DNA of 64,000 nt from Candidatus Latescibacterota bacterium (GCA_965219995.1 CBDCOX010000002.1:4480001-4544000), one strand, 5' to 3'. Counted from the stretch's first letter, positions 1 to 64,000 are shown. Notes: a model not told the origin generated them from the sequence alone. Translations and numbers: made by a program.

Positions 1-530
1 AGGCGTTGGAAAGGGTACAGGGATGGCTCAAGCTGCCCAACGGCAAGGCCGTGACCGGCTTTAACCACGAATACAAGAGAAACGGCACCACCACGTTATT
101 CGCCGCATTGAACGTCGCCACCGGCCTCGTCAAGGCCGGGCATTACAAAAGGCGCAAACGACGCCAATTCTTGAGCTTTATGAACGAACTTGTCGCCGAA
201 TACCCCGATCAGGAACTCCACATCATCCTCGACAACCTGAACACCCACAAGCCCAAGAACGACCGCTGGCTGCCACGCCATCCAAATGTCCACTTCTACT
301 ACACCCCTACCCACGCATCCTGGCTGAACCAGATCGAAATCTGGTTCAGCATCCTGTGGAGAAGCGCGCTCAAAGGCGGCTCCTTCACCTCGATTCGAGA
401 CTTACGCACCGCCATCAATCACTTCATTGACGCCTACAACGAGAACGCACATCCCTTCGAGTGGAAAGCCACAAAAGTCCGACCCAAAGCCCTTGAAGAA
501 AAATACTCTAATTTAGCCAATTAAGTACTA
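1..530 (+). mobile_element. IS630-family insertion sequence, right part (left end outside window)
   Basis: DDE transposase ORF ends a few bases before a CTAG (528-531), the typical IS630 TA/CTAG target. The neighbouring minus-strand gene loses its conserved sequence exactly there. Confidence 0.85.
6..524 (+). CDS. IS630-family transposase, C-terminal DDE domain (5' part outside window)
   Basis: Motifs HEYKRNGT, IILDNLNTHK and YTPTHASWLNQIEIWF are typical of IS630 DDE_3 transposases. Confidence 0.93.
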   Translation: MERVQGWLKLPNGKAVTGFNHEYKRNGTTTLFAALNVATGLVKAGHYKRRKRRQFLSFMNELVAEYPDQELHIILDNLNTHKPKNDRWLPRHPNVHFYYTPTHASWLNQIEIWFSILWRSALKGGSFTSIRDLRTAINHFIDAYNENAHPFEWKATKVRPKALEEKYSNLAN

Positions 531-1581
531 GTTCCTTTCGCAGGTCGGGGTCAAATGCTTCCAGGAAGGGCTCGTAGAAATAGGTAACGGCTTCTCCCTC
601 GTTGAAGCGAGCGAAGAAGGCGTCGCGGTCCACCCGGTCAAGCGCGGCGGACGTCCAGTCGAGCACCTCCACGAGGCCGAGCTGCTGCAGCCGGCCTGGC
701 TGCGAAATCTGCTGAAACAGAGCCTGCATCACCGGCGTGCGCAGATGCCACACTGCCTCATGCCAATTGAACGTGACCCCCGGCGCAGGTTTCTTTCGTG
801 CCCACAGAACCCACGCGGAGAAGATTCCGTAGAATAGCGTCTGCACGAGTGTCGAGTGGAAAAAGCGCTCGCCTTGTTCGTCCTCGAATTGGACGCCGAG
901 TGACTCTTCCAGCGCGGAACGTATCGCGTTGAGCGACGGAGAGTCGTCGGCGGCTACGACGCGTGCCAAGCCGTCCCGTGCGTAAGACGCGAGTAACCAG
1001 GCGAGGTCTTTCGATTCGGTGATCGCCGCTAGGTGAGACAATGCACGAATCAGGTATTCACTCAGGCCTGCGCCGACTTCGCGGGCGAAGGCGTGTGGCT
1101 TCTGCAACCTGCGGTTAAACTCCTCGTCGGTGCCAGCGAGGCTATAAGATTCGAAATCGGTCTCATTTCCGGCTCCGTCGCGACCGACAAGAGTAAACCC
1201 ACGAAAGTTGGTCATCAACACCAGGTGGTACCGGGTCCAATATCGTGTCACCTGACCACGAACCTCCGGCGTGCCCATATTTTCCGCTGTAGACTTTACT
1301 TCCACGACGCCGCGTTCAGGTTTCTGTCCGGAGCGCGGATTACCCTTCTGCACCTGATTTGCGGAATAAAGACCGAAATCCGGATGTCCCCCTCCTTGGT
1401 CTGCCATTTCGCTAACACAGAACACCTTCGGCTTTAGTGTCTCCCCGACGGCGTTCAGCAGATTCTCCAGCGGGCCAGAGTTCGAGCGCTCGCCGGTTCC
1501 CCCGCCCGTGGCGCGGATTCGTCCCAGTTGCTCGAAGTATTCCGCAACCGCTGTGGTCAGTCTCGTTGTCGATTTGGCCAT
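508..1581 (-). pseudogene. N-terminal fragment of a fused restriction nuclease/N6-adenine methyltransferase (type IIG/ISP-like), interrupted by IS630
   Basis: PD...EVK nuclease motif (GHPDFGL...GVVEVK), then TLVQTLFYGIFSA and YFYEPFLEAFDPDLRKEL. The latter normally continues GVxYTP into the MTase, but here runs into IS sequence and stops. Confidence 0.8.
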
Positions 1582-1680
1582 AATACGTTATGCTCTTTCA
1601 ATTGGCTCAAGTTCGGGTATCGCAACCGAAAGCCGGATGCTCTGTTTGGAAAGTCATTGCTGGTAGTCTTCCAACAGGAA

Positions 1681-4600
1681 TTACATCAAGCCGCGTCTCG
1701 CAGCAATTTCCCTCAGCCTTTGTTTGAATTCACAGGAAAGGTCTGATCGAAGAAGCTCCTCGATGAGTTCTTTGCCGTTGGGCCAAGCAAGCGGCCGAGA
1801 TTTGATCTGGTCCAGGTAAGATAGGAGTTTAGCGACCGCTTTGGGATAATGTTTCCAGAGTTTGTTCCTGTAAACCAAATATACGACCTGGCTACTATTG
1901 GCACTTTGGATTTTTGATTCCACGGGTGGCATCTTGACTGCCAAATCAACGGCTTCGGGAAACACAGCCTTCAGATCAGGCAACCAGCAGAGCTTAATCC
2001 ACGTCTCGTCAGCGTTAAGTGGCGCTGGGACGCCTTGAATCCGGTATTCCCAATAGCGTTTGACCCAATGTTCCCACCACTCGCGTTGCTGCGAATCACC
2101 CATGTGATCGAGGCGGTTTCCGATTGTTATCGCAAAGTAGCGCCGAGAATGGTCGCCGGCGTGCTCAATGAACCTGGGAATCCAGACTTCCAGCGGATCG
2201 TCGGCAAAGTACCCCAATATGTCGATATAACGCGAGATAAATTGCTTTCGCCCTTGACCCGAGAAATCTTCCTCCATTCGAGAAACGGCTTTAAGAAATG
2301 CCACACCCATGAGTTCGGCCACTGCCGGGCTGAGACGCCCATACAAGAAGCCGTCCCAAATTGCACGATAGTCCTCAACGTTGGAATGATCGGTAAAACG
2401 AGGTACAAGATTTGTCTCTGTCCAATCTCGATCGACACCTACGAGAAAGGAAAGATACCGTGCAAGGACAGCTCTACCCAACCTTCCTGCGAGTGTCGTA
2501 TCCTCGACGATTTCTGCTAGTCCGTCACGATAGTTTGAGTGTAGGCCTTCGGACGGCTCGGCTTGCTGTCTTCGCCAGCAATTCAGGCTATGCAACCAGA
2601 AACCGGCGAGAAGCCCCGCGGTGCTGTTAATCGCCGCTGTAAGCCAGGACCCGATTTCCCTTCGCGCATCGTCGCGGTCCACGTGGCTCCAGAGGTTAGC
2701 GGCGGTCTGGTTAACCTGTGTAAGCGGTATGAGGTAATGTTGGGTCTTGTCATCTGTCACCAAGTTGTACAGGAATTCAGCGATAGTACGTGCACATTTT
2801 CTTTGTAATTCGACCCTTTCCAATTGCTGAATGACTTGACGAACTCGATTCTGATCTAGTTCAGTCTCTGACCACAACCGCAATAGAGTGTTCCATAAAT
2901 CGGTATCCCAGTTCCGCCTCTTGGCCAACGCATCCGCCAATTCGAGTCCCCACTGGAAATCCCGCTTTGCCGCATCCGAGACGGCTATGTTAAGCCCGAG
3001 ACGGTCTGGTTCATTAATTCCTGTATCCTGGAATGACAATAGTTTCTCGGCCCATTCTTCAGCGGATTTCGAAAGAAGCTCGTCTACGTTCCATGGGCTC
3101 TGGTGGCCTCCAGGGACGGAACTCATCCAGTGAGTGAGGTCTGGATGTTCTTGCGGTCGAAAGTCGGGGTGTCGCCTTAATACATCCTCCAGAGCTGCCT
3201 CAGCGACGCGACAATTAGGTGCCGCATTATGGATCCAATGGAGCCAGTTGAAATGAACGTATGCAGCGCCGTCTTCCTCAGCGTGCTCATTTTCTACAGA
3301 CGGCTGGCGATAGGCCTGTATCGCCTCAATAACGGCCGTTCGACGATCCTCATCAGCATTCGGATATATTGCCTTCATTAACTGAAACAGCTCATGATGT
3401 GCCGAAGAGTCGTGCAGATCAGTTACACTTAACAACCAATCAATCTTCTCATTTGGATTCATATCTCGGCGCTCGATTAGAGTATGCACTGCCAATCGGC
3501 GAAGTAGCGGCACCCCTTCATTGACAAGCCGATCCGACCATGCGGCCGCCACTTTTGGACGATTTGTCGCCAGCCATCCCAGGCAGTCTCGGGCGGCATC
3601 GATCAATACGTCAATTGTCTCCGGGTATTTGTCCTGTTCGTGCGGTTCGATGGCGCTTCGGCTATAACTGACCGGATTCCAATCGCGATTGGCCTCCTGC
3701 CACGCGTTGAGTGTCCAGTGTTGCGTCGTCAGGCGCCCAATAACGGTCGCAAGTAGCGTCTCCGCTACACGGTCGAGATTCGGCTTCAATCCGTCAATCC
3801 AAAGTTTGTTAATCGTGAAGTGATCGCTCACAAACCCCAATTCCACATCAATACGCGGACTCTGTTCTTTCTCATCTGAATCAGGCCAGGAAAACCCCCG
3901 CTTGACCACAACGCGGCTTGCTGCCATCGCATCGAAGACGTCGACGACACGATCCAACAGCTTGTTCTTTGTGCAACTTTCTCCCAACCAAAACAACGGA
4001 TGCTCCGTCTCCAATTGATCTGGAGCGGTAGCAAGGAGAAGGGAAACCCAACGGGACAAAGTATCTGCATCAAAGGACGGTTCGTCCCGTAACGCGACTG
4101 ATCGACATAGTGCGTCCCAGAATTTCGGATTTAGCTGAGCATGCCGCCGACCGATCAACAGAAAGAGCTCATCTGCGTGTCTGTATGCGAATTTCTCGGC
4201 TAGCCAGCTTCCCAATAGTCCATCACGTTCACTTAGCTCGCCGGTTCCAAAGAGTCCATCTAGATGATTGCGCTCATCGAGCCAAGCGACCCATTCAACC
4301 GAGGTCGCGGCATCGGTGAAAAACCGTGTCTTCGACTCGTCTGTGAGCGCATCCACAATTAAATCTGTTTCCTCTTCGTCAACGGTGGGTGGTTTCTTTG
4401 CGATTTCGGCTATTTCCCGCTGCCAATCAAGAATACTGCGTCTTGCGTGATTAGCTATGCCGCGAACGCCAGCGTAAAGTGCACTGTGAACATCACCGCG
4501 TGATCTGGGATAATGAATCGGCTCGATACCGAGAACGTGCCATCGGTCGCTGTCAGCCTCGGGCGAGAGCACGTAACGCTTTTCAGACTCTTCTACCGGC

Positions 4601-5226
4601 AAAGCACGTGACAAATAGTTCATTATGGAGTCGTTGTGGCTATAGCCGACAAAAAGAACGGTGAATGAACGAAATAACTCGACAAGAAAACTCCGTGCCC
4701 ACCCCTCTGTGAGATATGCGCGGCCAAAGTCTGCGTCTGTGAGAACCATCTCGTCAGGGCGATCAAGAGCACCGTGAACATGAACAATCCCGCTAAATTT
4801 CTTTCCTAAGGGCAGGGCGGGAGCTCGAAATACGTCCGGTTCCGCGTCAAACAGGCCGTCGACCGCCTGCTCAAACAACAGATCGAAATTGGTGGTGACG
4901 ATCAGGGGTGATTTGGATTTCGGATATAGCCTCAGAAGATCCCGGTGCAAATCGGTTGGGTGGGGGTTCTCCTGAGAAAGCTCTTGTTTTGCTCGAGTAT
5001 GTACGTCCGCACCGCTGTATTGAAGCCGACCCAGGAATTGGTCTTCGGACTCGTCGTCCTGCAAGGTTCTTCCCGTACCGCAAGCGATTGCCCTTGTTAG
5101 GCCTCGGAAGCTCGGAAGGTTTGCCGGGTCTCCCATTGATACGCCTGCGCCAGCGAATACGACTAGCTTGTCGTCGCGTAACGCGTTTACTATCTGTCTG
5201 GGAAAATCGATGCCTTTTATTTTCAT
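1681..5226 (-). CDS. SIR2-domain anti-phage protein, DSR1-like (SIR2_2 NADase + long helical region with DUF4020-like C-terminus)
   Basis: N-terminal VFAGAGVS, TTNFD, HVHG, VLFVGYSHND sirtuin motifs; RSAIEPHEQD motif; 1181 aa; visibly lower GC than the flanking core genes. Confidence 0.85.
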   Translation of the reverse strand: MKIKGIDFPRQIVNALRDDKLVVFAGAGVSMGDPANLPSFRGLTRAIACGTGRTLQDDESEDQFLGRLQYSGADVHTRAKQELSQENPHPTDLHRDLLRLYPKSKSPLIVTTNFDLLFEQAVDGLFDAEPDVFRAPALPLGKKFSGIVHVHGALDRPDEMVLTDADFGRAYLTEGWARSFLVELFRSFTVLFVGYSHNDSIMNYLSRALPVEESEKRYVLSPEADSDRWHVLGIEPIHYPRSRGDVHSALYAGVRGIANHARRSILDWQREIAEIAKKPPTVDEEETDLIVDALTDESKTRFFTDAATSVEWVAWLDERNHLDGLFGTGELSERDGLLGSWLAEKFAYRHADELFLLIGRRHAQLNPKFWDALCRSVALRDEPSFDADTLSRWVSLLLATAPDQLETEHPLFWLGESCTKNKLLDRVVDVFDAMAASRVVVKRGFSWPDSDEKEQSPRIDVELGFVSDHFTINKLWIDGLKPNLDRVAETLLATVIGRLTTQHWTLNAWQEANRDWNPVSYSRSAIEPHEQDKYPETIDVLIDAARDCLGWLATNRPKVAAAWSDRLVNEGVPLLRRLAVHTLIERRDMNPNEKIDWLLSVTDLHDSSAHHELFQLMKAIYPNADEDRRTAVIEAIQAYRQPSVENEHAEEDGAAYVHFNWLHWIHNAAPNCRVAEAALEDVLRRHPDFRPQEHPDLTHWMSSVPGGHQSPWNVDELLSKSAEEWAEKLLSFQDTGINEPDRLGLNIAVSDAAKRDFQWGLELADALAKRRNWDTDLWNTLLRLWSETELDQNRVRQVIQQLERVELQRKCARTIAEFLYNLVTDDKTQHYLIPLTQVNQTAANLWSHVDRDDARREIGSWLTAAINSTAGLLAGFWLHSLNCWRRQQAEPSEGLHSNYRDGLAEIVEDTTLAGRLGRAVLARYLSFLVGVDRDWTETNLVPRFTDHSNVEDYRAIWDGFLYGRLSPAVAELMGVAFLKAVSRMEEDFSGQGRKQFISRYIDILGYFADDPLEVWIPRFIEHAGDHSRRYFAITIGNRLDHMGDSQQREWWEHWVKRYWEYRIQGVPAPLNADETWIKLCWLPDLKAVFPEAVDLAVKMPPVESKIQSANSSQVVYLVYRNKLWKHYPKAVAKLLSYLDQIKSRPLAWPNGKELIEELLRSDLSCEFKQRLREIAARRGLM

Positions 5227-5383
5227 TTTCGACTCGGCGAGTTATCGGGATCTACCTGCAGCAGCGCTCCGGGTCTCCGCGGCACTTGAGTTTTACCCGT
5301 AATTCGCATATTTTTCGGACATCGCCGGTAGGTTACCTGTCATCAACCCGCGAAAACTTCCTCTACGCGCGCAGGTCGTCGAC

Positions 5384-5812
5384 ATGCAAATGAAAACCTC
5401 CCAATCCCTGGAACAGCGTATCGCGAGCCTGCTTGAGCCCCGCCACGAGGTTCTGGAGGCTTATCTGTTTGGTTCACACGCGCGCGGGACGGCACAACCC
5501 CACAGCGATGTCGACGTCGCTGTATATGTGGATGAAGCCAGAGTCAAAGAAAGCACGTTCGGGTATCGGGCGCAAATTACGACGGAAATAATAGCCGGCC
5601 TCCACAACAACGACGTCGATCTACTGATTCTAAACCAGGCTCCCCCTGTTCTTTACTACCATGTGCTGCGAGACGGTATCCGCCTCCTGTCCCGTGATCT
5701 GGCGGCGACGACGACGCGGGAAGGTTACGCGGTTTCCCGATATTGCGATTTCGGTCCCCAGCTTGCAAAAATGGACGCGGCATGGCGTTTGCGCGCCGGT
5801 GGCGAAAGGTGA
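5384..5812 (+). CDS. MNT-family nucleotidyltransferase (type VII TA antitoxin, MntA-like)
   Basis: YLFGSHARG...SDVDVAV nucleotidyltransferase motif; GTGA overlap with the downstream HEPN gene. Confidence 0.9.
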   Translation: MQMKTSQSLEQRIASLLEPRHEVLEAYLFGSHARGTAQPHSDVDVAVYVDEARVKESTFGYRAQITTEIIAGLHNNDVDLLILNQAPPVLYYHVLRDGIRLLSRDLAATTTREGYAVSRYCDFGPQLAKMDAAWRLRAGGER

Positions 5813-6246
5813 CTCCCGGACGCCCAAATGACCTCGTCGTGCGGCGGCATTTGACCGCGTTGAGGTCCGCCGTTGGCAACCTGCGTCGGCATTCGGATTC
5901 AACCGGCGCTCAGCTCCGCGACAATTCCGACCTTCGCTGGTTGGTCGAACGCGGCCTTCATCTCTGTGCCCAGAACGCGCTCGACATAGCAACCCATCTG
6001 GCATTGTCCGCCGGCCTTGATGCGCCGGATTACGCAACCGCCATAGACCGACTTGCAGAGATAGACGTGTTGCCTGAAGATTTCGCGGCGCACTTCCGAG
6101 CCGTGGCGGGTTTCCGTAACGTACTTGTCCACGGCTACCTTGACGTCGACCTCGATCTGATCGGGCAACTCCTCGCCCGACAACTGGATGACTTCGAGAC
6201 GTTTGCTCGCCACGTCGAACGATCGCTTGCCAGACCTGGCGAGTGA
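5809..6246 (+). CDS. HEPN/DUF86 RNase toxin (HepT-like)
   Basis: RX4HXY motif FRNVLVHGY; GTG start at 5809 overlaps the MNT stop codon. Confidence 0.9.
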   Translation: MTPGRPNDLVVRRHLTALRSAVGNLRRHSDSTGAQLRDNSDLRWLVERGLHLCAQNALDIATHLALSAGLDAPDYATAIDRLAEIDVLPEDFAAHFRAVAGFRNVLVHGYLDVDLDLIGQLLARQLDDFETFARHVERSLARPGE

Positions 6247-6275
6247 GGAACTGCCCGTTGACAGGAGTCGAACCG

Positions 6276-7376
6276 TCATTCCGTCCCTTCGCTGACGCTG
6301 TCCCTTTCCCAGATTTCCCCGAGCGAGTATTCCTCCACCCATGAGTCGAGATCTTCGGCCTGGGGTCTCTTGAATTCCGTGGCTTCCTGATTTCGTTCCA
6401 CGACCACGATGTCGTCCGGTTCGAAGCTGTCCACGAAGGCGCTGGACTGCGTGCTTACGAGCACCTGCGTATGCTCGCTTACGGAACGAAACAGGGAGGC
6501 GATCACGTCCACGGCGCAGGGGTCCAGGCCGAGTTCCGGTTCATCCACGACAATCAGGGACGGCAGCTTCTCGGTCGGCTGTAACAGAAGCGAAATCAGG
6601 CAGATCGCCCGCAACGTGCCGTCCGAGAGCTGATGCGGGCCGAAAACCAGATCGGACTCACGGTGCCGCCAGTTGAGGATGACGTCCCGCGACTCCGCGG
6701 GCTCCAGATCGAAGTCATCGAAGAACGGCGCCACCTGCCGGATGGTGGTTACAATCCGCCTGTATGCGGTTTCGTCGCTGGACCTGAGCGCACAGAGTAT
6801 CGCCGCGAGATTGCCCGCGTCGGGCTTGAGCCAGCGGTTGTCCCCGATGTATCCGTATTGCCTCACCCTCGACGTCGGCGACGTGTCATGAAAGTGATAG
6901 GCGCGGCAGCGATTCAACAGGACCCTCAGTGTTTTCGCCGTGGGCTCTCCACTCTCCGCCACTTCTCCAATCTTCGTTTCCAGATGGCCGACGCCCAGCT
7001 GTACGATCTTGGGGCTGGGATACCCCGACTGGTGGAAGGAGAGGGTTTCTTCGGCAAAAATCAGGGAATCGCCCGCGGCGTGGAAGAGTCTCATCGAGTA
7101 CGTGTCCGTTCCGTTCTCCACCTCAAACAACATCCTTGCCTCCAGTTGCGGCGTCACTCTGGGCCCGAAGTGCAGGTTCCCCGTGGCCCGTCCGGTCGAC
7201 CCGATATGCTGCTGGAGGCGTCCGCCCATCAGTTCATTCACCAGCTTGAAGAAGGCAATGAGATTGCTCTTGCCGGCACCGTTGGCGCCGATGAGGACGT
7301 TGACCGGCCTGAGTTCCAACATCATCTCCCTGATGGACCGAAATCCGCTAATCTCGATACTCTTCAGTGTTGTCAT
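6276..7376 (-). CDS. AAA_21/ABC-type predicted ATPase (COG4637-like), defence-island associated
   Basis: Walker A GANGAGKSN, signature LSDGTLR, Walker B IVVDEPELGL, STQS; GGAG RBS upstream. Confidence 0.88.
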   Translation of the reverse strand: MTTLKSIEISGFRSIREMMLELRPVNVLIGANGAGKSNLIAFFKLVNELMGGRLQQHIGSTGRATGNLHFGPRVTPQLEARMLFEVENGTDTYSMRLFHAAGDSLIFAEETLSFHQSGYPSPKIVQLGVGHLETKIGEVAESGEPTAKTLRVLLNRCRAYHFHDTSPTSRVRQYGYIGDNRWLKPDAGNLAAILCALRSSDETAYRRIVTTIRQVAPFFDDFDLEPAESRDVILNWRHRESDLVFGPHQLSDGTLRAICLISLLLQPTEKLPSLIVVDEPELGLDPCAVDVIASLFRSVSEHTQVLVSTQSSAFVDSFEPDDIVVVERNQEATEFKRPQAEDLDSWVEEYSLGEIWERDSVSEGTE

Positions 7377-7487
7377 GGTGTAACTCCTTGCTATTCACAC
7401 GATGTGTTAATACGCCAACGGCCTATGGTTCTATTTTTCGATGCGTTCCTTCACCGGTCTGTCACATAGACGTCCCCCTCGGCGTCG

Positions 7488-10400
7488 TCAAAACACGTAC
7501 CGGATGCCGACCTGGACTTCGCGCGGATCGCCGAGTCCGGACTGGACGGTGCCGTCGAAGTTGAACAGAAGGCCGGCAGTGGAGGGGTCGCGGTAGTTGT
7601 CCGTATTGAGCAGGTTGAAGACCTCGACAATGGCCTCAATCGTGCCGTTGCCCAATGGAATGGGGCGCGTGAGGCGCATGTCCCACGAGAAGAACCCGCG
7701 GTCCTTGCGCAAGGTGTTGCGCTGGACGATGCCGCCGTCGGCGCAGACGCGGTCCGAAGTGGGCCCCCATGGGTTCGTCGAGGGACGGCTGGATGCCCGA
7801 TTGTTGTCGCCGCAGGCGGCAGAGACCGGCTGCGGCGAATAGAAGCTCACACGGTTGTTCATATAGACGTCGCCGGGCAGGATAGCCAGCGCCCAGGCGT
7901 TGAAGCGGTGGCGCTGGTCGCGGTCCGAAAACCCCCATTCGCGGTCCAGCCGGGTGGGATCCACGTAGCGGAAGGTGAACGGGTCGCGCTCGTTATCGTC
8001 ATCGGATTTGTCCCAGGACAGCGTGTAGTTGATTTGGAACTGAAGCTGTTCGTGCATGGTCCGCCGCAGCCCCAGGCTGAGGCCGTTGTAGCGCGATTTC
8101 GCGGAGCTCTCGGCCGTGATCAGGTTGCCGATGCCGTTGCCGCCGTCCGGGCCCAGTCCGGTCGACCACGGAGAACCGAACGCGGCGTCGTTGCGATTCA
8201 CGAAACGCGTGAGATTGTCGGTACGTGCGTAGGTATAATCGACGGAACCCACAAGTCCCGATGCCTGAAACTCATGCTCGATACCCGCGTTCAGGCTGAC
8301 GGTTCGCGGGTTCTGAAAATTCTCGTCGAAGACGTATATGTTGGGCTGGAACGGGCCTCCTTCGGGCGAGGGCAGCAATTCGCCCCACGTCGGGGGCGGC
8401 CCAAGGATTGGGGTCAGTTCGCTGGACCGGAATAAAGACTGCCCGCGGGAGCCGTTGGTCGAGCGGGTGCTGGCCAGGTTCAGTCCCGGAATGCGGGCGT
8501 AGTAGACCCCTGCGCTGGCGCGCAAGAGGGTACTGTTGTCACCGCGCGCGTCGAAGGCCAGGCCGAGTCGAGGCTGGAGCATATCCAGGTCGGAGGGAAT
8601 CCTTCCGTTGGACGGGAACCTGTGTGCCTCCGCCCCGTTGCTTACGGTCTTCCCGATGAAACCGGCGAAGAATACATCGGATGGATCTGTGATCGGGTCG
8701 GGCTGAATCTGCGCCTCCCAGCGCAATCCGTAGTTGACCGTCAGTCTGCCGGACGCCTGCCAACTGTCCTGCACGAACAGGGCCAGTTCGTGCTGCGGGA
8801 TGCTCTGGGTGCCGGCGTCTTCCACGGACAACGCGCCGACGCCTGCCTGCTCCAGGTAGAACAGCACCGGTCCCGTGATTCGCGCGCCCGCCGCGCAAAC
8901 GCCCTCGGTGCTGACGCTTCCATCCGAACATTCGACGTAGCGGTTGCCCTTTTCCACGAAGTTGAGAAACCCGTCCACCGAGTCGAAAATGAACCGTCCA
9001 TTGGCGAAGCCGATAAAGGTCTGCACAGACTCGACGCGATTCCACTCCACGCCGGCCTTGAACAGGTGGCCGCCCCTGGCGAGCGAGACATTGTTGAGCA
9101 ACTGGACGCGGGTGTCGTAGTATTCCGTCGGTATGAAGAAGGGCATGCCGAGGCGATAGCCGTTCCTGAAGTCCATGCCGGTATCCGGGAAAGGGCGGCC
9201 TGTATCGGGATTGATCGGTCCCGCATAGGGACGAGGACGGTCCTCGCGGGAGATCTGGAACCGGAACTCATTGACGGTGGTTGGCGAGAGAAGCGATACG
9301 AGGCTGCCGTTGAACGCATGTGACCAGTCTCTTTCAATCGCGTTGGCGCTGCGCGCCCATGAATCCACGTCAAAAGTCCCGTTTTCCTGTTCCGACCACG
9401 TGTAGTTGTACTTGAAAGTTGCGGAGTGGTCTTTCGAGAGGTGGAGGTCCACCTTGGCCAGGAACGCGCGGGCGTCGTTGGTGCGGTCGATGGGTCCGTA
9501 GTCTTCCCGCAGCGCCCCGTTGAACGCCGTGTCCATAAAGGTCCGCAAGCTGGGGTCCATGCGCCCCGCGTCGCTCTGCCGGGTGTCTCTCAACACCTGC
9601 TGGTCGTACGCGGCGAAGAAGAACGCCTTGTCACGCTTCAGCGGTCCGCCGAGCGTGAAGCCGAACTGCCCCTGCCTGAAGCTGGGCCGGCGCTCGGCGC
9701 CGTTGTGCCTCGCGGTCTCCGACAACGCGTCGTGCTTGCCGAAAAAATGCGCCGATCCGCTGATTCTGTTCGTGCCCGACTTCGTGATGACGTTCACGAA
9801 TCCTCCGCCGGAGCGCCCGAATTCCGCGTTTGCGCCCTGCGGAACCACAACGATTTCCGCAACGGCGTCCAGATTGAAGGTGAAAGCGGGGCGCTGACCC
9901 CCGCGCTGCTCGCCGAAGAACGGGTTGTTGAAATCCGCGCCGTCCACCGAGATGTTGTTGTGGATGCCGCGCTGGCCGGCAATGGTCAGTTCGTCGCCGT
10001 CCGGACCCTGGACGATACTCACGCCCGGGGTCAGAAGCGTGAGGTTGAGAAAATTACGGCCGTTGTTGGGCAGGTCCTGCACTGCCTTCTCCGGCAGGCG
10101 CGTGGCCGTCTCCGTTCGGGTGACGTCGACCGCGGGCCTCCTTGCCACAACCACGAACTCCTCCATCTCGATAATCATCTTGATGATCAGTTCAACCGTC
10201 TCTCCAACCCGGACTTGCACACCGGTCTGCCGTGCTTCGGCCCATCCCTCGGCGCGTACCGTGACGTCGTAGAAGCCGAGAGGAAGCAGCGTCGCGGTGA
10301 ACAGTCCCACGTCGGACGTCGCGAGGATTCTCTGGTAATTGGTGCCCGCCTCCCTAAGGATGACGGTGGCGCCTTCGATGGGATTGTCAAACGGGTCGCA

Positions 10401-10499
10401 TACGAGGCCCCGGATAACGCCCGTGGTCGCCTGGGACTGGGCATCCGCCGGGTGGCCCATCAGGCTTATCGACAGCAGAAGGAGGTTAATCGTACGCAT
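7488..10499 (-). CDS. TonB-dependent receptor, Oar-like, with N-terminal carboxypeptidase-regulatory-like domain
   Basis: Signal peptide from MRTINLLLL (ATG 10499 chosen over 10643), LPNNGRNF, AEFGRSGGGFVNVITKSGTN plug motif, C-terminal PREVQVGIRYVF. Confidence 0.92.
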   Translation of the reverse strand: MRTINLLLLSISLMGHPADAQSQATTGVIRGLVCDPFDNPIEGATVILREAGTNYQRILATSDVGLFTATLLPLGFYDVTVRAEGWAEARQTGVQVRVGETVELIIKMIIEMEEFVVVARRPAVDVTRTETATRLPEKAVQDLPNNGRNFLNLTLLTPGVSIVQGPDGDELTIAGQRGIHNNISVDGADFNNPFFGEQRGGQRPAFTFNLDAVAEIVVVPQGANAEFGRSGGGFVNVITKSGTNRISGSAHFFGKHDALSETARHNGAERRPSFRQGQFGFTLGGPLKRDKAFFFAAYDQQVLRDTRQSDAGRMDPSLRTFMDTAFNGALREDYGPIDRTNDARAFLAKVDLHLSKDHSATFKYNYTWSEQENGTFDVDSWARSANAIERDWSHAFNGSLVSLLSPTTVNEFRFQISREDRPRPYAGPINPDTGRPFPDTGMDFRNGYRLGMPFFIPTEYYDTRVQLLNNVSLARGGHLFKAGVEWNRVESVQTFIGFANGRFIFDSVDGFLNFVEKGNRYVECSDGSVSTEGVCAAGARITGPVLFYLEQAGVGALSVEDAGTQSIPQHELALFVQDSWQASGRLTVNYGLRWEAQIQPDPITDPSDVFFAGFIGKTVSNGAEAHRFPSNGRIPSDLDMLQPRLGLAFDARGDNSTLLRASAGVYYARIPGLNLASTRSTNGSRGQSLFRSSELTPILGPPPTWGELLPSPEGGPFQPNIYVFDENFQNPRTVSLNAGIEHEFQASGLVGSVDYTYARTDNLTRFVNRNDAAFGSPWSTGLGPDGGNGIGNLITAESSAKSRYNGLSLGLRRTMHEQLQFQINYTLSWDKSDDDNERDPFTFRYVDPTRLDREWGFSDRDQRHRFNAWALAILPGDVYMNNRVSFYSPQPVSAACGDNNRASSRPSTNPWGPTSDRVCADGGIVQRNTLRKDRGFFSWDMRLTRPIPLGNGTIEAIVEVFNLLNTDNYRDPSTAGLLFNFDGTVQSGLGDPREVQVGIRYVF

Positions 10500-10657
10500 C
10501 AGCGATCGCGGTGGCCGGAGTGCCGGAGCTCGGTCAATGTTGAATTGATTCACCGCCGTTGCTCGTTTTCTCGCGTCTATATCGTGCTTTTTGGTTTTTG
10601 TACTGTCCATTCTCTGCATCCATGTAAATTGTCGTATTTTCAATTCAGTTGGCCAAC

Positions 10658-10680
10658 AAAAAAAGCGACCCGTAAGTCGC
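10658..10680 (-). terminator. Intrinsic terminator downstream of the ferredoxin-HTH gene
   Basis: Minus strand GCGAC-TTACGG-GTCGC followed by T7. Confidence 0.65.
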
Positions 10681-10714
10681 CATGGTTCACATCACTCAGC
10701 CATCTGCGCCGCGG

Positions 10715-11227
10715 TCATGCCGCCGAGCCCGGCCGGCGCAACTCGACCCGGCCGTGTTCGAGAAGGGTGACCACCCTGGCCTCCGAACACTGCATCTGCG
10801 CGGCGACCTGCGCGACGGTCTTTCCTTCGTCCCGGTAGAGGCGCACGGCTTCGTCCCGGTCGAGTCCAGGTACGTATCCCTTTTTGCCCTTCAACCCGGC
10901 GTGTTTGGTCACCTGGATATCTCCGGTCACGTCTACCTGGCAAGCGAGGCGCAGGTTCCCCTTCAGCAGCAGAAAGCGAAGGTTCTCCCTGGCGCCCTTG
11001 ACGCTTAGGCCGTCCTGCGGGATGACCTCGACCGTGCAGGTGCCGCACAGCCCGTTGCCTTCGCAGTTCACGAACCGGGTGATTCCGTTATAGAGATTGA
11101 TGTCGTTGTCTATTGCCAGTTGCCGGAGGTTGGTGTGCGGTTTGCACTCGACCGTCTTGTCCCAGTTGGTGAACGTAACCTTGCAGACCTTTTTTCGCTC
11201 CGGCAGGCTGCCAATGAAGGTGGACAT
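10715..11227 (-). CDS. 2Fe-2S ferredoxin domain fused to a C-terminal helix-turn-helix
   Basis: CEGNGLCGTC...RLACQ plant-type 2Fe-2S motif; tail RLYRDEGKTVAQVAAQMQCSEARVVTLL is HTH-like; ATG 11227 has a GAGG RBS. Confidence 0.8.
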   Translation of the reverse strand: MSTFIGSLPERKKVCKVTFTNWDKTVECKPHTNLRQLAIDNDINLYNGITRFVNCEGNGLCGTCTVEVIPQDGLSVKGARENLRFLLLKGNLRLACQVDVTGDIQVTKHAGLKGKKGYVPGLDRDEAVRLYRDEGKTVAQVAAQMQCSEARVVTLLEHGRVELRRPGSAA

Positions 11228-11249
11228 AAAACCTCGATCAAGAAAGCCA

Positions 11250-11290
11250 GCTGTCAGCATTCAGCTCTCAGCCGTCAGCCATCAGCCAAA
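11250..11290. repeat. Degenerate heptamer tandem repeat (xxTCAGC)n
   Basis: gctgtcagc attcagc tctcagc cgtcagc catcagc; the same unit recurs at 16643-16680. Confidence 0.7.
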
Positions 11291-11563
11291 AACAAAAATC
11301 GAAAACCAGACAGCGATGTCATTCGGCAAACGTAGGCCCTGTGGGGGCGACCCGCGGGATCGCCCGCGCATTGGATTCCTGCGGCCTACAAGGTATTGAT
11401 TTTGGCCGCAGAACACAAGTGGAAAACGGCGCCGGGAACAATCCCGCCGAATATCGTTTGATGTGTGCGAAACATGGTCGAATTTGGTATATTAGAGTAC
11501 TTCCGACGGGCGGGTTCCTTCCAGGTACATCGCGACTGTCAGCAACGAAGATGCGCGTTTCCT

Positions 11564-12466
11564 ATGGACGAAAGCGAAACCATGTCGACTCCATCAGGCG
11601 AGACGGCCGTGCGCCGTGCCGTCACCTCTCACCCGAGGCTGTTCGAGAATAACCGGTACGTGTATCCCGTACTCTCGCGTCGCTCCGGGGGCGTCTCGGT
11701 CGGTATCAATCTGAACCCCGACAAGATCTGCAACTTCGACTGCATCTATTGCCAGGTCGACCGCACGGTTCCTCCGGTTTTGCGGGACGTGGACGAAGAC
11801 CGGATCATCGATGAACTGGAGGCCCTGCTGGGGGACGTCCTGAGCGGCAGAATCTTCCAGCAACCGGCGTTCTGCGGAATCCCGGACCGTCTCAAGCGGA
11901 TCAACGATATCGCTTTCTCGGGCGACGGCGAGCCCACAACCTATCCCCGGTTCAGGGAGGTCGTCGAAAAAACCGCGGACGTCAAGGGGCGGTTCGGCCT
12001 TGATGACGTCAAAATCACAGCCATCACCAACTGTACCCGTTTTCACGTCCCCGCGGTGCTCGATGCCTTCGAAATCATGCACCGGAACAACGGTGAAATC
12101 TGGGCGAAACTGGAGGCCGGCACGTCCGAGTACTACCACCTGGTGGAACGCACCCGCATCTCCTTCGAGCGGATCATCGAAAACCTCAAACTGGCCGCGC
12201 GAAGATGGCCTCTGGTCATCCAGAGCCTGTTCATGCGCGTTCACGGCGAGCCCCCGCCGGATGACGAGATCCTCGCCTTCTGCAACGTCCTCTCCAACGT
12301 GCTGGACGAGGGCGGTCAACTGAAGAACATCCAGGTCTACACGGTCGCCCGAAAGCCCGCCGAATCGTACGTGACCGCCCTGACCGACGCCGAAGTCGAC
12401 CGCATCGCCGAAATCACCAGACGAATCCTCCCCGGCATTCCCGTCGAGGCCTACTACGGCGCATAA
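11564..12466 (+). CDS. Radical SAM protein (COG0731/TYW1-related family), substrate unknown
   Basis: YVYPVLSRRSGGVSVGINL, CNFDCIYC [4Fe-4S] motif, FSGDGEPT. Confidence 0.9.
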   Translation: MDESETMSTPSGETAVRRAVTSHPRLFENNRYVYPVLSRRSGGVSVGINLNPDKICNFDCIYCQVDRTVPPVLRDVDEDRIIDELEALLGDVLSGRIFQQPAFCGIPDRLKRINDIAFSGDGEPTTYPRFREVVEKTADVKGRFGLDDVKITAITNCTRFHVPAVLDAFEIMHRNNGEIWAKLEAGTSEYYHLVERTRISFERIIENLKLAARRWPLVIQSLFMRVHGEPPPDDEILAFCNVLSNVLDEGGQLKNIQVYTVARKPAESYVTALTDAEVDRIAEITRRILPGIPVEAYYGA

Positions 12467-12584
12467 CCCGCAACTACCTACATGAGATGGACAGGATAGT
12501 AGTGCGTGCTCATTGTCACTTCTATCTTGACGTATCCACATTCCCCGCCCAATACGCACACATATCGCCATCCTGAGGCGCTCC

Positions 12585-12692
12585 CTGAGCCTGCCTGCAT
12601 TGCTTGTGCTGAGCCTGTCGAAGTAAGCTTGTCGAAATGTCGAAGGGTCGGTGTGGGTTAGTCGAAACACGGTCGCTTCGACAAGCTCAGCG
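12585..12692. repeat. REP-like CTTCGACAAGCTCAG repeat cluster
   Basis: ctgagcctgtcgaag (about 12609) and its inverted partner cttcgacaagctcag (about 12676); the same motif occurs at about 14095, 14234 and 14520. Confidence 0.7.
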
Positions 12693-12783
12693 TCCACGTT
12701 ACTGCCGGCAGGCCTTAAACGTCATGTCCTATTCTATTGCGTAGTAGTTACAACCAAAGGTCTGGGGACGATGGAGAAAAGAC

Positions 12784-13026
12784 ATGAAAACCCGTCTGCA
12801 GAAATGCGGCGACGAATTGACCGTACGTATTCCCAGACGATTTGCTGATCAGATCGGACTCGAATCCAATTCGCCGGTTGAACTATCGCTCCGCGGCAAA
12901 GAGTTGGTCATCAAGCCGGTCGCGCCGCCCGAGACGGATTTGGACGACCTTCTCGCCGGGGTGACGGAGCGCAACCTGCACGGTGAAGTGGATACCGGAT
13001 CCCCGATGGGCCGTGAAGCCTGGTGA
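12784..13026 (+). CDS. mazE: AbrB/MazE-family antitoxin, no cognate mazF downstream
   Basis: N-terminal swapped hairpin (QKCGDELTVRIP) and typical MazE tail LDDLLAGVTERNLHGEVDTGSPMGREAW. Confidence 0.85.
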   Translation: MKTRLQKCGDELTVRIPRRFADQIGLESNSPVELSLRGKELVIKPVAPPETDLDDLLAGVTERNLHGEVDTGSPMGREAW

Positions 13027-13124
13027 TGTAAGTCACTATGTTAACTCCGCTTATGCCGCAGGTGGCCTCCGCTGAGACCGCGCCACTGGTGCTCTCGGGA
13101 ACGGGATCTGGTGAGATTTCAGCC

Positions 13125-13170
13125 TTGACATTGTATCCCAAAGTGTGCATATAATGTGTACACTTTGGGA
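13125..13170 (+). promoter_or_regulatory. Sigma70-type promoter with overlapping operator palindrome for phd-vapC
   Basis: TTGACA 13125-13130 and TATAAT 13150-13155 (19-bp spacer). Perfect 11-bp inverted repeat TCCCAAAGTGT (13136-13146) / ACACTTTGGGA (13160-13170) brackets the -10; GGAGG RBS follows. Confidence 0.8.
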
Positions 13171-13179
13171 GGAGGATAT

Positions 13180-13425
13180 ATGAAAGCGTCCATTCTTGAC
13201 TTGAGGCGGAGAATGAAAGACGTCCTGCTCGCGCTCGACCGAAGCGAGGCGGTTACCATTTATTATCGAGGCAAGGAAAAGGCCATCCTGACGCCCAGCC
13301 GGCAGCGGACGCACACTTCCGTATCAGACCATACGGCCTTCGGAATGTGGAAAGACAGGAAAGATATGGCGGACGTCGGTGCGTACGTCCGCAATCTGCG
13401 CAAAGGCCGCCTGGATGATCTTTGA
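13180..13425 (+). CDS. Phd/YefM-family antitoxin
   Basis: MKASILDLRRRMKDVL...VTIYYRGKEKAIL Phd fold; overlaps the PIN toxin start. Confidence 0.85.
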   Translation: MKASILDLRRRMKDVLLALDRSEAVTIYYRGKEKAILTPSRQRTHTSVSDHTAFGMWKDRKDMADVGAYVRNLRKGRLDDL

Positions 13426-13792
13426 TACCGATGTTCTGATATGGGTATTCAAGGGTCACGAAGGGGCTGCACGAATTATTGAACGAACCGATGATCGCCG
13501 GATATCGCTCGTCACGTATGCGGAGCTGATCCAGGGTGCGAGAAGCCGCGAGGAATTGAGGGAAATCAAGTACTTCCTCAAAGATCACGCCTTTCAGACC
13601 TTGCCGCTCACTGAAAACATCGGACACAGAGCTTCCGTGTATATGGAAGAATATACCCTCAAGACCGCTCTCTCACTGGCTGATGCACTCATCGCCGCAA
13701 CCGCAGTCGAAAACCATCTGACGCTCTGTACGGCGAACAGAAAACACTATCGAGTCATCAACGAGCTCAATCTGAAATCCTTTCGGGCATGA
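13415..13792 (+). CDS. vapC: VapC/PIN-domain toxin
   Basis: MIFDTDVLI...AEL...ADALIAATA...TANRKHY PIN motifs. Confidence 0.92.
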   Translation: MIFDTDVLIWVFKGHEGAARIIERTDDRRISLVTYAELIQGARSREELREIKYFLKDHAFQTLPLTENIGHRASVYMEEYTLKTALSLADALIAATAVENHLTLCTANRKHYRVINELNLKSFRA

Positions 13793-13891
13793 AATAGGAG
13801 AGACGTTAAGACATCGGGGATCTCACGCCAGGGAGCACGAAACCTCGCGCCGATCCTCCCATCTCGACAGTTCGACTCGAAGACAGCCAAG

Positions 13892-13930
13892 AAGCCCAAC
13901 GGTCATAGCGAAACCGTTGGGCTTTTTCTC
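13892..13930 (+). terminator. Intrinsic terminator after vapC
   Basis: AAGCCCAACGGT / ACCGTTGGGCTT 12-bp stem ending in a T-rich tail. Confidence 0.8.
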
Positions 13931-14083
13931 GTCAACTTGCCAATTCTGTAGACCCTGCCGACCGGGTCACCCTCACACGTTCCACCATTAGCGCGACTGG
14001 ACGTATCGGAGTTTTTTGGCCTTCCATTTGTAGGAATCGCCGGGGATTGGAACGGCTACAGCGACGTCGCCTCCGTCCTGCGT

Positions 14084-14615
14084 GATTGCGGGCACTTCGA
14101 CAAGCTCAGTGACCACGCATAGTATTCGCCGTTGAATGGTTTTTCCCAAATTGCTAACGCAAGTAGCACAAGCAATGACTGCACCTTGCTACCGTTGGGT
14201 GGCTCTTGAAAACCCTTCACCGACCCTTCGACTCTTCGACAGGCTCAGGGCACCGCAAGCTCCGGGAGCGGCTCAGGACCCCCCTCCGGCGCGGCTGCGG
14301 GCTGGCGCCCTTGCCTTGCCGACTCCCCCTCAAGGGGGGAGTGATGGGGAGGTGGCGGCGTGGCGTCAGCTCGCGCAAACTGACAGTTTGAGTTACGGAA
14401 AAACGCGGGTAACGCTCAGGGAGCGCTTGCGAAAACGAGCGAGTCGAAGCGCGGGCATTTCGAGCATTTGCAGGCTCAAGGCGCCGGCTCACGCCCCCCT
14501 ACCGGCACGATTGCGGGCACTTCGACAAGCTCAGTGACCACGCATTGTTTTTGCCGTTGACAGGTTTTCTCGAAATTCCCAACACAAACAGCGCGAGCAC
14601 CGACCGCGCTTGGCC
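14084..14615. repeat. Diverged ~105-bp direct repeat pair (14084-14190; 14509-14615) enclosing REP-like palindromes
   Basis: GATTGCGGGCACTTCGACAAGCTCAGTGACCACGCAT is identical in both copies and similarity decays downstream; internal palindrome ACTCCCCCTCAAGGGGGGAGT near 14322. Confidence 0.8.
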
Positions 14616-14647
14616 TACCTTTCGCCAGGCTTGGAGAAAATGCTCGG

Positions 14648-15430
14648 CTACGGCCAGACCTGGGGGAAGTGTTCCCCCTCCATCAGCGCGCCGTCGGGGA
14701 CCTCAACGAAGGGTTTCATGACGTGCTGTCCGGAGGCCACGTAACGGGTTTCGTCGGTCATATAGTGGATGGCGATGGCGCGGCGGGGGCGGTGGCTCGT
14801 GTTGGCGTGCGACCCGTGCCAGGTCAGCGCGTGGTGGTAGTGCACCTCGCCCTTCCTGACAGGACACCTGACGATTTCCACGCGGCGCCCGTTCCATTCC
14901 CCCGGCATGTCCTCGTAGTTCTCAACCGACCGGATGAAATCGATCTGGTTTCCCCACTTGTGGGAACCGGGGACCATACTCATGCACCCGTTTTCCTCGT
15001 CCACGTCGTCCAGCGCCACCCAGGCGCTCACCTCCGTCATCGGTTCGATAATCGGCCACAGGGGCGCATCCTGGTGCCACATGGTGACGCCGCCCCGCTC
15101 CGCGGGCTTGTACTGGATCTGATCGTGCCACACCCGCAACCGCCTGGCGCGGGTCAGCTGCGCCACGTCTTCCACGATCCTGCGCATCCCGATCAGTTCC
15201 CGAAACGGCTCGCTCGCGGCCCAGATATTGACGATCTGCCAGACCGGCGTCTCCGGATTGCGGTTCAGGTTCCGAAGGTGGACCGGCTGCGGCACGTCCG
15301 TGCGGTCCCTTTCCGCGATGACCCGGTCCAGTTCACGTCGCAGCGTGTCGACCCGGTCGCCGTTCAGGAGCCGGCCTCCGTTCAGGAAGCCGCGCTTGTG
15401 AAACTCGGCGGTCTGCTCGTCCGTCAGCAT
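14648..15430 (-). CDS. Phytanoyl-CoA dioxygenase (PhyH) family Fe/2-oxoglutarate dioxygenase
   Basis: WHQD, SAWVALDDVDEENGCMSMVPGSH, HHALTWHGS...RRA. Confidence 0.92.
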   Translation of the reverse strand: MLTDEQTAEFHKRGFLNGGRLLNGDRVDTLRRELDRVIAERDRTDVPQPVHLRNLNRNPETPVWQIVNIWAASEPFRELIGMRRIVEDVAQLTRARRLRVWHDQIQYKPAERGGVTMWHQDAPLWPIIEPMTEVSAWVALDDVDEENGCMSMVPGSHKWGNQIDFIRSVENYEDMPGEWNGRRVEIVRCPVRKGEVHYHHALTWHGSHANTSHRPRRAIAIHYMTDETRYVASGQHVMKPFVEVPDGALMEGEHFPQVWP

Positions 15431-15471
15431 CGTCAATCCCCCATCGATGTCGGAAGTCACGTGAGTCCCCG

Positions 15472-16284
15472 CTACGGTGTGCCCGCAAGTACGGGGTGAA
15501 GCGGGTGTTCCCACGGCCCTCCCTGCGCCATCTCGTCGCCGGCACCGGCCGCTTCCTTTCCTCCGGTGAACCGGACGAAGTCGGGAATATAGATGATCGC
15601 AAAAGCCCGGCGCGGCCGATCGGTCAGGTTGGGGCCCGCGTGATGAAAGTTACATCCGTGATGAAAGGTCACCCCGCCCGCCGGCATCTCCATCGCGACG
15701 GGTTCGGCCACTTCATGTCCCTTTTGCGCCATCCTGTCCACGATGCTTTCACCCGCAACCCCGAGCGCGATCGGCTCCTGCGGGCCCAGTTTATGCGAGC
15801 CCGGCACAAAATGCAGACATCCGTTCTCGACGGTCACGTCGTCCACCGCCACCCAGGCCGACAGCGCGCCGTCCGGCTCCATGGGCCAGTAGGGCATATC
15901 CTGGTGCCAGTTGGTCGCGCGGCTGCCGGCACCGCCGGGTTTGACCATGGCGTGATCGTGGTAGATCCGTACGTGGCGGCAGGCGGTCAGCCGCCTCGCG
16001 GTTTCGGCCAGGGCGTGGTTGAACGAGTAGGCCCTTACATCCGGAAAGTCTGTCCAGAGGTTTACCATCTGGTTGAAGACCTGCTCGTACGCCTCGGACG
16101 TCCGGCCGCCGCCCGGCGCGCCGACAATGCGCTCCCTGTTGGTCTCGACGGCTCTGTCGATGGCTTCTCCGAGCGCGGCAATCTCGTCCCGTGAGAAGAA
16201 CTCCGGATACCTGATGAAACCGTTTTCCTGATAAAACGCCACGTCGTCCGGTGTCGCCGGGCACTGTTTATCCTCAACCGACAT
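15472..16284 (-). CDS. Phytanoyl-CoA dioxygenase (PhyH) family Fe/2-oxoglutarate dioxygenase
   Basis: WHQD, AWVAVDDVTVENGCLHFVPGSH, HHGCNFHHAG...RRA. Confidence 0.92.
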   Translation of the reverse strand: MSVEDKQCPATPDDVAFYQENGFIRYPEFFSRDEIAALGEAIDRAVETNRERIVGAPGGGRTSEAYEQVFNQMVNLWTDFPDVRAYSFNHALAETARRLTACRHVRIYHDHAMVKPGGAGSRATNWHQDMPYWPMEPDGALSAWVAVDDVTVENGCLHFVPGSHKLGPQEPIALGVAGESIVDRMAQKGHEVAEPVAMEMPAGGVTFHHGCNFHHAGPNLTDRPRRAFAIIYIPDFVRFTGGKEAAGAGDEMAQGGPWEHPLHPVLAGTP

Positions 16285-16434
16285 TCCTTTCTCCCCGATG
16301 GCATACCGCGTTCAGCCTCGTACCAAAAAACCGCCGGTATTCGATGCACCAAGTTACACATTGCGAGCATCGGTACCAACGGTTTTTTTTGGAATTTCAG
16401 GTGACGAAAGCCGGAGGATACGCGGCCGGTTCCG

Positions 16435-16620
16435 CTAGTATGCGATTCGATGTCTATCGCGGACGATCAATCGGTAGCCGACGTAGATCAGCAACAGCGG
16501 AACGGCGAGCTTGATCGCGAACCAGATCAGGCCCAGCGCGATTCCGATGAGTCCTCCCAGAAGAAACAGCGCCACCAGTCCGCCGGCAGCCAGCATGCAA
16601 AAACCCAGGAATTTCGCCAT
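16435..16620 (-). CDS. Small two-TM membrane protein downstream of pspA (LiaI-like anchor candidate)
   Basis: 61 aa, almost entirely hydrophobic, GGAGG RBS, same strand as pspA. Confidence 0.7.
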   Translation of the reverse strand: MAKFLGFCMLAAGGLVALFLLGGLIGIALGLIWFAIKLAVPLLLIYVGYRLIVRDRHRIAY

Positions 16621-16840
16621 CGTCGATTCCTCCACGAGAAATGGCTATCAGCCATCAAGAACAGCTATCAGCAGTCAGCCAAGAGCGCCCCCCCTGCCCC
16701 TGGGTAGACGTAAGACGTGAGACGTGAGAGATTGTCCGCCCTGTGTCGTTTCATCTCTTGCCGGAGGCGTTCAGGAAGAATCATTCGGGCATAGACGTCA
16801 TCTCCCGTCTCACGTCTCCCCTCTCCCCATCATAATGCAG

Positions 16841-17515
16841 TCAACTGTCATCAGCCAGCTTCTGTTTCATCGACTTCAGCTGCGCCTCGATACGCTGCTT
16901 GCGCGCCAACTTCTCGCAACGGTCTTCGAGGTCCGGGTCTTCGCCGGAAATCTGCTCATAGACCTCTGCCGCCGCTTCCTCGTGGTCGACCCGCCGGCAG
17001 AGCGCGTCGAACCGCTCGAACGCCTCTTCGCGAATCCGAACGGAGGCGTCGGCGGCTGGGGCGTATCCTCCCGCCGCGCGGCTTCTGACCACAAGGTTCC
17101 GCTGGCGCGTCCTGGCCTCCCGGAGACGGCGTTTCAGACGTGCGCATTGCCGCTCGAGCTGCCCGGTCGCATTCCCGGCCTCGGCCAGCGCCGTCTCAAG
17201 CTCGGCGGCCTCCGCCTCCACCTCGGCCTTCCGCTCCAGCGCGAGGCGGGCGAGGTCGTCGTCGCCCTGCGAAACGGACCGTTCGGCCGTCCGGTCCCAG
17301 GCCGCCGCATCCGCCTGCCGCGACTTCAGCCTTCGTTCGAGGAGCCGCTGGCCGGCCATGGCATCCGCCACGGCGGCCACGGCGTCGTTAACGGCGTTCT
17401 CCATTTCCGTCAACATCAGTCGCGACATCTTTTCCGGGTCCTCCATCCGGTTCAGCAGATCGTCCACGTCCGCTCGGATGATATTGGCGATCCGCGTCAA
17501 TGTCCCCGCGGCCAT
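16841..17515 (-). CDS. pspA: PspA/IM30 family protein
   Basis: LTRIANIIRADVDDLLNRMEDPEKM N-terminus, coiled coil, DDLARLALERK, FERFD. Confidence 0.92.
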   Translation of the reverse strand: MAAGTLTRIANIIRADVDDLLNRMEDPEKMSRLMLTEMENAVNDAVAAVADAMAGQRLLERRLKSRQADAAAWDRTAERSVSQGDDDLARLALERKAEVEAEAAELETALAEAGNATGQLERQCARLKRRLREARTRQRNLVVRSRAAGGYAPAADASVRIREEAFERFDALCRRVDHEEAAAEVYEQISGEDPDLEDRCEKLARKQRIEAQLKSMKQKLADDS

Positions 17516-17588
17516 GTCAGTCTCCTTTCACAAGTGGGTGAACTTTCGACTGCGACGGATGGTCTTGTTCCATCCTTCCCCCTGTGAA

Positions 17589-17605
17589 TACAAATGCCGT
17601 GCCAG
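17589..17605 (-). promoter_or_regulatory. Sigma54 (-24/-12) promoter of pspA
   Basis: Minus strand CTGGCACGGCATTTGTA (TGGCAC-N5-TTGTA), preceded by an AT-rich tract (17610-17655) and an inverted repeat at 17667-17708 at enhancer distance. Confidence 0.8.
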
Positions 17606-17747
17606 AAGTTGATTATAACGTTAAATTATTGTTTATTAATATTATAAATAGAAAATCCCAAAGAAAGGCCGCCCGGGATGTTGGCGTGAAACGCCTGCCC
17701 GGGCGGCCAAATCCGCCACTTCGAATTCGGTGAGAGGGAAGAATAAA

Positions 17748-17772
17748 GGGCAACCACAAGGGTTGCCCCTAC
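17748..17772. repeat. GTAG-type REP palindrome
   Basis: GGGCAACCACAAGGGTTGCCCCTAC; reverse-complement copy GGGGCAACCCTTGTGGTTGCCC at about 63262-63283. Confidence 0.75.
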
Positions 17773-17829
17773 ACCTGCAAGCCATCCGGAAGGTTTTTGG
17801 TGGCAGAGCAGTCTATATGATTCAGGCGT

Positions 17830-18945
17830 TCACGTTGCCACGCGGGCGTCGGCCAAAGACCTGGCCCCATGCGTGGGTTTGCCGCCGGAGCGGCGCGCCT
17901 GGATGAGTTCGGAGACCACGCTGATGGCGATTTCCTCCGGGGAATCCGCGCCAATGTCCAGCCCGATGGGCGCGTGAATCTCGTCGAGGCGCTCCCTGCT
18001 GATTCCCTTCGCCTCCAGCTCCTTCCACATCAACGCGATCTTGCGCCTGCTGCCGATCATGCCGATGTAGGCGGCGTCCGTCCATACCGCCTGTTCCACC
18101 ACCGGCTTGTCGTGCTGGTGCCCCCGCGTCACCGCCGCGATATAGGACAGGTCGTCGATTTCCAGATGTTCGAACGCCGTCTCCATGTCCAGCGTGAGGG
18201 TCTCGTCCGCCATCGGAAAGCGCTCCTTATTGGCGAACATGGGGCGGTCGTCGATGACGACGATTCGAAAACCCACGGTGGCCGCGATCCGGGCGATGGC
18301 GAACGAAACGTGCCCGCCGCCGAACAAATAGAGCGTGGGCTCCGGGCAGACCGACTCCATGAAGACCTTCAAGGGGCCGCCGGAATCGGCCGCGTACAGC
18401 GAGACCACCTCCAGCAGGTCCTCCGGAATCGTTACCATTTCCGCCACTTCGCTCAGGATCGCGTTGTCGGCCTCCGGGCACCCCAGCGACCCCACGGTTG
18501 TCCCGTCGGCGCGCACCAGGAGCTTGGCGCCCCACTTCGAGGGATCCCCTCCGGAAACGAGTGTGGCCAGCACCGCCGATTCCCGTGTCTTTCGGACCTC
18601 CGCCACGGTCTCGAGCATGTCTTCGGACTGTCCCCGGTACAGAGGCTCCGTGAAAATCTCAACGTTGCCGCCACAGTTCAATCCGTTTTCGCCCGCATGT
18701 TCCTCGGTCAGGATAAAGCGCTGAAGCGTGGGAACACCCGTTTCCATCACGTCACGGGCTTCGGCCCAGACGTCCGCCTCGAGGCAACCGCCGCCAACCG
18801 TACCCACAATCCGGCCGTCGGGACGCACCAGCATCTTGGCCTTCTTGCTCATTGGCAAGGATCCCTTGCTGGAGACAATCGTCGACAGCGCGGCGTTCTG
18901 TCCTGACGAAATCAGGTCCAGGGCTTCTGAGAACACGTCCTTCAT
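17830..18945 (-). CDS. xdhC: XdhC/CoxF-family Moco insertion chaperone
   Basis: GTVGGGCLEA, GLNCGG, FGGGHV, YIGMIGSRRK, APIGLDIGADSPEEIA. Confidence 0.9.
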   Translation of the reverse strand: MKDVFSEALDLISSGQNAALSTIVSSKGSLPMSKKAKMLVRPDGRIVGTVGGGCLEADVWAEARDVMETGVPTLQRFILTEEHAGENGLNCGGNVEIFTEPLYRGQSEDMLETVAEVRKTRESAVLATLVSGGDPSKWGAKLLVRADGTTVGSLGCPEADNAILSEVAEMVTIPEDLLEVVSLYAADSGGPLKVFMESVCPEPTLYLFGGGHVSFAIARIAATVGFRIVVIDDRPMFANKERFPMADETLTLDMETAFEHLEIDDLSYIAAVTRGHQHDKPVVEQAVWTDAAYIGMIGSRRKIALMWKELEAKGISRERLDEIHAPIGLDIGADSPEEIAISVVSELIQARRSGGKPTHGARSLADARVAT

Positions 18946-19012
18946 CAGAACCACCCCCTTCTGAATTCCGGATGACGGATTTGGGATTCGGTGAATTTGA
19001 GCATCGCCGGTC

Positions 19013-20131
19013 TCATCGCCAGACCGAACGCAACGTCTTCGCCAGCTGCACGAGACTCTCCAGATTGTGCGCGGCCATGAAATGATCCAGGTAGGGCAAC
19101 GCCGTCTTCATGCCCAGACAAAGCGGCTGGTACCCGGGGCTGCCCAGCAAAGGGTTCAACCACATCAGCTTATGGACGCGTCTGCGAAGCCGCTCCATTT
19201 CCCGCCGCATGAGGTCCGCGTCTCCGCGGTCCCAGCCGTCGCTGACGATGATCATGACGGTCTTGGCTTTCAACATCTCCCGGGCGAACCGGTCGTTGAA
19301 CTCCCGCAGACAGCCGCCGATATCCGTTCCCCCGGCCCAGTCGTGGACCGTATCCGCCACCTCCCGGAGCGACTCCTCCACGCTCTTGTTCTTCAGCAGC
19401 CTGGAGATCGGGGTCATCCGCGTGGAGAAAACCCCCACCTCGACGTCGCGTATTTCCCGCTTCAGCGCGTAGATGAATTGAATCAGGAACTGGCTGTAGC
19501 AGTCCATGGACCCGCTGACGTCGCACAGCAGCATCAGCTTCGTTTTCTTGATCCGCCGCCTGCGCCGTGCGAGGGCGACACCGTCCCGCCCGTACAGGGC
19601 GTTTCTGCGCCAGGTCCTCCTGAAGTCAATCTCCACGCCCCGTTTCTGCGGCTCCCGCCGCCGGCTGCGCCGGTTTGCGATGATGTCCACAATCTGTGCG
19701 ATGACCTGCCTGGCTTTCTCGATTTCCTTGTCGCTCATGGCCGCCAGGTCCTTGCTCATCAACGCTTCCTCGGGGCTGTACCCCACCTCCTCGGAGTCAC
19801 CCTCCCCGTCCGTGTCCTCCTCCTCCGTGACGGTGTCGACCGGCTCGTCGAGTTGATCGGACACTTCCAGGTTCTGATCGTCTTCGTCGTCCGCGACCTC
19901 CATCTCCATGGTGCTGACCGGAGCGCTCCAGAATGCGTGAAATACGCGATCGAACGTGTCCAGGTCGTCGAAGCGGGACACCAGCGTGGCCCTCGCGGCC
20001 GCGTAGAAATCGCCGCGCCTGCCGATGTCGATGAACCTGAAACTCTGACAGAAGTCGATCAGATTGCCGGAATTCACATCCACACCGGCCCTGTGCAGGG
20101 CCCGCGAAAAGGCCACAACCCGGCCCATCAT
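19013..20131 (-). CDS. CoxE-like VWA domain protein
   Basis: MIDAS motif LCDVSGSM, WAGGTDIG, IVSDGWD, WLNPL; start placed at the ATG with a GGAG RBS (start uncertain). Confidence 0.9.
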   Translation of the reverse strand: MMGRVVAFSRALHRAGVDVNSGNLIDFCQSFRFIDIGRRGDFYAAARATLVSRFDDLDTFDRVFHAFWSAPVSTMEMEVADDEDDQNLEVSDQLDEPVDTVTEEEDTDGEGDSEEVGYSPEEALMSKDLAAMSDKEIEKARQVIAQIVDIIANRRSRRREPQKRGVEIDFRRTWRRNALYGRDGVALARRRRRIKKTKLMLLCDVSGSMDCYSQFLIQFIYALKREIRDVEVGVFSTRMTPISRLLKNKSVEESLREVADTVHDWAGGTDIGGCLREFNDRFAREMLKAKTVMIIVSDGWDRGDADLMRREMERLRRRVHKLMWLNPLLGSPGYQPLCLGMKTALPYLDHFMAAHNLESLVQLAKTLRSVWR

Positions 20132-20202
20132 ACTCCTGTCTTCAACCCGTCCTGCATTCATGCGGTCCAATCCCCGGAATCGCTCCTGATTACGTTTTCG
20201 CG

Positions 20203-21117
20203 TCAGTTCTTCAGCCGCATCGCCCGATCCTTCAAGGCCCGCGCCTTTTCGATGATCTGCGGCAGGCCGTCCTCCTGGAGCTTTTCAATGTCCTCCTTGT
20301 ACTTCAGCACGCAGCCCAGCGTGGCGTTGACGGTGTCGGAATCGAGGTCGTCGATTTCCATCTGCATCAGCGCCAGCGCCCAATCGATGGTTTCCGCGAT
20401 CCCCGGGCGCTTGTAGAAATCCCGTGTGCGCATCAGCTGCATGAACCCGCACACCTGCTGGGCAAGGCCCGTTTGAATGCGGGGAACCCGTGAGGCGACG
20501 ATTTCCATCTCTTTCTTGAACGTGGGATAGTCGATCCACAGATAGAGGCAGCGCCGCTTGAGCGCATCGTGCAGTTCGCGGGTGCGGTTGGAGGTGAGCA
20601 CCACAAACGGCACCTTCTGCGCGGAAATCGTGCCGATCTCCGGGATGGTAATCTGGAAATCCGACAGCACTTCCAGCAGAAATGCCTCGAACTCCTCGTC
20701 CGACCGGTCCACCTCGTCGATCAGCAGCACGGGCGGGTTGCTTCCGCTGCCCTGAATGGCCCGGAGAAGCGGTCGTTTCAGCAGGAAGTCCTCGCTGAAA
20801 ATACTGCGGCCGATCTCCTGTTTTTCGATGCCCCGGGCCTCTTCCAGGCGCATCTCCAGCATCTGTCTCGGATAGTTCCACTCGTACAGAGCCGTATTGG
20901 CATCCAGGCCCTCGTAACACTGCAGCCGGATCAGGTCCGTTTCCAGGATCTGCGCCATGACCTTGGCGACCTCTGTCTTTCCTACCCCCGGCTCTCCCTC
21001 CAGAAAAATCGGTTTTCCCAGCGCCACGGCCAGGTAGACCGTTGTGGCAAGCGTCCGATCGGCGATATACCCCTCCCGACCGAACCGCGTCTCCACTTCC
21101 TCGATTGATTTTAACAT
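20203..21117 (-). CDS. CoxD-like MoxR AAA+ ATPase
   Basis: LEGEPGVGKT, RLQCYEGLD, LLIDEVDR, LHDALKRRC. Confidence 0.92.
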   Translation of the reverse strand: MLKSIEEVETRFGREGYIADRTLATTVYLAVALGKPIFLEGEPGVGKTEVAKVMAQILETDLIRLQCYEGLDANTALYEWNYPRQMLEMRLEEARGIEKQEIGRSIFSEDFLLKRPLLRAIQGSGSNPPVLLIDEVDRSDEEFEAFLLEVLSDFQITIPEIGTISAQKVPFVVLTSNRTRELHDALKRRCLYLWIDYPTFKKEMEIVASRVPRIQTGLAQQVCGFMQLMRTRDFYKRPGIAETIDWALALMQMEIDDLDSDTVNATLGCVLKYKEDIEKLQEDGLPQIIEKARALKDRAMRLKN

Positions 21118-21138
21118 CCGACCCGTTTCTCCCCTTTC

Positions 21139-21693
21139 TCAGCCCCGGGACCGATCCATCGAACGGCTGCTTTCCTCAGATCGCGCCACCCACGCGCGAA
21201 GCGCTTCGACCGTACTTCGAAACGCCAACTCAGACCAGGGAATGCGGCCTGGAGGGTACGTCCGGACTTCCAACGTCTCGAAGTTTCCCTTCAGATTGCC
21301 TCCGACCACGACGCCCGTGTACACAACCAGTACCGTTGTTTCATTGGGGTACGAATAGATGCCGAGCAGGTCTTCGATCTCGACCTCCAGCCCGACCTCT
21401 TCCATGGCTTCCCGCGCCGCCGCGGATTTCACCGGTTCGCCGCGGTCGACGTATCCGCCCGGAAAGACCCATTTCCCCATCCCGGGTTCGATGCCCCGCT
21501 TCAGGAGCACAAGCTCTTCATTCAGCGTTACGATCACGCCGGCAGCCACTTTCGGGTCCAGGTAGACCACGAAGCCGCAGGCCGGACAGACGGGGCGAAT
21601 GCGGTCATCGACCGGTTTCAACACCAGCGCCGCGCTGCATCTTTCGCAGAATCGGGCGCCGTCGGCGTGATGCGCGGTATGGTCGCTCGCCAC
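21139..21693 (-). CDS. NUDIX hydrolase with N-terminal zinc ribbon
   Basis: FCERC...CPAC zinc ribbon; PGGYVDRGE...AAREAMEEVG Nudix box; start approximate. Confidence 0.88.
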   Translation of the reverse strand: MASDHTAHHADGARFCERCSAALVLKPVDDRIRPVCPACGFVVYLDPKVAAGVIVTLNEELVLLKRGIEPGMGKWVFPGGYVDRGEPVKSAAAREAMEEVGLEVEIEDLLGIYSYPNETTVLVVYTGVVVGGNLKGNFETLEVRTYPPGRIPWSELAFRSTVEALRAWVARSEESSRSMDRSRG

Positions 21694-21976
21694 CGGGAAG
21701 AGGCCCTCCAGCCAGTGTTCTGTCCCGGAAACAAGCCGCCTGAATCTGCGGAAGAATGGTGAGGTATTTTCGGGACAGAACACCAGTTGCGCCTGAACGT
21801 CTAAATATACGGGTTTGGAACTGCTTCACAAGCCCTTTTTCCTAACCATGCAGCCTTGGGCTATCCACAAAAAACCGCAGCCGGCTTGCGGCATGCGTTC
21901 GTAAATTCAGACGTGGGGCCATCGGCTTCACGCGGCTCGACGCAGTGCGTTCGTCAGGGTTCGTCCAAACCCTGAT

Positions 21977-22657
21977 TTATTCTTCCTCTCCGATATTCTC
22001 CTTCTGGTGACGCACGATCCGGCCCTGCACCAGGAACACCGCGTTCTCGGCGATGTTGGACGCGTGGTCGCCCATCCGCTCAAGATGCCTGGAGACCAGA
22101 ATCAGGTGAATCGCCCGATCGACCGCATCCGCTTCCTCCGGGTAATGCAGATAGGTCAGCAATTCTCTGAAGATCTGATCCCTGAGCGCATCCACCACGT
22201 CGTCTCGACGACGCACGTCGTTTGCCAGGTCCACGTTCCGGTTGACAAAGGCGTCCAACGCATCCTTGACCATGCCCCGGACGAGTTCCGCCATTCTGGG
22301 GATGTCGATCAGCGGCTTCAGGAGGGTTGCCCGGTTCAATACAAACGCCCGCTGTGCGATATTCACCGACTGATCGTTGATCCTTTCCAGGTCGTAATTG
22401 ATCTTCATCAGGGTCGCCATCAGGCGCAAGTCGCCGGCCACGGGCTGCCGCACCGCCAGCAGCTTCAGGCACGCATCTTCGATGCGTACCTCCCAATCGT
22501 CAATTGCCGCGCCGCCGGCAACTACGGTATTGGCGAGATCGTTATCCCGTTCGAGCAAGCTCTTCACGGCCTGGTCGATGGACGCCTCCACCGCGCCGCC
22601 CATTGCCAGCAACTCGCTCTTCAACTGTTCCAACTGCTGATCCAATGTCCGTTCCAT
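21977..22657 (-). CDS. phoU: Phosphate signalling protein PhoU
   Basis: QPVAGDLR, DLERIND, HLERMGDHASNIAE. Confidence 0.95.
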   Translation of the reverse strand: MERTLDQQLEQLKSELLAMGGAVEASIDQAVKSLLERDNDLANTVVAGGAAIDDWEVRIEDACLKLLAVRQPVAGDLRLMATLMKINYDLERINDQSVNIAQRAFVLNRATLLKPLIDIPRMAELVRGMVKDALDAFVNRNVDLANDVRRRDDVVDALRDQIFRELLTYLHYPEEADAVDRAIHLILVSRHLERMGDHASNIAENAVFLVQGRIVRHQKENIGEEE

Positions 22658-22695
22658 TATCAGCCCCGTTCGTTGAAGTCCGACCGACCTGACGG

Positions 22696-23490
22696 CTATC
22701 CGAACCTGCCGGTCACATAGTCCTCCGTCTGTTGCAGATTCGGGTTCGTAAACATCTCTTCGGTACGAGCGTATTCAACCAGCTTGCCGAGGTAGAAGAA
22801 TGCTGTCCGGTCCGAGATACGGGAAGCCTGCTGGAGATTGTGGGTCACAATCACGATCGTATACCGGCTCTTCAACTCATTGATCGTCTCTTCAATGCGT
22901 CCGGTGGCGATCGGATCCAGCGCGGAACAGGGCTCGTCCATCAGGATTACCGACGGCTCCACCGCGATCGCGCGCGCGATGCAGAGGCGCTGCTGCTGTC
23001 CCCCGGACAACCCCAGCGCGGACTCGTCGAGTCGATCCTTGACCTCGTCCCAGAGTGCCGCCGCCCGGAGGCTTTTCTCGGCCACCTCATCCAGAACGGG
23101 ACGCCGGTTCTCCCCGGCGATGCGCAACCCGTACACGACGTTTTCGAAGATTGACTTGGGAAACGGATTCGACTTTTGAAACACCATACCCACCAACCGC
23201 CGGAGTGATATGACATCGTATCCCTGGGCGTAGATGTCTTCTCCCTCGATCCGGACCCCGCCATCGATCCTTACCGAGTCGATCAGATCGTTCAAACGGT
23301 TCATACAGCGGAGCAACGTAGACTTCCCGCAACCGGACGGTCCGATAAACGCGGTGACGTTGTGCCGGGGTACGTTCAGACTGATGTCGAACAGCGCCTG
23401 GGCGTCGCCGTAGTGCAGACTCAGGGATTCGACCTCGACGACCGGTTTCTCAGGTGCGGTGTCGACCTGCTTCGTGGGTTCCACGCCCAT
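22696..23490 (-). CDS. pstB: Phosphate ABC transporter ATPase
   Basis: [32 protein letters not shown], terminal YVTGRFG. Confidence 0.96.
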
Positions 23491-23540
23491 CCTTATTGAC
23501 TCCCGATTGAAAGACCGTCTGGAGAGCTGTCGAAATGCCG

Positions 23541-25145
23541 CTACAGTCCGACTCTCTGGTATCGTTTGCGCAAGCGCGACCTGACCTGGATCGCCGTCAG
23601 ATTCAGCGCCAGCACGATAAACATCAGCAACAGCGTGGTGGTATACACCATCGGGCGGGCGGCCTCGACATTGGGCGACTGGAATCCTACGTCATAGATG
23701 TGAAAGCCCAGATGCATGAACTTGCGCTCCAGGTGAAAAAACGGCCAGTTGCCGTCCACGGGCAGCGTGGGCGCGAGCTTCACCACCCCCGTAATCATCA
23801 ACGGCGCAACCTCGCCCGCGCCTCTGGCCACCACCAGCACGATTCCGGTCAGAATGCCGGGTAACGCCGCGGGAAGAACGACGCGCCAGATGGTCTGGAA
23901 CTGGGTCGCACCCAGCGCAAGAGAACCCTCCCGGACCTCTCCGGGCACGGATGCCAGCGCCTCCTCAGAAGCCACGATCATCACCGGTACGGTCAACAGC
24001 GCCAGCGTCAGCGAGGCCCACAGAATGCCCCCGGTTCCGAACGTGGGCGCAGGCAGCGCCTCGGGGAAAAAGAGCAGGTCCAGACTCCCGCCCACTCCGT
24101 AGACGAAGAATCCGAGTCCGAACATGCCGAAGACGATCGAAGGTACTCCAGCGAGGTTATTCACCGCGATCCGGATCGCCCGCACCAAGGGCCCCTGCTT
24201 CGCGTATTCACGCAGATACAGCGCCGCCAGGACGCCAAACGGCACGGCCGCCAGACTCATCAGAATGACCATCATGACCGTACCGAAGATCGCGGGAAAC
24301 ACGCCGCCTTCGGTGTTGGACTCGCGCGGTTCCGCGGAGAGGAATTCCCAGACCCTCTCCAGGTATATGCCCGTCTTGCCAAAGACACCCAACCGGTTGG
24401 GCCGATACGCGCGCACGACGTCAGCCACCGCCAACCGTCGTATCTCTCCGCCAGCCAGCCGGACCTCCAAATGAGGGACTTCGCTCTCCGCCCTGAGTCG
24501 GTTCAGGTCAGCGGCCAACGATTCATAGCGCGTCCAATATCGGCGGCTTGCCGCGTCCAGCTGCGAAATCCGTTCCTGCTGCGCGTCATCCGCCAGTTCA
24601 CGCCTTCGTTTTTCCAGGCGAAGCTGTTCGATTCGCCGGTTGAGATCCGATATGGCGTTGTACTCGATGTCGCGGATTCGATCCAGAAGCACGCCCGTTC
24701 GCCGCATCTGCTTCTGAAACGCCGCCCAGCCGGCCGTGCCGCCTCCGGCGACTCTCTCCTCACCCTCGAACACGCCGTCCAGAAACCCGAACAATTTTCC
24801 CCATTCGCGCCGCTCAAACACAACCGCGCTCTCGGGAAATGTCCGGTCCTGAATCCGCGACTCGTCGATCCACCGGAAGTCAACGCCGTATACGTCCCGG
24901 TTCGCCATTTTCAGTTGAACCCGGAATTCCCCGTCCCGGTTGGGAATCTCCTGCCTGTCCCACAACTGCCCCATCACAACCGCGTTGTCTTTCAGGCCAA
25001 TTGCGGTCAGGTCGGCCGGCCAGAAAAAGCCGAGCCCGTTATAGACTACCAGGCCGATCAGCCCGACGATCATCAGCACACAGAAGGCCAGCGCACCGCC
25101 CGTCAGCCAGATATATGCCTGCCCTGATTTCCAGAATCCGTTCAT
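23541..25145 (-). CDS. pstA: Phosphate ABC transporter permease PstA (long form with periplasmic insertion)
   Basis: [33 protein letters not shown]. Confidence 0.95.
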
Positions 25146-25171
25146 TCAACTCGCTCCGGACGGATCGGGAT

Positions 25172-27424
25172 TCATATCCTGCTGTACCGTTCGCGCAGCC
25201 GCTGCCGCACGATTTCCGCGAGGGTGTTGACGACGAAGGTGACTCCCGCAAGCAGCAGGCCGGTGAGAAACAGGACCCGGTAGAGTGTTCCTTCGTGCGG
25301 CGCCTCCGGGATTTCCACGGCGATATTGGCCGACATGGTGCGCATCCCGTTGAAGATGCTCCAGTCCATAATCGGCGTGTTCCCGGTCGCCATCAAGACG
25401 ATCATCGTTTCGCCGACCGCCCGCCCGAACCCGATCATCGTAGCAGAGAAAATGCCCGGACTGGCGGTCGGGAGCACGACGCGGACCGCCGTCTGCCACG
25501 GCGTGGCGCCCAGCGCCAGAGACCCGGCGCGAAGGTGTGACGGAACGCTCGTCAGCGCGTCTTCGCAGATCGTGTAAATGATGGGAATGACCGCAAAACC
25601 CATTGCGAATCCCACAACGATGCAATTCCTCTGGTCGTAGCGGGTCCCGGCGGAATCCGCGAGCCATCTCTGGAAATTCCCGCCCCACAATGCGCCTTCC
25701 AGCCATGGACCCAGGGCCAGTGCCAGCCAGATCCCGACGAGAGACACCAATACGTAGAAAATCTCCGGGCCCGGCAGACGGTTCATTGCGCGGCGCGGCA
25801 GCCGGGACCAGACCCAGGAAGCTGCAATTACCGTGAGCGCAACCGTCGGCAGCAGCAGCAGAACCCCCACCACCTGGCGTTCCAGCAACGGCGCCAGCCA
25901 GAGACCCCCCAGAAATCCGAGAATCACGCTTGGCAGCGATGCCATCAGCTCCACCGTGGGTTTGACGACGTTGCGCACGCTCGGGCGGGCGAACTCGGAC
26001 GTATAGATGGCGGCAAGTACAGCCAGCGGAAGGGCGAAAAACATCGCGTAGAACGTGCCCTTGGCCGTGCCGTACGCCAGGGGGACGATGCTCAGCTTCG
26101 ACTCGAATTCGTCGGTGCCGCCGGTGGACTGCCAGACGTACTCGGGTTCGGTATATCCCTCGTACCACAGTTTGCCGAACAGCGTTTTCAGCGTCACTTC
26201 CGGGTGCGGATTGGACAGCCGGTAATGGTTTAACGTGCGGCCGGCGTCCAGAGAAAGGAAGCCGTCTGCCTTGGGTGCGAACGCCAGATCGGTGACGCCG
26301 GATCCGTCCACCAGTTCGAAAAAAGTCTGACCAGATGTCATATGGTGCAGCATGACGTGTCCGCCCGCGCTACCGGTCAAAAACTGTTTGTCTCGGGCGG
26401 ACGGCGCAATCGCACGCACCGCCGTGCGATGGGACCGGAATTTGTGCACTCTCCGGAAAGTCGTAGAACCGCCCCCGGCAGGTCCGCGCACGGGTGACCA
26501 CGTACTCACGCGGCCTCCGGCGTCGCCGATCGCCACGGATACGTCGCCAAGCAAATACACGACCGCCGTAATCGCCAGGTCCGATGCACGAAATCGCTGC
26601 ACGAGGGACGGGGCCGCCTTGGCGTTCGAAACGTCCCAGCAGTACACCTCTCCGCGGTCCGTACCCGCCAGAAGACGGCGGCTGTTTCCGTCGACCAGAA
26701 CCGCTGTCGGCCTGCCGTCGACTTCATTCGTCAATTCGTGGACGTACGTGGCAAGCTTACCCCCGCCCAGCAGCCCCCTCTTTTTCTGTCTGCAGGCCAC
26801 GAGCAGCCGGCCGGACGCCGTGATTCCGGCCGCGGTGGACCGCCGTGCCCCGTCGGAGCGAAATACAACCTGAACGATCGGTTCGCCCATTACGTCCAAC
26901 GGCACATGTTCCTTGACCTGAAACTCGGGCGTGACCCGTCGTTTGCCATCCGGGTAGGTTATACGATAGTTTACCGCTGCCACGGCGACGCGGCCATCCG
27001 ACAACCCCAGACCATGATTTCCGTCGGTAAGCGACGAATGCACCGATATCACACGCCGGCCCCGAAATTCGTCGCCACGTACCCGGCTGATCGTTTCACC
27101 GGATGCCAGTCGGATAAAATCAATGCCTTCCGGCCGGACCAGAAACGCCACTTCACGATAGGGGTCCGTGTTTACGGCCAACGTCCGTTGGGCATCGCTT
27201 CGGTCGAGTGTGTGGCGATTCACAATCGTCGCCGGAGCAGGCGACAGGAATAGCGGAAAGGATTCACGAAATACGAAGGCCAGAATGCCCAGCACCACCA
27301 GGATGACCCCGACGCCGCCTATGGCGATCACCCATCGGCCGAGACGGTCCATTGTGCGCGCCGCGGGCGTGATGCCGGGGCGAGAACGGGGTCCGCCTGC
27401 ACTGTTTTGGCTCGGTTGCGCCAT
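25172..27424 (-). CDS. pstC: Phosphate ABC transporter permease PstC (long form with beta-propeller domain)
   Basis: WQSTGGTDEFESKLS, ELMASLPSV, GRAVGETMIVLM. Confidence 0.93.
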   Translation of the reverse strand: MAQPSQNSAGGPRSRPGITPAARTMDRLGRWVIAIGGVGVILVVLGILAFVFRESFPLFLSPAPATIVNRHTLDRSDAQRTLAVNTDPYREVAFLVRPEGIDFIRLASGETISRVRGDEFRGRRVISVHSSLTDGNHGLGLSDGRVAVAAVNYRITYPDGKRRVTPEFQVKEHVPLDVMGEPIVQVVFRSDGARRSTAAGITASGRLLVACRQKKRGLLGGGKLATYVHELTNEVDGRPTAVLVDGNSRRLLAGTDRGEVYCWDVSNAKAAPSLVQRFRASDLAITAVVYLLGDVSVAIGDAGGRVSTWSPVRGPAGGGSTTFRRVHKFRSHRTAVRAIAPSARDKQFLTGSAGGHVMLHHMTSGQTFFELVDGSGVTDLAFAPKADGFLSLDAGRTLNHYRLSNPHPEVTLKTLFGKLWYEGYTEPEYVWQSTGGTDEFESKLSIVPLAYGTAKGTFYAMFFALPLAVLAAIYTSEFARPSVRNVVKPTVELMASLPSVILGFLGGLWLAPLLERQVVGVLLLLPTVALTVIAASWVWSRLPRRAMNRLPGPEIFYVLVSLVGIWLALALGPWLEGALWGGNFQRWLADSAGTRYDQRNCIVVGFAMGFAVIPIIYTICEDALTSVPSHLRAGSLALGATPWQTAVRVVLPTASPGIFSATMIGFGRAVGETMIVLMATGNTPIMDWSIFNGMRTMSANIAVEIPEAPHEGTLYRVLFLTGLLLAGVTFVVNTLAEIVRQRLRERYSRI

Positions 27425-27476
27425 TTCCTGATCCTACGCCCTTCCTGCCGGACCCGGAACGGGGTTCGGCCGCGGG

Positions 27477-28454
27477 TTACATGCCGGACGCTTCCAGCTT
27501 CGCGAGTTCTTCTTTAACGACCTCGAACGGCACCGGCATGTAACCGTCCTTGATGATGACTTCCTGGCCTTCTCTTGAAAAGATGTACCTGCAGAACTCA
27601 CGCACCATCGGGTCCAGGGGCTTACCGGGAGTCTTGTTGATGTAGATGAACAGGAACCGGCCCAACGGATAAGTGCCGTCCAGTACATTCTCCATGCTGG
27701 CGTCTCTGAATCCATCCTCCGGATCCTCCGCAAGAGGCACCACACGCACATTCGACGTCCTGTATCCTATTCCACTGTATCCAATCCCGTACAGGTCTTC
27801 CGCCACACCCTGGACGACCGAAGCCGACCCCGGCTGTTCCTTGACCTCATCCTTGAAATCCCCCTTGGAAAGGGCGTTCTTCTTGAAGAAGCCATAGGTG
27901 CCGGAGGCCGAATTGCGGCCGTACATGCTGATCATCGCGGATGCTTCCTCTCCGGTCCATCCCACCTCGTTCCAGCGCGTGATGTCATTCGGATGGCCCT
28001 TTCGGCGGGTCTTCGAAAAAATCGCGTCGACCTGCTTCAGCGTCAATCCATTGACCGGATTGTCCTTGTTCACGAAAACCGCCAGTGCGTCCAGAGCCGT
28101 TCGCAACGCCGTGGGCGGGTAGCCGAATGCATGCTCGAACTTATCCACCTCCGTCGCCTTCATCGCACGGGACATGGGTCCGAACTGCGCCGTGCCTTCA
28201 ATCAGCGCCGGCGGAGCGGTGCTGGAACCCTTGCCTTCAATCTGGACGTTCACATTCGGATAGTATTTCCGAAAGCCCTCGAGCCACAGGGCCATCAGGT
28301 TATTCATTGTATCCGATCCGATGCTGCTGGCGCTTCCCGAAATTCCCCTCGCCTTTGTGTAGGCCGGAATTCGCGGGTCGACCTCCACGGTCTGCGCGCT
28401 TACAGGAACGACGGCGAACATCAGAAAGATCAGACCGGCGACTGTTTGAAACAT
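27477..28454 (-). CDS. pstS: Phosphate ABC transporter substrate-binding protein
   Basis: GSDTM, GKGSSTAP, PMSR, GRNSASGT; signal peptide from MFQTV with an AGGAGG RBS. Confidence 0.95.
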   Translation of the reverse strand: MFQTVAGLIFLMFAVVPVSAQTVEVDPRIPAYTKARGISGSASSIGSDTMNNLMALWLEGFRKYYPNVNVQIEGKGSSTAPPALIEGTAQFGPMSRAMKATEVDKFEHAFGYPPTALRTALDALAVFVNKDNPVNGLTLKQVDAIFSKTRRKGHPNDITRWNEVGWTGEEASAMISMYGRNSASGTYGFFKKNALSKGDFKDEVKEQPGSASVVQGVAEDLYGIGYSGIGYRTSNVRVVPLAEDPEDGFRDASMENVLDGTYPLGRFLFIYINKTPGKPLDPMVREFCRYIFSREGQEVIIKDGYMPVPFEVVKEELAKLEASGM

Positions 28455-28563
28455 GTCTGCACTCCTCCTTGATTCAGGGTGATCGTCTGAAGATATTCGG
28501 GCGTCAATGTAACCGGCCAATGTTACGTTCGTGTGTCGATTGCCGGACGTCCGGAGAAAGCCA

Positions 28564-29538
28564 TTAGAATTTGTAGAACACCGTCATACGCGGGATGACC
28601 TCGGTATCCGCGTCCGAGGACGCGTAAATCGTAGCCATTACATTGGGCATGATGTGAATATTCCCGGCCGGCGCGATGTCGACGCCTCCGATGACCATGG
28701 TTTCCCCGTCCTGCTCCGTGCTCTTGTCGGGATCGTAATAGTCGAGGCGGGCGAATAGTTGGACCCGGGGCCTGACGTTTGCGGCGCCGAATACCGATGC
28801 ACCTCGTATCTGCACGTCGCCGCCGCCGCTCCCGTTCCGGTTCATTCTGAAAAACCCTTCAATTCCCCCACGGAAAGCCTCTCCTGACATACCCAGCATA
28901 CCGGCAAACGTGACGCGGTCTCTCCCTTCGGGTTTGCCTTCCCAGTCCAGGTAGACCGTGGCTTCGATGACGTCCGTCGGTTTCACGTGAAGTAACGTGT
29001 ACAGCTTCTTGCCGTTGTCGACTTCCGGCCGCTGTCCGCTCCCGTTGCCGAACATCAGTTGAGCGTTCACCCTTCCCGAACCATCCAGCCTTCCCTTGAA
29101 TCCCACCCCGATGTCTGCGGACGAGCCGATCTTGCGCATATCCATGATCGTTTTTGCGATCGACCGGTAGCCCCAGATTCGTTCGGACACGTTCCAGGTG
29201 GGCGTGCCGAACAGCCCCATATTGACGGCCCGACCGTTCGCCCGGTACCGCAGATAACCGTGCTTGACGAACGGCCGCATCTTGTCCTCTCGGCCAAATC
29301 CCGCATCATTGGCTTCGTAACGTACCCGGCCGGACCAGCGGTCGTTCCATTTCATATCGTACGTCAGGTATATGCGCCGGAACCTGAAGCCGTTTTCGTT
29401 CTTGTCCGTTCCGCTCGCAACGTAGTAATAGTCGCCGAAAGCCACCCCCTTGATCTTGCCTTCGACGCCTTCGGCAGTTCCGAACAGGCCGAGGCTCAAC
29501 ACGGCGACGATTCCCAGGATGGTCCCGTTTAGTCGCAT
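28564..29538 (-). CDS. Outer-membrane porin, putative phosphate-selective
   Basis: Signal peptide MRLNG..., GFRFRRIYL, amphipathic beta strands, C-terminal Phe; first gene of the pst operon. Confidence 0.75.
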   Translation of the reverse strand: MRLNGTILGIVAVLSLGLFGTAEGVEGKIKGVAFGDYYYVASGTDKNENGFRFRRIYLTYDMKWNDRWSGRVRYEANDAGFGREDKMRPFVKHGYLRYRANGRAVNMGLFGTPTWNVSERIWGYRSIAKTIMDMRKIGSSADIGVGFKGRLDGSGRVNAQLMFGNGSGQRPEVDNGKKLYTLLHVKPTDVIEATVYLDWEGKPEGRDRVTFAGMLGMSGEAFRGGIEGFFRMNRNGSGGGDVQIRGASVFGAANVRPRVQLFARLDYYDPDKSTEQDGETMVIGGVDIAPAGNIHIMPNVMATIYASSDADTEVIPRMTVFYKF

Positions 29539-29720
29539 TTCTCCTCCCTGCTGTCTTCGGTTTATCGATCGACCCGCGCCGATTCCCGGCGGTTGCGGCG
29601 GTTCACCCCGTGATGGTCCGGGGGCGGCGGCTCGCCCGGAAGGCTGAACGCCCGAATTTTGACCTCGAACGCAGACCCGTTGCCCCCCGTCTTCCGCATC
29701 CTGAACCAAGGTGTACAATA

Positions 29721-29770
29721 TGTTACGCTTTCATTACGATCGGGTGGCAGTTGTGTGACGAACAGGTTAC
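29721..29770 (-). promoter_or_regulatory. Pho-box array (five 11-bp-periodic half sites) upstream of the porin-pst operon
   Basis: Minus strand GTAACC/GTCACA/GCCACC/GTAATG/GTAACA at exact 11-bp spacing (+ coordinates 29765, 29754, 29743, 29732, 29721). Confidence 0.8.
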
Positions 29771-29872
29771 GATCTCCGGGTCGGACCCCGCCAGAACGCG
29801 GCGGGAAGCCGGCGGAGGCACAAGCGGCAGTCCCGTCCCGGAATCAACCCCCGTCGGATACCCTGCGAAAAC

Positions 29873-29927
29873 GTCATTGAATCGTAACGATTCCGTAACC
29901 CGGTCTAAACAACCGGTTCGTTACTTT
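29873..29927 (+). promoter_or_regulatory. Pho-box array and -10 upstream of the TonB receptor operon
   Basis: GTCATT 29873, GTAACG 29884, GTAACC 29895, TAAACA 29906 (11-bp period); TACTTT at 29922 lies 10 nt after the last unit. Confidence 0.78.
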
Positions 29928-30015
29928 GACGCCGATCAGAGGGAGCGGGGCCGCCGACACGTTGAATCCGGAACGCGACGGCCTGAAGAAACATCAGCCG
30001 AGGAGCGAGAATCCC

Positions 30016-32808
30016 ATGTTACGAATCGCGATCATGCTGTTGTCTGCCGTAATGGTGCTTTCACTCTCCGCCGAGGAGATGGGAGTTGTTCAGGGGCTGA
30101 TTGTCGACGGCGAAACAGGCGAGCCGCTGATTGGGGCCAACCTGATCGTCTACGACACCGGGGGCCGGCCGGCCTTCGGCACGACGACCGACCTGGACGG
30201 GAGGTTCAGCCTCAGACTGCCGTCCGGCAGGCACAGCATCGAGATTTCCTATGTGTCCTACGCGACGAAAACGGTTACCGGCGTCGAGGTAGAAACCAAC
30301 GGGACTTTCCAACTCAGCGAAGCACTTTCGCCGGAAGCAATCGAAGTCGAAGCGATTACGGTCACGGCCAGACCCGAGCGCTCCAGCGAAGTCTCGATGC
30401 TGGTTATCCAGCAGAAGGCTGGCGTGGTTACGGACGGCATCAGTTCGGAACTGATGAGCAAGGCTTCATCTTCGGACGCCGGGGATGCGCTCAAAAGGGT
30501 GACCGGAATTACCGTGGTGGGCGGGCGCTACGTTTACGTTCGCGGCCTGGGAGAGCGCTACAGCAATACACAGGTCAACGGCGCGCAGATGCCCAGCCCC
30601 GAGCCGAACCGCCGCGTGGTTCCGATGGATATTTTCCCGGCGGGACTCCTGGAGAATATCCAGGTGGCCAAGACCTTCTCTCCCGACCAGCCGGGCGATT
30701 TCTCGGGCGGATCGGTCCAGATCAGAACGAAGGATTTTCCGGACCAACTGACGCTCTCACTCTCGGCCTCCACCAGCTTTCATTCACAGACCAGCTTTGA
30801 AGATATCCAGAGCTACACGGGCGGTTCGTGGGACTTCCTGGGCGTTGACGACGGTGGGCGGGACCTGCCCGAACTGGTAAAAACACAGGCGGCGGAACAG
30901 GCCGTTCGCAAGCGCGGGCGCTTTTCCACGTCGGGTTTTACCGCTGAGGAAATTCAGACCCTCGGCCGGTCGTTCAACAATGTCTGGTCGCCGGAAACCC
31001 GGACGGCCCCTTTGAACCAGAGCTACAGCTTCAGCGTCGGTAACGCCCTTTCTTCCGAAAACAGGGAACTGGGCTTCGTGCTGTCCCTGACGTACGACAA
31101 CAGCTACAGGAACGGGAGTCAGGAATGGAACAGCTACCGGCTTACGGCCAAAGACGGCCGGGAATTCCTCTCCCCATTCACCAGTTACACGGTCAGCGGC
31201 ACCACCAATAACGTGCTGTTGGGGGCTCTCTTCAACAGCAGCTTCCGTTTCTCGCCGCTTCACAAGATCAGCCTGAAGACAATCTACAACCGCAACACCG
31301 ACGACGAAGCCCGCGGCTATACCGGGTTCAACTCCGACCGCGGCACCGACCTTCGCAACCTCAGGCTTCGCTTCGTGGAGCGCGGCGTATTTACGGGGCA
31401 GCTTGGCGGAGAACACCACATCGATCCCCTGTTCAAATCGAACCTGAACTGGCAGATCGGCTATGCCGAAGCCACGCGAGACGAACCGGACAACCGCGAA
31501 GTCGTTTACGAAATGCGGAATCAGCGATGGACTTTTTTCGACATCACCCAGAGCGGAAGCCGGTTCTATTTCGATCTTGCCGACAGGGAGTGGAGCGGAA
31601 AGCTTGACTGGACGGCGCCTATCCAGTCTCCCGCCGGCCTGCCCGCCAAATTCAAGCTCGGGGGTGTATGGCGAAAGAAAGACCGCACCTTCGACGCCCG
31701 GCGCTTCCGCTTCGAACAGTCCAGCGGCATTCAACGTCACGTGGACCTGACGGCCGACCCGGAAATCATCTTCGCCGAGGAAAATATCGCGCCCGGGCGC
31801 TTCGAACTCAGGGAAACCACCCGCGCCAACGACAACTACTCGGCCAGACAGGATCTCTCGGCGGGTTATATGATGGTGGACATGCCCGTCGCGGCTTCGT
31901 GGCGCCTGGTGACCGGGGTCAGGGTCGAATCGTCCAGACAGGAACTGAGATCATTCGACCCCTTCGCGCTCAATACCGAGCCCATCGTCGTCGTACTGGA
32001 CAATACCGACATCCTGCCGGGAATCAATCTCGTGCGGAAGCTTTCCGACCGGTCCAATCTGAGGGCAGCCTATTCCCGCACCCTGGCGCGTCCCGATTTC
32101 CGGGAACTGGCTCCCTTCGAATTTACCGACTTTGTAGGCGGCCGGGCGGTCGTGGGGGACACGTCGCTGACCCGTACCGTTGTCGACAACTACGATCTCC
32201 GCTGGGAGAACTTCCCCAGACTGGGGGAGTTGGCGGCCTTCAGCGTTTTCTACAAGAAATTCCACGATCCCATCGAGCAGATCATCCAGCCCACCGCCCA
32301 ACTCCGGGTCAGTTACGCAAATGCGGCGTCTGCCAGCAACTACGGCGTCGAATTCGAGTACCGGCGCAGGCTGGACGCCCTCGTTCCCGACCTTGAGAAA
32401 TTCTCGGTAAGCGCAAACGTCACATTGGTCAGATCCAAGGTTGAAATCCACCCCGCCAGCGGGGTGCAGACCTCTTCCGAGCGGGCGCTGCAGGGCCAGT
32501 CGCCATTCGTGGTGAACCTGATGCTCGGGTACGACAATAATGAAGCGGGCACGTCGGCGAATCTGCTTTACAACGTTGTCGGACGGCGAATCAGCGAAGT
32601 AGGGGCCCAGAGACTGCCGGACGTCTTCGAACAGCCCCGCCACCAGGTCGATTTTACGTTCAAGCAGAGAATAACGCCGGTTGTGAGGCTCAATCTTTCC
32701 GCGAAAAACCTGCTCGACTCGACCGTCCTCTACAAGCAGCAGGAGGAAGTTTTCACACGGTACAAAAGAGGTCGGTCCATCTCCCTCGGAATCGGCTACG
32801 AACTCTAG
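30016..32808 (+). CDS. TonB-dependent receptor (carboxypeptidase-like N-domain), Pho-regulated candidate
   Basis: Signal peptide MLRIAIMLL, plug YVRGLGERYS...PSPEPNRRVVPMDIFP, RPDFRELAPF, barrel C-terminus GIGYEL. Confidence 0.92.
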   Translation: MLRIAIMLLSAVMVLSLSAEEMGVVQGLIVDGETGEPLIGANLIVYDTGGRPAFGTTTDLDGRFSLRLPSGRHSIEISYVSYATKTVTGVEVETNGTFQLSEALSPEAIEVEAITVTARPERSSEVSMLVIQQKAGVVTDGISSELMSKASSSDAGDALKRVTGITVVGGRYVYVRGLGERYSNTQVNGAQMPSPEPNRRVVPMDIFPAGLLENIQVAKTFSPDQPGDFSGGSVQIRTKDFPDQLTLSLSASTSFHSQTSFEDIQSYTGGSWDFLGVDDGGRDLPELVKTQAAEQAVRKRGRFSTSGFTAEEIQTLGRSFNNVWSPETRTAPLNQSYSFSVGNALSSENRELGFVLSLTYDNSYRNGSQEWNSYRLTAKDGREFLSPFTSYTVSGTTNNVLLGALFNSSFRFSPLHKISLKTIYNRNTDDEARGYTGFNSDRGTDLRNLRLRFVERGVFTGQLGGEHHIDPLFKSNLNWQIGYAEATRDEPDNREVVYEMRNQRWTFFDITQSGSRFYFDLADREWSGKLDWTAPIQSPAGLPAKFKLGGVWRKKDRTFDARRFRFEQSSGIQRHVDLTADPEIIFAEENIAPGRFELRETTRANDNYSARQDLSAGYMMVDMPVAASWRLVTGVRVESSRQELRSFDPFALNTEPIVVVLDNTDILPGINLVRKLSDRSNLRAAYSRTLARPDFRELAPFEFTDFVGGRAVVGDTSLTRTVVDNYDLRWENFPRLGELAAFSVFYKKFHDPIEQIIQPTAQLRVSYANAASASNYGVEFEYRRRLDALVPDLEKFSVSANVTLVRSKVEIHPASGVQTSSERALQGQSPFVVNLMLGYDNNEAGTSANLLYNVVGRRISEVGAQRLPDVFEQPRHQVDFTFKQRITPVVRLNLSAKNLLDSTVLYKQQEEVFTRYKRGRSISLGIGYEL

Positions 32809-32906
32809 AGGCCGCCCGCCGAGGGGCGGGCTGACTGGCGTTCCATCCATCGCATTCACAGGGGATAGTCCCCAAGAGTAAACCTCAATCACCAAGGAGT
32901 CGCGCT

Positions 32907-34394
32907 GTGAAGTTGACAACACGTTTTGCACTTTTCGTCGTCCTGACGCTGGGTTTTCCCGCCTTGCTTCAGGCGCAGACCATCTCCCCCGCCCGGGTCG
33001 ATTTCGACGGCGACGGCACGGTCGGGTTCGGAGATTTCGTTCTGTTCAGTCAGAACTTCCAATCAGACCATCCGATGTACGATCTGGGCGGTGACGGCGC
33101 GGTGGGTTTTCCCGATTTCGTCGCATTCGCGAGCGCTTTCGGTCAGACCGTCGCCCGGATGGAACGACCGGGAATGGTCTCGGGCAATATCACCTCGGAC
33201 GAGGTATGGACGTCGGACCGCGACTATCTGCTGTCCGGTCCGGTCTTCGTCCGGGACGGCGCCACGCTCATTGTCATGCCCGGCACGACGATCTATGGCG
33301 AGGGGGCAACCAACGGCACGCTGATCGTCGCGCAGGGCGGCAAACTCATCGCTGACGGAATCGCTCGAAACCCGATTGTGTTCACGAGCGATCAGTTCGA
33401 GGGCGAACGAGACAGGGGGCAGTGGGGCGGTCTGATTATCAACGGCCGTGCGCCGGTCAATACCGGTTTGCCCGCATACGGCGAGGGCGACACGGGTGAA
33501 TACGGCGGCACGGACCCGAAGGACAGCAGCGGCATCCTGCGGTACGTTCGCGTGGAGTTCGCGGGCATCGAGTTTTCTCCGGACAATGAGTTGAACGGCA
33601 TCGCGTTCCAGGGGGTGGGCTCCGGCACTGTGGTGGACTATGTGCAGGTGCACTTCAACCAGGACGACGGCATCGAGTTCTTCGGCGGGACGGTGAATGC
33701 GAAGCACCTGTATTGTACGGGGATCCGGGACGACTCGTTCGACTGGACGGACGGCTGGACGGGCAAGGGACAGTTCTGGGTGGCGCAGCAGCGCGGCGAC
33801 GACGCGGACAACGGGTTCGAAGCCGACAACAACGGCGACGACAACGAGGCCACACCGCGTTCGAACCCGACGATCTACAACGTGACGCTGGTAGGGGATC
33901 CGGACGGACCGGAAAGCGACACGGGTCTGCTGCTACGCGAGGGCACGGCGGCGACCCTGCGGAACTTCATCGTGATCGGGTTCAATGCGGGCGGCCTGGA
34001 CGTCGATACGGAATCCTCGATTACACTGGCAAACAACGGTGAATTGTCGGTTGGGAACTCGATTTTCTACAACAACGCGACGGATATGGACGAGCAGGGC
34101 ATGCGCACGATGGGCAATTTCAACACGGACGGCGACGGGATCGACGAGGGGACGTGGGCGATGATGTCGGGCTTCGACAACTCGGAGGCGGACCCGGATC
34201 TGCGGTCGCCGTATAGCCAGCGTTCGCCCAATTATCAGCCGTCTTCCTCTTCGCCGGCGGTGAACGGGGCGGTGCCCGTCGCGAGTCCGCCTTCGGACGG
34301 GTTCTTCGAAGCCGTGGACTTTATCGGCGCGATGAGCGCGGACGACGACTGGCTTGCCGGGTGGACCACCAGCGAACAACCCGCGGGAGAGTAG
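32907..34394 (+). CDS. Secreted protein: EF-hand/dockerin-like pair + parallel beta-helix (pectin-lyase-like) domain
   Basis: Signal peptide; DFDGDGTVGFGDF / DLGGDGAVGFPDF; GQWGGL, YVRVEFAG, DDGIEFFGG, DDSFDW acidic beta-helix motifs; AAGGAG RBS. Confidence 0.82.
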   Translation: MKLTTRFALFVVLTLGFPALLQAQTISPARVDFDGDGTVGFGDFVLFSQNFQSDHPMYDLGGDGAVGFPDFVAFASAFGQTVARMERPGMVSGNITSDEVWTSDRDYLLSGPVFVRDGATLIVMPGTTIYGEGATNGTLIVAQGGKLIADGIARNPIVFTSDQFEGERDRGQWGGLIINGRAPVNTGLPAYGEGDTGEYGGTDPKDSSGILRYVRVEFAGIEFSPDNELNGIAFQGVGSGTVVDYVQVHFNQDDGIEFFGGTVNAKHLYCTGIRDDSFDWTDGWTGKGQFWVAQQRGDDADNGFEADNNGDDNEATPRSNPTIYNVTLVGDPDGPESDTGLLLREGTAATLRNFIVIGFNAGGLDVDTESSITLANNGELSVGNSIFYNNATDMDEQGMRTMGNFNTDGDGIDEGTWAMMSGFDNSEADPDLRSPYSQRSPNYQPSSSSPAVNGAVPVASPPSDGFFEAVDFIGAMSADDDWLAGWTTSEQPAGE

Positions 34395-34467
34395 ACACGA
34401 CTCTCCGGGCGGAAAGTTGAAAAAAGGGGGAGGAAACCTCGCTCCCATCTCGCTCCCCTCCCCCTTT

Positions 34468-34550
34468 GAAGCTGTCTTGAAAACCCGGCGGTTGTCGCTC
34501 GGATCCAAGAGCGCCGGCCGGGAACGCACCAGGGATTTTGAGACAGCTTC
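34468..34550. repeat. MITE-like element with imperfect terminal inverted repeats
   Basis: GAAGCTGTCTTGAAAACCC ... GGGATTTTGAGACAGCTTC, 83 bp, intergenic. Confidence 0.6.
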
Positions 34551-34700
34551 CAGGAGACCGGACGGGCTCGAACGAAGCGTGACCGCTTCAGCGCCTGTTC
34601 GGTCTTTCTTGTCTTTTTTACCGGTTCAACGTATTATTCAGTTGGAGTTGCGATGTTTTTTTTCAATGGAGAAAGAAACGGCCGTCGAAGCTTTTTCTCA

Positions 34701-35171
34701 ATGACGAAGCGGATTTTCCGGGGCGCGCTCGCCGTCCTGCTGGCATCGGGTTGCGTCGACAGCAATGGGGATACGGACTCGCCGGAGGGGCTCGCACGCG
34801 CGGTCGTCGCCGCCCTCAACAAGGAAGACATCGCGGCGCTTCATGGCCTCCGGGTCCACAGGGAAGAATACCTCAAGAACATCCTGCCGGCATTTCCACC
34901 CATCAATTTCTCGCCGGAGTTCGCCTGGAACAACCTGAACAAGAGATCCATCATCGGCGTGAACAAATGGATCAGACGATACGGCGGAGAGAGTCTGAGT
35001 TTTGCCGGCATCCGCTTCGAGAAGCCGGAGGAACCCTATAAGGGACTGAAACTTCTGCGTGGAACCGTGTTGAGCGTGCGAACCCAGAGGGGCAAACACG
35101 TGGATCTGCGCATCCTCGGATCGGTGGTTCTCAGAGATGGCCGGTACAGGCTTCTGAGCTATGACGACTGA
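34701..35171 (+). CDS. Hypothetical lipoprotein
   Basis: Lipobox LLASGC after a basic/hydrophobic signal; overlaps the next gene. Confidence 0.75.
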   Translation: MTKRIFRGALAVLLASGCVDSNGDTDSPEGLARAVVAALNKEDIAALHGLRVHREEYLKNILPAFPPINFSPEFAWNNLNKRSIIGVNKWIRRYGGESLSFAGIRFEKPEEPYKGLKLLRGTVLSVRTQRGKHVDLRILGSVVLRDGRYRLLSYDD

Positions 35172-36153
35172 ACGAAATGCCTTCAGGGAAGCGCGAAACA
35201 GGCTGATGTCTCTGGGCATCGGCCTTCTGTTTATGGGGCATGTTTTCCCGCTCTGTGCGGCGGACTATGCCTCGGTGCGGACCCATGAGGGAAACAGCGC
35301 GCTTCCGGTTTCCCTAACCACGCTCGAACGTGAGCTTCTTGAGGACGTCCGCGACGGGCGCCTGGACCGGTTCGACCTGATCGAAGCCGGCCTGATCGCA
35401 TCGGGGGCCACCGACCCCGTTCTTCTCTCCCGGTACAAGCGGCGCTTCAGCCACCTTCAACAGCACGCCCTGCTTTCCATTCCCTATCTCATGCACACCG
35501 AACAGATGGCCGCCGAGTTGTTTCACTATCTTCACCGATACGTCCTCAGGCAGTTCGATACCCGTCCGGTCACCGTGATCAACCTGCTGTCCGACGGCCG
35601 CTACAACTGCATTACGGCCTCGTGGCTGTACATCGCGCTGGCGCAACGGTACGACCTGCCCGCAACGGTGATCAAGACCCCGATGCATGCGTACGTGCGA
35701 CTGGAAACCCGTCCGCCCATTCCCATCGAAATGACCGTGCCCGTTGGCGGCGTCGACCACGCGCAGACCCGTGAGCAGGTCATTCAGACCCTTCTGGATG
35801 CGGGGCTGGTCGATCCATCGCAGATTGAATCACACGGGGCCGACGATCTTTTTCTCGAATACCAGCGTCACCAGTTTCCGCTGGAACCGGTCCAGATCCT
35901 TTCCGTACTTTTCTACAACAGCGCGCTGCACGCGTTCGAACGGGGCGACCCGCACCTGGCGTTCCGAAATGCCCTCGGAGCTCAGCTTTCTCATCCGGAA
36001 GACAGACAATATCAACAGCTTACATTCGATATGGGTCTGGCCTACGCCACCTTTCTCCGTCAGCGGGGCGACCACGACGGCGAGAGCGGAATCGTCACCT
36101 ATCTTCGCGGTATGAAGCAGCTGTTCGCGTCGAACGTTCCCGTCGGGTTCTGA
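35161..36153 (+). CDS. Transglutaminase-like cysteine hydrolase fold with C-terminal helical (TPR-like) region
   Basis: GRYNCITAS (Cys), PMHAYVRL (His), IEMT (acidic) triad-like spacing. Confidence 0.65.
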   Translation: MTTERNAFREARNRLMSLGIGLLFMGHVFPLCAADYASVRTHEGNSALPVSLTTLERELLEDVRDGRLDRFDLIEAGLIASGATDPVLLSRYKRRFSHLQQHALLSIPYLMHTEQMAAELFHYLHRYVLRQFDTRPVTVINLLSDGRYNCITASWLYIALAQRYDLPATVIKTPMHAYVRLETRPPIPIEMTVPVGGVDHAQTREQVIQTLLDAGLVDPSQIESHGADDLFLEYQRHQFPLEPVQILSVLFYNSALHAFERGDPHLAFRNALGAQLSHPEDRQYQQLTFDMGLAYATFLRQRGDHDGESGIVTYLRGMKQLFASNVPVGF

Positions 36154-36166
36154 TGGACATCATGCG

Positions 36167-37702
36167 ATGAAAAGCAAGGTATCCGCACTGCGTCTTCCCG
36201 CATCGGTCGACCCAATCAACGTATGGGGGAACGCCGTCGGTTCCCATACCTGCGTACCGACAGACGATACCGTGCACAATCAGACGTTCCTCGACACGTT
36301 CGATTGGCGCCTGTTCAATAGAAACCTGGTGCTGATGAAGGAACAGGAACGCTACCTTCTCTACAGCCTGCCGGACCGTGAAACCGTCGCGTCGCTCGGC
36401 ATGCCGCGCGGGTCCGAACCGGTGTTCAGCACGGATTTTCCCGAGGGACCCCTGAAGAAGGTCCTGCATGCACACGTGAGCGTACGGGCGCTGTTGCCCC
36501 TCGCGCGCGCCACGACGCGCCGGCAGACCTTGCGTGTACGCAACAGCAACGAAAAAACCGTCCTGATCGCAACGATTGAACAAGCGCGGTTGACCGACGC
36601 CGTGCGAGACGGACAACCGATCAACACCGTCGTGCTGCGGTCGATCCGGGGATATGAGAAGCATCTGCGTAGACTAAACCGTTCGCTGCTGGACGCTGGC
36701 GCCCAACCTCAGACCGAAGACCTGTTCCACGCCGCCATGCGGGCATCCGGGAGGGAACCGGGAGGCTACACCTCAAAGCTCAACGTCGTTCTGGAACCCA
36801 ACCTTACCGGCGCGGAGGCCGTCAAGCGGATTCTGGAGCACCTGTTCAGAACGATCAGGTGTAATGAAGCGGGCATAAAGGATGACGTCGATACGGAGTT
36901 TCTGCACGATTTCAGGGTGGGAATCCGGCGGACGCGTTCAGCCCTCAGCCAGATCAAATCCGTACTTCCCGATGGTCGGGTTGCCCGTTTCCGGAAGGAC
37001 TTTTCCTATCTCGGAAAACTCACCAACCGACTGCGCGACCTGGACGTCGCCCTGTTGAAGCGGGACGCGTACCGGTCTCTCCTGCCAGGATATCTGCGGC
37101 CTCGACTGGACCCCCTCTTCGAATCGCTCCGGGCGGAACGTACGGGCGAACACCGGCGTCTCGCCGCCGCCCTGGACGGCGACAGGTACCTGAAATTCGC
37201 CGCGGACTGGGAGGCGTTTCTGAAATGCCCGCCGGAGTTCCCATCGCCGAGCAATGCCGAAGCGCCGGCGGTCGGCCTGGCGCGGAGATTCATTGGCAAG
37301 AGATACGGCCGCGTGATCGAATTGGGGACCGCAATCGACGCGCCCACACCCGACGCTGAACTGCACCGGCTTCGGATCGAGTGCAAGAAATTGCGCTATC
37401 TCCTGGAGTTTTTCTCGTCGCTTTACCCAACTCAAGAAGTCCGGCTGATTGTCGAGCGCCTCAAGAGCCTGCAGGACAATCTGGGTGACTTCAACGACCT
37501 CTCCGTCCAGCAGGCCGACCTGAAGTCGTACCTGAAAGCGTTGCCCGCGGAGGGGACTCACCCGGAAACCTTTGCCGCCGTCGGCGGTCTGATCGGATGC
37601 CTGTACCGCGAGCAGCAGACCGTCCGCGCGGCCTATTCGAAGACATTTATGCGGTTCAATCAGGCGGAGGTCGCCGCCACCCTCCGACGCCTGTTCGCCT
37701 GA
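36167..37702 (+). CDS. CHAD-domain polyphosphate-binding protein with degenerate CYTH-like N-terminus
   Basis: EFLHDFRVGIRRTRS, RLRDLDV, ELHRLRIECKKLRY, LQDNLGDFND CHAD motifs; N-terminal FLDTFDWRL. Confidence 0.92.
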   Translation: MKSKVSALRLPASVDPINVWGNAVGSHTCVPTDDTVHNQTFLDTFDWRLFNRNLVLMKEQERYLLYSLPDRETVASLGMPRGSEPVFSTDFPEGPLKKVLHAHVSVRALLPLARATTRRQTLRVRNSNEKTVLIATIEQARLTDAVRDGQPINTVVLRSIRGYEKHLRRLNRSLLDAGAQPQTEDLFHAAMRASGREPGGYTSKLNVVLEPNLTGAEAVKRILEHLFRTIRCNEAGIKDDVDTEFLHDFRVGIRRTRSALSQIKSVLPDGRVARFRKDFSYLGKLTNRLRDLDVALLKRDAYRSLLPGYLRPRLDPLFESLRAERTGEHRRLAAALDGDRYLKFAADWEAFLKCPPEFPSPSNAEAPAVGLARRFIGKRYGRVIELGTAIDAPTPDAELHRLRIECKKLRYLLEFFSSLYPTQEVRLIVERLKSLQDNLGDFNDLSVQQADLKSYLKALPAEGTHPETFAAVGGLIGCLYREQQTVRAAYSKTFMRFNQAEVAATLRRLFA

Positions 37703-37720
37703 AGACGGAAAGCACATTCC

Positions 37721-38470
37721 ATGGCTACAGTGGCCCTGTACAACATCAAGGGCGGGGTGGGGAAGACCGCCGCCGCGGTGAATCTGGCCTACCTCGCCGC
37801 GCGCGACGGCGCGCAGACCATTCTGTTCGATCTGGACCCGCAGGGATCGGCAGCATTCTACTTTCGCATCAAACCCTCAAGGAAACTTCCGGGTCGAAAA
37901 TTTCTGCGAGGAGGGCGCAGGGTAGAGAAGCGCATCCGAGGGACCGACTACGAAAATCTGGACCTGCTGCCGTCCAACCTGTCGTTCCGAAACCTGGACA
38001 CGACGCTGAGTAAACTGAAGGCCTCCTCAAAACGGCTCCATCGCATTCTGAAACCGTACCGCAAGACATACGACTTCATCTTTCTCGACTGTCCGCCTGG
38101 CATAGGCCTGGTATCGGAAAATATGCTCTTTGCCTCCGACGTCGTTCTGGTTCCCTGTATACCGACGACGTTGTCCATGCGTACCTGTGACCAGCTGGTA
38201 CGTTTCTTCGATTCCAGAGGCCGGGACGTCTCCCGGATCTACCCGTTCTTCGCGATGGTGGAGAAACGGAAACGCATGCACAGCGAAATTCTGGCGACCG
38301 GCGGAGACCCCGAACAGCGGTTTCTGAAGACCCGGATTCCCTACGCGTCGGAAGTCGAGAAAATGGGTATCCACCGGGAACCGGTCCCATGTTTCGCGCC
38401 CGGTTCGCCCGCCGCAGACGCGTATCAGAACCTTTGGGATGAACTCAAGGGGATCGTGCCGAGACGCTGA
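37721..38470 (+). CDS. ParA/MinD-family ATPase (orphan, no parB)
   Basis: Deviant Walker A KGGVGKT, DLDPQG, LDCPPG; many Lys/Arg residues. Confidence 0.93.
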   Translation: MATVALYNIKGGVGKTAAAVNLAYLAARDGAQTILFDLDPQGSAAFYFRIKPSRKLPGRKFLRGGRRVEKRIRGTDYENLDLLPSNLSFRNLDTTLSKLKASSKRLHRILKPYRKTYDFIFLDCPPGIGLVSENMLFASDVVLVPCIPTTLSMRTCDQLVRFFDSRGRDVSRIYPFFAMVEKRKRMHSEILATGGDPEQRFLKTRIPYASEVEKMGIHREPVPCFAPGSPAADAYQNLWDELKGIVPRR

Positions 38471-38607
38471 CGGGCGACGACTCTGTCCGTCAAATCCCCG
38501 TACCGTAATGACTTGCGAGCCTGAAACCGATTGACTGAGGCATTGCTGTGGATTATCTTGGCGCTGTATAGACCTCGATCACGCGGGTACACCACGAGAA
38601 GTGCGGC

Positions 38608-40716
38608 ATGAATCTGGACGATCCAACACTGTATACCAACCGGGAAATCTCCTGGCTTCGCTTTAATGAACGCGTCCTCGAGGAAGCCCGCGACCCCGGG
38701 AACCCCTTGTTGGAGCGGGTGAAGTTTCTCGCCATCGTGGCCAACAATCTGGACGAGTTTTTCGAGATTCGCGTTGCCGGGCTGCTCCAGCAAATGGAAG
38801 CCGGCGTACCCGACGCCGGCCCCGACGGGCTGTTACCCGAAGAATTGTTCGAAGCCGTTTCCCGGGAAGCCCATCGGATGGTCGACGAGCAATATGCCTG
38901 CTGGAACGAAGAGCTGCTGCCCGCGCTGAAAGAGGCCGACGTGCATATCCGCTCGGCGCAGGATCTCAGCACCGCGGAACAGGCATTCGTCCGCGACTAC
39001 TGGCTTGGCGAACTCCATCCTGTTCTGACGCCGCTCACCGTCAATCCGGCCCATCCCTTTCCCCGAGTGGTGAACAAATCGCTTTGCCTGGCCGTACTGC
39101 TCAGGGACAGCGAAGGCGACACACTGTTCGGTGTGGTTACGGTTCCGCGCCTGCTGCCGCGTCTCATCCGCCTGCCCAGGGAAGACGAAGGCCGGCGTGT
39201 GGATTACGTGTTTCTGGCCGACCTCGTGAGGGCGCACATCCCGGAATTGTACCGGGGATATGAAATCCTGGGCACGGCCCCGTTTCGCATCACGCGCAAC
39301 AGCGACCTCTATCTCGACGAGGAAGAAGCCGACGACCTGCTCCTGGCCATCGAAGACGAACTCAAACGCAGGCGCAAGGGGGATACCGTCCGATTGGAAA
39401 TCGACGCGGCCGCGCCAAAACAGATCGTACGTCGACTTCGGGCGATGTACGATCTGGGCGAAAAACAGGTTTACCGGGTGAACGGTCCGGTCAATCTCAA
39501 CCGTCTGATGATGCTCTACGGTGCGACGCGGCGACCGGACCTGAAGGACCCGCCGTACCATCCTGCGGAATACCCGTTCGCCGAAGACCTCGACCAGCTT
39601 TTCGCCGAGATCCGGCAACGGGATATTCTGCTGCATCACCCATACGACTCGTTTCAACCGGTCGTCCAGTTTGTCCAGTCGGCGGCGAGGGACCCGGACG
39701 TCCTGGCCATCAAACAGACGCTGTATCGCACAACCGAGGACTCGCCGATCATGGATGCGTTACTCAAGGCGGCCGAGGCGGGCAAAGAGGTCACCGTCAT
39801 CGTGGAACTCAAGGCCCGCTTCGATGAAGCATCCAACATCCGGTGGGCGCGGCAACTCCAGGATGCCGGAGTATACGTCGCCTACGGCGTAGTGGGCCTG
39901 AAGACCCACTGCAAATTGTCCATGCTGGTCAGGCGCGAAGCCGGGGGCCTCCGCCGCTACGCCCACATCGGCACCGGTAACTACAACCCGTCAACGGCGC
40001 GCGTCTATACGGATCTGGGTCTGATGACAACCAGGGAGGACATCACCAGCGACGTCGCCGAAGTCTTCAATCTCCTGACGACGCAATCCGACCGTCCGGA
40101 AGTCAGAAAACTGCTGGTTGCGCCGTTCAATATGATGGACTGCCTCCTTGGCAAAATCGATCGTGAGATCGAACATGCCAAGAGCGGACGGCCCGCCCGC
40201 ATCGTTTGCAAGATGAACTCCCTCCAGGACGAAAAGGTGGCCAAAGCGCTATACAAGGCGTCCCGGAACGGCGTGGACGTCGACCTGATCGTCCGCGGGA
40301 TCTGCTGTATCCGTCCGGGGATTCCCGGTGTCAGCGACCGCATTCGCGTCAGGAGCATTGTCGGCAGATACCTCGAGCACAGCCGCATATACATGTTTCA
40401 GAACGGATCCGATCCCGAGATTTACACCGGGAGCGCGGACTGGATGCCCCGCAATCTCCGCCGCCGCGTTGAGATTCTCTGTCCCATCGAAGACCCGGTA
40501 CTTGTCCGGCGAATTCAATCCGAGATTCTGTCTCCCTGCCTGGCGGACAACCTCAAGGCCCGCGAACTCCTTCCGGACGGCGACCATCGTCGCATCGGGC
40601 CGTCAAACGGCAGACCGGCTCTTTCATCGCAGGAGGTGATGATGGGCCTCGCCCGTGGAGAAACCATCGACATTCCGGATTTTTTCGCCGGCAACGGTCT
40701 GCAGCCGGATTCATAA
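38608..40716 (+). CDS. ppk1: Polyphosphate kinase 1
   Basis: NREISWLRFNERVL, LLHHPYDSF, ELKARFDE, KTHCK, GTGNYN, LEHSR, SADWMPRN. Confidence 0.97.
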   Translation: MNLDDPTLYTNREISWLRFNERVLEEARDPGNPLLERVKFLAIVANNLDEFFEIRVAGLLQQMEAGVPDAGPDGLLPEELFEAVSREAHRMVDEQYACWNEELLPALKEADVHIRSAQDLSTAEQAFVRDYWLGELHPVLTPLTVNPAHPFPRVVNKSLCLAVLLRDSEGDTLFGVVTVPRLLPRLIRLPREDEGRRVDYVFLADLVRAHIPELYRGYEILGTAPFRITRNSDLYLDEEEADDLLLAIEDELKRRRKGDTVRLEIDAAAPKQIVRRLRAMYDLGEKQVYRVNGPVNLNRLMMLYGATRRPDLKDPPYHPAEYPFAEDLDQLFAEIRQRDILLHHPYDSFQPVVQFVQSAARDPDVLAIKQTLYRTTEDSPIMDALLKAAEAGKEVTVIVELKARFDEASNIRWARQLQDAGVYVAYGVVGLKTHCKLSMLVRREAGGLRRYAHIGTGNYNPSTARVYTDLGLMTTREDITSDVAEVFNLLTTQSDRPEVRKLLVAPFNMMDCLLGKIDREIEHAKSGRPARIVCKMNSLQDEKVAKALYKASRNGVDVDLIVRGICCIRPGIPGVSDRIRVRSIVGRYLEHSRIYMFQNGSDPEIYTGSADWMPRNLRRRVEILCPIEDPVLVRRIQSEILSPCLADNLKARELLPDGDHRRIGPSNGRPALSSQEVMMGLARGETIDIPDFFAGNGLQPDS

Positions 40717-40780
40717 AAAGGACGGAGAACTTACCATCCGTCCTCCGTCTTCCTTTTTTCCGGTCGAAATTGATGTACGG

Positions 40781-42334
40781 CTATGCGGACTGAAGCGTAA
40801 AGCCAAAGGTGGAACCCGCTCCCAGTACGCTCGTCGCGTAGACCCGTTCCCCGTGGGCCTCAACGATATGCCGGACAATCGAAAGTCCCAGTCCGGTTCC
40901 ACCCTGTCTTCTGGATCGCCCCGCATCCACCCGGTAGAACCTCTCGAAAACCCTCGGCAGCGAGTCGGAAGCGATCCCGATGCCCGTATCTGTAACCTCG
41001 AGTGCAAACCGTTCGCCCGTAGCGCCCGGCACTGAGGCCTCATCCGTGTTGCCGGGATGAGCCGCCAGCACAACGTTCGGTGCGTTCGCCGCGTCCGTAC
41101 CCGCGAAAATTTCCTCCGACATAAGCCGCCTTCCGGCCACCCGCACCTGCCCGCCCCGGGTTGTGTATTTGACGGCGTTGTCGAGCAGGTTGACCACGGC
41201 CTGCTCGATCAGATTCGGGTCGCCGTGGACCACCGGTTCGTCCTGAATCGAGATTTCAACGACGATGTCATTTGCTTCGGCCTGACTCCGGATTGAATCG
41301 TACGCCCTGTCCACCACCCGTCGAATCGCGAAATCCTCGATTTCAATCGGCGGCGTGTCGGACTGCAGCCGCGAGAGATCGAGCAGATCGTCCAGCAGCA
41401 CCTGGAGCCGGTCCGAATGCGTGCGGATGGTCTGCAAGAATCGATCGGCGGTGCCGCGGTCCTCGAGCGCGCCCTCGGCAAGCGTATCCGCACACCCCTT
41501 GATCGCCGTGAGCGGCGTTCGTATTTCGTGGGATACATTGGCCACGAAATCCTTGCGCGCCCGCTCCAGCCGATGCAATTCGGTCGTGTCGTGGAAAACC
41601 GCCGCCACACCCATCCCAACGTTCTCCCGACGGATCGGTGCCACGTGCACGTCGAAGTGTCGTTCGGGAAGACCGGACGCCGTCATGGTCCGCGTCAGGG
41701 TCTCGCCGGTTTTCAGGGTGTGTTCGATGGCTTCCTGAACCCTTACGTCGCGGATCATTTCCACCTGCGGACGGCCTTCCGAGGGGGACGTCACGCCGAA
41801 GAGCCGGTCGAACGTGTGGTTTGTGAGGAGAACGCGGCCGTCGTGCCCCGTGACGAGGATGCCGACGGTGATGTCCGCGAGAATCGCCTCAAGCCGTGAC
41901 TTTTCACCGAGGATGTCCGCGGTGTGCTCCTGGATCTGCCGCCGCGCGGACGCCAGAGACGTTGCCAGATCGGTGATTTCCGGGGGAGAGGCGATGAAAG
42001 GCGGCTCACGAGCGTAATCGCCGCCGGCCATGGCACGCGAGAATTCCGTCAATTTCCGTATCGGTTGTAATACGGAACGTGAGAAGATGGCGGCCAGCAC
42101 CAACGCCATGGTCAGCCCCAGCGCGGCGGCAAGCAGGACGGCCGGATTGACACGCTCCTGCAGGCGACCCGCGTGCTCCACCGTCACGAGCGGGAAGGGT
42201 TCCCCAGTGATCGCGTCTGTGCCTTGCGTCACCGGGGTATCCTGTATCGTACCCGTCAGGGTAACATGCACGGCCGCCAGGGTCGTCACGACGACGGCCG
42301 CGCAAATCAACGACAACCGCCAGTGCAATTTCAT
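40781..42334 (-). CDS. phoR: PhoR-like sensor histidine kinase (TM-HAMP-PAS-HisKA-HATPase)
   Basis: DFVANVSHEIRTPLT, NLLDNAVKY, RVFERFYRVD, GGTGLGL. Confidence 0.9.
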   Translation of the reverse strand: MKLHWRLSLICAAVVVTTLAAVHVTLTGTIQDTPVTQGTDAITGEPFPLVTVEHAGRLQERVNPAVLLAAALGLTMALVLAAIFSRSVLQPIRKLTEFSRAMAGGDYAREPPFIASPPEITDLATSLASARRQIQEHTADILGEKSRLEAILADITVGILVTGHDGRVLLTNHTFDRLFGVTSPSEGRPQVEMIRDVRVQEAIEHTLKTGETLTRTMTASGLPERHFDVHVAPIRRENVGMGVAAVFHDTTELHRLERARKDFVANVSHEIRTPLTAIKGCADTLAEGALEDRGTADRFLQTIRTHSDRLQVLLDDLLDLSRLQSDTPPIEIEDFAIRRVVDRAYDSIRSQAEANDIVVEISIQDEPVVHGDPNLIEQAVVNLLDNAVKYTTRGGQVRVAGRRLMSEEIFAGTDAANAPNVVLAAHPGNTDEASVPGATGERFALEVTDTGIGIASDSLPRVFERFYRVDAGRSRRQGGTGLGLSIVRHIVEAHGERVYATSVLGAGSTFGFTLQSA

Positions 42335-42556
42335 CTCACTCGCCGTCCTCCGGCGAATCCACTGTATTCGTCCAGGAACCGGATATTACAAGCCCCATAG
42401 AGGAGAGATCTGTCGATTTCGCTCAGAGTGAAAAAAAGACCCGCGCCATTTCCAGGAAATGGGACACAGGCCATTGGTAACGAACAACCAGGAACTCGGG
42501 CATTCAGCCTGATCCGGCAGACTGTCTTGAGTTGCTTCCGTACGCCTCAAAACTGC

Positions 42557-42826
42557 TCACGCGGCCTGTAGCGGGGCCAGTTCTTCGGGGTCAAGCAGAG
42601 GGACGTTCAGCTCGTTCAACACCTCGTTGATCTGGTCGGAAGTCACTTGATCCGGAGCAGTGATCTCCAAACCTATCGGATGTCCTTCCGCCTCATAGTC
42701 CACCAACAGACCCATCCGAATCTTCTCCGTCCTCACGCTTCTGGCCATGGCCGTTCTGGGAAAGTACAAATACGCTGCCAGCGGCCGGCCTTTTCGAAAC
42801 GTAATTTCCAAATATCGATCTTTCAT
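42557..42826 (-). CDS. DUF2283-family protein (putative antitoxin)
   Basis: AAYLYF...LLVDYEAEGHPIGLEI signature; ATGA overlap with the upstream gene. Confidence 0.82.
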   Translation of the reverse strand: MKDRYLEITFRKGRPLAAYLYFPRTAMARSVRTEKIRMGLLVDYEAEGHPIGLEITAPDQVTSDQINEVLNELNVPLLDPEELAPLQAA

Positions 42827-43098
42827 CGTCCCTTGCTTTCTCTGATCGGATAAGCGGTGACAATCACCAGCAACTGTTCTTCAAAGTCCGGTTCGACAAT
42901 AACCTCCCAATCCACCTGATGATACCGAATTTCTACGACATAACGGCCGTAATACTCGTCTGGCCGAAAGCCTCCTGCACGGCTTAACATCTCTCTCAGC
43001 GCGATTTCCGTGAAATCCCTCTGCTCCATTCGTTTTTCGGCGTGCGGGGTGATTTCGAGTTCCCATTTCCACCAATCCGGCCAATTCATCTTTGCCAT
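42823..43098 (-). CDS. DUF4258-family protein (putative RelE/BrnT-like toxin)
   Basis: ITPHAEKRMEQR...VIVTAY signature. Confidence 0.82.
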   Translation of the reverse strand: MAKMNWPDWWKWELEITPHAEKRMEQRDFTEIALREMLSRAGGFRPDEYYGRYVVEIRYHQVDWEVIVEPDFEEQLLVIVTAYPIRESKGR

Positions 43099-43233
43099 CC
43101 GAACGGAGTCCGGGCTGACCCGCTATAAATATAAAGAAAACTGAACATTCAATACACTATTTTACGGTTTGGCAAAAATCAGTCGCAGGAGTGAAGACAA
43201 GGGGCATGAGCAGTCGGAATCACAGCGAGATCT

Positions 43234-44706
43234 TTAGACTCGCCGTCCTCCGGCGAATCCACTGTATTCGTCCAGGAACCACTCGGCCTGCTTCGTCATG
43301 AAAACGCCGATCTCATCGCCCTTGAAGGCGAAAGAAATCATGAGCCGTCCCAGGTAGACGTCCGTGACGCAGACCTCCATGTTGAGCGTCCGCCCGTCGA
43401 CCCACGCGGCAGAGGCCTGGCATTCGTACTCGATACCGGGGACCTGGCCGATCTGTTCGCCGAAGTAGTTGCGCTGGGGAAACTTGCCGGGCAGCACGCG
43501 ACCGACTCCGAAACGCAGCACATTGTCGCCCTGACCGTTGGTGTACTCCCATGCGCCCTCATCATCACCGAACGACAGGCGCATCCGGGTGATCCCCATC
43601 GGGTTGTCTTCGAGGGCATACCATGCACCGTTGACATCCGAGGCCGGGGGAGCATCGGGATCCCCTGGAATCGGCAGGACTTCCAGGCGTTCGATTCTGC
43701 TGGCAAGTGCCGCACCGGCGTCGCGGTCTTCGGGAAGCGGCGCGTCTGACAGGTGGCGGTAGAGTTCGTCGCGCATCACGGCGGGAATGGCGCTGCCCGC
43801 CGCCGCGCCCTGGGTGTCTGCGATACAGGTGAACAGGAAATCTTTATCTGGAAAACAGATGGCGTACTGACTGCCCATCCCGCGGAAGGAGAATCCGTTC
43901 TCTTCCTCGCGCCAGATCTGATATCCGTACCCGCTGTTTCCCCGGATCGTGTTGTCGATCTGACAGGCGGTCGCGGCGCGCACGAATGCTTCCGGCAGAA
44001 CCCTCTCGTCTCCCCATGTGCCGCCGTTCATGCAGGCGAGTGCGACTCTGGCCAGGTCGCGGAGCGTGCAGATGACGCCCGATCCGCCCCACGACCCGCC
44101 CTCGGGCGTGCGAATACACCATGCGTCGGCCGAGAACCCGATCCGGTCCAGAAATCGCGGACGCATATAGTTCAGAAAGGGCATGCCGGAAAGCCGTTCC
44201 ACCGCGGCCGTAAGCACGACGGTCGCGGCGGTGTCGTACGCGAAAATCGTTCCCGGTGGATGCGAGGGGGCCTGGTTGAAGAAGGTCCACACCCAGTCCG
44301 GGTCGTTGCGTGAGTAGGAGTTTCTCGAATGGGGGGTCGACATCGTCAGGAGGTCCCTGACGGTCGAAGCGGCAAGCCACGGATGAAGGTCTTCCGGCAG
44401 CTTGTCCGGGAAGGTTTCGACGACCCGGCTGTCGAGGGTGAGCCTGCCTTCGTCGATCATCATGCCGACCGCGAGCGCAACGAAGCTCTTGCTGACCGAA
44501 TACATGCGGTGCTTGTGCACCCGGGACCATGGGGCCCAGTATCCCTCCGCCGCGATCCTGTTGTGACGCACCAGCAGAAAACCGTGCATGCAGATGCGTT
44601 CGGAGTCGATCCGCTGCAGGAAGTTCAGGATCGCCCGCGACGGGATGCCCTGGCTTTCAGGTGAGGGTGCCAGTGTAAAGAAATCTTCAGATGCGGATCG
44701 CGTCAT
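43234..44706 (-). CDS. Serine hydrolase, beta-lactamase/PBP-like family
   Basis: YSVSKS (SxxK), LLTMS, FAYD, GYGYQIW; no signal peptide; start approximate. Confidence 0.88.
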   Translation of the reverse strand: MTRSASEDFFTLAPSPESQGIPSRAILNFLQRIDSERICMHGFLLVRHNRIAAEGYWAPWSRVHKHRMYSVSKSFVALAVGMMIDEGRLTLDSRVVETFPDKLPEDLHPWLAASTVRDLLTMSTPHSRNSYSRNDPDWVWTFFNQAPSHPPGTIFAYDTAATVVLTAAVERLSGMPFLNYMRPRFLDRIGFSADAWCIRTPEGGSWGGSGVICTLRDLARVALACMNGGTWGDERVLPEAFVRAATACQIDNTIRGNSGYGYQIWREEENGFSFRGMGSQYAICFPDKDFLFTCIADTQGAAAGSAIPAVMRDELYRHLSDAPLPEDRDAGAALASRIERLEVLPIPGDPDAPPASDVNGAWYALEDNPMGITRMRLSFGDDEGAWEYTNGQGDNVLRFGVGRVLPGKFPQRNYFGEQIGQVPGIEYECQASAAWVDGRTLNMEVCVTDVYLGRLMISFAFKGDEIGVFMTKQAEWFLDEYSGFAGGRRV

Positions 44707-45415
44707 CTCGCACGCGTTCTCCATTGAAACGGTAGCCGACGCCGCGGACGGTTTCGACCATTTCGCTTGCGCCGCCGAGTTTCTCTCTCAACCGTCGGAC
44801 ATGGGTATCCACGGTCCGGCCGTAACCGGCGTAATCGTAACCCCACACCGTGTTCAGAAGTTCCTCCCGGGACTGCACGCGCCCCCGTCGTTCCGCCAGC
44901 GTAACCAGCAAACTGAATTCGGTGGAAGTCAATGCCAGTGCATCGCCGCCCACGGTTACCCGGTGGGCGGCCTGATCGATGGTGAGCGGCCCGAATCGCA
45001 TCGTTTCCGCACCGGACGTTTGCGATGCCGGGTCCCGCGGTTCCGCCAGTCGCCTCAGGATGGCCTGGACCCGAAGTACGAGCTCTCGGGGCGAAAACGG
45101 CTTCACAACGTAGTCGTCCGCTCCCAGTTCCAGGCCGACGACGCGGTCCACCTCTTCGGCGCGCGCCGTCAGCATCAGAATCGGCAGTTTACGGGTGGCC
45201 GCGTCCTGCTTCAGCAGCCTGCACACTTCCAGCCCGTCTATTCCGGGCAGCATCAGGTCCAGGACCACCAGATCGGGAATCTCATTCCGAATGAGTTCGA
45301 CGGCCGCTTCGCCGGTCTCGACGGCGACCACCGTAAAGCCCGCCTTCTCAAGGTTGTACGAGACGATCTCCCGAATATCAACTTCGTCTTCAACCACCAG
45401 AATGTTTCCTGTCAT
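44687..45415 (-). CDS. phoB: PhoB-like OmpR-family response regulator
   Basis: LVVEDE, VLDLMLPG, GADDYVVKPF, RTVDTHVRRLREKL, ETVRGVGY; in phosphate island. Confidence 0.9.
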   Translation of the reverse strand: MTGNILVVEDEVDIREIVSYNLEKAGFTVVAVETGEAAVELIRNEIPDLVVLDLMLPGIDGLEVCRLLKQDAATRKLPILMLTARAEEVDRVVGLELGADDYVVKPFSPRELVLRVQAILRRLAEPRDPASQTSGAETMRFGPLTIDQAAHRVTVGGDALALTSTEFSLLVTLAERRGRVQSREELLNTVWGYDYAGYGRTVDTHVRRLREKLGGASEMVETVRGVGYRFNGERVRDDAIRI

Positions 45416-45698
45416 GGATGTCCTCGCGTCAACAACAGCCCCGTCGTCCCGCCAGGGTTCGAGACGTCATCTGCTCTCCGAAACGCAATATACGAAAAGG
45501 AACGAAATGTGCAATGCCACTGGGCCGATATTGGACGGCCGGAAAAAAACCGGATTGTCCATCACACGGGAGATCGACGGGACAGCATGACAATCCGATT
45601 GAGCGTGAGAACGCGTGTTGTCAGGTGTTCCGTCTCGGTAACGAGTTGACTGACGCTGAGGTATTTTCGGGACGGAACCATGTTCGCCGCAAAGTACA

Positions 45699-47669
45699 CT
45701 ATACGGGAGAAAAGGAGATATCGCCCAGCCAGGGGTCGCAGCGGCCCAGCCTCACGGCCAGGGTGTCTCCGGGCGCCGCCTTCGGGGGCGGCCTGATATC
45801 CGTCTGGAATGCGAAATCCAGTATCTCGACGTTCATCGTCCGATCTCGCGCTTCAAGCACAACGGCCTCGAACACGTCGCCGATCCGACCCTGCAGGTAC
45901 CGAAACAGCCAGTAACGCTCCCGCCGCCGCTCGATGCGGATCAGGGTGCGCATCCGTTCCTCGGCTTCGAAGACCACGCGCTGGATATGCTCCTCGTCGT
46001 AGGGAAGCGGCCGATCCATCAGATAAGCCGCCACCTGCCTCTGAACCGCCAGGTCCGTATACCGCCTCAATGGCGATGAGGCCTGGCAGTACGCCTCCAC
46101 GCCCAGCCCGCCGTGCAGTTCCGGTGTCACGCTCATCGACGCGCGCCGCATTCGGCGCAACACCCGGTACCGGCGCAACACTTCATTCTCCACGTCGCTG
46201 AATTCCGCGAGTTCCGGTGCGGCCTGGATCCGGTACACCACCGGAATGCCCCGGTCCCGGCTGAACCGCGCCACCGCAACGTTGGACATCACCATCATCT
46301 CGCTCACGAGTAGGTTCGCCGGAGACCTGCCGTCCTCCAACGACACCTCGATCTTCCCCTCCGCCGTTATCCCGATGCGCCGGTTCGGATGTTCCACGTC
46401 GATCGCGCCGTTCTGCAGCCTTTCGATGCAGTGCCACTCCGCGACGGTGTGCAGTGCCGAAAACTCGCTGTGCAGGGAATGGGAGGAATCCTCCAGAATC
46501 CCGTCCACGGCTTCATAGGAGAGTTTTTCGCGGCACCGTATCACCGAAGGAACGATATCGACGCTTTCCACCGTTCCATCCGCCGAAACGTCGAACAACT
46601 GACTCAGCGCAAGCCGCAGAGCACCCGGCCGAAGGCTCCCCAGATCGCTGGAAACCCTCTCCGGAAACATGGGAATCTTCCGGTCCGGGAAGTAGAGGCT
46701 GGAAACCCTCGCCGCAGCCTCCCGGTCCGGTTCCGAATCCAGGGGAACCAGACCTGCCACGTCGGTGATGTGCACGCCAACCTGCATGGACCTGTCGGCT
46801 CGTATCACGACCGATACGCCGTCGTCCATATCGGTGGTTGCGGCGTCGTCGACCGCGTAGACCGCCAGATCCGTCAGGTCCCGTCGACGGCCGTCGTCCG
46901 GCAGCGAAGCCGGTCCCAATGCTTCGGCCGCCCGGCTGACTACCGGCGGGAATTCGACCGGCACCTCGGCCCGGATCAGGTCCAGGTGTTCATCCGGCTC
47001 CCAAACGCCGTGCCGGACAAGCCGGTCAAAGACGAGGCGCGCGTCCACCCTGGCGTCCGCCATGCGTTCCATCCACCCGGTGTGAACACTCTTCTCTCCG
47101 CGCAACACGGTATCCTTCAGCCGATCGACCCATCCGTCGACGAGTTCCGGAGGTCCTTCACGACACTCGGAGAACCACTGCTGGAATTGCGCCTTCACTT
47201 CGGCTCGCTCGGCCTCGCGTCTTGCCGCGGACCGTCGGCCCTGAACCGCTTCCTCGCTCAACGCGCGGTACCCGCCCCCGCACCGTTCGGCCTCAAAAAA
47301 CAGGTTCTGCTCCAGACGGACCAGAAGTGCGGCGCGCTGGTCCGGCGTCACGTCCCCGCCGAAATAGAGATCCGCCAATCCGTCCACGGTCCAGACATCC
47401 GCGTCGTCGCGCACCAGTTCCCACGCGTCCTCGAGGTCTATTTCCTCGCTTTCCGCCTTCGCGCGCGACATCCACGCGGCGGCGCCGGTCCAGTCAGCGG
47501 CCGTTTCACCGGTGCAAAGCAACACGTTCCCGGCGGGCGTATTCACCGTTTCCTTGCGTGCCGTCGCAAAGCGCACCTTTCCGCCTTGCGAAGACAGGCA
47601 CACGCCGGCCATCAACCGGTTGCGGTACCGGAAGAACGCAATCTCGTTTTCCATGAGTGCCATAGCCAA
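45699..47669 (-). CDS. RNB-domain exoribonuclease (RNase II/R family)
   Basis: AVDDAATTDMDDGVS catalytic motif, VHITDV, HGGLG...SSPLRRYTDL. Confidence 0.9.
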   Translation of the reverse strand: MAMALMENEIAFFRYRNRLMAGVCLSSQGGKVRFATARKETVNTPAGNVLLCTGETAADWTGAAAWMSRAKAESEEIDLEDAWELVRDDADVWTVDGLADLYFGGDVTPDQRAALLVRLEQNLFFEAERCGGGYRALSEEAVQGRRSAARREAERAEVKAQFQQWFSECREGPPELVDGWVDRLKDTVLRGEKSVHTGWMERMADARVDARLVFDRLVRHGVWEPDEHLDLIRAEVPVEFPPVVSRAAEALGPASLPDDGRRRDLTDLAVYAVDDAATTDMDDGVSVVIRADRSMQVGVHITDVAGLVPLDSEPDREAAARVSSLYFPDRKIPMFPERVSSDLGSLRPGALRLALSQLFDVSADGTVESVDIVPSVIRCREKLSYEAVDGILEDSSHSLHSEFSALHTVAEWHCIERLQNGAIDVEHPNRRIGITAEGKIEVSLEDGRSPANLLVSEMMVMSNVAVARFSRDRGIPVVYRIQAAPELAEFSDVENEVLRRYRVLRRMRRASMSVTPELHGGLGVEAYCQASSPLRRYTDLAVQRQVAAYLMDRPLPYDEEHIQRVVFEAEERMRTLIRIERRRERYWLFRYLQGRIGDVFEAVVLEARDRTMNVEILDFAFQTDIRPPPKAAPGDTLAVRLGRCDPWLGDISFSPV

Positions 47670-47708
47670 TGTAAACGCCGGGTACGCCCCGTTCGTCCGG
47701 TTTCCGGC

Positions 47709-48092
47709 CTATTGCTGCGGTTTTCTGGCGACCACGTCGATTTCCACCAGGATGCCCGGCAGTACGGACTGCACCGTTGTCCTGGCCGGCCGGACGCCCG
47801 TGAAGAACCCGGAATACACCCCGTTGAATGCCGAGAAATCGCCGATATCCGCGAGATGACAGGTCGATTTGACCACGTCGTCCATCGTACAGCCCGCTTC
47901 CTGCAAGACCTTGCGGATGTGCTCCAGCGTAACGCGGGTCTGTGTCTCTATATCGTCGCCGATCACCTCGCCGGTGGCCAGGTCAAGCGACGCATGCCCG
48001 CTCACGTAAACCCATCCGTCCACTTCGACCGCCGCCGAATACGCCCCCGTGTCCACCTGTTTGTCGGGGTGTCTGATCTCCCGCTTGCCCAT
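47709..48092 (-). CDS. RidA/YjgF family protein
   Basis: YSAAV...YVSG, PARTTVQS, LVEID. Confidence 0.92.
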   Translation of the reverse strand: MGKREIRHPDKQVDTGAYSAAVEVDGWVYVSGHASLDLATGEVIGDDIETQTRVTLEHIRKVLQEAGCTMDDVVKSTCHLADIGDFSAFNGVYSGFFTGVRPARTTVQSVLPGILVEIDVVARKPQQ

Positions 48093-48414
48093 CGTGTGTC
48101 CTCCCATGCATAGAGCCTTCCTGTATCGTTTGTCGCGTCAATATAGTGAATTCCGGGGGACCGATCCAGCCGGATCTGTCCATTGAGCCAGTGCCCCGAT
48201 GCGCCTTGCATTTCGCCGGACGGGCGTTTATCTTCTCCGCAATCTGCTGTGTTGCGGTCGTATTCGTCAGGTATCGATTTGCCAGGCACGGGCGCCGCCC
48301 GCGGTGCCCCGGAATCGACAAGCGATCGTTTTCGGCTTCAGATGTCGCGCGCCCCCGTCCCCGCGGGGCAAGCCCCCGCCGGACCGCGCCGGATGGGCAT
48401 CCGGCATTGAGGAG

Positions 48415-50403
48415 ATGCACGACGTGGCTACCGTTGCAGATCAGATCTCCGGGTCTGTACCCGACGTCCGCCTCGCGGAGTCCCGGCATGTACACACGCC
48501 ATGGACCCTGGCCAACTACGCTACCCTGAAGGCATGGAAAGCCCGCGCCGAACGGATACGCCGGCAGCTCCTCGTTGTCACGGGCTTATACCCGGTGCCT
48601 GAGAAGAGTCCCCTCAATCCACGCGTGTTCGGGCGCCTGGAACGCGCGGGCTACGCGGTGGAGAAGGTCTACTTCGAGTCTCTACCCGGTTTTCTGGTAT
48701 GTGGCAACCTCTATAGCCCGTTGGGTCCGGGACCCCACCCGGGCGTAGCCTGCCCGCACGGCCACTGTCGCCGCGGTCGCCTTGAGAACGACGACGCTGC
48801 ATTCGGTTCCATTCCGGGACGCTGCATCAACCTGGCCCGCCAGGGGCATGTTGTCTTTTCGTACGACATGGCGGGGTATAACGACAGCAGCCAGATCGAG
48901 CATCGGGAATTCGGCGGACGTACCGAAGACCTCTGGGGAATCGGCGTCCTGGGCCTGCAGCTGTGGAACAGCATCCGCGTCATCGACTTCCTTCAGTCCC
49001 TTCCTTGCGTGGACCCGGACCGGATCGGCTGCACCGGCGCGTCGGGGGGCGGGACGCAGACGTTTTTGCTTGCCGCCGTGGACGATCGGGTCAGGGTGGC
49101 GGCGCCGGTGAATATGATCTCGGCCCACATGCAGGGCGGATGCAACTGCGAGAACCAGGCCCATCTCCGCCTGGACGTCAACAACGTGGAGATCGCGGCA
49201 GCGATGGCGCCGCGCCCGCTCTTTCTCGTTTCCGCATCCGGCGACTGGACATGCAACACACCCGAACTCGAGTATCCCGCAATCCGGGCGATCTACAGCC
49301 TGTACGGCGCCGCCGACAGAATCGACACGGCGCAGGTTGACGCGGGACACAACTATAACCGAGAAAGCCGCGAGTACGTCTACAGGTGGTTCGGGAGGTG
49401 GCTGCTCGGCAGGGACGAACCGTTCAGGGAACGTCCCTTTACAGTGGAACGGGACGAGGATCTGCTGGTTTTCCACAAACGGAAGCGGCCCGCACGCGCA
49501 CTGGACTCGAAAGGGCTCACGAATTTCCTGATCGCCCGGTCCGAGTCGCGCGTGAAAGATGCGCTGCCCGATAGCCCGGCCTCCCTGCGCCGGTTCAAGG
49601 AGCGGATGGTGCCGGCATTCAGGCACGCGCTCGCCGCCACGTACCCGGCGGCGACTGTTGCGAGAGACATGGGGCGGACCAGGAGCCGCCGGCACGTCGT
49701 CCAGCGGCTGCTGATTGGCCGGCCGGACGGCGGGGACCGGTTTCCGGCCCGGCTGTTTCTGTCGCGAAACGGCGAGGAAAGGTCGCCGTGCGCGCTACTG
49801 GTGCACCCGCGGGGCAACGACGCGCTCTCCGACCCCCAAAGCGGAGCGCCCGGCCCCGCGGTAGCCGATCTGCTCCATCGCGGCTTGCGGGTCCTGACCA
49901 TCAGCCCGTTCCTGGTTGGGTCGTGTCTTACAAATACAGGGCAACGAGACGCGACAGTGCCGCACTTCGACACCTACAATTCCAGCGATGCATCCTGCCG
50001 AATCCAGGACATTCTCACGGCCCTGGCCTTTCTGCAGTCCCGCGCCGACGTCACGACTTGCCACCTGGCGGGCATCGGCGCAGCCGGGCTCTGGTGTCTG
50101 TTCGCTCTCGCGCTGGCGCCTGACATCGGCCGCACCATCATCGACGCCAACCGGTTCCGGGCCGGCAGCGACGCGCACTGGGCCGAACATCTCTACATTC
50201 CCGCCATTCGAGCAATCGGCGACCTTCGCACGGCCGGCGCGCTGATCGCCCCCGCGCCGCTCTACGTTCACAATGCGGGCACCGACTTCCCCGCAGGCGA
50301 GATTCGCGCGTGCTACCGTGCCGCGGGGGCCCCTTCCGACCTGACCGTTTCACGCACGCGTATCAACCGCGCCGCGTTGTACGATTGGCTCACGGATACA
50401 TAA
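48415..50403 (+). CDS. Alpha/beta hydrolase (acetylxylan esterase-like), two-domain
   Basis: GCTGASGGGTQT nucleophile elbow, GCNCEN, APRPL, GHNY; ATG 48415 with GAGGAG RBS. Confidence 0.85.
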   Translation: MHDVATVADQISGSVPDVRLAESRHVHTPWTLANYATLKAWKARAERIRRQLLVVTGLYPVPEKSPLNPRVFGRLERAGYAVEKVYFESLPGFLVCGNLYSPLGPGPHPGVACPHGHCRRGRLENDDAAFGSIPGRCINLARQGHVVFSYDMAGYNDSSQIEHREFGGRTEDLWGIGVLGLQLWNSIRVIDFLQSLPCVDPDRIGCTGASGGGTQTFLLAAVDDRVRVAAPVNMISAHMQGGCNCENQAHLRLDVNNVEIAAAMAPRPLFLVSASGDWTCNTPELEYPAIRAIYSLYGAADRIDTAQVDAGHNYNRESREYVYRWFGRWLLGRDEPFRERPFTVERDEDLLVFHKRKRPARALDSKGLTNFLIARSESRVKDALPDSPASLRRFKERMVPAFRHALAATYPAATVARDMGRTRSRRHVVQRLLIGRPDGGDRFPARLFLSRNGEERSPCALLVHPRGNDALSDPQSGAPGPAVADLLHRGLRVLTISPFLVGSCLTNTGQRDATVPHFDTYNSSDASCRIQDILTALAFLQSRADVTTCHLAGIGAAGLWCLFALALAPDIGRTIIDANRFRAGSDAHWAEHLYIPAIRAIGDLRTAGALIAPAPLYVHNAGTDFPAGEIRACYRAAGAPSDLTVSRTRINRAALYDWLTDT

Positions 50404-50428
50404 CAATGACTCAGTCCCGGATGCCAGA

Positions 50429-51739
50429 ATGAAGATCGCCCACATTTCCGACTTTCACCTCCGCCATCATCTGCCCGGCACCTCGAACATATCCAGGCGG
50501 CTGAGCCGGCATATGCCGGACCTGATATCGCAGGCAGTGGAACGCATTCGCGCGGAATCTCCGGACCTCACGGTCGTAACCGGCGATCTTGTCGACCACC
50601 CCTTTTACGGGATGCACGACCGCGAGCTGATCACCCTCGGGGTTAAGGACCTCCGTCTCGTCCGGGAATGTTTCGCGGCGCTGACCTGTCCGGTCGCGTT
50701 CCTGTACGGCAACCACGACCATCCCGGATCCTTTCACCGGGTCTACGGCGACCTGCCCGCGGAGTTCGAGGTTGCCGGCCATCGCGTCCTGATCTTTTTC
50801 GACGACGAAGTGGACGACCACTTTCCCCAGCGGATGGGTGCGCAGCGCGAACGGTTTCTCGCCGCGCTGAACGACGACGACCCGCGGCCTCAGATCCATC
50901 TCCAGCACTATCTCGTCGCGCCCGTCCGCGTGCGCGGCTATCCTCACGCGTACCGGGAGGCCGAAAGCCTCAAGGCCGCCCTTGTGGCGGACAGCAGGGT
51001 CCGCCTCGTGCTTTGCGGGCACTATCACAAGGGAGACACCCTGTTCAACGAAGGCCACGTGTACTTCGGCAATGCGCCTGCGTTCGGGGAGCCCCCACAT
51101 CCGTTTCGCATCTACAATGTAGACGACGCGGGCGTCACGCAGACCGAATTCCATCTCCGCCCGACAAACGCGCCAAAGCGCCGTGCGGTGTTCCTCGACC
51201 GGGACGGCACGATCAACCCGCAACCGGCCTATCGTACCGGTCCCGAGGAATTCAGCCTGCTGCCCGGCGCCGCGGGAGCACTATCGAAATTGAAGCGCGC
51301 CGGATATATCCTCGTGGTCGTCTCGAACCAGACCGCCGTCGGCCAGGGTTACGTGACCACCGAAACTGTCGGCGCCGTCAATGATCGCATGGCATCGCTG
51401 CTTTGGGTATCGGGCGTGGAACTGGATGGCGTCTACTGCCGCTATCACAGCCCGGGCGCGGTATTGCCGGAACATCGGACCGATCAGCCGGAAACCAAGC
51501 CCAGCCCCGCGATGCTCTATGCCGCCGCCGAAGACCTGAATCTCGACCTTGCCACTTCTTTCATGGTGGGCGACCGGAAGAGCGACGTGGACGCCGGGCG
51601 AAACGCCGGCTGCCGCGCGTCCATCCTGGTGAAGACGGGTGGCGGTCCGGAGGCGCTGGCAAAGATGCCGCCCGGACAAGCAGCATTCGCGGCCGCCGAC
51701 CTCGCCGCCGCCGCGGACTGGATCCTGGAGCAGAGATGA
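50429..51739 (+). CDS. Calcineurin-like metallophosphoesterase fused to HAD-IIIA (GmhB/HisB-like) phosphatase
   Basis: HISDFH, TGDLV, GNHD, GHYH; then FLDRDGTIN, VSNQ, KPSP, MVGDRKSD. Confidence 0.9.
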   Translation: MKIAHISDFHLRHHLPGTSNISRRLSRHMPDLISQAVERIRAESPDLTVVTGDLVDHPFYGMHDRELITLGVKDLRLVRECFAALTCPVAFLYGNHDHPGSFHRVYGDLPAEFEVAGHRVLIFFDDEVDDHFPQRMGAQRERFLAALNDDDPRPQIHLQHYLVAPVRVRGYPHAYREAESLKAALVADSRVRLVLCGHYHKGDTLFNEGHVYFGNAPAFGEPPHPFRIYNVDDAGVTQTEFHLRPTNAPKRRAVFLDRDGTINPQPAYRTGPEEFSLLPGAAGALSKLKRAGYILVVVSNQTAVGQGYVTTETVGAVNDRMASLLWVSGVELDGVYCRYHSPGAVLPEHRTDQPETKPSPAMLYAAAEDLNLDLATSFMVGDRKSDVDAGRNAGCRASILVKTGGGPEALAKMPPGQAAFAAADLAAAADWILEQR

Positions 51740-52362
51740 TGGCAGGATTCCGCGCCCGATCGCTATCTCTGGTTCTGATCCCGGCGGCCGCGGTGGCCGG
51801 GATCGTCGCCGTCGTCCTCACCGGGTATGCGCGGGAACTGGACCGCCTTATCGGCGACGGGCCGGAACGCGCCGCGACTGCCGGTCTCCCGCCCATCCTG
51901 CACAGGGTCGCGGACTCGCTGTCCACAGGCGACCTGGCAGGTCTACTCGCGCGGCAATTCGTTCCCCCGGGTCGATCGGATCTTTCAAGTGGATTCAAAC
52001 GGACCTGTTACGCCCTTCTGATGGCCCGGAAATACGAAAAAGAAAGCCTGCTGGCATTCTTTTTCGACCGGACTCCCTTCCCTTTTCCTCGAAAAACCCC
52101 CGTGCCGGGCTTCGAGGGAGCCGCCCGGGCTTACTTCGGCGTACCTCCGGCCCGGATGACCGCGGGCGAAGCCGTACTGCTGTTTCATCTTGCCCACTTT
52201 CCCGATGCGCCGGTGCCGGTAACCGACCCGGCACGCGCCATCGAACTCCGTAACCGCCTCCTGCTTGATCTCCTGAACGGCGGACTGATTTCCCGGGCAC
52301 GATACGTTTCCGAATCTGCCCGTCCGCTCATCCTGTCCGGCAGCCACCCCGCCGTGTGGTGA
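51736..52362 (+). CDS. Degenerate peptidoglycan transglycosylase (GT51)-like membrane protein
   Basis: N-terminal TM; GFEGAARAYFG...MTAGEAVLL resembles the GT51 C-terminal motifs; the catalytic EDxxF motif is absent; ATGA overlap with the upstream gene. Confidence 0.6.
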   Translation: MMAGFRARSLSLVLIPAAAVAGIVAVVLTGYARELDRLIGDGPERAATAGLPPILHRVADSLSTGDLAGLLARQFVPPGRSDLSSGFKRTCYALLMARKYEKESLLAFFFDRTPFPFPRKTPVPGFEGAARAYFGVPPARMTAGEAVLLFHLAHFPDAPVPVTDPARAIELRNRLLLDLLNGGLISRARYVSESARPLILSGSHPAVW

Positions 52363-52421
52363 CGGGCCGGACGGGTAGAGAATCCGGCCACATCGCGGTC
52401 CCTCCGCCGGGTTGCATGGAC

Positions 52422-52510
52422 AAAAAAAAACCGGGCCTCTATCCGATTCTCAGCCTGCCGGGAGGGAGATGCAGGCAGAGCGCGTGACAGAGGCCCGCGT
52501 CCTGAATCAC
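52422..52510 (-). ncRNA. Candidate small RNA with C-rich (anti-SD-like) loop
   Basis: Promoter TTGACT (52544-52539)-17 nt-TATATATT; long hairpin with loop AUCUCCCUCCCG closed by a U9 terminator; no ORF between promoter and terminator. Confidence 0.6.
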
Positions 52511-52780
52511 GATAATATATATCCGATTTAACACGCCGAGTCAATACCCTCTCCTCACTTTTTCGCGACTGCCGGCTGTTTTCGAAATTGGCTGTGATCT
52601 TTGTTGAGAATTATCACGAAAAACTCACAATATTGATGGAACTTCCCGTATATTATTGCTGCGCTGAGGATTTTTGATTGATCCGGAACCCGCTAAACAC
52701 CGGGATCACGTATCGAGATTCCCGCCGGGGCTGATGGAATGGCGTGGTACCCAAAAGTGACAACAGTAACGGGGTACGGC

Positions 52781-55700
52781 ATGCGCAATACATTCATCAA
52801 ATGGAAAATGTCGTTGCCATTTCTGGCGCTCTTTGCGATGCTTTGCGGACACCCGGCGTCCGTCGCCGGTCAGGAAGCGATTGAGGAAGCAGACCACCAG
52901 ACATGGCATCTGCCCGACGGCGCGACCGCGCGCCTGGGTAAAGGCGTGATCGGATTCGGGGAACGCGAGCTGGACGTTTCTCCCGACGGGCGAACGCTGG
53001 CCGTTGCGTGCGGCATCGGCGTCTGGTTGTACGATGAGACCACGGCCCGAACGCTGGCGCTGCTGCCGAGTTCCGCCCGCGTCGCTTCGGTGTCGTTTTC
53101 ACCGGATGGGAGCACATTGGCCACCGTGTCGGAGGATGGCACGGTACTGCTCTGGGACGTGGCCGCTCGATCGGAGACAGCGACCCTCGATGGGCATTCG
53201 GGCAAAGTCAACGCGGCGCTGTTTTCGCCGACAGGGGACACCCTGGCCACCACAGCAGAAGACGGCACGGTGTTCTTGTGGGACGCGGCTTCCGGAACAC
53301 AGTCGGGTACACTCGAAGGGCATACGGATATTGTCACATCGATCGAGTATTCGCCGGACGGCGGCACGCTTGCCACCGCATCGGAGGATGGCTCGGTGCT
53401 GCTGTGGGACGTGACCGCGCAGACCCCGGCCGACACGCTCGAGGGGTTTGTGGATTTCGTCACGTCGCTGTCATTTTCGCGTGACGGCGGTACCCTTGCT
53501 ACCGCGTCGGGCGACAGCGCGGTGATCCTGTGGAACCTCGTCTCGCAGACGGAGTCAGACACTCTCAAGGGCAATACCGGTGGCATCACGGTTGTCGCGT
53601 TTTCTCCGGATGCGGACACATTGGCCACCGCGTCGGAGGATGGCGCTGTGATGCTGTGGAACATCGTCAAACGACGAGTGGTCGAGACGTTCGCGGGACA
53701 TACGGACAGAGTCACCTCGTTGGTGTTCTCGAAGGACGGCGGCACATTCGCCACCGGATCGGCGGACGGCACGGTGCGGTTCTGGGACGCGGCGACAGGA
53801 TATTTCGTCGCATTCGGCGGACATAAATCCGCGATCACGTCGATCGCATTTTCTCCCGGTGGCGACACGCTGGCCGCCGGTTCGGCGAGCGGAGCGGTAG
53901 ACCTTTGGGACGTGGGCGATCGAATGCAGTTCGGTATCCTCGCAGGGCACAGCGGAAGCGTCACCTCGCTGGTGTATGCCCCTGATGGCGACACCCTGGC
54001 GACAGCGTCGCAGGACAGTACAGTCGTTCTTTGGTACATGGCCACCCGGACGGCGGCCTCCGCTTTCGACGGGCATGGGGATGGCGTTCGTTCGGCAGCG
54101 TACTCGCCGGATGGGACCATGCTGGCAACCGCGTCGGGCGACGGCGCCGTATTACTTTGGGAAGGCGCCACGCGACGCGTGGCCGCGACCCTGAACGGGG
54201 GTGCGGATGGTGTCACGTCGGTGGTGTTTTCGCCGGAAGGCGACGCGCTGGCCGCGGGGTCGGCGAATGGCACGGTCATTATATGGGACGTGGCCACCCG
54301 GTCACGCGTGGCCGCGCTCGATGGGCATACGGGGAGTGTCAACACGGTCGTGTTTTCGCCCGACGGGAGCACGGTGGTCTCCGGTTCAAACGACAATACG
54401 ATCAAAGTATGGGACGTGGCAACGCATTCGCAGCTGGCCACCCTGCAAGGTCATACGGGCGGGGTTGGTTCCCTCGATTTTTCATCGGACGGCAGCCGGC
54501 TGGTTTCCGGGTCGAACGACAACTCGATCAAGCTTTGGGACGTGAGCGCGCGAACCGAAGTCGCGACGCTGGCGGGGCATACTGCCAACGTCAATTCGGT
54601 TGTATTTTCGTCGGACCGGGTCACGTTGGCTTCCGGGTCGGACGACGGTACCTTGCTGTTGTGGGACCTGTCTGCGTGGCCGGGTCTACGGCCGCTCTCC
54701 CTGGAGATTGTCTCCGGCGACGGACAGGAGGGCGCGCCTGGCGGAACGCTTGCCGACCCTCTTGTCGTGGAAGTGAAAGACCATAATGGCGATCCTCTGC
54801 CCGATGTCGCCGTGACATATACGGTCAACGCCGGACAGGGGCGGCTCAGTGGCCGATTTTCAGTCCAGCAGATTCGGACGGATGCGGACGGCCGCGCATC
54901 CGTGGCACTGACGCTTGGGACGCGGGTGGGCGCAAACACCGTCACGGTAAGTCTCGGCGGTCGTGAATTGGCAACCTTTTCCGCGGACGGAGCGGGGACC
55001 TTGCCCGTTGTAATGGACGGAGACCCCCGCATATGGCGATTGCCTAAGAGGGCGACGGCGCGTCTGGGCAGAGGAACCATTGCCCGGGGCGACCGCGCAC
55101 TGGCCCTGTCGAGAGATGGAAAAACTCTGGCCGTGGCAAGCGGCGTAGGGGTGTGGCTTTATGACGTGGACAGGTCCCGCGACGCCGCACTGCTTTCAGG
55201 ACTCCAGCCAGTACTTTCGGTGGCGTTTTCAAGGTCCGGTAACCTTGCGGCGGGTTTGGCGAACGGCGATGTCGAACTCTGGAATCCCGGCACGGGCGGA
55301 CGCATTGCGACGCTTGAGCGAAGTGCGGAGCCGATCGTATCGGTGGCATTTTCCGATGACGGGGCCATACTCGCCTCGGGTGCCGAAGACGGCACTGTCA
55401 GGCTTTGGGACGTGGACGCGCAAACCGGGGTCGCCACCTTCCGTGCGCACTCAGGCAGCGTGACGTCCGTGGCATTTTCTTCCGCCGGGGCCACACTGGC
55501 TACCTGCTCGGCGGACGGTACGGTCAAACTGTGGGACGTCGACGCCCGACCCGAGGCCGGCACGCTGGAAGGGCACGCGGACGGGGTCCATTCGGTGGCA
55601 TTCTCGGGAGACGGAAGCACCCTTGCGGCCGGGCTGGCGGACGGTACGGTCAAGCTGTGGGACGTCGACACCCGAACCGAGGCCGGCACGCTGGAAGGGC

Positions 55701-57016
55701 ACGCGGACGGGGTCCATTCGGTTGCGTTTTCGGACGGCGGGAGCACACTGGCCACCGGCTCGGCGGACGGCACGGTCAAACTGTGGGACGTCGAGACGCA
55801 AGAACTGAAGGACACCCTGAGAGGTCACGGGGCCATGGTCCATTCTGTAGCGTTCACACGCAGCGGTTCAATCCTTGCCTCAGGATCGGCGGACGGATCG
55901 GTCATCATTCGAGACGTGGCGATGGGCAATGCCGCCAGGGTATACGGATACAGTTCTCTGTCGTCAATGACCGTTTCGCCCGATGGCGGCACGCTGGCCA
56001 CAGGTTCCCGTGACAACCGCGTGATGCTGTGGGACGTGCCGACGCGAACGGCGGTCGCGACACTGGCGGAGCATACCGATTGGGTCCGCTCATTGGCGTT
56101 TTCGCCGGACGGGAGCAGGTTGGCATCCGGGTCGAGCGATCAATCGATCAGGCTGTGGGACGTGGCCATGGAAGCCGCGACCGCCGCGCTTGACGGACGC
56201 AGCTGGGTCTATTCGCTGGCAATCTCCCCGGATGGCAGCACGCTTGCCGCCGGACTGCGAAATGGTACGGCGACGCTGTGGAATCTGGCGACACGTGCCC
56301 AGGTCGCAATCCTCGACGGCCATGAGCCCACGGGCGGCGTCGGCTCGGTGGCGTTTTCGCCCGACGGGAGCACGCTGGCCTCGGGGTCGAGCGACCACAC
56401 GATCAAGCTGTGGGACGTGGGTTCGCGAACCGAGACCGCCACGCTGGAAGGACACAGCGGCTGGGTGTATTCGGTCGCCTTTTCGGAGGATGGGAGCACC
56501 CTGGTGTCGGGGTCGCAGGACGGCACGGTGCGATTATGGGAGGTGGCCGCGCGAACGGAGATTGCCACGCTGGAAGGACACAGCGGCTGGGTGTATTCGG
56601 TCGCCTTTTCGGAGGATGGGAGCACCCTGGCGTCGGGGTCGCAGGACGGCACGGTGCGATTATGGGACGTGGCCGCGCGAACCGAGACCGCCATGCTGGA
56701 AGGACACAGCGACTGGGTCTATTCTGTGGCGTTCCTGGATGACGCGGGCAAGCTGGTGTCCGGATCGAGAGACGGCACAATGTTGTTGTGGGACCTCTCA
56801 GAGACGGAACCGCCGCCGGTGGAGCCCCCGAAGGCTCCCGCGGCGGACTTCAACGATGACGGCTCGGTGGGCTTTGCCGACTTCGTGTTGTTCGCGCAAC
56901 ACTTCGGATTGCGGGCGGGCGATACGGGATACGACGTGAAGTACGATCTGGATGAAGACGGCGCGATCGGCTTCAGCGACTTTGTGAAGTTTGCCGGCGC
57001 CTTCGGACAGGGTTAA
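52781..57016 (+). CDS. Secreted multi-WD40 beta-propeller protein with Ig-like (Big-1) linker and C-terminal EF-hand/dockerin-like pair
   Basis: Signal peptide; more than 25 GH...VAFSPDG..LA.GS.DG.V.LWD repeats in two modules, each starting WxLP..ATARLG; IVSGDGQ...LVVEVKD Ig domain; DFNDDGSVGFADF / DLDEDGAIGFSDF. Confidence 0.93.
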   Translation: MRNTFIKWKMSLPFLALFAMLCGHPASVAGQEAIEEADHQTWHLPDGATARLGKGVIGFGERELDVSPDGRTLAVACGIGVWLYDETTARTLALLPSSARVASVSFSPDGSTLATVSEDGTVLLWDVAARSETATLDGHSGKVNAALFSPTGDTLATTAEDGTVFLWDAASGTQSGTLEGHTDIVTSIEYSPDGGTLATASEDGSVLLWDVTAQTPADTLEGFVDFVTSLSFSRDGGTLATASGDSAVILWNLVSQTESDTLKGNTGGITVVAFSPDADTLATASEDGAVMLWNIVKRRVVETFAGHTDRVTSLVFSKDGGTFATGSADGTVRFWDAATGYFVAFGGHKSAITSIAFSPGGDTLAAGSASGAVDLWDVGDRMQFGILAGHSGSVTSLVYAPDGDTLATASQDSTVVLWYMATRTAASAFDGHGDGVRSAAYSPDGTMLATASGDGAVLLWEGATRRVAATLNGGADGVTSVVFSPEGDALAAGSANGTVIIWDVATRSRVAALDGHTGSVNTVVFSPDGSTVVSGSNDNTIKVWDVATHSQLATLQGHTGGVGSLDFSSDGSRLVSGSNDNSIKLWDVSARTEVATLAGHTANVNSVVFSSDRVTLASGSDDGTLLLWDLSAWPGLRPLSLEIVSGDGQEGAPGGTLADPLVVEVKDHNGDPLPDVAVTYTVNAGQGRLSGRFSVQQIRTDADGRASVALTLGTRVGANTVTVSLGGRELATFSADGAGTLPVVMDGDPRIWRLPKRATARLGRGTIARGDRALALSRDGKTLAVASGVGVWLYDVDRSRDAALLSGLQPVLSVAFSRSGNLAAGLANGDVELWNPGTGGRIATLERSAEPIVSVAFSDDGAILASGAEDGTVRLWDVDAQTGVATFRAHSGSVTSVAFSSAGATLATCSADGTVKLWDVDARPEAGTLEGHADGVHSVAFSGDGSTLAAGLADGTVKLWDVDTRTEAGTLEGHADGVHSVAFSDGGSTLATGSADGTVKLWDVETQELKDTLRGHGAMVHSVAFTRSGSILASGSADGSVIIRDVAMGNAARVYGYSSLSSMTVSPDGGTLATGSRDNRVMLWDVPTRTAVATLAEHTDWVRSLAFSPDGSRLASGSSDQSIRLWDVAMEAATAALDGRSWVYSLAISPDGSTLAAGLRNGTATLWNLATRAQVAILDGHEPTGGVGSVAFSPDGSTLASGSSDHTIKLWDVGSRTETATLEGHSGWVYSVAFSEDGSTLVSGSQDGTVRLWEVAARTEIATLEGHSGWVYSVAFSEDGSTLASGSQDGTVRLWDVAARTETAMLEGHSDWVYSVAFLDDAGKLVSGSRDGTMLLWDLSETEPPPVEPPKAPAADFNDDGSVGFADFVLFAQHFGLRAGDTGYDVKYDLDEDGAIGFSDFVKFAGAFGQG

Positions 57017-57107
57017 GCCATGGCCGGGGCGCCAGGCCCCCGCGATGGAAACGGCTGAGTTCAAGCCGCGTACGGGATGGCGGGATTCGGTGAGCCTGGA
57101 AGTGAAA

Positions 57108-57896
57108 CTATCGGACGATCTTGATTCGGACCACGTTCTTGACGTTCGCGCACCGGTCGTCGGTCTCGGGAATGAGCAGGCGGATCGGGCCGCCCAGGCG
57201 TTCGGGGAGGGGATGGCCTCCGATGCGGTAGACGAGGATGCCTTTTTCGACCGCCGCGTCGAGGGAGACTCGCGCAAAGAACCCTTCGTCGGCCGAATGA
57301 AAGACGACATCGGGTTCATCAACGCCTGATGCCGCGCCTCTCAGAAGCGCGGCAACGGAAACCGCGGACCCGCGCCGCCCCGGAACTAATCGGCCGACGT
57401 CATCGATCTGCTCGGGGATCCGCAGCAGGTCACCGTACGTGAAAACCATCGGCCCGGGCAGGCATCCCTCTACTGTCAGCAACGGCGCGGTTTCGTCACT
57501 GTCCAGGCCCGATGTTGTCCGGTCGATGTAGTCATGTGCGATTTCGACCAGCCTCGGGTCGAAGCCGACGGAAGGCGCGACGTGGATTTCAGTTCCCGGA
57601 TGGTCCTTGCAAAACCTGTCCATGCGCTGCCGGATCAGACTCAGTTCCTGCTCGGCCGCCTGAAACTGGAACGGCAGGACCGTGACCCGCGCCGCGCCGC
57701 GTTCAACGCACGCCTCCAGCACGTCTTCCAGGGCCGGATGTCCTTCCAGAACGCCGGCCTCAACCGCAACGCCCCTGTGCCGCAGCGCGTCGGCGACCAG
57801 AGTGAGGCAGTTGTCATCCGCGCGCTGCCCGACCAGTACCGTGGCGTGAGTCAACGGACTGTCTCCATCGTTAGACGGTATCTTCAAGCATTGCAC
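57108..57896 (-). CDS. CbiX/SirB chelatase-like domain fused to a molybdopterin-oxidoreductase-like domain
   Basis: N-half LEGHPALEDVL...VTVLPF...VGFDPRL (CbiX-like); C-half PLPERLGGPIRLLIP...NVKNVVRI (Oxidored_molyb-like). Confidence 0.65.
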   Translation of the reverse strand: MQCLKIPSNDGDSPLTHATVLVGQRADDNCLTLVADALRHRGVAVEAGVLEGHPALEDVLEACVERGAARVTVLPFQFQAAEQELSLIRQRMDRFCKDHPGTEIHVAPSVGFDPRLVEIAHDYIDRTTSGLDSDETAPLLTVEGCLPGPMVFTYGDLLRIPEQIDDVGRLVPGRRGSAVSVAALLRGAASGVDEPDVVFHSADEGFFARVSLDAAVEKGILVYRIGGHPLPERLGGPIRLLIPETDDRCANVKNVVRIKIVR

Positions 57897-57965
57897 TGAT
57901 GATCCCCGGCGCGGGACCCGCGACGTCCTTGTCCCGTTGCTGACCGCACAACCGGATCCTGCGCG

Positions 57966-58100
57966 ATGACCTTCTTCGACGATCTACCAGTTCTCATCCG
58001 CATTGTTCTTTTGATTTCCTCGGCGTTGATCCTTATCGTCGGCGCCGGTCTGTTCTGGCGGATGGTGAAATCCCTGCTCGGAAGGCAGGACCGCGGCTGA
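57966..58100 (+). CDS. Small single-TM protein (44 aa), below the ORF-track cutoff
   Basis: Reads MTFFDDLPVLIRIVLLISSALILIVGAGLFWRMVKSLLGRQDRG*; no clear RBS. Confidence 0.5.
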   Translation: MTFFDDLPVLIRIVLLISSALILIVGAGLFWRMVKSLLGRQDRG

Positions 58101-58299
58101 CCCGTCTGGCGCAACGGCTTCACGATCTCAGCAGAAGTCACAAGCCACTGCGACAGACAGGCTACCCTCAACGCTATCCCCTATGCGATATCGCCGTCGC
58201 CAATCCGGCGAGTGAGGGTACACACACACAAGTGTGTGTGAATTGGTCAATGCCCTGATTTTATGTCGGTTAATTCCAGCCGTGAGCCACGATCCCGGA

Positions 58300-58581
58300 C
58301 TATTCATCCGGTCGATTCGAAGCCCCTCTCAGTTCCCTTCGCGCCACCGATAGCGCCATGACTTCCAGCGCGTTGATTAGGTAGACGTCGCGCGCGTGGC
58401 TGTCCAGGGCCCCGGCCATCTGTTTGGCGAGCGCGGGGATGTCGGCCTCCAGATCGGCTCTCATATCGTCCCAGCCGGTAAGGCGACCATGCTTATCGCG
58501 GTATGACTCCCGCGCGGCCCGGTAGATGGCCCTGGCGAGCGTGCGCGGGTCTCCGTCGAGATGGATCTGAGGTTCGTTCAT
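58300..58581 (-). CDS. Hypothetical protein (93 aa)
   Basis: AGGA RBS, ATG, GC-rich codon usage; no recognised motif. Confidence 0.65.
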   Translation of the reverse strand: MNEPQIHLDGDPRTLARAIYRAARESYRDKHGRLTGWDDMRADLEADIPALAKQMAGALDSHARDVYLINALEVMALSVARRELRGASNRPDE

Positions 58582-58645
58582 TTAATCCTGTACGGTCGCG
58601 TGATTGAGGGTGGGGCAGACATTTCTGTCCGGCCTTTTCGGGTAT

Positions 58646-61600
58646 CTATGATTCACTCGACCTGACGGGTTCGAAGCGGACGGTATCGCCGACCACGTAG
58701 TCCACAATCCGGACCCAGGCGCCGGGCGCGAGGTTTCGGAGCCGGTCGCCGTCGCCCCTGTTTGGATCGATCCGGACGGTTGTGCGCACACGGCCGGGTG
58801 GCCAGGAACCGGCGTTTGACGCGTTGTCGATGACGGCCCAGTCGTCGTTCGCGCCGGTCTGGATCCGCGTGCCGTTCAGGTTGCCGGACTTCGCGAGGAC
58901 GTGGAAGCCGAAGTCGATCCTTCCGTCTTTCGCGGCAACAACCGTCGCGCGTCCCAGGAGTGAGGTGACGTCCAGCGTGAGGCGGAGAACCGGAGCGCCG
59001 GCGGTTTCAACGGCCTCGACGCGGTAGGTGTGCGCGCGTTCGTCCGGATTGACGGTAACGCGGTCCCCAGCGACGACGTCCTCGAGGCCTTCCACGTCGA
59101 TGGTACATGCATCCCGGTCGAGAGCGACGATGCGGCCGGTCTGTTGCGCCCGTCTGACCGCGAGCGACGTCTTTTCGTTATGAAACGAGGACGCGGCCAC
59201 GGTTGAGACCTTACCGTCGACGACTACCGTGAGGGCGCCGTCCAACGTGGCGCCGTCGTTATAGGACGTGGCTTCGTTGGGACCTGACTCAGGCGCCCAG
59301 TAAAGGGCGATCTCCCTGCCCTGCACTGTGGTCAACCTGACGCCCGCGGCGGTGGTAGACGTCGCTGGAATGGTGACCGCTTCGGCAAGGGTCGGTTCGC
59401 CGATGCGGGGTTCGAATACGAGATCGACGCAGGTGGTATCGTCCTGCGGCGTCCGGCGCCAGAGGACCGGATGATACAGGTAGTTGGACGTTTCGGGGGT
59501 CCCCATCGCCTGCGCCGCGCGAGCGGAGAACAGACGGGTTCCGGGGGAGACGCGCACCTGATGCAGATCCAGGCGGGCCGCGGGCTCGACCTGCGATTGC
59601 CAGGTCCCGCTGAAGGCCGGCGGCGCATGGCCGGTCGCGACGTCGTCCATGTACGCCAGAGCGGTGTGGTCGGGGTGCGGCAGGTCGCCGGTCTCCCCGC
59701 GTTCGATATGAGGTCCGGCGACGGTTCCGGTTTGCGGCAGAAGTCCCGCGTTGTCCGATCGGAACGCGCCTTCGAGCCCCCGGCAGGTGCGCCAGTGGTT
59801 CGTGCCTCCCGCGATCCTGGAAAGATCGACGAGCGCGACGCCGTCGCCGTCGGTCCCCACGAGGGCGATGAGGCGGCGGAAGGCGACACCGAGCCTGCGC
59901 CATCCCCGCGACTCGTCGTGTGCCCACCGATGCGCCTCGACGTCCAGCACCTGGACGCCGTCCGCAAAGAGACTGCGCACCAGGCGCCCCCGGCCGGCGC
60001 TGACGGGTTCGCCCGGGGGCAGGTCGGACCAGACCGTGTTGTGGGTAGCCCAATGGGATTCCCATGGAGACATGCTGGCCCAGGACTGGGGGTAACCCAG
60101 ATCCGTCAGAAACGGGCGCTCGAATGCGAACAACTGCACGTCCAGAAGGTCCCGGTGGCGGTGGTGGAGCGTATCCCCGTACACGATGCCGGCCGCGGCT
60201 CGTTCGGGGGCTTCGTGTGTGCGGAGGATCGCTATTCCGACCCCGTCGTGGATCGTGGGGCCGAGCGCCCGGTGTCGTCTGTCTTCTACGGCCGACTGAA
60301 TTTCACGCACCAGCGGATCATCCGTGAAAGCCGCGGCTCGATGGAGAAGACTCGGGTCCATCGGCGGATGAAAGAGGTCGTTTTCAAGACGGATGGTGCC
60401 CTCTCCCTTGAAGCCCGCCGAACCCGGAGCGGACCCGTCGCCAAACTGGAAATAGGACTTGCCGCACATCGTGATTTCGTGCAGTGCGCGCGGCACGTGT
60501 GCGGCCCTCCCATCTTCGAAGAGCGAGGGGTAGGCGGACTCGGGGTAGGCATCCGGTTGTCCCGCGCGCAGTTCCCGGAGGTGATGTTCCAGATCGAACA
60601 ACCCGTCGCTGTGGATGGCGTTATAGCCTCCGGTGGCCTCCTGGGGCGTGCCGTCAGGGAAGAAGTCGTTCGTCGTGAACACCCGCAGCGTGTCCGGCCC
60701 TTCGTCATAGACCCAATCCATCACGTCCCGCGCGTCGGGGCGGTCCAGGCAGCGCAGGACAATGAGCGCCCCCTGGCTTTCCCTCGGCAGGTTGCTGGAC
60801 GCGCCCCTGTCCAGCGTGACCTGGAGCAGTGCGGCCAGCATCTCTTCCGTCATTTGACAGGCGTCGGCGGGGGTCTGCACGGAAAGGCCCATGGACTGCG
60901 CCCGTTCAACGAGTTCCCGGTCCTCCCTCATCAGCGGCCAGACCGTATCGTAGGCCAGCGCCAGGCATTCGATCAGATACGGCGTGTCGATGCTGTAACG
61001 GATGCTTCCCTTGGCCCGTAGCGCCTGGACGGGGTCGGACTCGTCCGCCCAGTCCGGCTGGCCCCAGTCCCAGGGTTCTTCCACGCCCTTCGACGGGCCG
61101 TAACGGAACTGGGGTACGGATGCCACGTAGAGCTCTTCCTCCGCATAACGAAGCAGAAGCAGACCGAGTTGCCTCGCGCGGCCGTCGTCGAACCCGCCCG
61201 CGCGGAGCGCGTTCGTCATCGCGGCGATTCCCGAATTGAAGCTGCGGCATTGGTCCCGGTGATAGGTGGCGGCGAAGAGGAAGATGTGGCCTTCGGCGTC
61301 GAAACAGCCGTACCCGTCATCGGGATATTCGCCCGAGATGTAGTCTTCGTCCGCCAGGTCGTTGCTCGGATAGACCGAGCCGCAGTTGGGACAAACGGAT
61401 TTGAAGTCGCACGGATGGTGATTGCGCACCCAGGGATAGAAACCGCTGTATTTGAAAATTGCGGTGCCGCAGTTCGGGCAGCCCTGGTGGCAGTTGGCGA
61501 AGTGGGCTTTAGGCAGTTCCGCGCCGGGAAGCTGCGCCCACAGAACCTGATCCGACTGTGAGGACAACCACGCGACGGTCTGCTCGTCAACACGGCCCGA

Positions 61601-61966
61601 TACGGGTTCGTCCTGCAGGGTCTGCCGCGTCTTTGTCGGCCGGTAATTCTTCTCCAGAGGCCAGCGGCGGGGCCACCACGCGCCGTTGTAGACGTGCGGC
61701 CGGCGCAGATCGTCCAGAGTGCGCACGCGGATGGTCGTTTCCGCGGACCTGCCGCCGCGCGTTGCGCGGACCGCATAATCGCCGGCCCGGCCTGGAGACC
61801 GAAGATAGTGGTAGACGGCGCCGTCCCGATCGGACCACCTCGTGGCGGTCGTCTCGAAATGATCCGCCGAGAGTGTGACGTTTTCGTCCTGCGCCTGAAC
61901 GGGCAGGCGGAAGCTGCGTCCGGGCAGAATGACCCTGGGACGCCAGGGGATTGCGGGATCCGGCAT
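58646..61966 (-). CDS. Large heparinase II/III-like (polysaccharide lyase-like) protein with CxxC motifs
   Basis: EATGGY, HRHRDLL...LTDLGYP...HNTV heparinase II/III-type motifs; two CPNC motifs; GAGG RBS. Confidence 0.7.
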   Translation of the reverse strand: MPDPAIPWRPRVILPGRSFRLPVQAQDENVTLSADHFETTATRWSDRDGAVYHYLRSPGRAGDYAVRATRGGRSAETTIRVRTLDDLRRPHVYNGAWWPRRWPLEKNYRPTKTRQTLQDEPVSGRVDEQTVAWLSSQSDQVLWAQLPGAELPKAHFANCHQGCPNCGTAIFKYSGFYPWVRNHHPCDFKSVCPNCGSVYPSNDLADEDYISGEYPDDGYGCFDAEGHIFLFAATYHRDQCRSFNSGIAAMTNALRAGGFDDGRARQLGLLLLRYAEEELYVASVPQFRYGPSKGVEEPWDWGQPDWADESDPVQALRAKGSIRYSIDTPYLIECLALAYDTVWPLMREDRELVERAQSMGLSVQTPADACQMTEEMLAALLQVTLDRGASSNLPRESQGALIVLRCLDRPDARDVMDWVYDEGPDTLRVFTTNDFFPDGTPQEATGGYNAIHSDGLFDLEHHLRELRAGQPDAYPESAYPSLFEDGRAAHVPRALHEITMCGKSYFQFGDGSAPGSAGFKGEGTIRLENDLFHPPMDPSLLHRAAAFTDDPLVREIQSAVEDRRHRALGPTIHDGVGIAILRTHEAPERAAAGIVYGDTLHHRHRDLLDVQLFAFERPFLTDLGYPQSWASMSPWESHWATHNTVWSDLPPGEPVSAGRGRLVRSLFADGVQVLDVEAHRWAHDESRGWRRLGVAFRRLIALVGTDGDGVALVDLSRIAGGTNHWRTCRGLEGAFRSDNAGLLPQTGTVAGPHIERGETGDLPHPDHTALAYMDDVATGHAPPAFSGTWQSQVEPAARLDLHQVRVSPGTRLFSARAAQAMGTPETSNYLYHPVLWRRTPQDDTTCVDLVFEPRIGEPTLAEAVTIPATSTTAAGVRLTTVQGREIALYWAPESGPNEATSYNDGATLDGALTVVVDGKVSTVAASSFHNEKTSLAVRRAQQTGRIVALDRDACTIDVEGLEDVVAGDRVTVNPDERAHTYRVEAVETAGAPVLRLTLDVTSLLGRATVVAAKDGRIDFGFHVLAKSGNLNGTRIQTGANDDWAVIDNASNAGSWPPGRVRTTVRIDPNRGDGDRLRNLAPGAWVRIVDYVVGDTVRFEPVRSSES

Positions 61967-62027
61967 GGCGACCTTCCTCGGTAAAGGGGATACTGACGTT
62001 TGGGTGAGCTCGACTCCGGGCTCGAGT

Positions 62028-62864
62028 TCACACCGCCATTTTGGCCTTGACAGCCGCGTGGCAGCGGTAGTTGATTAGCCTGAAGTCGTCGTACACGAAG
62101 TCGTCGATGGCGTTCTGGCCGCGGTCCTCTATATGCAGGCGCGGGAGCGGATACGGGTCGCGCGACAACTGTTCCCGGACCGCGTCCAGGTGATTCAGAT
62201 AGATGTGGGCATCGGCCAGCGTGTGGATGAATTCGCCGGGTTCGAGACGGGTGATTCCGGCCACCATATGCAACAGGAGTGAATAGGAGGCGATGTTGAG
62301 CGGCACCCCCAGAAACATGTCGCAAGACCTCTGGTACATCAACATGGAAAGTCTGCCTTCCGCAACGTAGAACTGGAAGAAGGAGTGGCAGGGAGGAAGG
62401 GCGACGTCGTCGGGCGCGACTTCGGCGGCATTCCATGCGTTTACGATCATGCGCCTTGAATCGGGGTTGTCGCGGATCAGGTCGATGGCCTCCCGCAGCT
62501 GGTCCACGGTCCGTTCCGCCCCGCGCCACTCCCGCCACTGGACGCCGTAGATGCGTCCCATCGAGCCGTTGTTTTCGCGCAGGCCGAGTCTCCGGAGATA
62601 GTCCTGATAGTTGCCGTCCCAGAGTCTGTTGTAGGGATAAATCTTCTTGAGGTCGTTGATATTGTCGGATCCCGAAATGAACCAGAGAAGCTCGGAGAGC
62701 ATCGATTTCCACACGAGCTTTTTCGTGGTGACGGCGGGGAATCCGTCTTTCATATCGTACCGCGCGTGCAGGCCGAAACAGGAGATCGTGCCGACGCCGG
62801 TCCGGTCTTCTTTCGTGACGCCGTGTTCCAGGATATATTTCAGCTGATCGAGGTATTGTCTCAT
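62028..62864 (-). CDS. thyA: Thymidylate synthase
   Basis: DRTGVGT, ELLWF, ALPPCH, YQRSCDMFLGVPLNIASY. Confidence 0.98.
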   Translation of the reverse strand: MRQYLDQLKYILEHGVTKEDRTGVGTISCFGLHARYDMKDGFPAVTTKKLVWKSMLSELLWFISGSDNINDLKKIYPYNRLWDGNYQDYLRRLGLRENNGSMGRIYGVQWREWRGAERTVDQLREAIDLIRDNPDSRRMIVNAWNAAEVAPDDVALPPCHSFFQFYVAEGRLSMLMYQRSCDMFLGVPLNIASYSLLLHMVAGITRLEPGEFIHTLADAHIYLNHLDAVREQLSRDPYPLPRLHIEDRGQNAIDDFVYDDFRLINYRCHAAVKAKMAV

Positions 62865-62904
62865 GAAGAACCCTGTACGGATGAGCCTTCGGCTGCGATC
62901 GGTC

Positions 62905-63175
62905 AGTAAAAAGCGGTGAGAGGGTAGACGGGAAAAGGAAGAATGAAGAATTAGGAATTAAGAATGAAAACCTGAAAGCGGTGAGAGGGGAGACGTGAGA
63001 CGGTAGAGGATAACTCTTACCGCAGTGTTTCTACAAAAAACGTGCCTGTTTCTTTACCGATATGGTAACGATAAAAAAAACTATATGGCACTCATACCTT
63101 CTCCCGTTTATTGTCTACCCGTTCTTCAGGCACTCGCATCACATCTCCCGTCTACCTTCTCCCCGCCTTAAAGAG
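62905..63175. repeat. Inverted-repeat-bounded low-complexity intergenic element between folA and thyA
   Basis: AAGCGGTGAGAGGGTAGACGGGA (about 62911) pairs imperfectly with TCCCGTCTACCTTCTCCCCGCCTT (about 63146); internal heptamer runs GAATGAA/GAATTAG/GAATTAA and GAGACGT. Confidence 0.65.
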
Positions 63176-63369
63176 AGGTCTGCGCCTCTGCGGGTAATGC
63201 CACATCGCGGCGCTGACGGCAATTGAATGGGTTTCAGATTCAATCTGCACTTTGGTTCGTTGGGGCAACCCTTGTGGTTGCCCGCCCGAACGGTGTTTCA
63301 GGTCTTACCCTGTGTTTTTCTTCGTGTCTTTGTGTCTTCGTGTGAGCTGATTTTCGTTTTCACATCATC

Positions 63370-63852
63370 TCACGTCTCACGTCTTGCGTCTCCCCGTCTT
63401 TCGTAGACCAACAGGGTGAACTCGACGTGTTCTTCTTTCTTCGTGAGGCGCCACTCGCTCTCGTCGAACTCTGGGAAGAGGGTGTCGCCGTCGTAGTCGC
63501 CCTTGATCAGGGAAAAAACCATCCTGTTCGCGACGGAGATGGACTGCCGGTAAATCTCGGCGCCGCCCGCGCTGAAAACGGGCTTTCCGTAGGAACCGGC
63601 TTTCTCAAGCGCCTCTTCGAACGTGCGGCAGACGTCGACGCCCGGGGTTTCCGGGAACGTGCGGCTGACGATGACGTGGGAGCGACCCGGCAGGGGTCTG
63701 CAGCCGATCGACTCGAAGGTCTTGCGGCCCATGATCAGAACGCCGCCGGTGGTGATTTTCCTGAAATGCCGGAGGTCCTCGGAAACGTGCCAGGGCATGG
63801 CATTTTCTTTGCCGATCACCCGATTGTCCGCCATGGCGGCGATGACGGTCAT
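63370..63852 (-). CDS. folA: Dihydrofolate reductase
   Basis: VIGKENAMPWH..EDL..F, IMGRKTFESIG..PLPGR, GGAEIY, GDTLFP. Confidence 0.96.
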   Translation of the reverse strand: MTVIAAMADNRVIGKENAMPWHVSEDLRHFRKITTGGVLIMGRKTFESIGCRPLPGRSHVIVSRTFPETPGVDVCRTFEEALEKAGSYGKPVFSAGGAEIYRQSISVANRMVFSLIKGDYDGDTLFPEFDESEWRLTKKEEHVEFTLLVYERRGDARRET

Positions 63853-63998
63853 GGCCCCCCCGGCGCGGTGATATCCAGCAGTTGCGGGACCGCCGTGGAT
63901 CGACCGACGAGATCGTGATCGAGCGCATCCGTGATTTCCACGTCTGTGAATTCGCCGATCCGCGCTTCACCGGAAATAAAGACCTCGCCATCGATCTC
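63849..63998 (-). CDS. rimO: 3' end of a RimO-like methylthiotransferase (TRAM domain), partial
   Basis: Minus frame reads EIDGEVFISGEARIGEFTDVEITDALDHDLVG..., matching the RimO (A)PEIDG TRAM motif; its TGA overlaps the folA ATG. Confidence 0.75.
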   Translation of the reverse strand, partial: EIDGEVFISGEARIGEFTDVEITDALDHDLVGRSTAVPQLLDITAPGGP

Positions 63999-64000
63999 GG

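Follow-up and report, generated by a model that had tools for sequence, protein, structure and literature searches.

What does a ParA-type ATPase do when it is encoded between a CHAD protein and a polyphosphate (polyP) kinase, with no ParB at hand? The locus that raises this question lies in a 64,000-nt window (C2:4480001-4544000) of a Candidatus Latescibacterota genome, the window being the whole stretch of DNA that was analysed. Specifically, a CHAD gene (36167..37702, + strand; ORF of 511 aa), a ParA gene (37721..38470, +; ORF of 249 aa) and ppk1 (38608..40716, +; ORF of 702 aa) run head to tail on the + strand, separated by spacers of 18 nt and 137 nt, respectively. They lie beside a phosphate island consisting of phoU-pstB-pstA-pstC-pstS and a porin O/P-like gene (21977..29718, - strand) and beside a gene convergent with ppk1 for a PhoR/PnpS-like sensor histidine kinase (40781..42334, -; 360 bits with the PnpS model, against a cut-off of 400), both of which serve as context only. 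A first-pass annotation of this DNA had described the three genes as consecutive on one strand within a phosphate island, with which the ORFs and Pfam matches agree, and had noted an 18-nt gap between CHAD and ParA, for which the ORF coordinates return the same value. Its remark that no parB is present in the window is likewise borne out, as the single ParB_N match in the whole genome (C2:5036618-5036896) lies ~0.5 Mb away and is adjoined by a second ParA (C2:5037327-5037761).

With respect to gene order, CHAD is found immediately upstream of ParA on the same strand in 30/30 orthologous loci of relatives. Beyond these relatives, we examined 80 loci that represent at least 14 phylum-level groups by record titles; 69 have the same arrangement, and CHAD lies downstream in a further 2. 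The 69 upstream CHAD genes are closely spaced with ParA, 65 of them lying within 60 nt, with overlaps of 4 nt in 41 loci and 1 nt in 6. We also compared the phyletic profiles of the two proteins in 125 genomes of the same phylum, each with a completeness of at least 90%; these related genomes are not independent and amount to only ~4-5 independent lineages. The ParA clade (at least 360 bits, every other full-length ParA in these genomes scoring at most 134 bits) is present in 38, and partner-type CHAD proteins occur in these same 38 and in one genome with a truncated adjacent ParA. The other 86 genomes have neither, their next best CHAD reaching 249 bits. Adjacency and co-occurrence together therefore exclude a chance neighbourhood, and the linkage of the closest ParA homologues to CHAD, on which the first-pass annotation had staked its reading, is thus seen both in the loci and in the 38 shared genomes.

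In each of five genomes where ParA lacks an adjacent CHAD and retains the interface residues discussed below, exactly one partner-type CHAD is encoded elsewhere (E 1e-131 to 1e-162), and three Bacteroidota ParAs have lost R49, K73, D76 and R219, with no partner found in their genomes. ParA distances co-vary with partner distances (r 0.81, n = 55, a value reached by 0 of 2000 permutations), which may reflect merely shared descent. The pair also decays in some relatives, through an in-frame TAA in ParA (G011), a truncated ParA (G017) or a split CHAD (G007, G021 and L071), and is therefore dispensable in some settings.

The conserved unit is this CHAD-ParA pair, not a trio with ppk1. All four PPK1 domains (N, middle, C1 and C2; E 1e-40 to 7e-77) are found by Pfam in the ppk1 product, and the gene adjoins the pair only in the 15 loci of its own genus, lying within 6 kb in 13/80 of the other loci. 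In 18/80, a gene for PPK1, PPK2 or PPX is found no more than 6 kb away, SixA-like phosphatase genes are present in 13/80 and stand-alone CYTH genes in 7/80. In addition, the ParA-ppk1 spacer contains a promoter-like element, TTGACT-17-TATCTT (38531..38559, +), that 9 species of the genus have in common, both hexamers being largely invariant in the 9 loci; the scan result alone is not above chance, and it is this conservation that suggests that ppk1 can be transcribed independently of the pair. The RNA evidence is limited to contigs, for which DNA carry-over is possible. Of the trio originally proposed, the CHAD-ParA linkage stands, whereas ppk1 drops out as a conserved component.

No CHAD protein other than the 511-residue partner is encoded in the genome, and the partner was modelled with high confidence (AF2 pLDDT 93.3, pTM 0.90). 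Its long CHAD domain (residues ~205-511; 36779..37699, +) matches the Pfam CHAD model at residues 222-450 with E 1.6e-60, and all 42 partner-family members examined match this model. The protein resembles CtCHAD of Chlorobium tepidum in both Foldseek (6QVA, 40% identity, E 4.6e-20) and phmmer (6QV7, E 6.3e-66) searches. Moreover, a ParA-linked partner from Chlorobiaceae has a CtCHAD match of E 5.6e-137 spanning residues 207-521, and CtCHAD therefore belongs to the partner family. In CtCHAD, H253, R256, R260, R296 and R418/Y419 have been tied to polyP binding by mutation, as described in the accessible sections of PMC6537752. The aligned residues of the partner, H247, R250, R254, R290, R410 and Y411 (pairing with H253, R256, R260, R296, R418 and Y419), are invariant in the partner-family alignment. 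On this basis, the long CHAD domain probably confers polyP binding on the partner. CHAD proteins reportedly localise to polyP granules, a result that other papers ascribe to Tumlirsch and Jendrossek in 2017.

The N-terminal domain (residues 1 to ~200; 36167..36766, +) is a predicted beta-barrel, with strands running from E5-10 to E152-159 in the AF2 model. Foldseek relates it to the TTM folds of ygiF, ThTPase and SaTTM (5A60, 3BHD and 7NSF, among others) at 8-13% identity, and it shows the eight-stranded tunnel fold of TTM/CYTH enzymes. This fold invites the idea that the partner is itself an enzyme, as has been proposed for the Acidithiobacillus 'ACAci' protein, acting either as a class IV adenylate cyclase or as a tri/polyphosphatase, with parA as a chromosome or plasmid partition gene that is a neighbour by chance or whose product responds to that of the enzyme. 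In the part of PMC6416229 available, the CYTH-CHAD gene that adjoins parA and ppk in Acidithiobacillus is called an adenylate cyclase. We consider this highly improbable for several reasons. The ExExK motif is absent from the first strand of the partner (V-S-A-L-R-L), and none is present in any of the 40 partner sequences inspected out of 55 aligned. The Pfam CYTH model recognises 0/42 partner-family members at E<=0.01, yet it does recognise the stand-alone CYTH genes in 7 loci. The invariant residues of the N-domain coincide with the predicted ParA contacts, the bona fide parAB pair of this genome is located elsewhere, and the locus counts and co-occurrence leave no room for a chance neighbour. 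The barrel is better described as a pseudo-TTM (CYTH-like) domain without ExExK that is predicted to dock ParA.

A predicted complex of ParA with its partner supports such docking. The ipSAE was 0.66 (0.66, 0.72 and 0.64 in separate runs), compared with 0.00 for the best of three controls. In our calibration the 0.66 mark was reached by 58/80 solved complexes and 2/110 mismatched pairs, counts that hold only roughly because the model is a 1:1 complex rather than an ATP dimer and was built from unpaired, custom-made alignments. Between runs, at least 95% of contacts agree, with a partner pLDDT of at least 87. On the partner side, the predicted contacts fall at residues 123-131 (36533..36559, +; contacts 123 and 128-131), including K130, which is invariant in 42/42 sequences, and at the R-G-Y motif of residues 160-163 (36644..36655, +), where the expected error is lowest and where G162 and Y163 are invariant in the partner-family alignment. 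On the ParA side, the predicted contacts include the invariant R219 and, within residues 48-76 (37862..37948, +), segments 48-51 and 72-76, which flank a Lys/Arg-rich segment that the first-pass annotation had noted. In 73 CHAD-linked ParAs, F48 is retained in 71, R49 in 72, K/R73 in all 73 and D76 in 72. The predicted contacts thus coincide with invariant residues of both families, and the model supports ParA-CHAD binding in which the TTM-like domain meets ParA residues specific to the clade. The earlier suggestions that the two proteins bind one another, and that they do so through a degenerate CYTH-like N-domain, accordingly find support in the co-folding prediction, which places the contact in that very domain.

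ParA itself is a member of the ParA/MinD superfamily of deviant Walker A ATPases. Pfam identifies an AAA_31/CbiA/ParA-type P-loop (E 4.7e-36), and the profile matches 8RAY, 6IUB, 1WCV, 1ION and 1G3Q over the full length, indicating a Soj/MinD-type fold; strands and helices alternate in the AF2 model (pLDDT 88.2). The deviant Walker A motif KGGVGKT (residues 10-16; 37748..37768, +), with signature lysine K10, is invariant in 26/26 sequences, and D37 and D39 of switch I (DLDPQ) and D123 of Walker B (FLDCPP) are invariant in the family alignment. With its ATPase motifs intact and its Walker A deviant, this ParA is presumably an ATP-dependent dimer. Judged by linear sequence, the predicted docking residues appear to come soon after D37-x-D39 of switch I, and a conserved L-W-x-E-[IL]-K helix followed by a short tail forms the C-terminus. 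No NCBIfam equivalog cut-off is reached, the scores being 86.1 bits for ParA_partition (cut-off 180) and 42.7 bits for minD_bact (cut-off 212.9), which places the protein outside MinD and in a distinct CHAD-linked clade.

On the matrix to which this ParA would bind, our analysis departs from the main reading of the first-pass annotation, which had the protein working on the nucleoid. In M. xanthus ParA, an R238E substitution abolished non-specific DNA binding, according to the accessible part of a preprint (bioRxiv 10.1101/2025.03.14.642875). The equivalent position here is E211 (within residues 211-219; 38351..38377, +), which is Asp or Glu in 24/26 family members, and the conserved Arg of 'PRNVR', preceding the R238 position, is Tyr208. 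Operation as a classical nucleoid ratchet can therefore not be taken for granted, and the nucleoid claim is doubtful. The KGGVGKT motif and two basic stretches that the annotation had also pointed out are indeed present, and the latter proved to be conserved features of the clade (residues 49-73 and 182-188). One of them overlaps MVEKRKRMH (residues 179-187; 38255..38281, +), where, in family and M. xanthus ParA alignments, additional basic residues have been gained around an invariant R183 that aligns with the Arg of 'MFDSR'. These features raise the prospect, offered by the annotation as an alternative, that polyP rather than DNA is the matrix, such that ParA-ATP would sit on the granule surface or on polyP chains and be recruited or released by the CHAD partner. 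Glu at the DNA-binding Arg position, the conserved basic segments and the predicted placement of one of them between two partner-contact segments all fit. The invariance of R183 does not, however, and a matrix that is also the cargo leaves no obvious way to spacing; we regard this arrangement as distinctly unlikely.

In terms of ATPase control, the predicted docking site differs from the ParB pocket of chromosomal ParA, whose L150, L152 and L155 correspond to I128, L130 and E133 in the ParA described here, and a conserved N-terminal basic activator peptide was not found in the aligned partners. Stimulation of the ATPase by the partner is therefore unsupported. The same pair might instead serve as an ATP switch for granule assembly or turnover with no spatial positioning, in which case a nucleotide switch could control how CHAD oligomerises on polyP or whether PPK/PPX enzymes gain access. 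This scheme accounts equally well for the gene pairing, the predicted interface and the link to polyP, and the altered docking site and the lost DNA-binding Arg also fit it. The oligomeric state of CtCHAD also changes upon polyP addition (PMC6537752, in the sections available), and genes for PPK1, PPK2 or PPX are often found close to the pair. Nonetheless, such genes are near it in only the 18/80 loci given above, and the characterised relatives ParA, McdA and MinD act, in the accounts available to us, by spatial patterning. Other characterised ParA/MinD family members likewise act in this way. On balance, we find a turnover switch unlikely.

We favor the view, at a probability of roughly 55%, that the CHAD and ParA genes make up a conserved module of two genes and that the two proteins act together on polyP granules, most likely as a two-protein, ATP-driven system. 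The partner would decorate the granule through its long CHAD domain, and its catalytically dead TTM/CYTH barrel would have been turned into a docking surface, with the loops bearing K130 and R161-G162-Y163 binding a clade-specific ParA surface made up of F48-R49, K/R73-G-T-D76, D81 and R219. ParA-ATP would bind a polyanionic matrix, either nucleoid DNA or polyP, via its Lys/Arg-rich segments, and many granule-bound partners would govern its ATPase cycle or residence time. In this way the granules would stay separate and at even distances from one another, and each daughter cell would receive a share of them, much as McdA/McdB distribute carboxysomes. Overall, the first-pass annotation is partly supported, with all parts that could be tested in silico having held.

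The annotation's statement that no ParA-based polyP system has been characterised agrees with the literature searched, in which none was found and in which the cluster is drawn twice, both times for Acidithiobacillus, with ParA never interpreted. In the portions available, the use of ATP in polyP positioning is raised as an open question by a 2025 review, and a 2026 mBio paper calls the molecular basis of polyP spatial organisation unclear. With ParA encoded directly after a probable polyP-binding CHAD protein in many phyla, and with docking between the two predicted, we consider the pair the strongest candidate to date for an energy-driven apparatus by which polyP storage granules are organised.

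Several known systems share parts of this picture. The Acidithiobacillus folD-ppk-parA-CHAD cluster has the same gene neighbourhood, a likeness in gene order; as far as the accessible text goes, it is highly conserved within the genus, and its ParA is labelled a plasmid/chromosome partition protein with no CHAD or polyP role given (PMC10892726; PMC6416229). E. coli YgiF (PDB 5A60), a TTM-CHAD triphosphatase of 13% identity, has the same order of TTM barrel followed by CHAD. The TTM of YgiF is active and carries ExExK, unlike that of the partner described here. The CHAD of YgiF is also short and without a central pore (PMC6537752, available sections), in contrast to the long CHAD of the partner. 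CtCHAD (Q8KE09; PDB 6QV7, 6QVA and 3E0S) is an orthologous long CHAD with the polyP-binding residues kept that was crystallised with polyP; in the sections available, that work covered only the CHAD domain (residues 207-522) and took up neither the N-domain nor the adjacent ParA, and the words ParA and ATPase are absent from the article (PMC6537752).

Among ATPases, the closest solved relatives come from chromosomal ParABS systems, namely M. xanthus ParA (8RAY, E 1.3e-31) and H. pylori Soj (6IUB, E 6.1e-26). These share the deviant Walker A, switch I, Walker B and R183 ('MFDSR' Arg) with the ParA described here, but they have ParB beside ParA, whereas this ParA has a CHAD neighbour and the genome's parB lies beside the other parA; the DNA-binding arginine (R238 versus E211) and the ParB pocket are altered as well. 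AlgP of P. aeruginosa and PhaM/PhaF/PhaH have the same proposed outcome, even spacing of storage granules. They are, however, single DNA-binding tethers for which the part of PMC13052382 available (Table 1) gives no known use of ATP, whereas the CHAD-ParA pair involves an ATPase. A parallel in design is McdA/McdB, although the McdA structures 6NON and 6NOO match this ParA only weakly (E ~1e-11, against 1.3e-31 for chromosomal ParA) and neither McdB nor carboxysome genes were found near the pair, which sets it outside the McdA group. There, too, an orphan ParA/MinD-type ATPase gene lies beside the gene for a cargo-bound adaptor, the adaptor being a small disordered protein in McdB and a folded pseudo-TTM fused to CHAD here. 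The proposed logic is alike, in that an adaptor on the cargo governs an ATPase on a matrix and thereby spaces the cargo evenly, the cargo being carboxysomes for McdA/McdB and, for the CHAD-ParA pair, what would be polyP granules.

Both the order and the strand of the genes at this locus were borne out, with the CHAD gene (36167-37702, 511 aa), the gene for the ParA-type ATPase (37721-38470, 249 aa) and ppk1 (38608-40716) lying consecutively on the + strand, as the first-pass annotation had described. The gaps between them are 18 nt (CHAD-ParA) and 137 nt (ParA-ppk1). The + strand series that ends with ppk1 also holds a TonB-dependent receptor gene (29926-32808) and three ORFs without a convincing family match (495, 172 and 330 aa; 32907-34394, 34653-35171 and 35161-36153), for which Pfam and NCBIfam returned no family above threshold and nothing beyond a weak transglutaminase-like and a weak dockerin-like match. 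The third ORF stops 13 nt upstream of CHAD, and the two may share a transcript. Upstream of CHAD, the - strand carries phoU, pstB, pstA, pstC, pstS and a porin O/P-like gene, and downstream of ppk1 a gene for a PhoR/PnpS-like kinase is convergent with it. The PstC-like permease, of 750 aa (25172-27424, -) has a WD40/beta-propeller-like stretch (~245-413) N-terminal to its BPD_transp_1 domain (465-744), an unusual feature in a PstC. Elsewhere in the window are a 1425-aa protein made almost entirely of WD40 repeats (52739-57016, +; 24 WD40 stretches), two PhyH dioxygenase genes (14648-16284, -) and two small overlapping ORFs of 89 and 91 aa (42557-43098, -), which match DUF2283 (weakly, below cut-off) and DUF4258 and could be a toxin-antitoxin-like pair.

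At the level of the whole genome (5.44 Mb in two contigs, 98.6% complete), the ParA-linked copy was the only CHAD protein found in a genome-wide search. The earlier remark that the window lacks parB also holds, as the sole ParB_N match of the genome lies ~0.5 Mb away and adjoins the only other ParA. A two-domain PPK2 is encoded elsewhere in the genome, and no Ppx-GppA was found in the genome search.

With respect to conservation, orthologues of the ParA (E <= 1e-80) were present in 14 of 14 same-genus genomes, in one genome of a second genus and in all 16 genomes of a sister-family genus, and a same-strand CHAD gene stood directly 5' of ParA at 30 of 30 relatives' loci. The ParA itself is a member of a very large family of ~247-aa proteins (54-60% identity). 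Scanning a single genome for each species gave 594 confirmed loci, of which the best 80 (44-56% identity) were analysed; these span at least 14 phylum-level groups, as read from record titles: Dadabacteria, Desulfobacterota/'delta', Calditrichota, Chlorobi, Latescibacterota, Lentisphaerota, KSB1, Actinomycetota, Acidobacteria, Dormibacterota, Entotheonella, Bacteroidota, and Alpha-, Beta- and Gammaproteobacteria. Carriers in culture, again by record title, include Nitrosomonas europaea ATCC 25978, Tritonibacter scottomollicae, Sedimenticola selenatireducens, Desulfobacter latus and Marinospirillum celere.

Of these best 80 loci, 69 have a same-strand CHAD ORF (usually ~505-545 aa) upstream of ParA; in two (L057 and L087) CHAD is downstream of ParA, and no CHAD ORF was found at the remaining nine, including L060, which runs into a contig end. 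The closest homologues of the ParA are thus linked to CHAD, both in relatives and elsewhere. Spacing is within 60 nt in 65 of the 69, with a 4-nt overlap in 41 and a 1-nt overlap in six. Overlapping stop and start codons are an established basis for translational coupling, and the recurrence of the 4-nt overlap in so many phyla indicates, at the level of gene arrangement, that CHAD and ParA are coupled in this way. At one of the two loci with inverted order (L057, Entotheonella TSY1), a gene that looks Ppx-like from its N-terminal residues alone lies upstream on the opposite strand, followed by ParA and a 727-aa CHAD ORF whose start, again judged from N-terminal sequence alone, resembles a histidine phosphatase where the pseudo-TTM domain (a TTM/CYTH fold lacking the catalytic ExExK motif) would be expected.

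The third gene fares differently. The first-pass annotation had treated CHAD, ParA and ppk1 as one unit; the CHAD-ParA pairing stood, but ppk1 follows ParA only in the 15 loci of the organism's own genus among the 30 of its relatives, and it lies within 6 kb of the pair in just 13 of the 80 other loci, so that it was rejected as a member, which leaves the CHAD-ParA pair as the conserved unit. When 611 neighbouring ORFs of at least 100 aa were clustered, no family occurred in more than 13 of the 80 loci. Within the same 6 kb, SixA-like histidine phosphatases were present at 13 of these best 80 loci, ABC ATPases at 11, PPK2 at eight, and Ppx-GppA and stand-alone CYTH proteins at seven each; any of PPK1, PPK2 and PPX was present at 18 of the 80, or at 13 of the 51 with full flanks.

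In terms of expression, the spacer between ParA and ppk1 (38471-38607) contains two blocks conserved in nine species of the genus, AATGACTTGC and TTGACT-17-TATCTT, and ppk1 probably has its own promoter at the latter, a site whose weight comes from its conservation, since a promoter/terminator scan of the locus gave counts at chance level. One metatranscriptome run yielded contigs at ~97-99% identity to the locus, of which one (37542-37914) spans the CHAD-ParA junction and another (38428-38773) the ParA-ppk1 spacer. Such contigs cannot show a single transcript and may reflect DNA carry-over, and they amount to no more than a weak hint; bins with low or zero cover in the same run (such as 40066-40256) are uninformative. 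The region 35100-40800 or close relatives of it appeared, at 95-100% identity, in contigs of a coral metatranscriptome and several other runs.

The two genes are also inherited together. Across 125 genomes of the organism's own phylum, each at least 90% complete, the ParA-clade profile matched 38 genomes at 360 bits or more and one further genome as a truncated 262-bit frame, with all others at 134 bits or less, and the profile of the partner (the ParA-linked type of CHAD protein) picked out full-length partners in precisely those 38 genomes and in the one with the truncated ParA; because these genomes are related, the profile represents only about four or five independent lineages. Partner scores were 536 bits or more in 36 genomes, the partner being split in two pieces in G007 and G021, and the next best match reached 249 bits. 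Neither gene was found in the other 86 genomes. This profile, together with the 30 loci of relatives and the 69 loci elsewhere, rules out chance adjacency. The pairing is real, the two genes are co-inherited, and their association is either ancient or has spread by wide transfer. Pairwise distances among the ParAs correlate with those among their partners (r 0.81, n=55), which fits joint inheritance and is not independent of species descent. Signs of decay comprise an in-frame TAA in the ParA of genome G011 (locus L012), a 159-aa truncated ParA in G017, and a CHAD gene broken up over two or three frames in G007 (L005), G021 (L017) and L071, all of which could be assembly errors.

The partner provides the connection to polyP. 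Its AF2 model is confident (pLDDT 93.3, pTM 0.90), and residues ~205-511 match CtCHAD (6QVA, 6QV7, 3E0S) with 40% identity and a TM score of 0.94 on the target in Foldseek, and with E 6.3e-66 in phmmer. CtCHAD is the CHAD domain of C. tepidum (residues 207-522 of Q8KE09), for which PMC6537752 reports a crystal structure with a polyP 9-mer in the central pore and shows with mutants that His253, Arg256, Arg260, Arg296 and Arg418/Tyr419 bind polyP. The equivalent partner residues (H247, R250, R254, R290, R410 and Y411) are invariant across all 42 partners. Moreover, a ParA-linked partner from Chlorobiaceae matches CtCHAD at E 5.6e-137 over residues 207-521, which makes CtCHAD an orthologue of the partner family; it is this orthology that ties the pair to polyP, and on its basis Chlorobium tepidum probably carries the pair as well.

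Residues 1 to ~200 of the partner fold into a beta-barrel, for which Foldseek returned TTM/CYTH proteins (YgiF, ThTPase, SaTTM and class IV cyclases) at 8-13% identity. ExExK is absent from its first strand in sequence, alignment and model, and the Pfam CYTH model matched none of 42 partner-family members; the same model does match the stand-alone CYTH family that accompanies the pair in seven loci (one representative tested). Invariant residues in this domain are few (K130, G162 and Y163), and an alignment of 55 partners contained no conserved basic N-terminal peptide of the ParB/McdB activator type.

The first-pass annotation had raised this degenerate N-domain as a possible contact between adaptor and ATPase, and the predicted complex points the same way. 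Modelled 1:1, ParA and partner gave an ipSAE of 0.66 (runs 0.66, 0.72 and 0.64), compared with 0.00 for the best of three controls. In calibration, a score this high was seen for 58 of 80 solved complexes, compared with 2 of 110 mismatched pairs; these counts are only roughly valid here because in-house alignments were used. At least 95% of contacts are shared between runs, and partner pLDDT is 87 or more. We know of no solved ParA-TTM complex that the prediction could have remembered. The model thus supports, and does not show, binding between the two proteins. Predicted contacts (ParA 48-51, 72-74, 76, 81 and 219; partner 123, 128-131 and 160-163) coincide with invariant residues of both families, and in 73 CHAD-linked ParAs the ATPase side is kept almost throughout (F48 in 71, R49 in 72, K/R73 in 73, D76 in 72, D81 in 73 and R219 in 72).

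Exceptions to adjacency are informative in this respect. Five ParAs without an adjacent CHAD (one from Acidobacterium, four from Methylococcales) largely keep the contact residues, one of them (L103) having Gln at 219, and each of these genomes has, at another position, a single partner-type CHAD gene (E 1e-131 to 1e-162) that lacks a ParA neighbour within 1.5 kb. Three Bacteroidota ParAs have lost R49, K73, D76 and R219, and no partner was found (partner profile, 1e-5) in their genomes or in that of L087, in a search without a positive control on genomes of unstated completeness. Sister ParAs without an adjacent CHAD occur at the Bacteroidota loci L104, L110 and L098 and at the Methylococcales loci L069, L080, L095 and L103. 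In L104 and L110 the next ORF after ParA is conserved and ~245 aa long; in L080, L095 and L103 ParA is followed by a large ORF whose N-terminus is conserved.

Taken together, we read the pair as a system that organises polyP granules, powered by ATP through the ParA-type protein and using the pseudo-TTM-CHAD protein as its adaptor, at a probability of roughly 0.55. The adaptor would be a pseudo-enzyme, in which a dead triphosphate-tunnel domain is fused to a polyP-binding CHAD domain. The same two proteins could instead regulate granule assembly, which we consider rather unlikely. A 2026 mBio paper describes the precise function of CHAD 'phosins' as unknown and the molecular basis of polyP spatial organisation as unclear, and reports that polyP organisation in S. 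elongatus is independent of McdA. For the organiser reading, no paper assigning a ParA to polyP granules was found in the text of the papers searched on CHAD/phosins, polyP granules and ParA/McdA. A 2025 review (PMC13052382) gives AlgP as the only polyP positioning factor, with its ATP dependence marked unknown, and a 2025 review on polyP and chromatin names ParA solely for carboxysomes and ParB. A conserved folD-ppk-parA-CHAD cluster of Acidithiobacillus is drawn in two papers, where the ParA is labelled a plasmid partition protein (PMC10892726) and the CYTH-CHAD protein is read as an adenylate cyclase (PMC6416229). The spacing and inheritance of bacterial polyP granules is an acknowledged open question, for which the pair offers concrete handles: two genes, a predicted interface of ~10 residues and a partner family with a polyP-bound crystal structure. 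If the pair does organise granules, it would give CHAD 'phosins' a role and would be the first organiser of a storage granule in bacteria to run on ATP.

The ATPase retains its motifs, with Walker A (KGGVGKT), switch I (DLDPQ) and Walker B (FLDCPP) invariant in the family alignment. It falls below every NCBIfam equivalog cut-off, and its closest solved relatives are chromosomal ParA/Soj proteins (8RAY, E 1.3e-31; 6IUB, E 6.1e-26), whereas McdA structures are much further away (E ~1e-11). Relative to M. xanthus ParA (full-length number = chain number + 19, checked at D60A), invariant R183 is the counterpart of the Arg in 'MFDSR'. The counterpart of R238 is E211, with Asp/Glu in 24 of 26 family members, and that of the preceding Arg is Tyr208; the R238E mutant of M. 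xanthus ParA lacks non-specific DNA binding (bioRxiv 10.1101/2025.03.14.642875). These two replacements make DNA binding via the classical ParA surface doubtful. Lys/Arg-rich segments specific to the clade (49-73 and 182-188) make some polyanion-binding surface plausible, and the swap of the classical arginine for an acidic residue is the reason that the ATPase may ride on polyP and not on DNA. As an account of the pair in its own right, polyP as the ParA matrix strikes us as quite improbable. Our wider proposal, of a widespread, unrecognised ParA system dedicated to polyP granules in at least 14 phylum-level groups, with a pseudo-enzyme adaptor and an ATPase perhaps acting on polyP, remains tentative.

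The predicted docking site would set such an organiser apart from the ParB-dependent systems. The ParB pocket of M. xanthus ParA (L150/L152/L155) becomes I128/L130/E133 here, and the partner is predicted to dock at a distinct site soon after switch I in the ParA sequence. MinE contacts MinD near Motif 2 via E53 (bioRxiv 10.1101/2025.03.14.642875), and the site here may be analogous. Docking of the partner in this manner would be a new mode of cargo recognition by ParA ATPases, and the first ParA partner to dock via a folded domain and not a short peptide.
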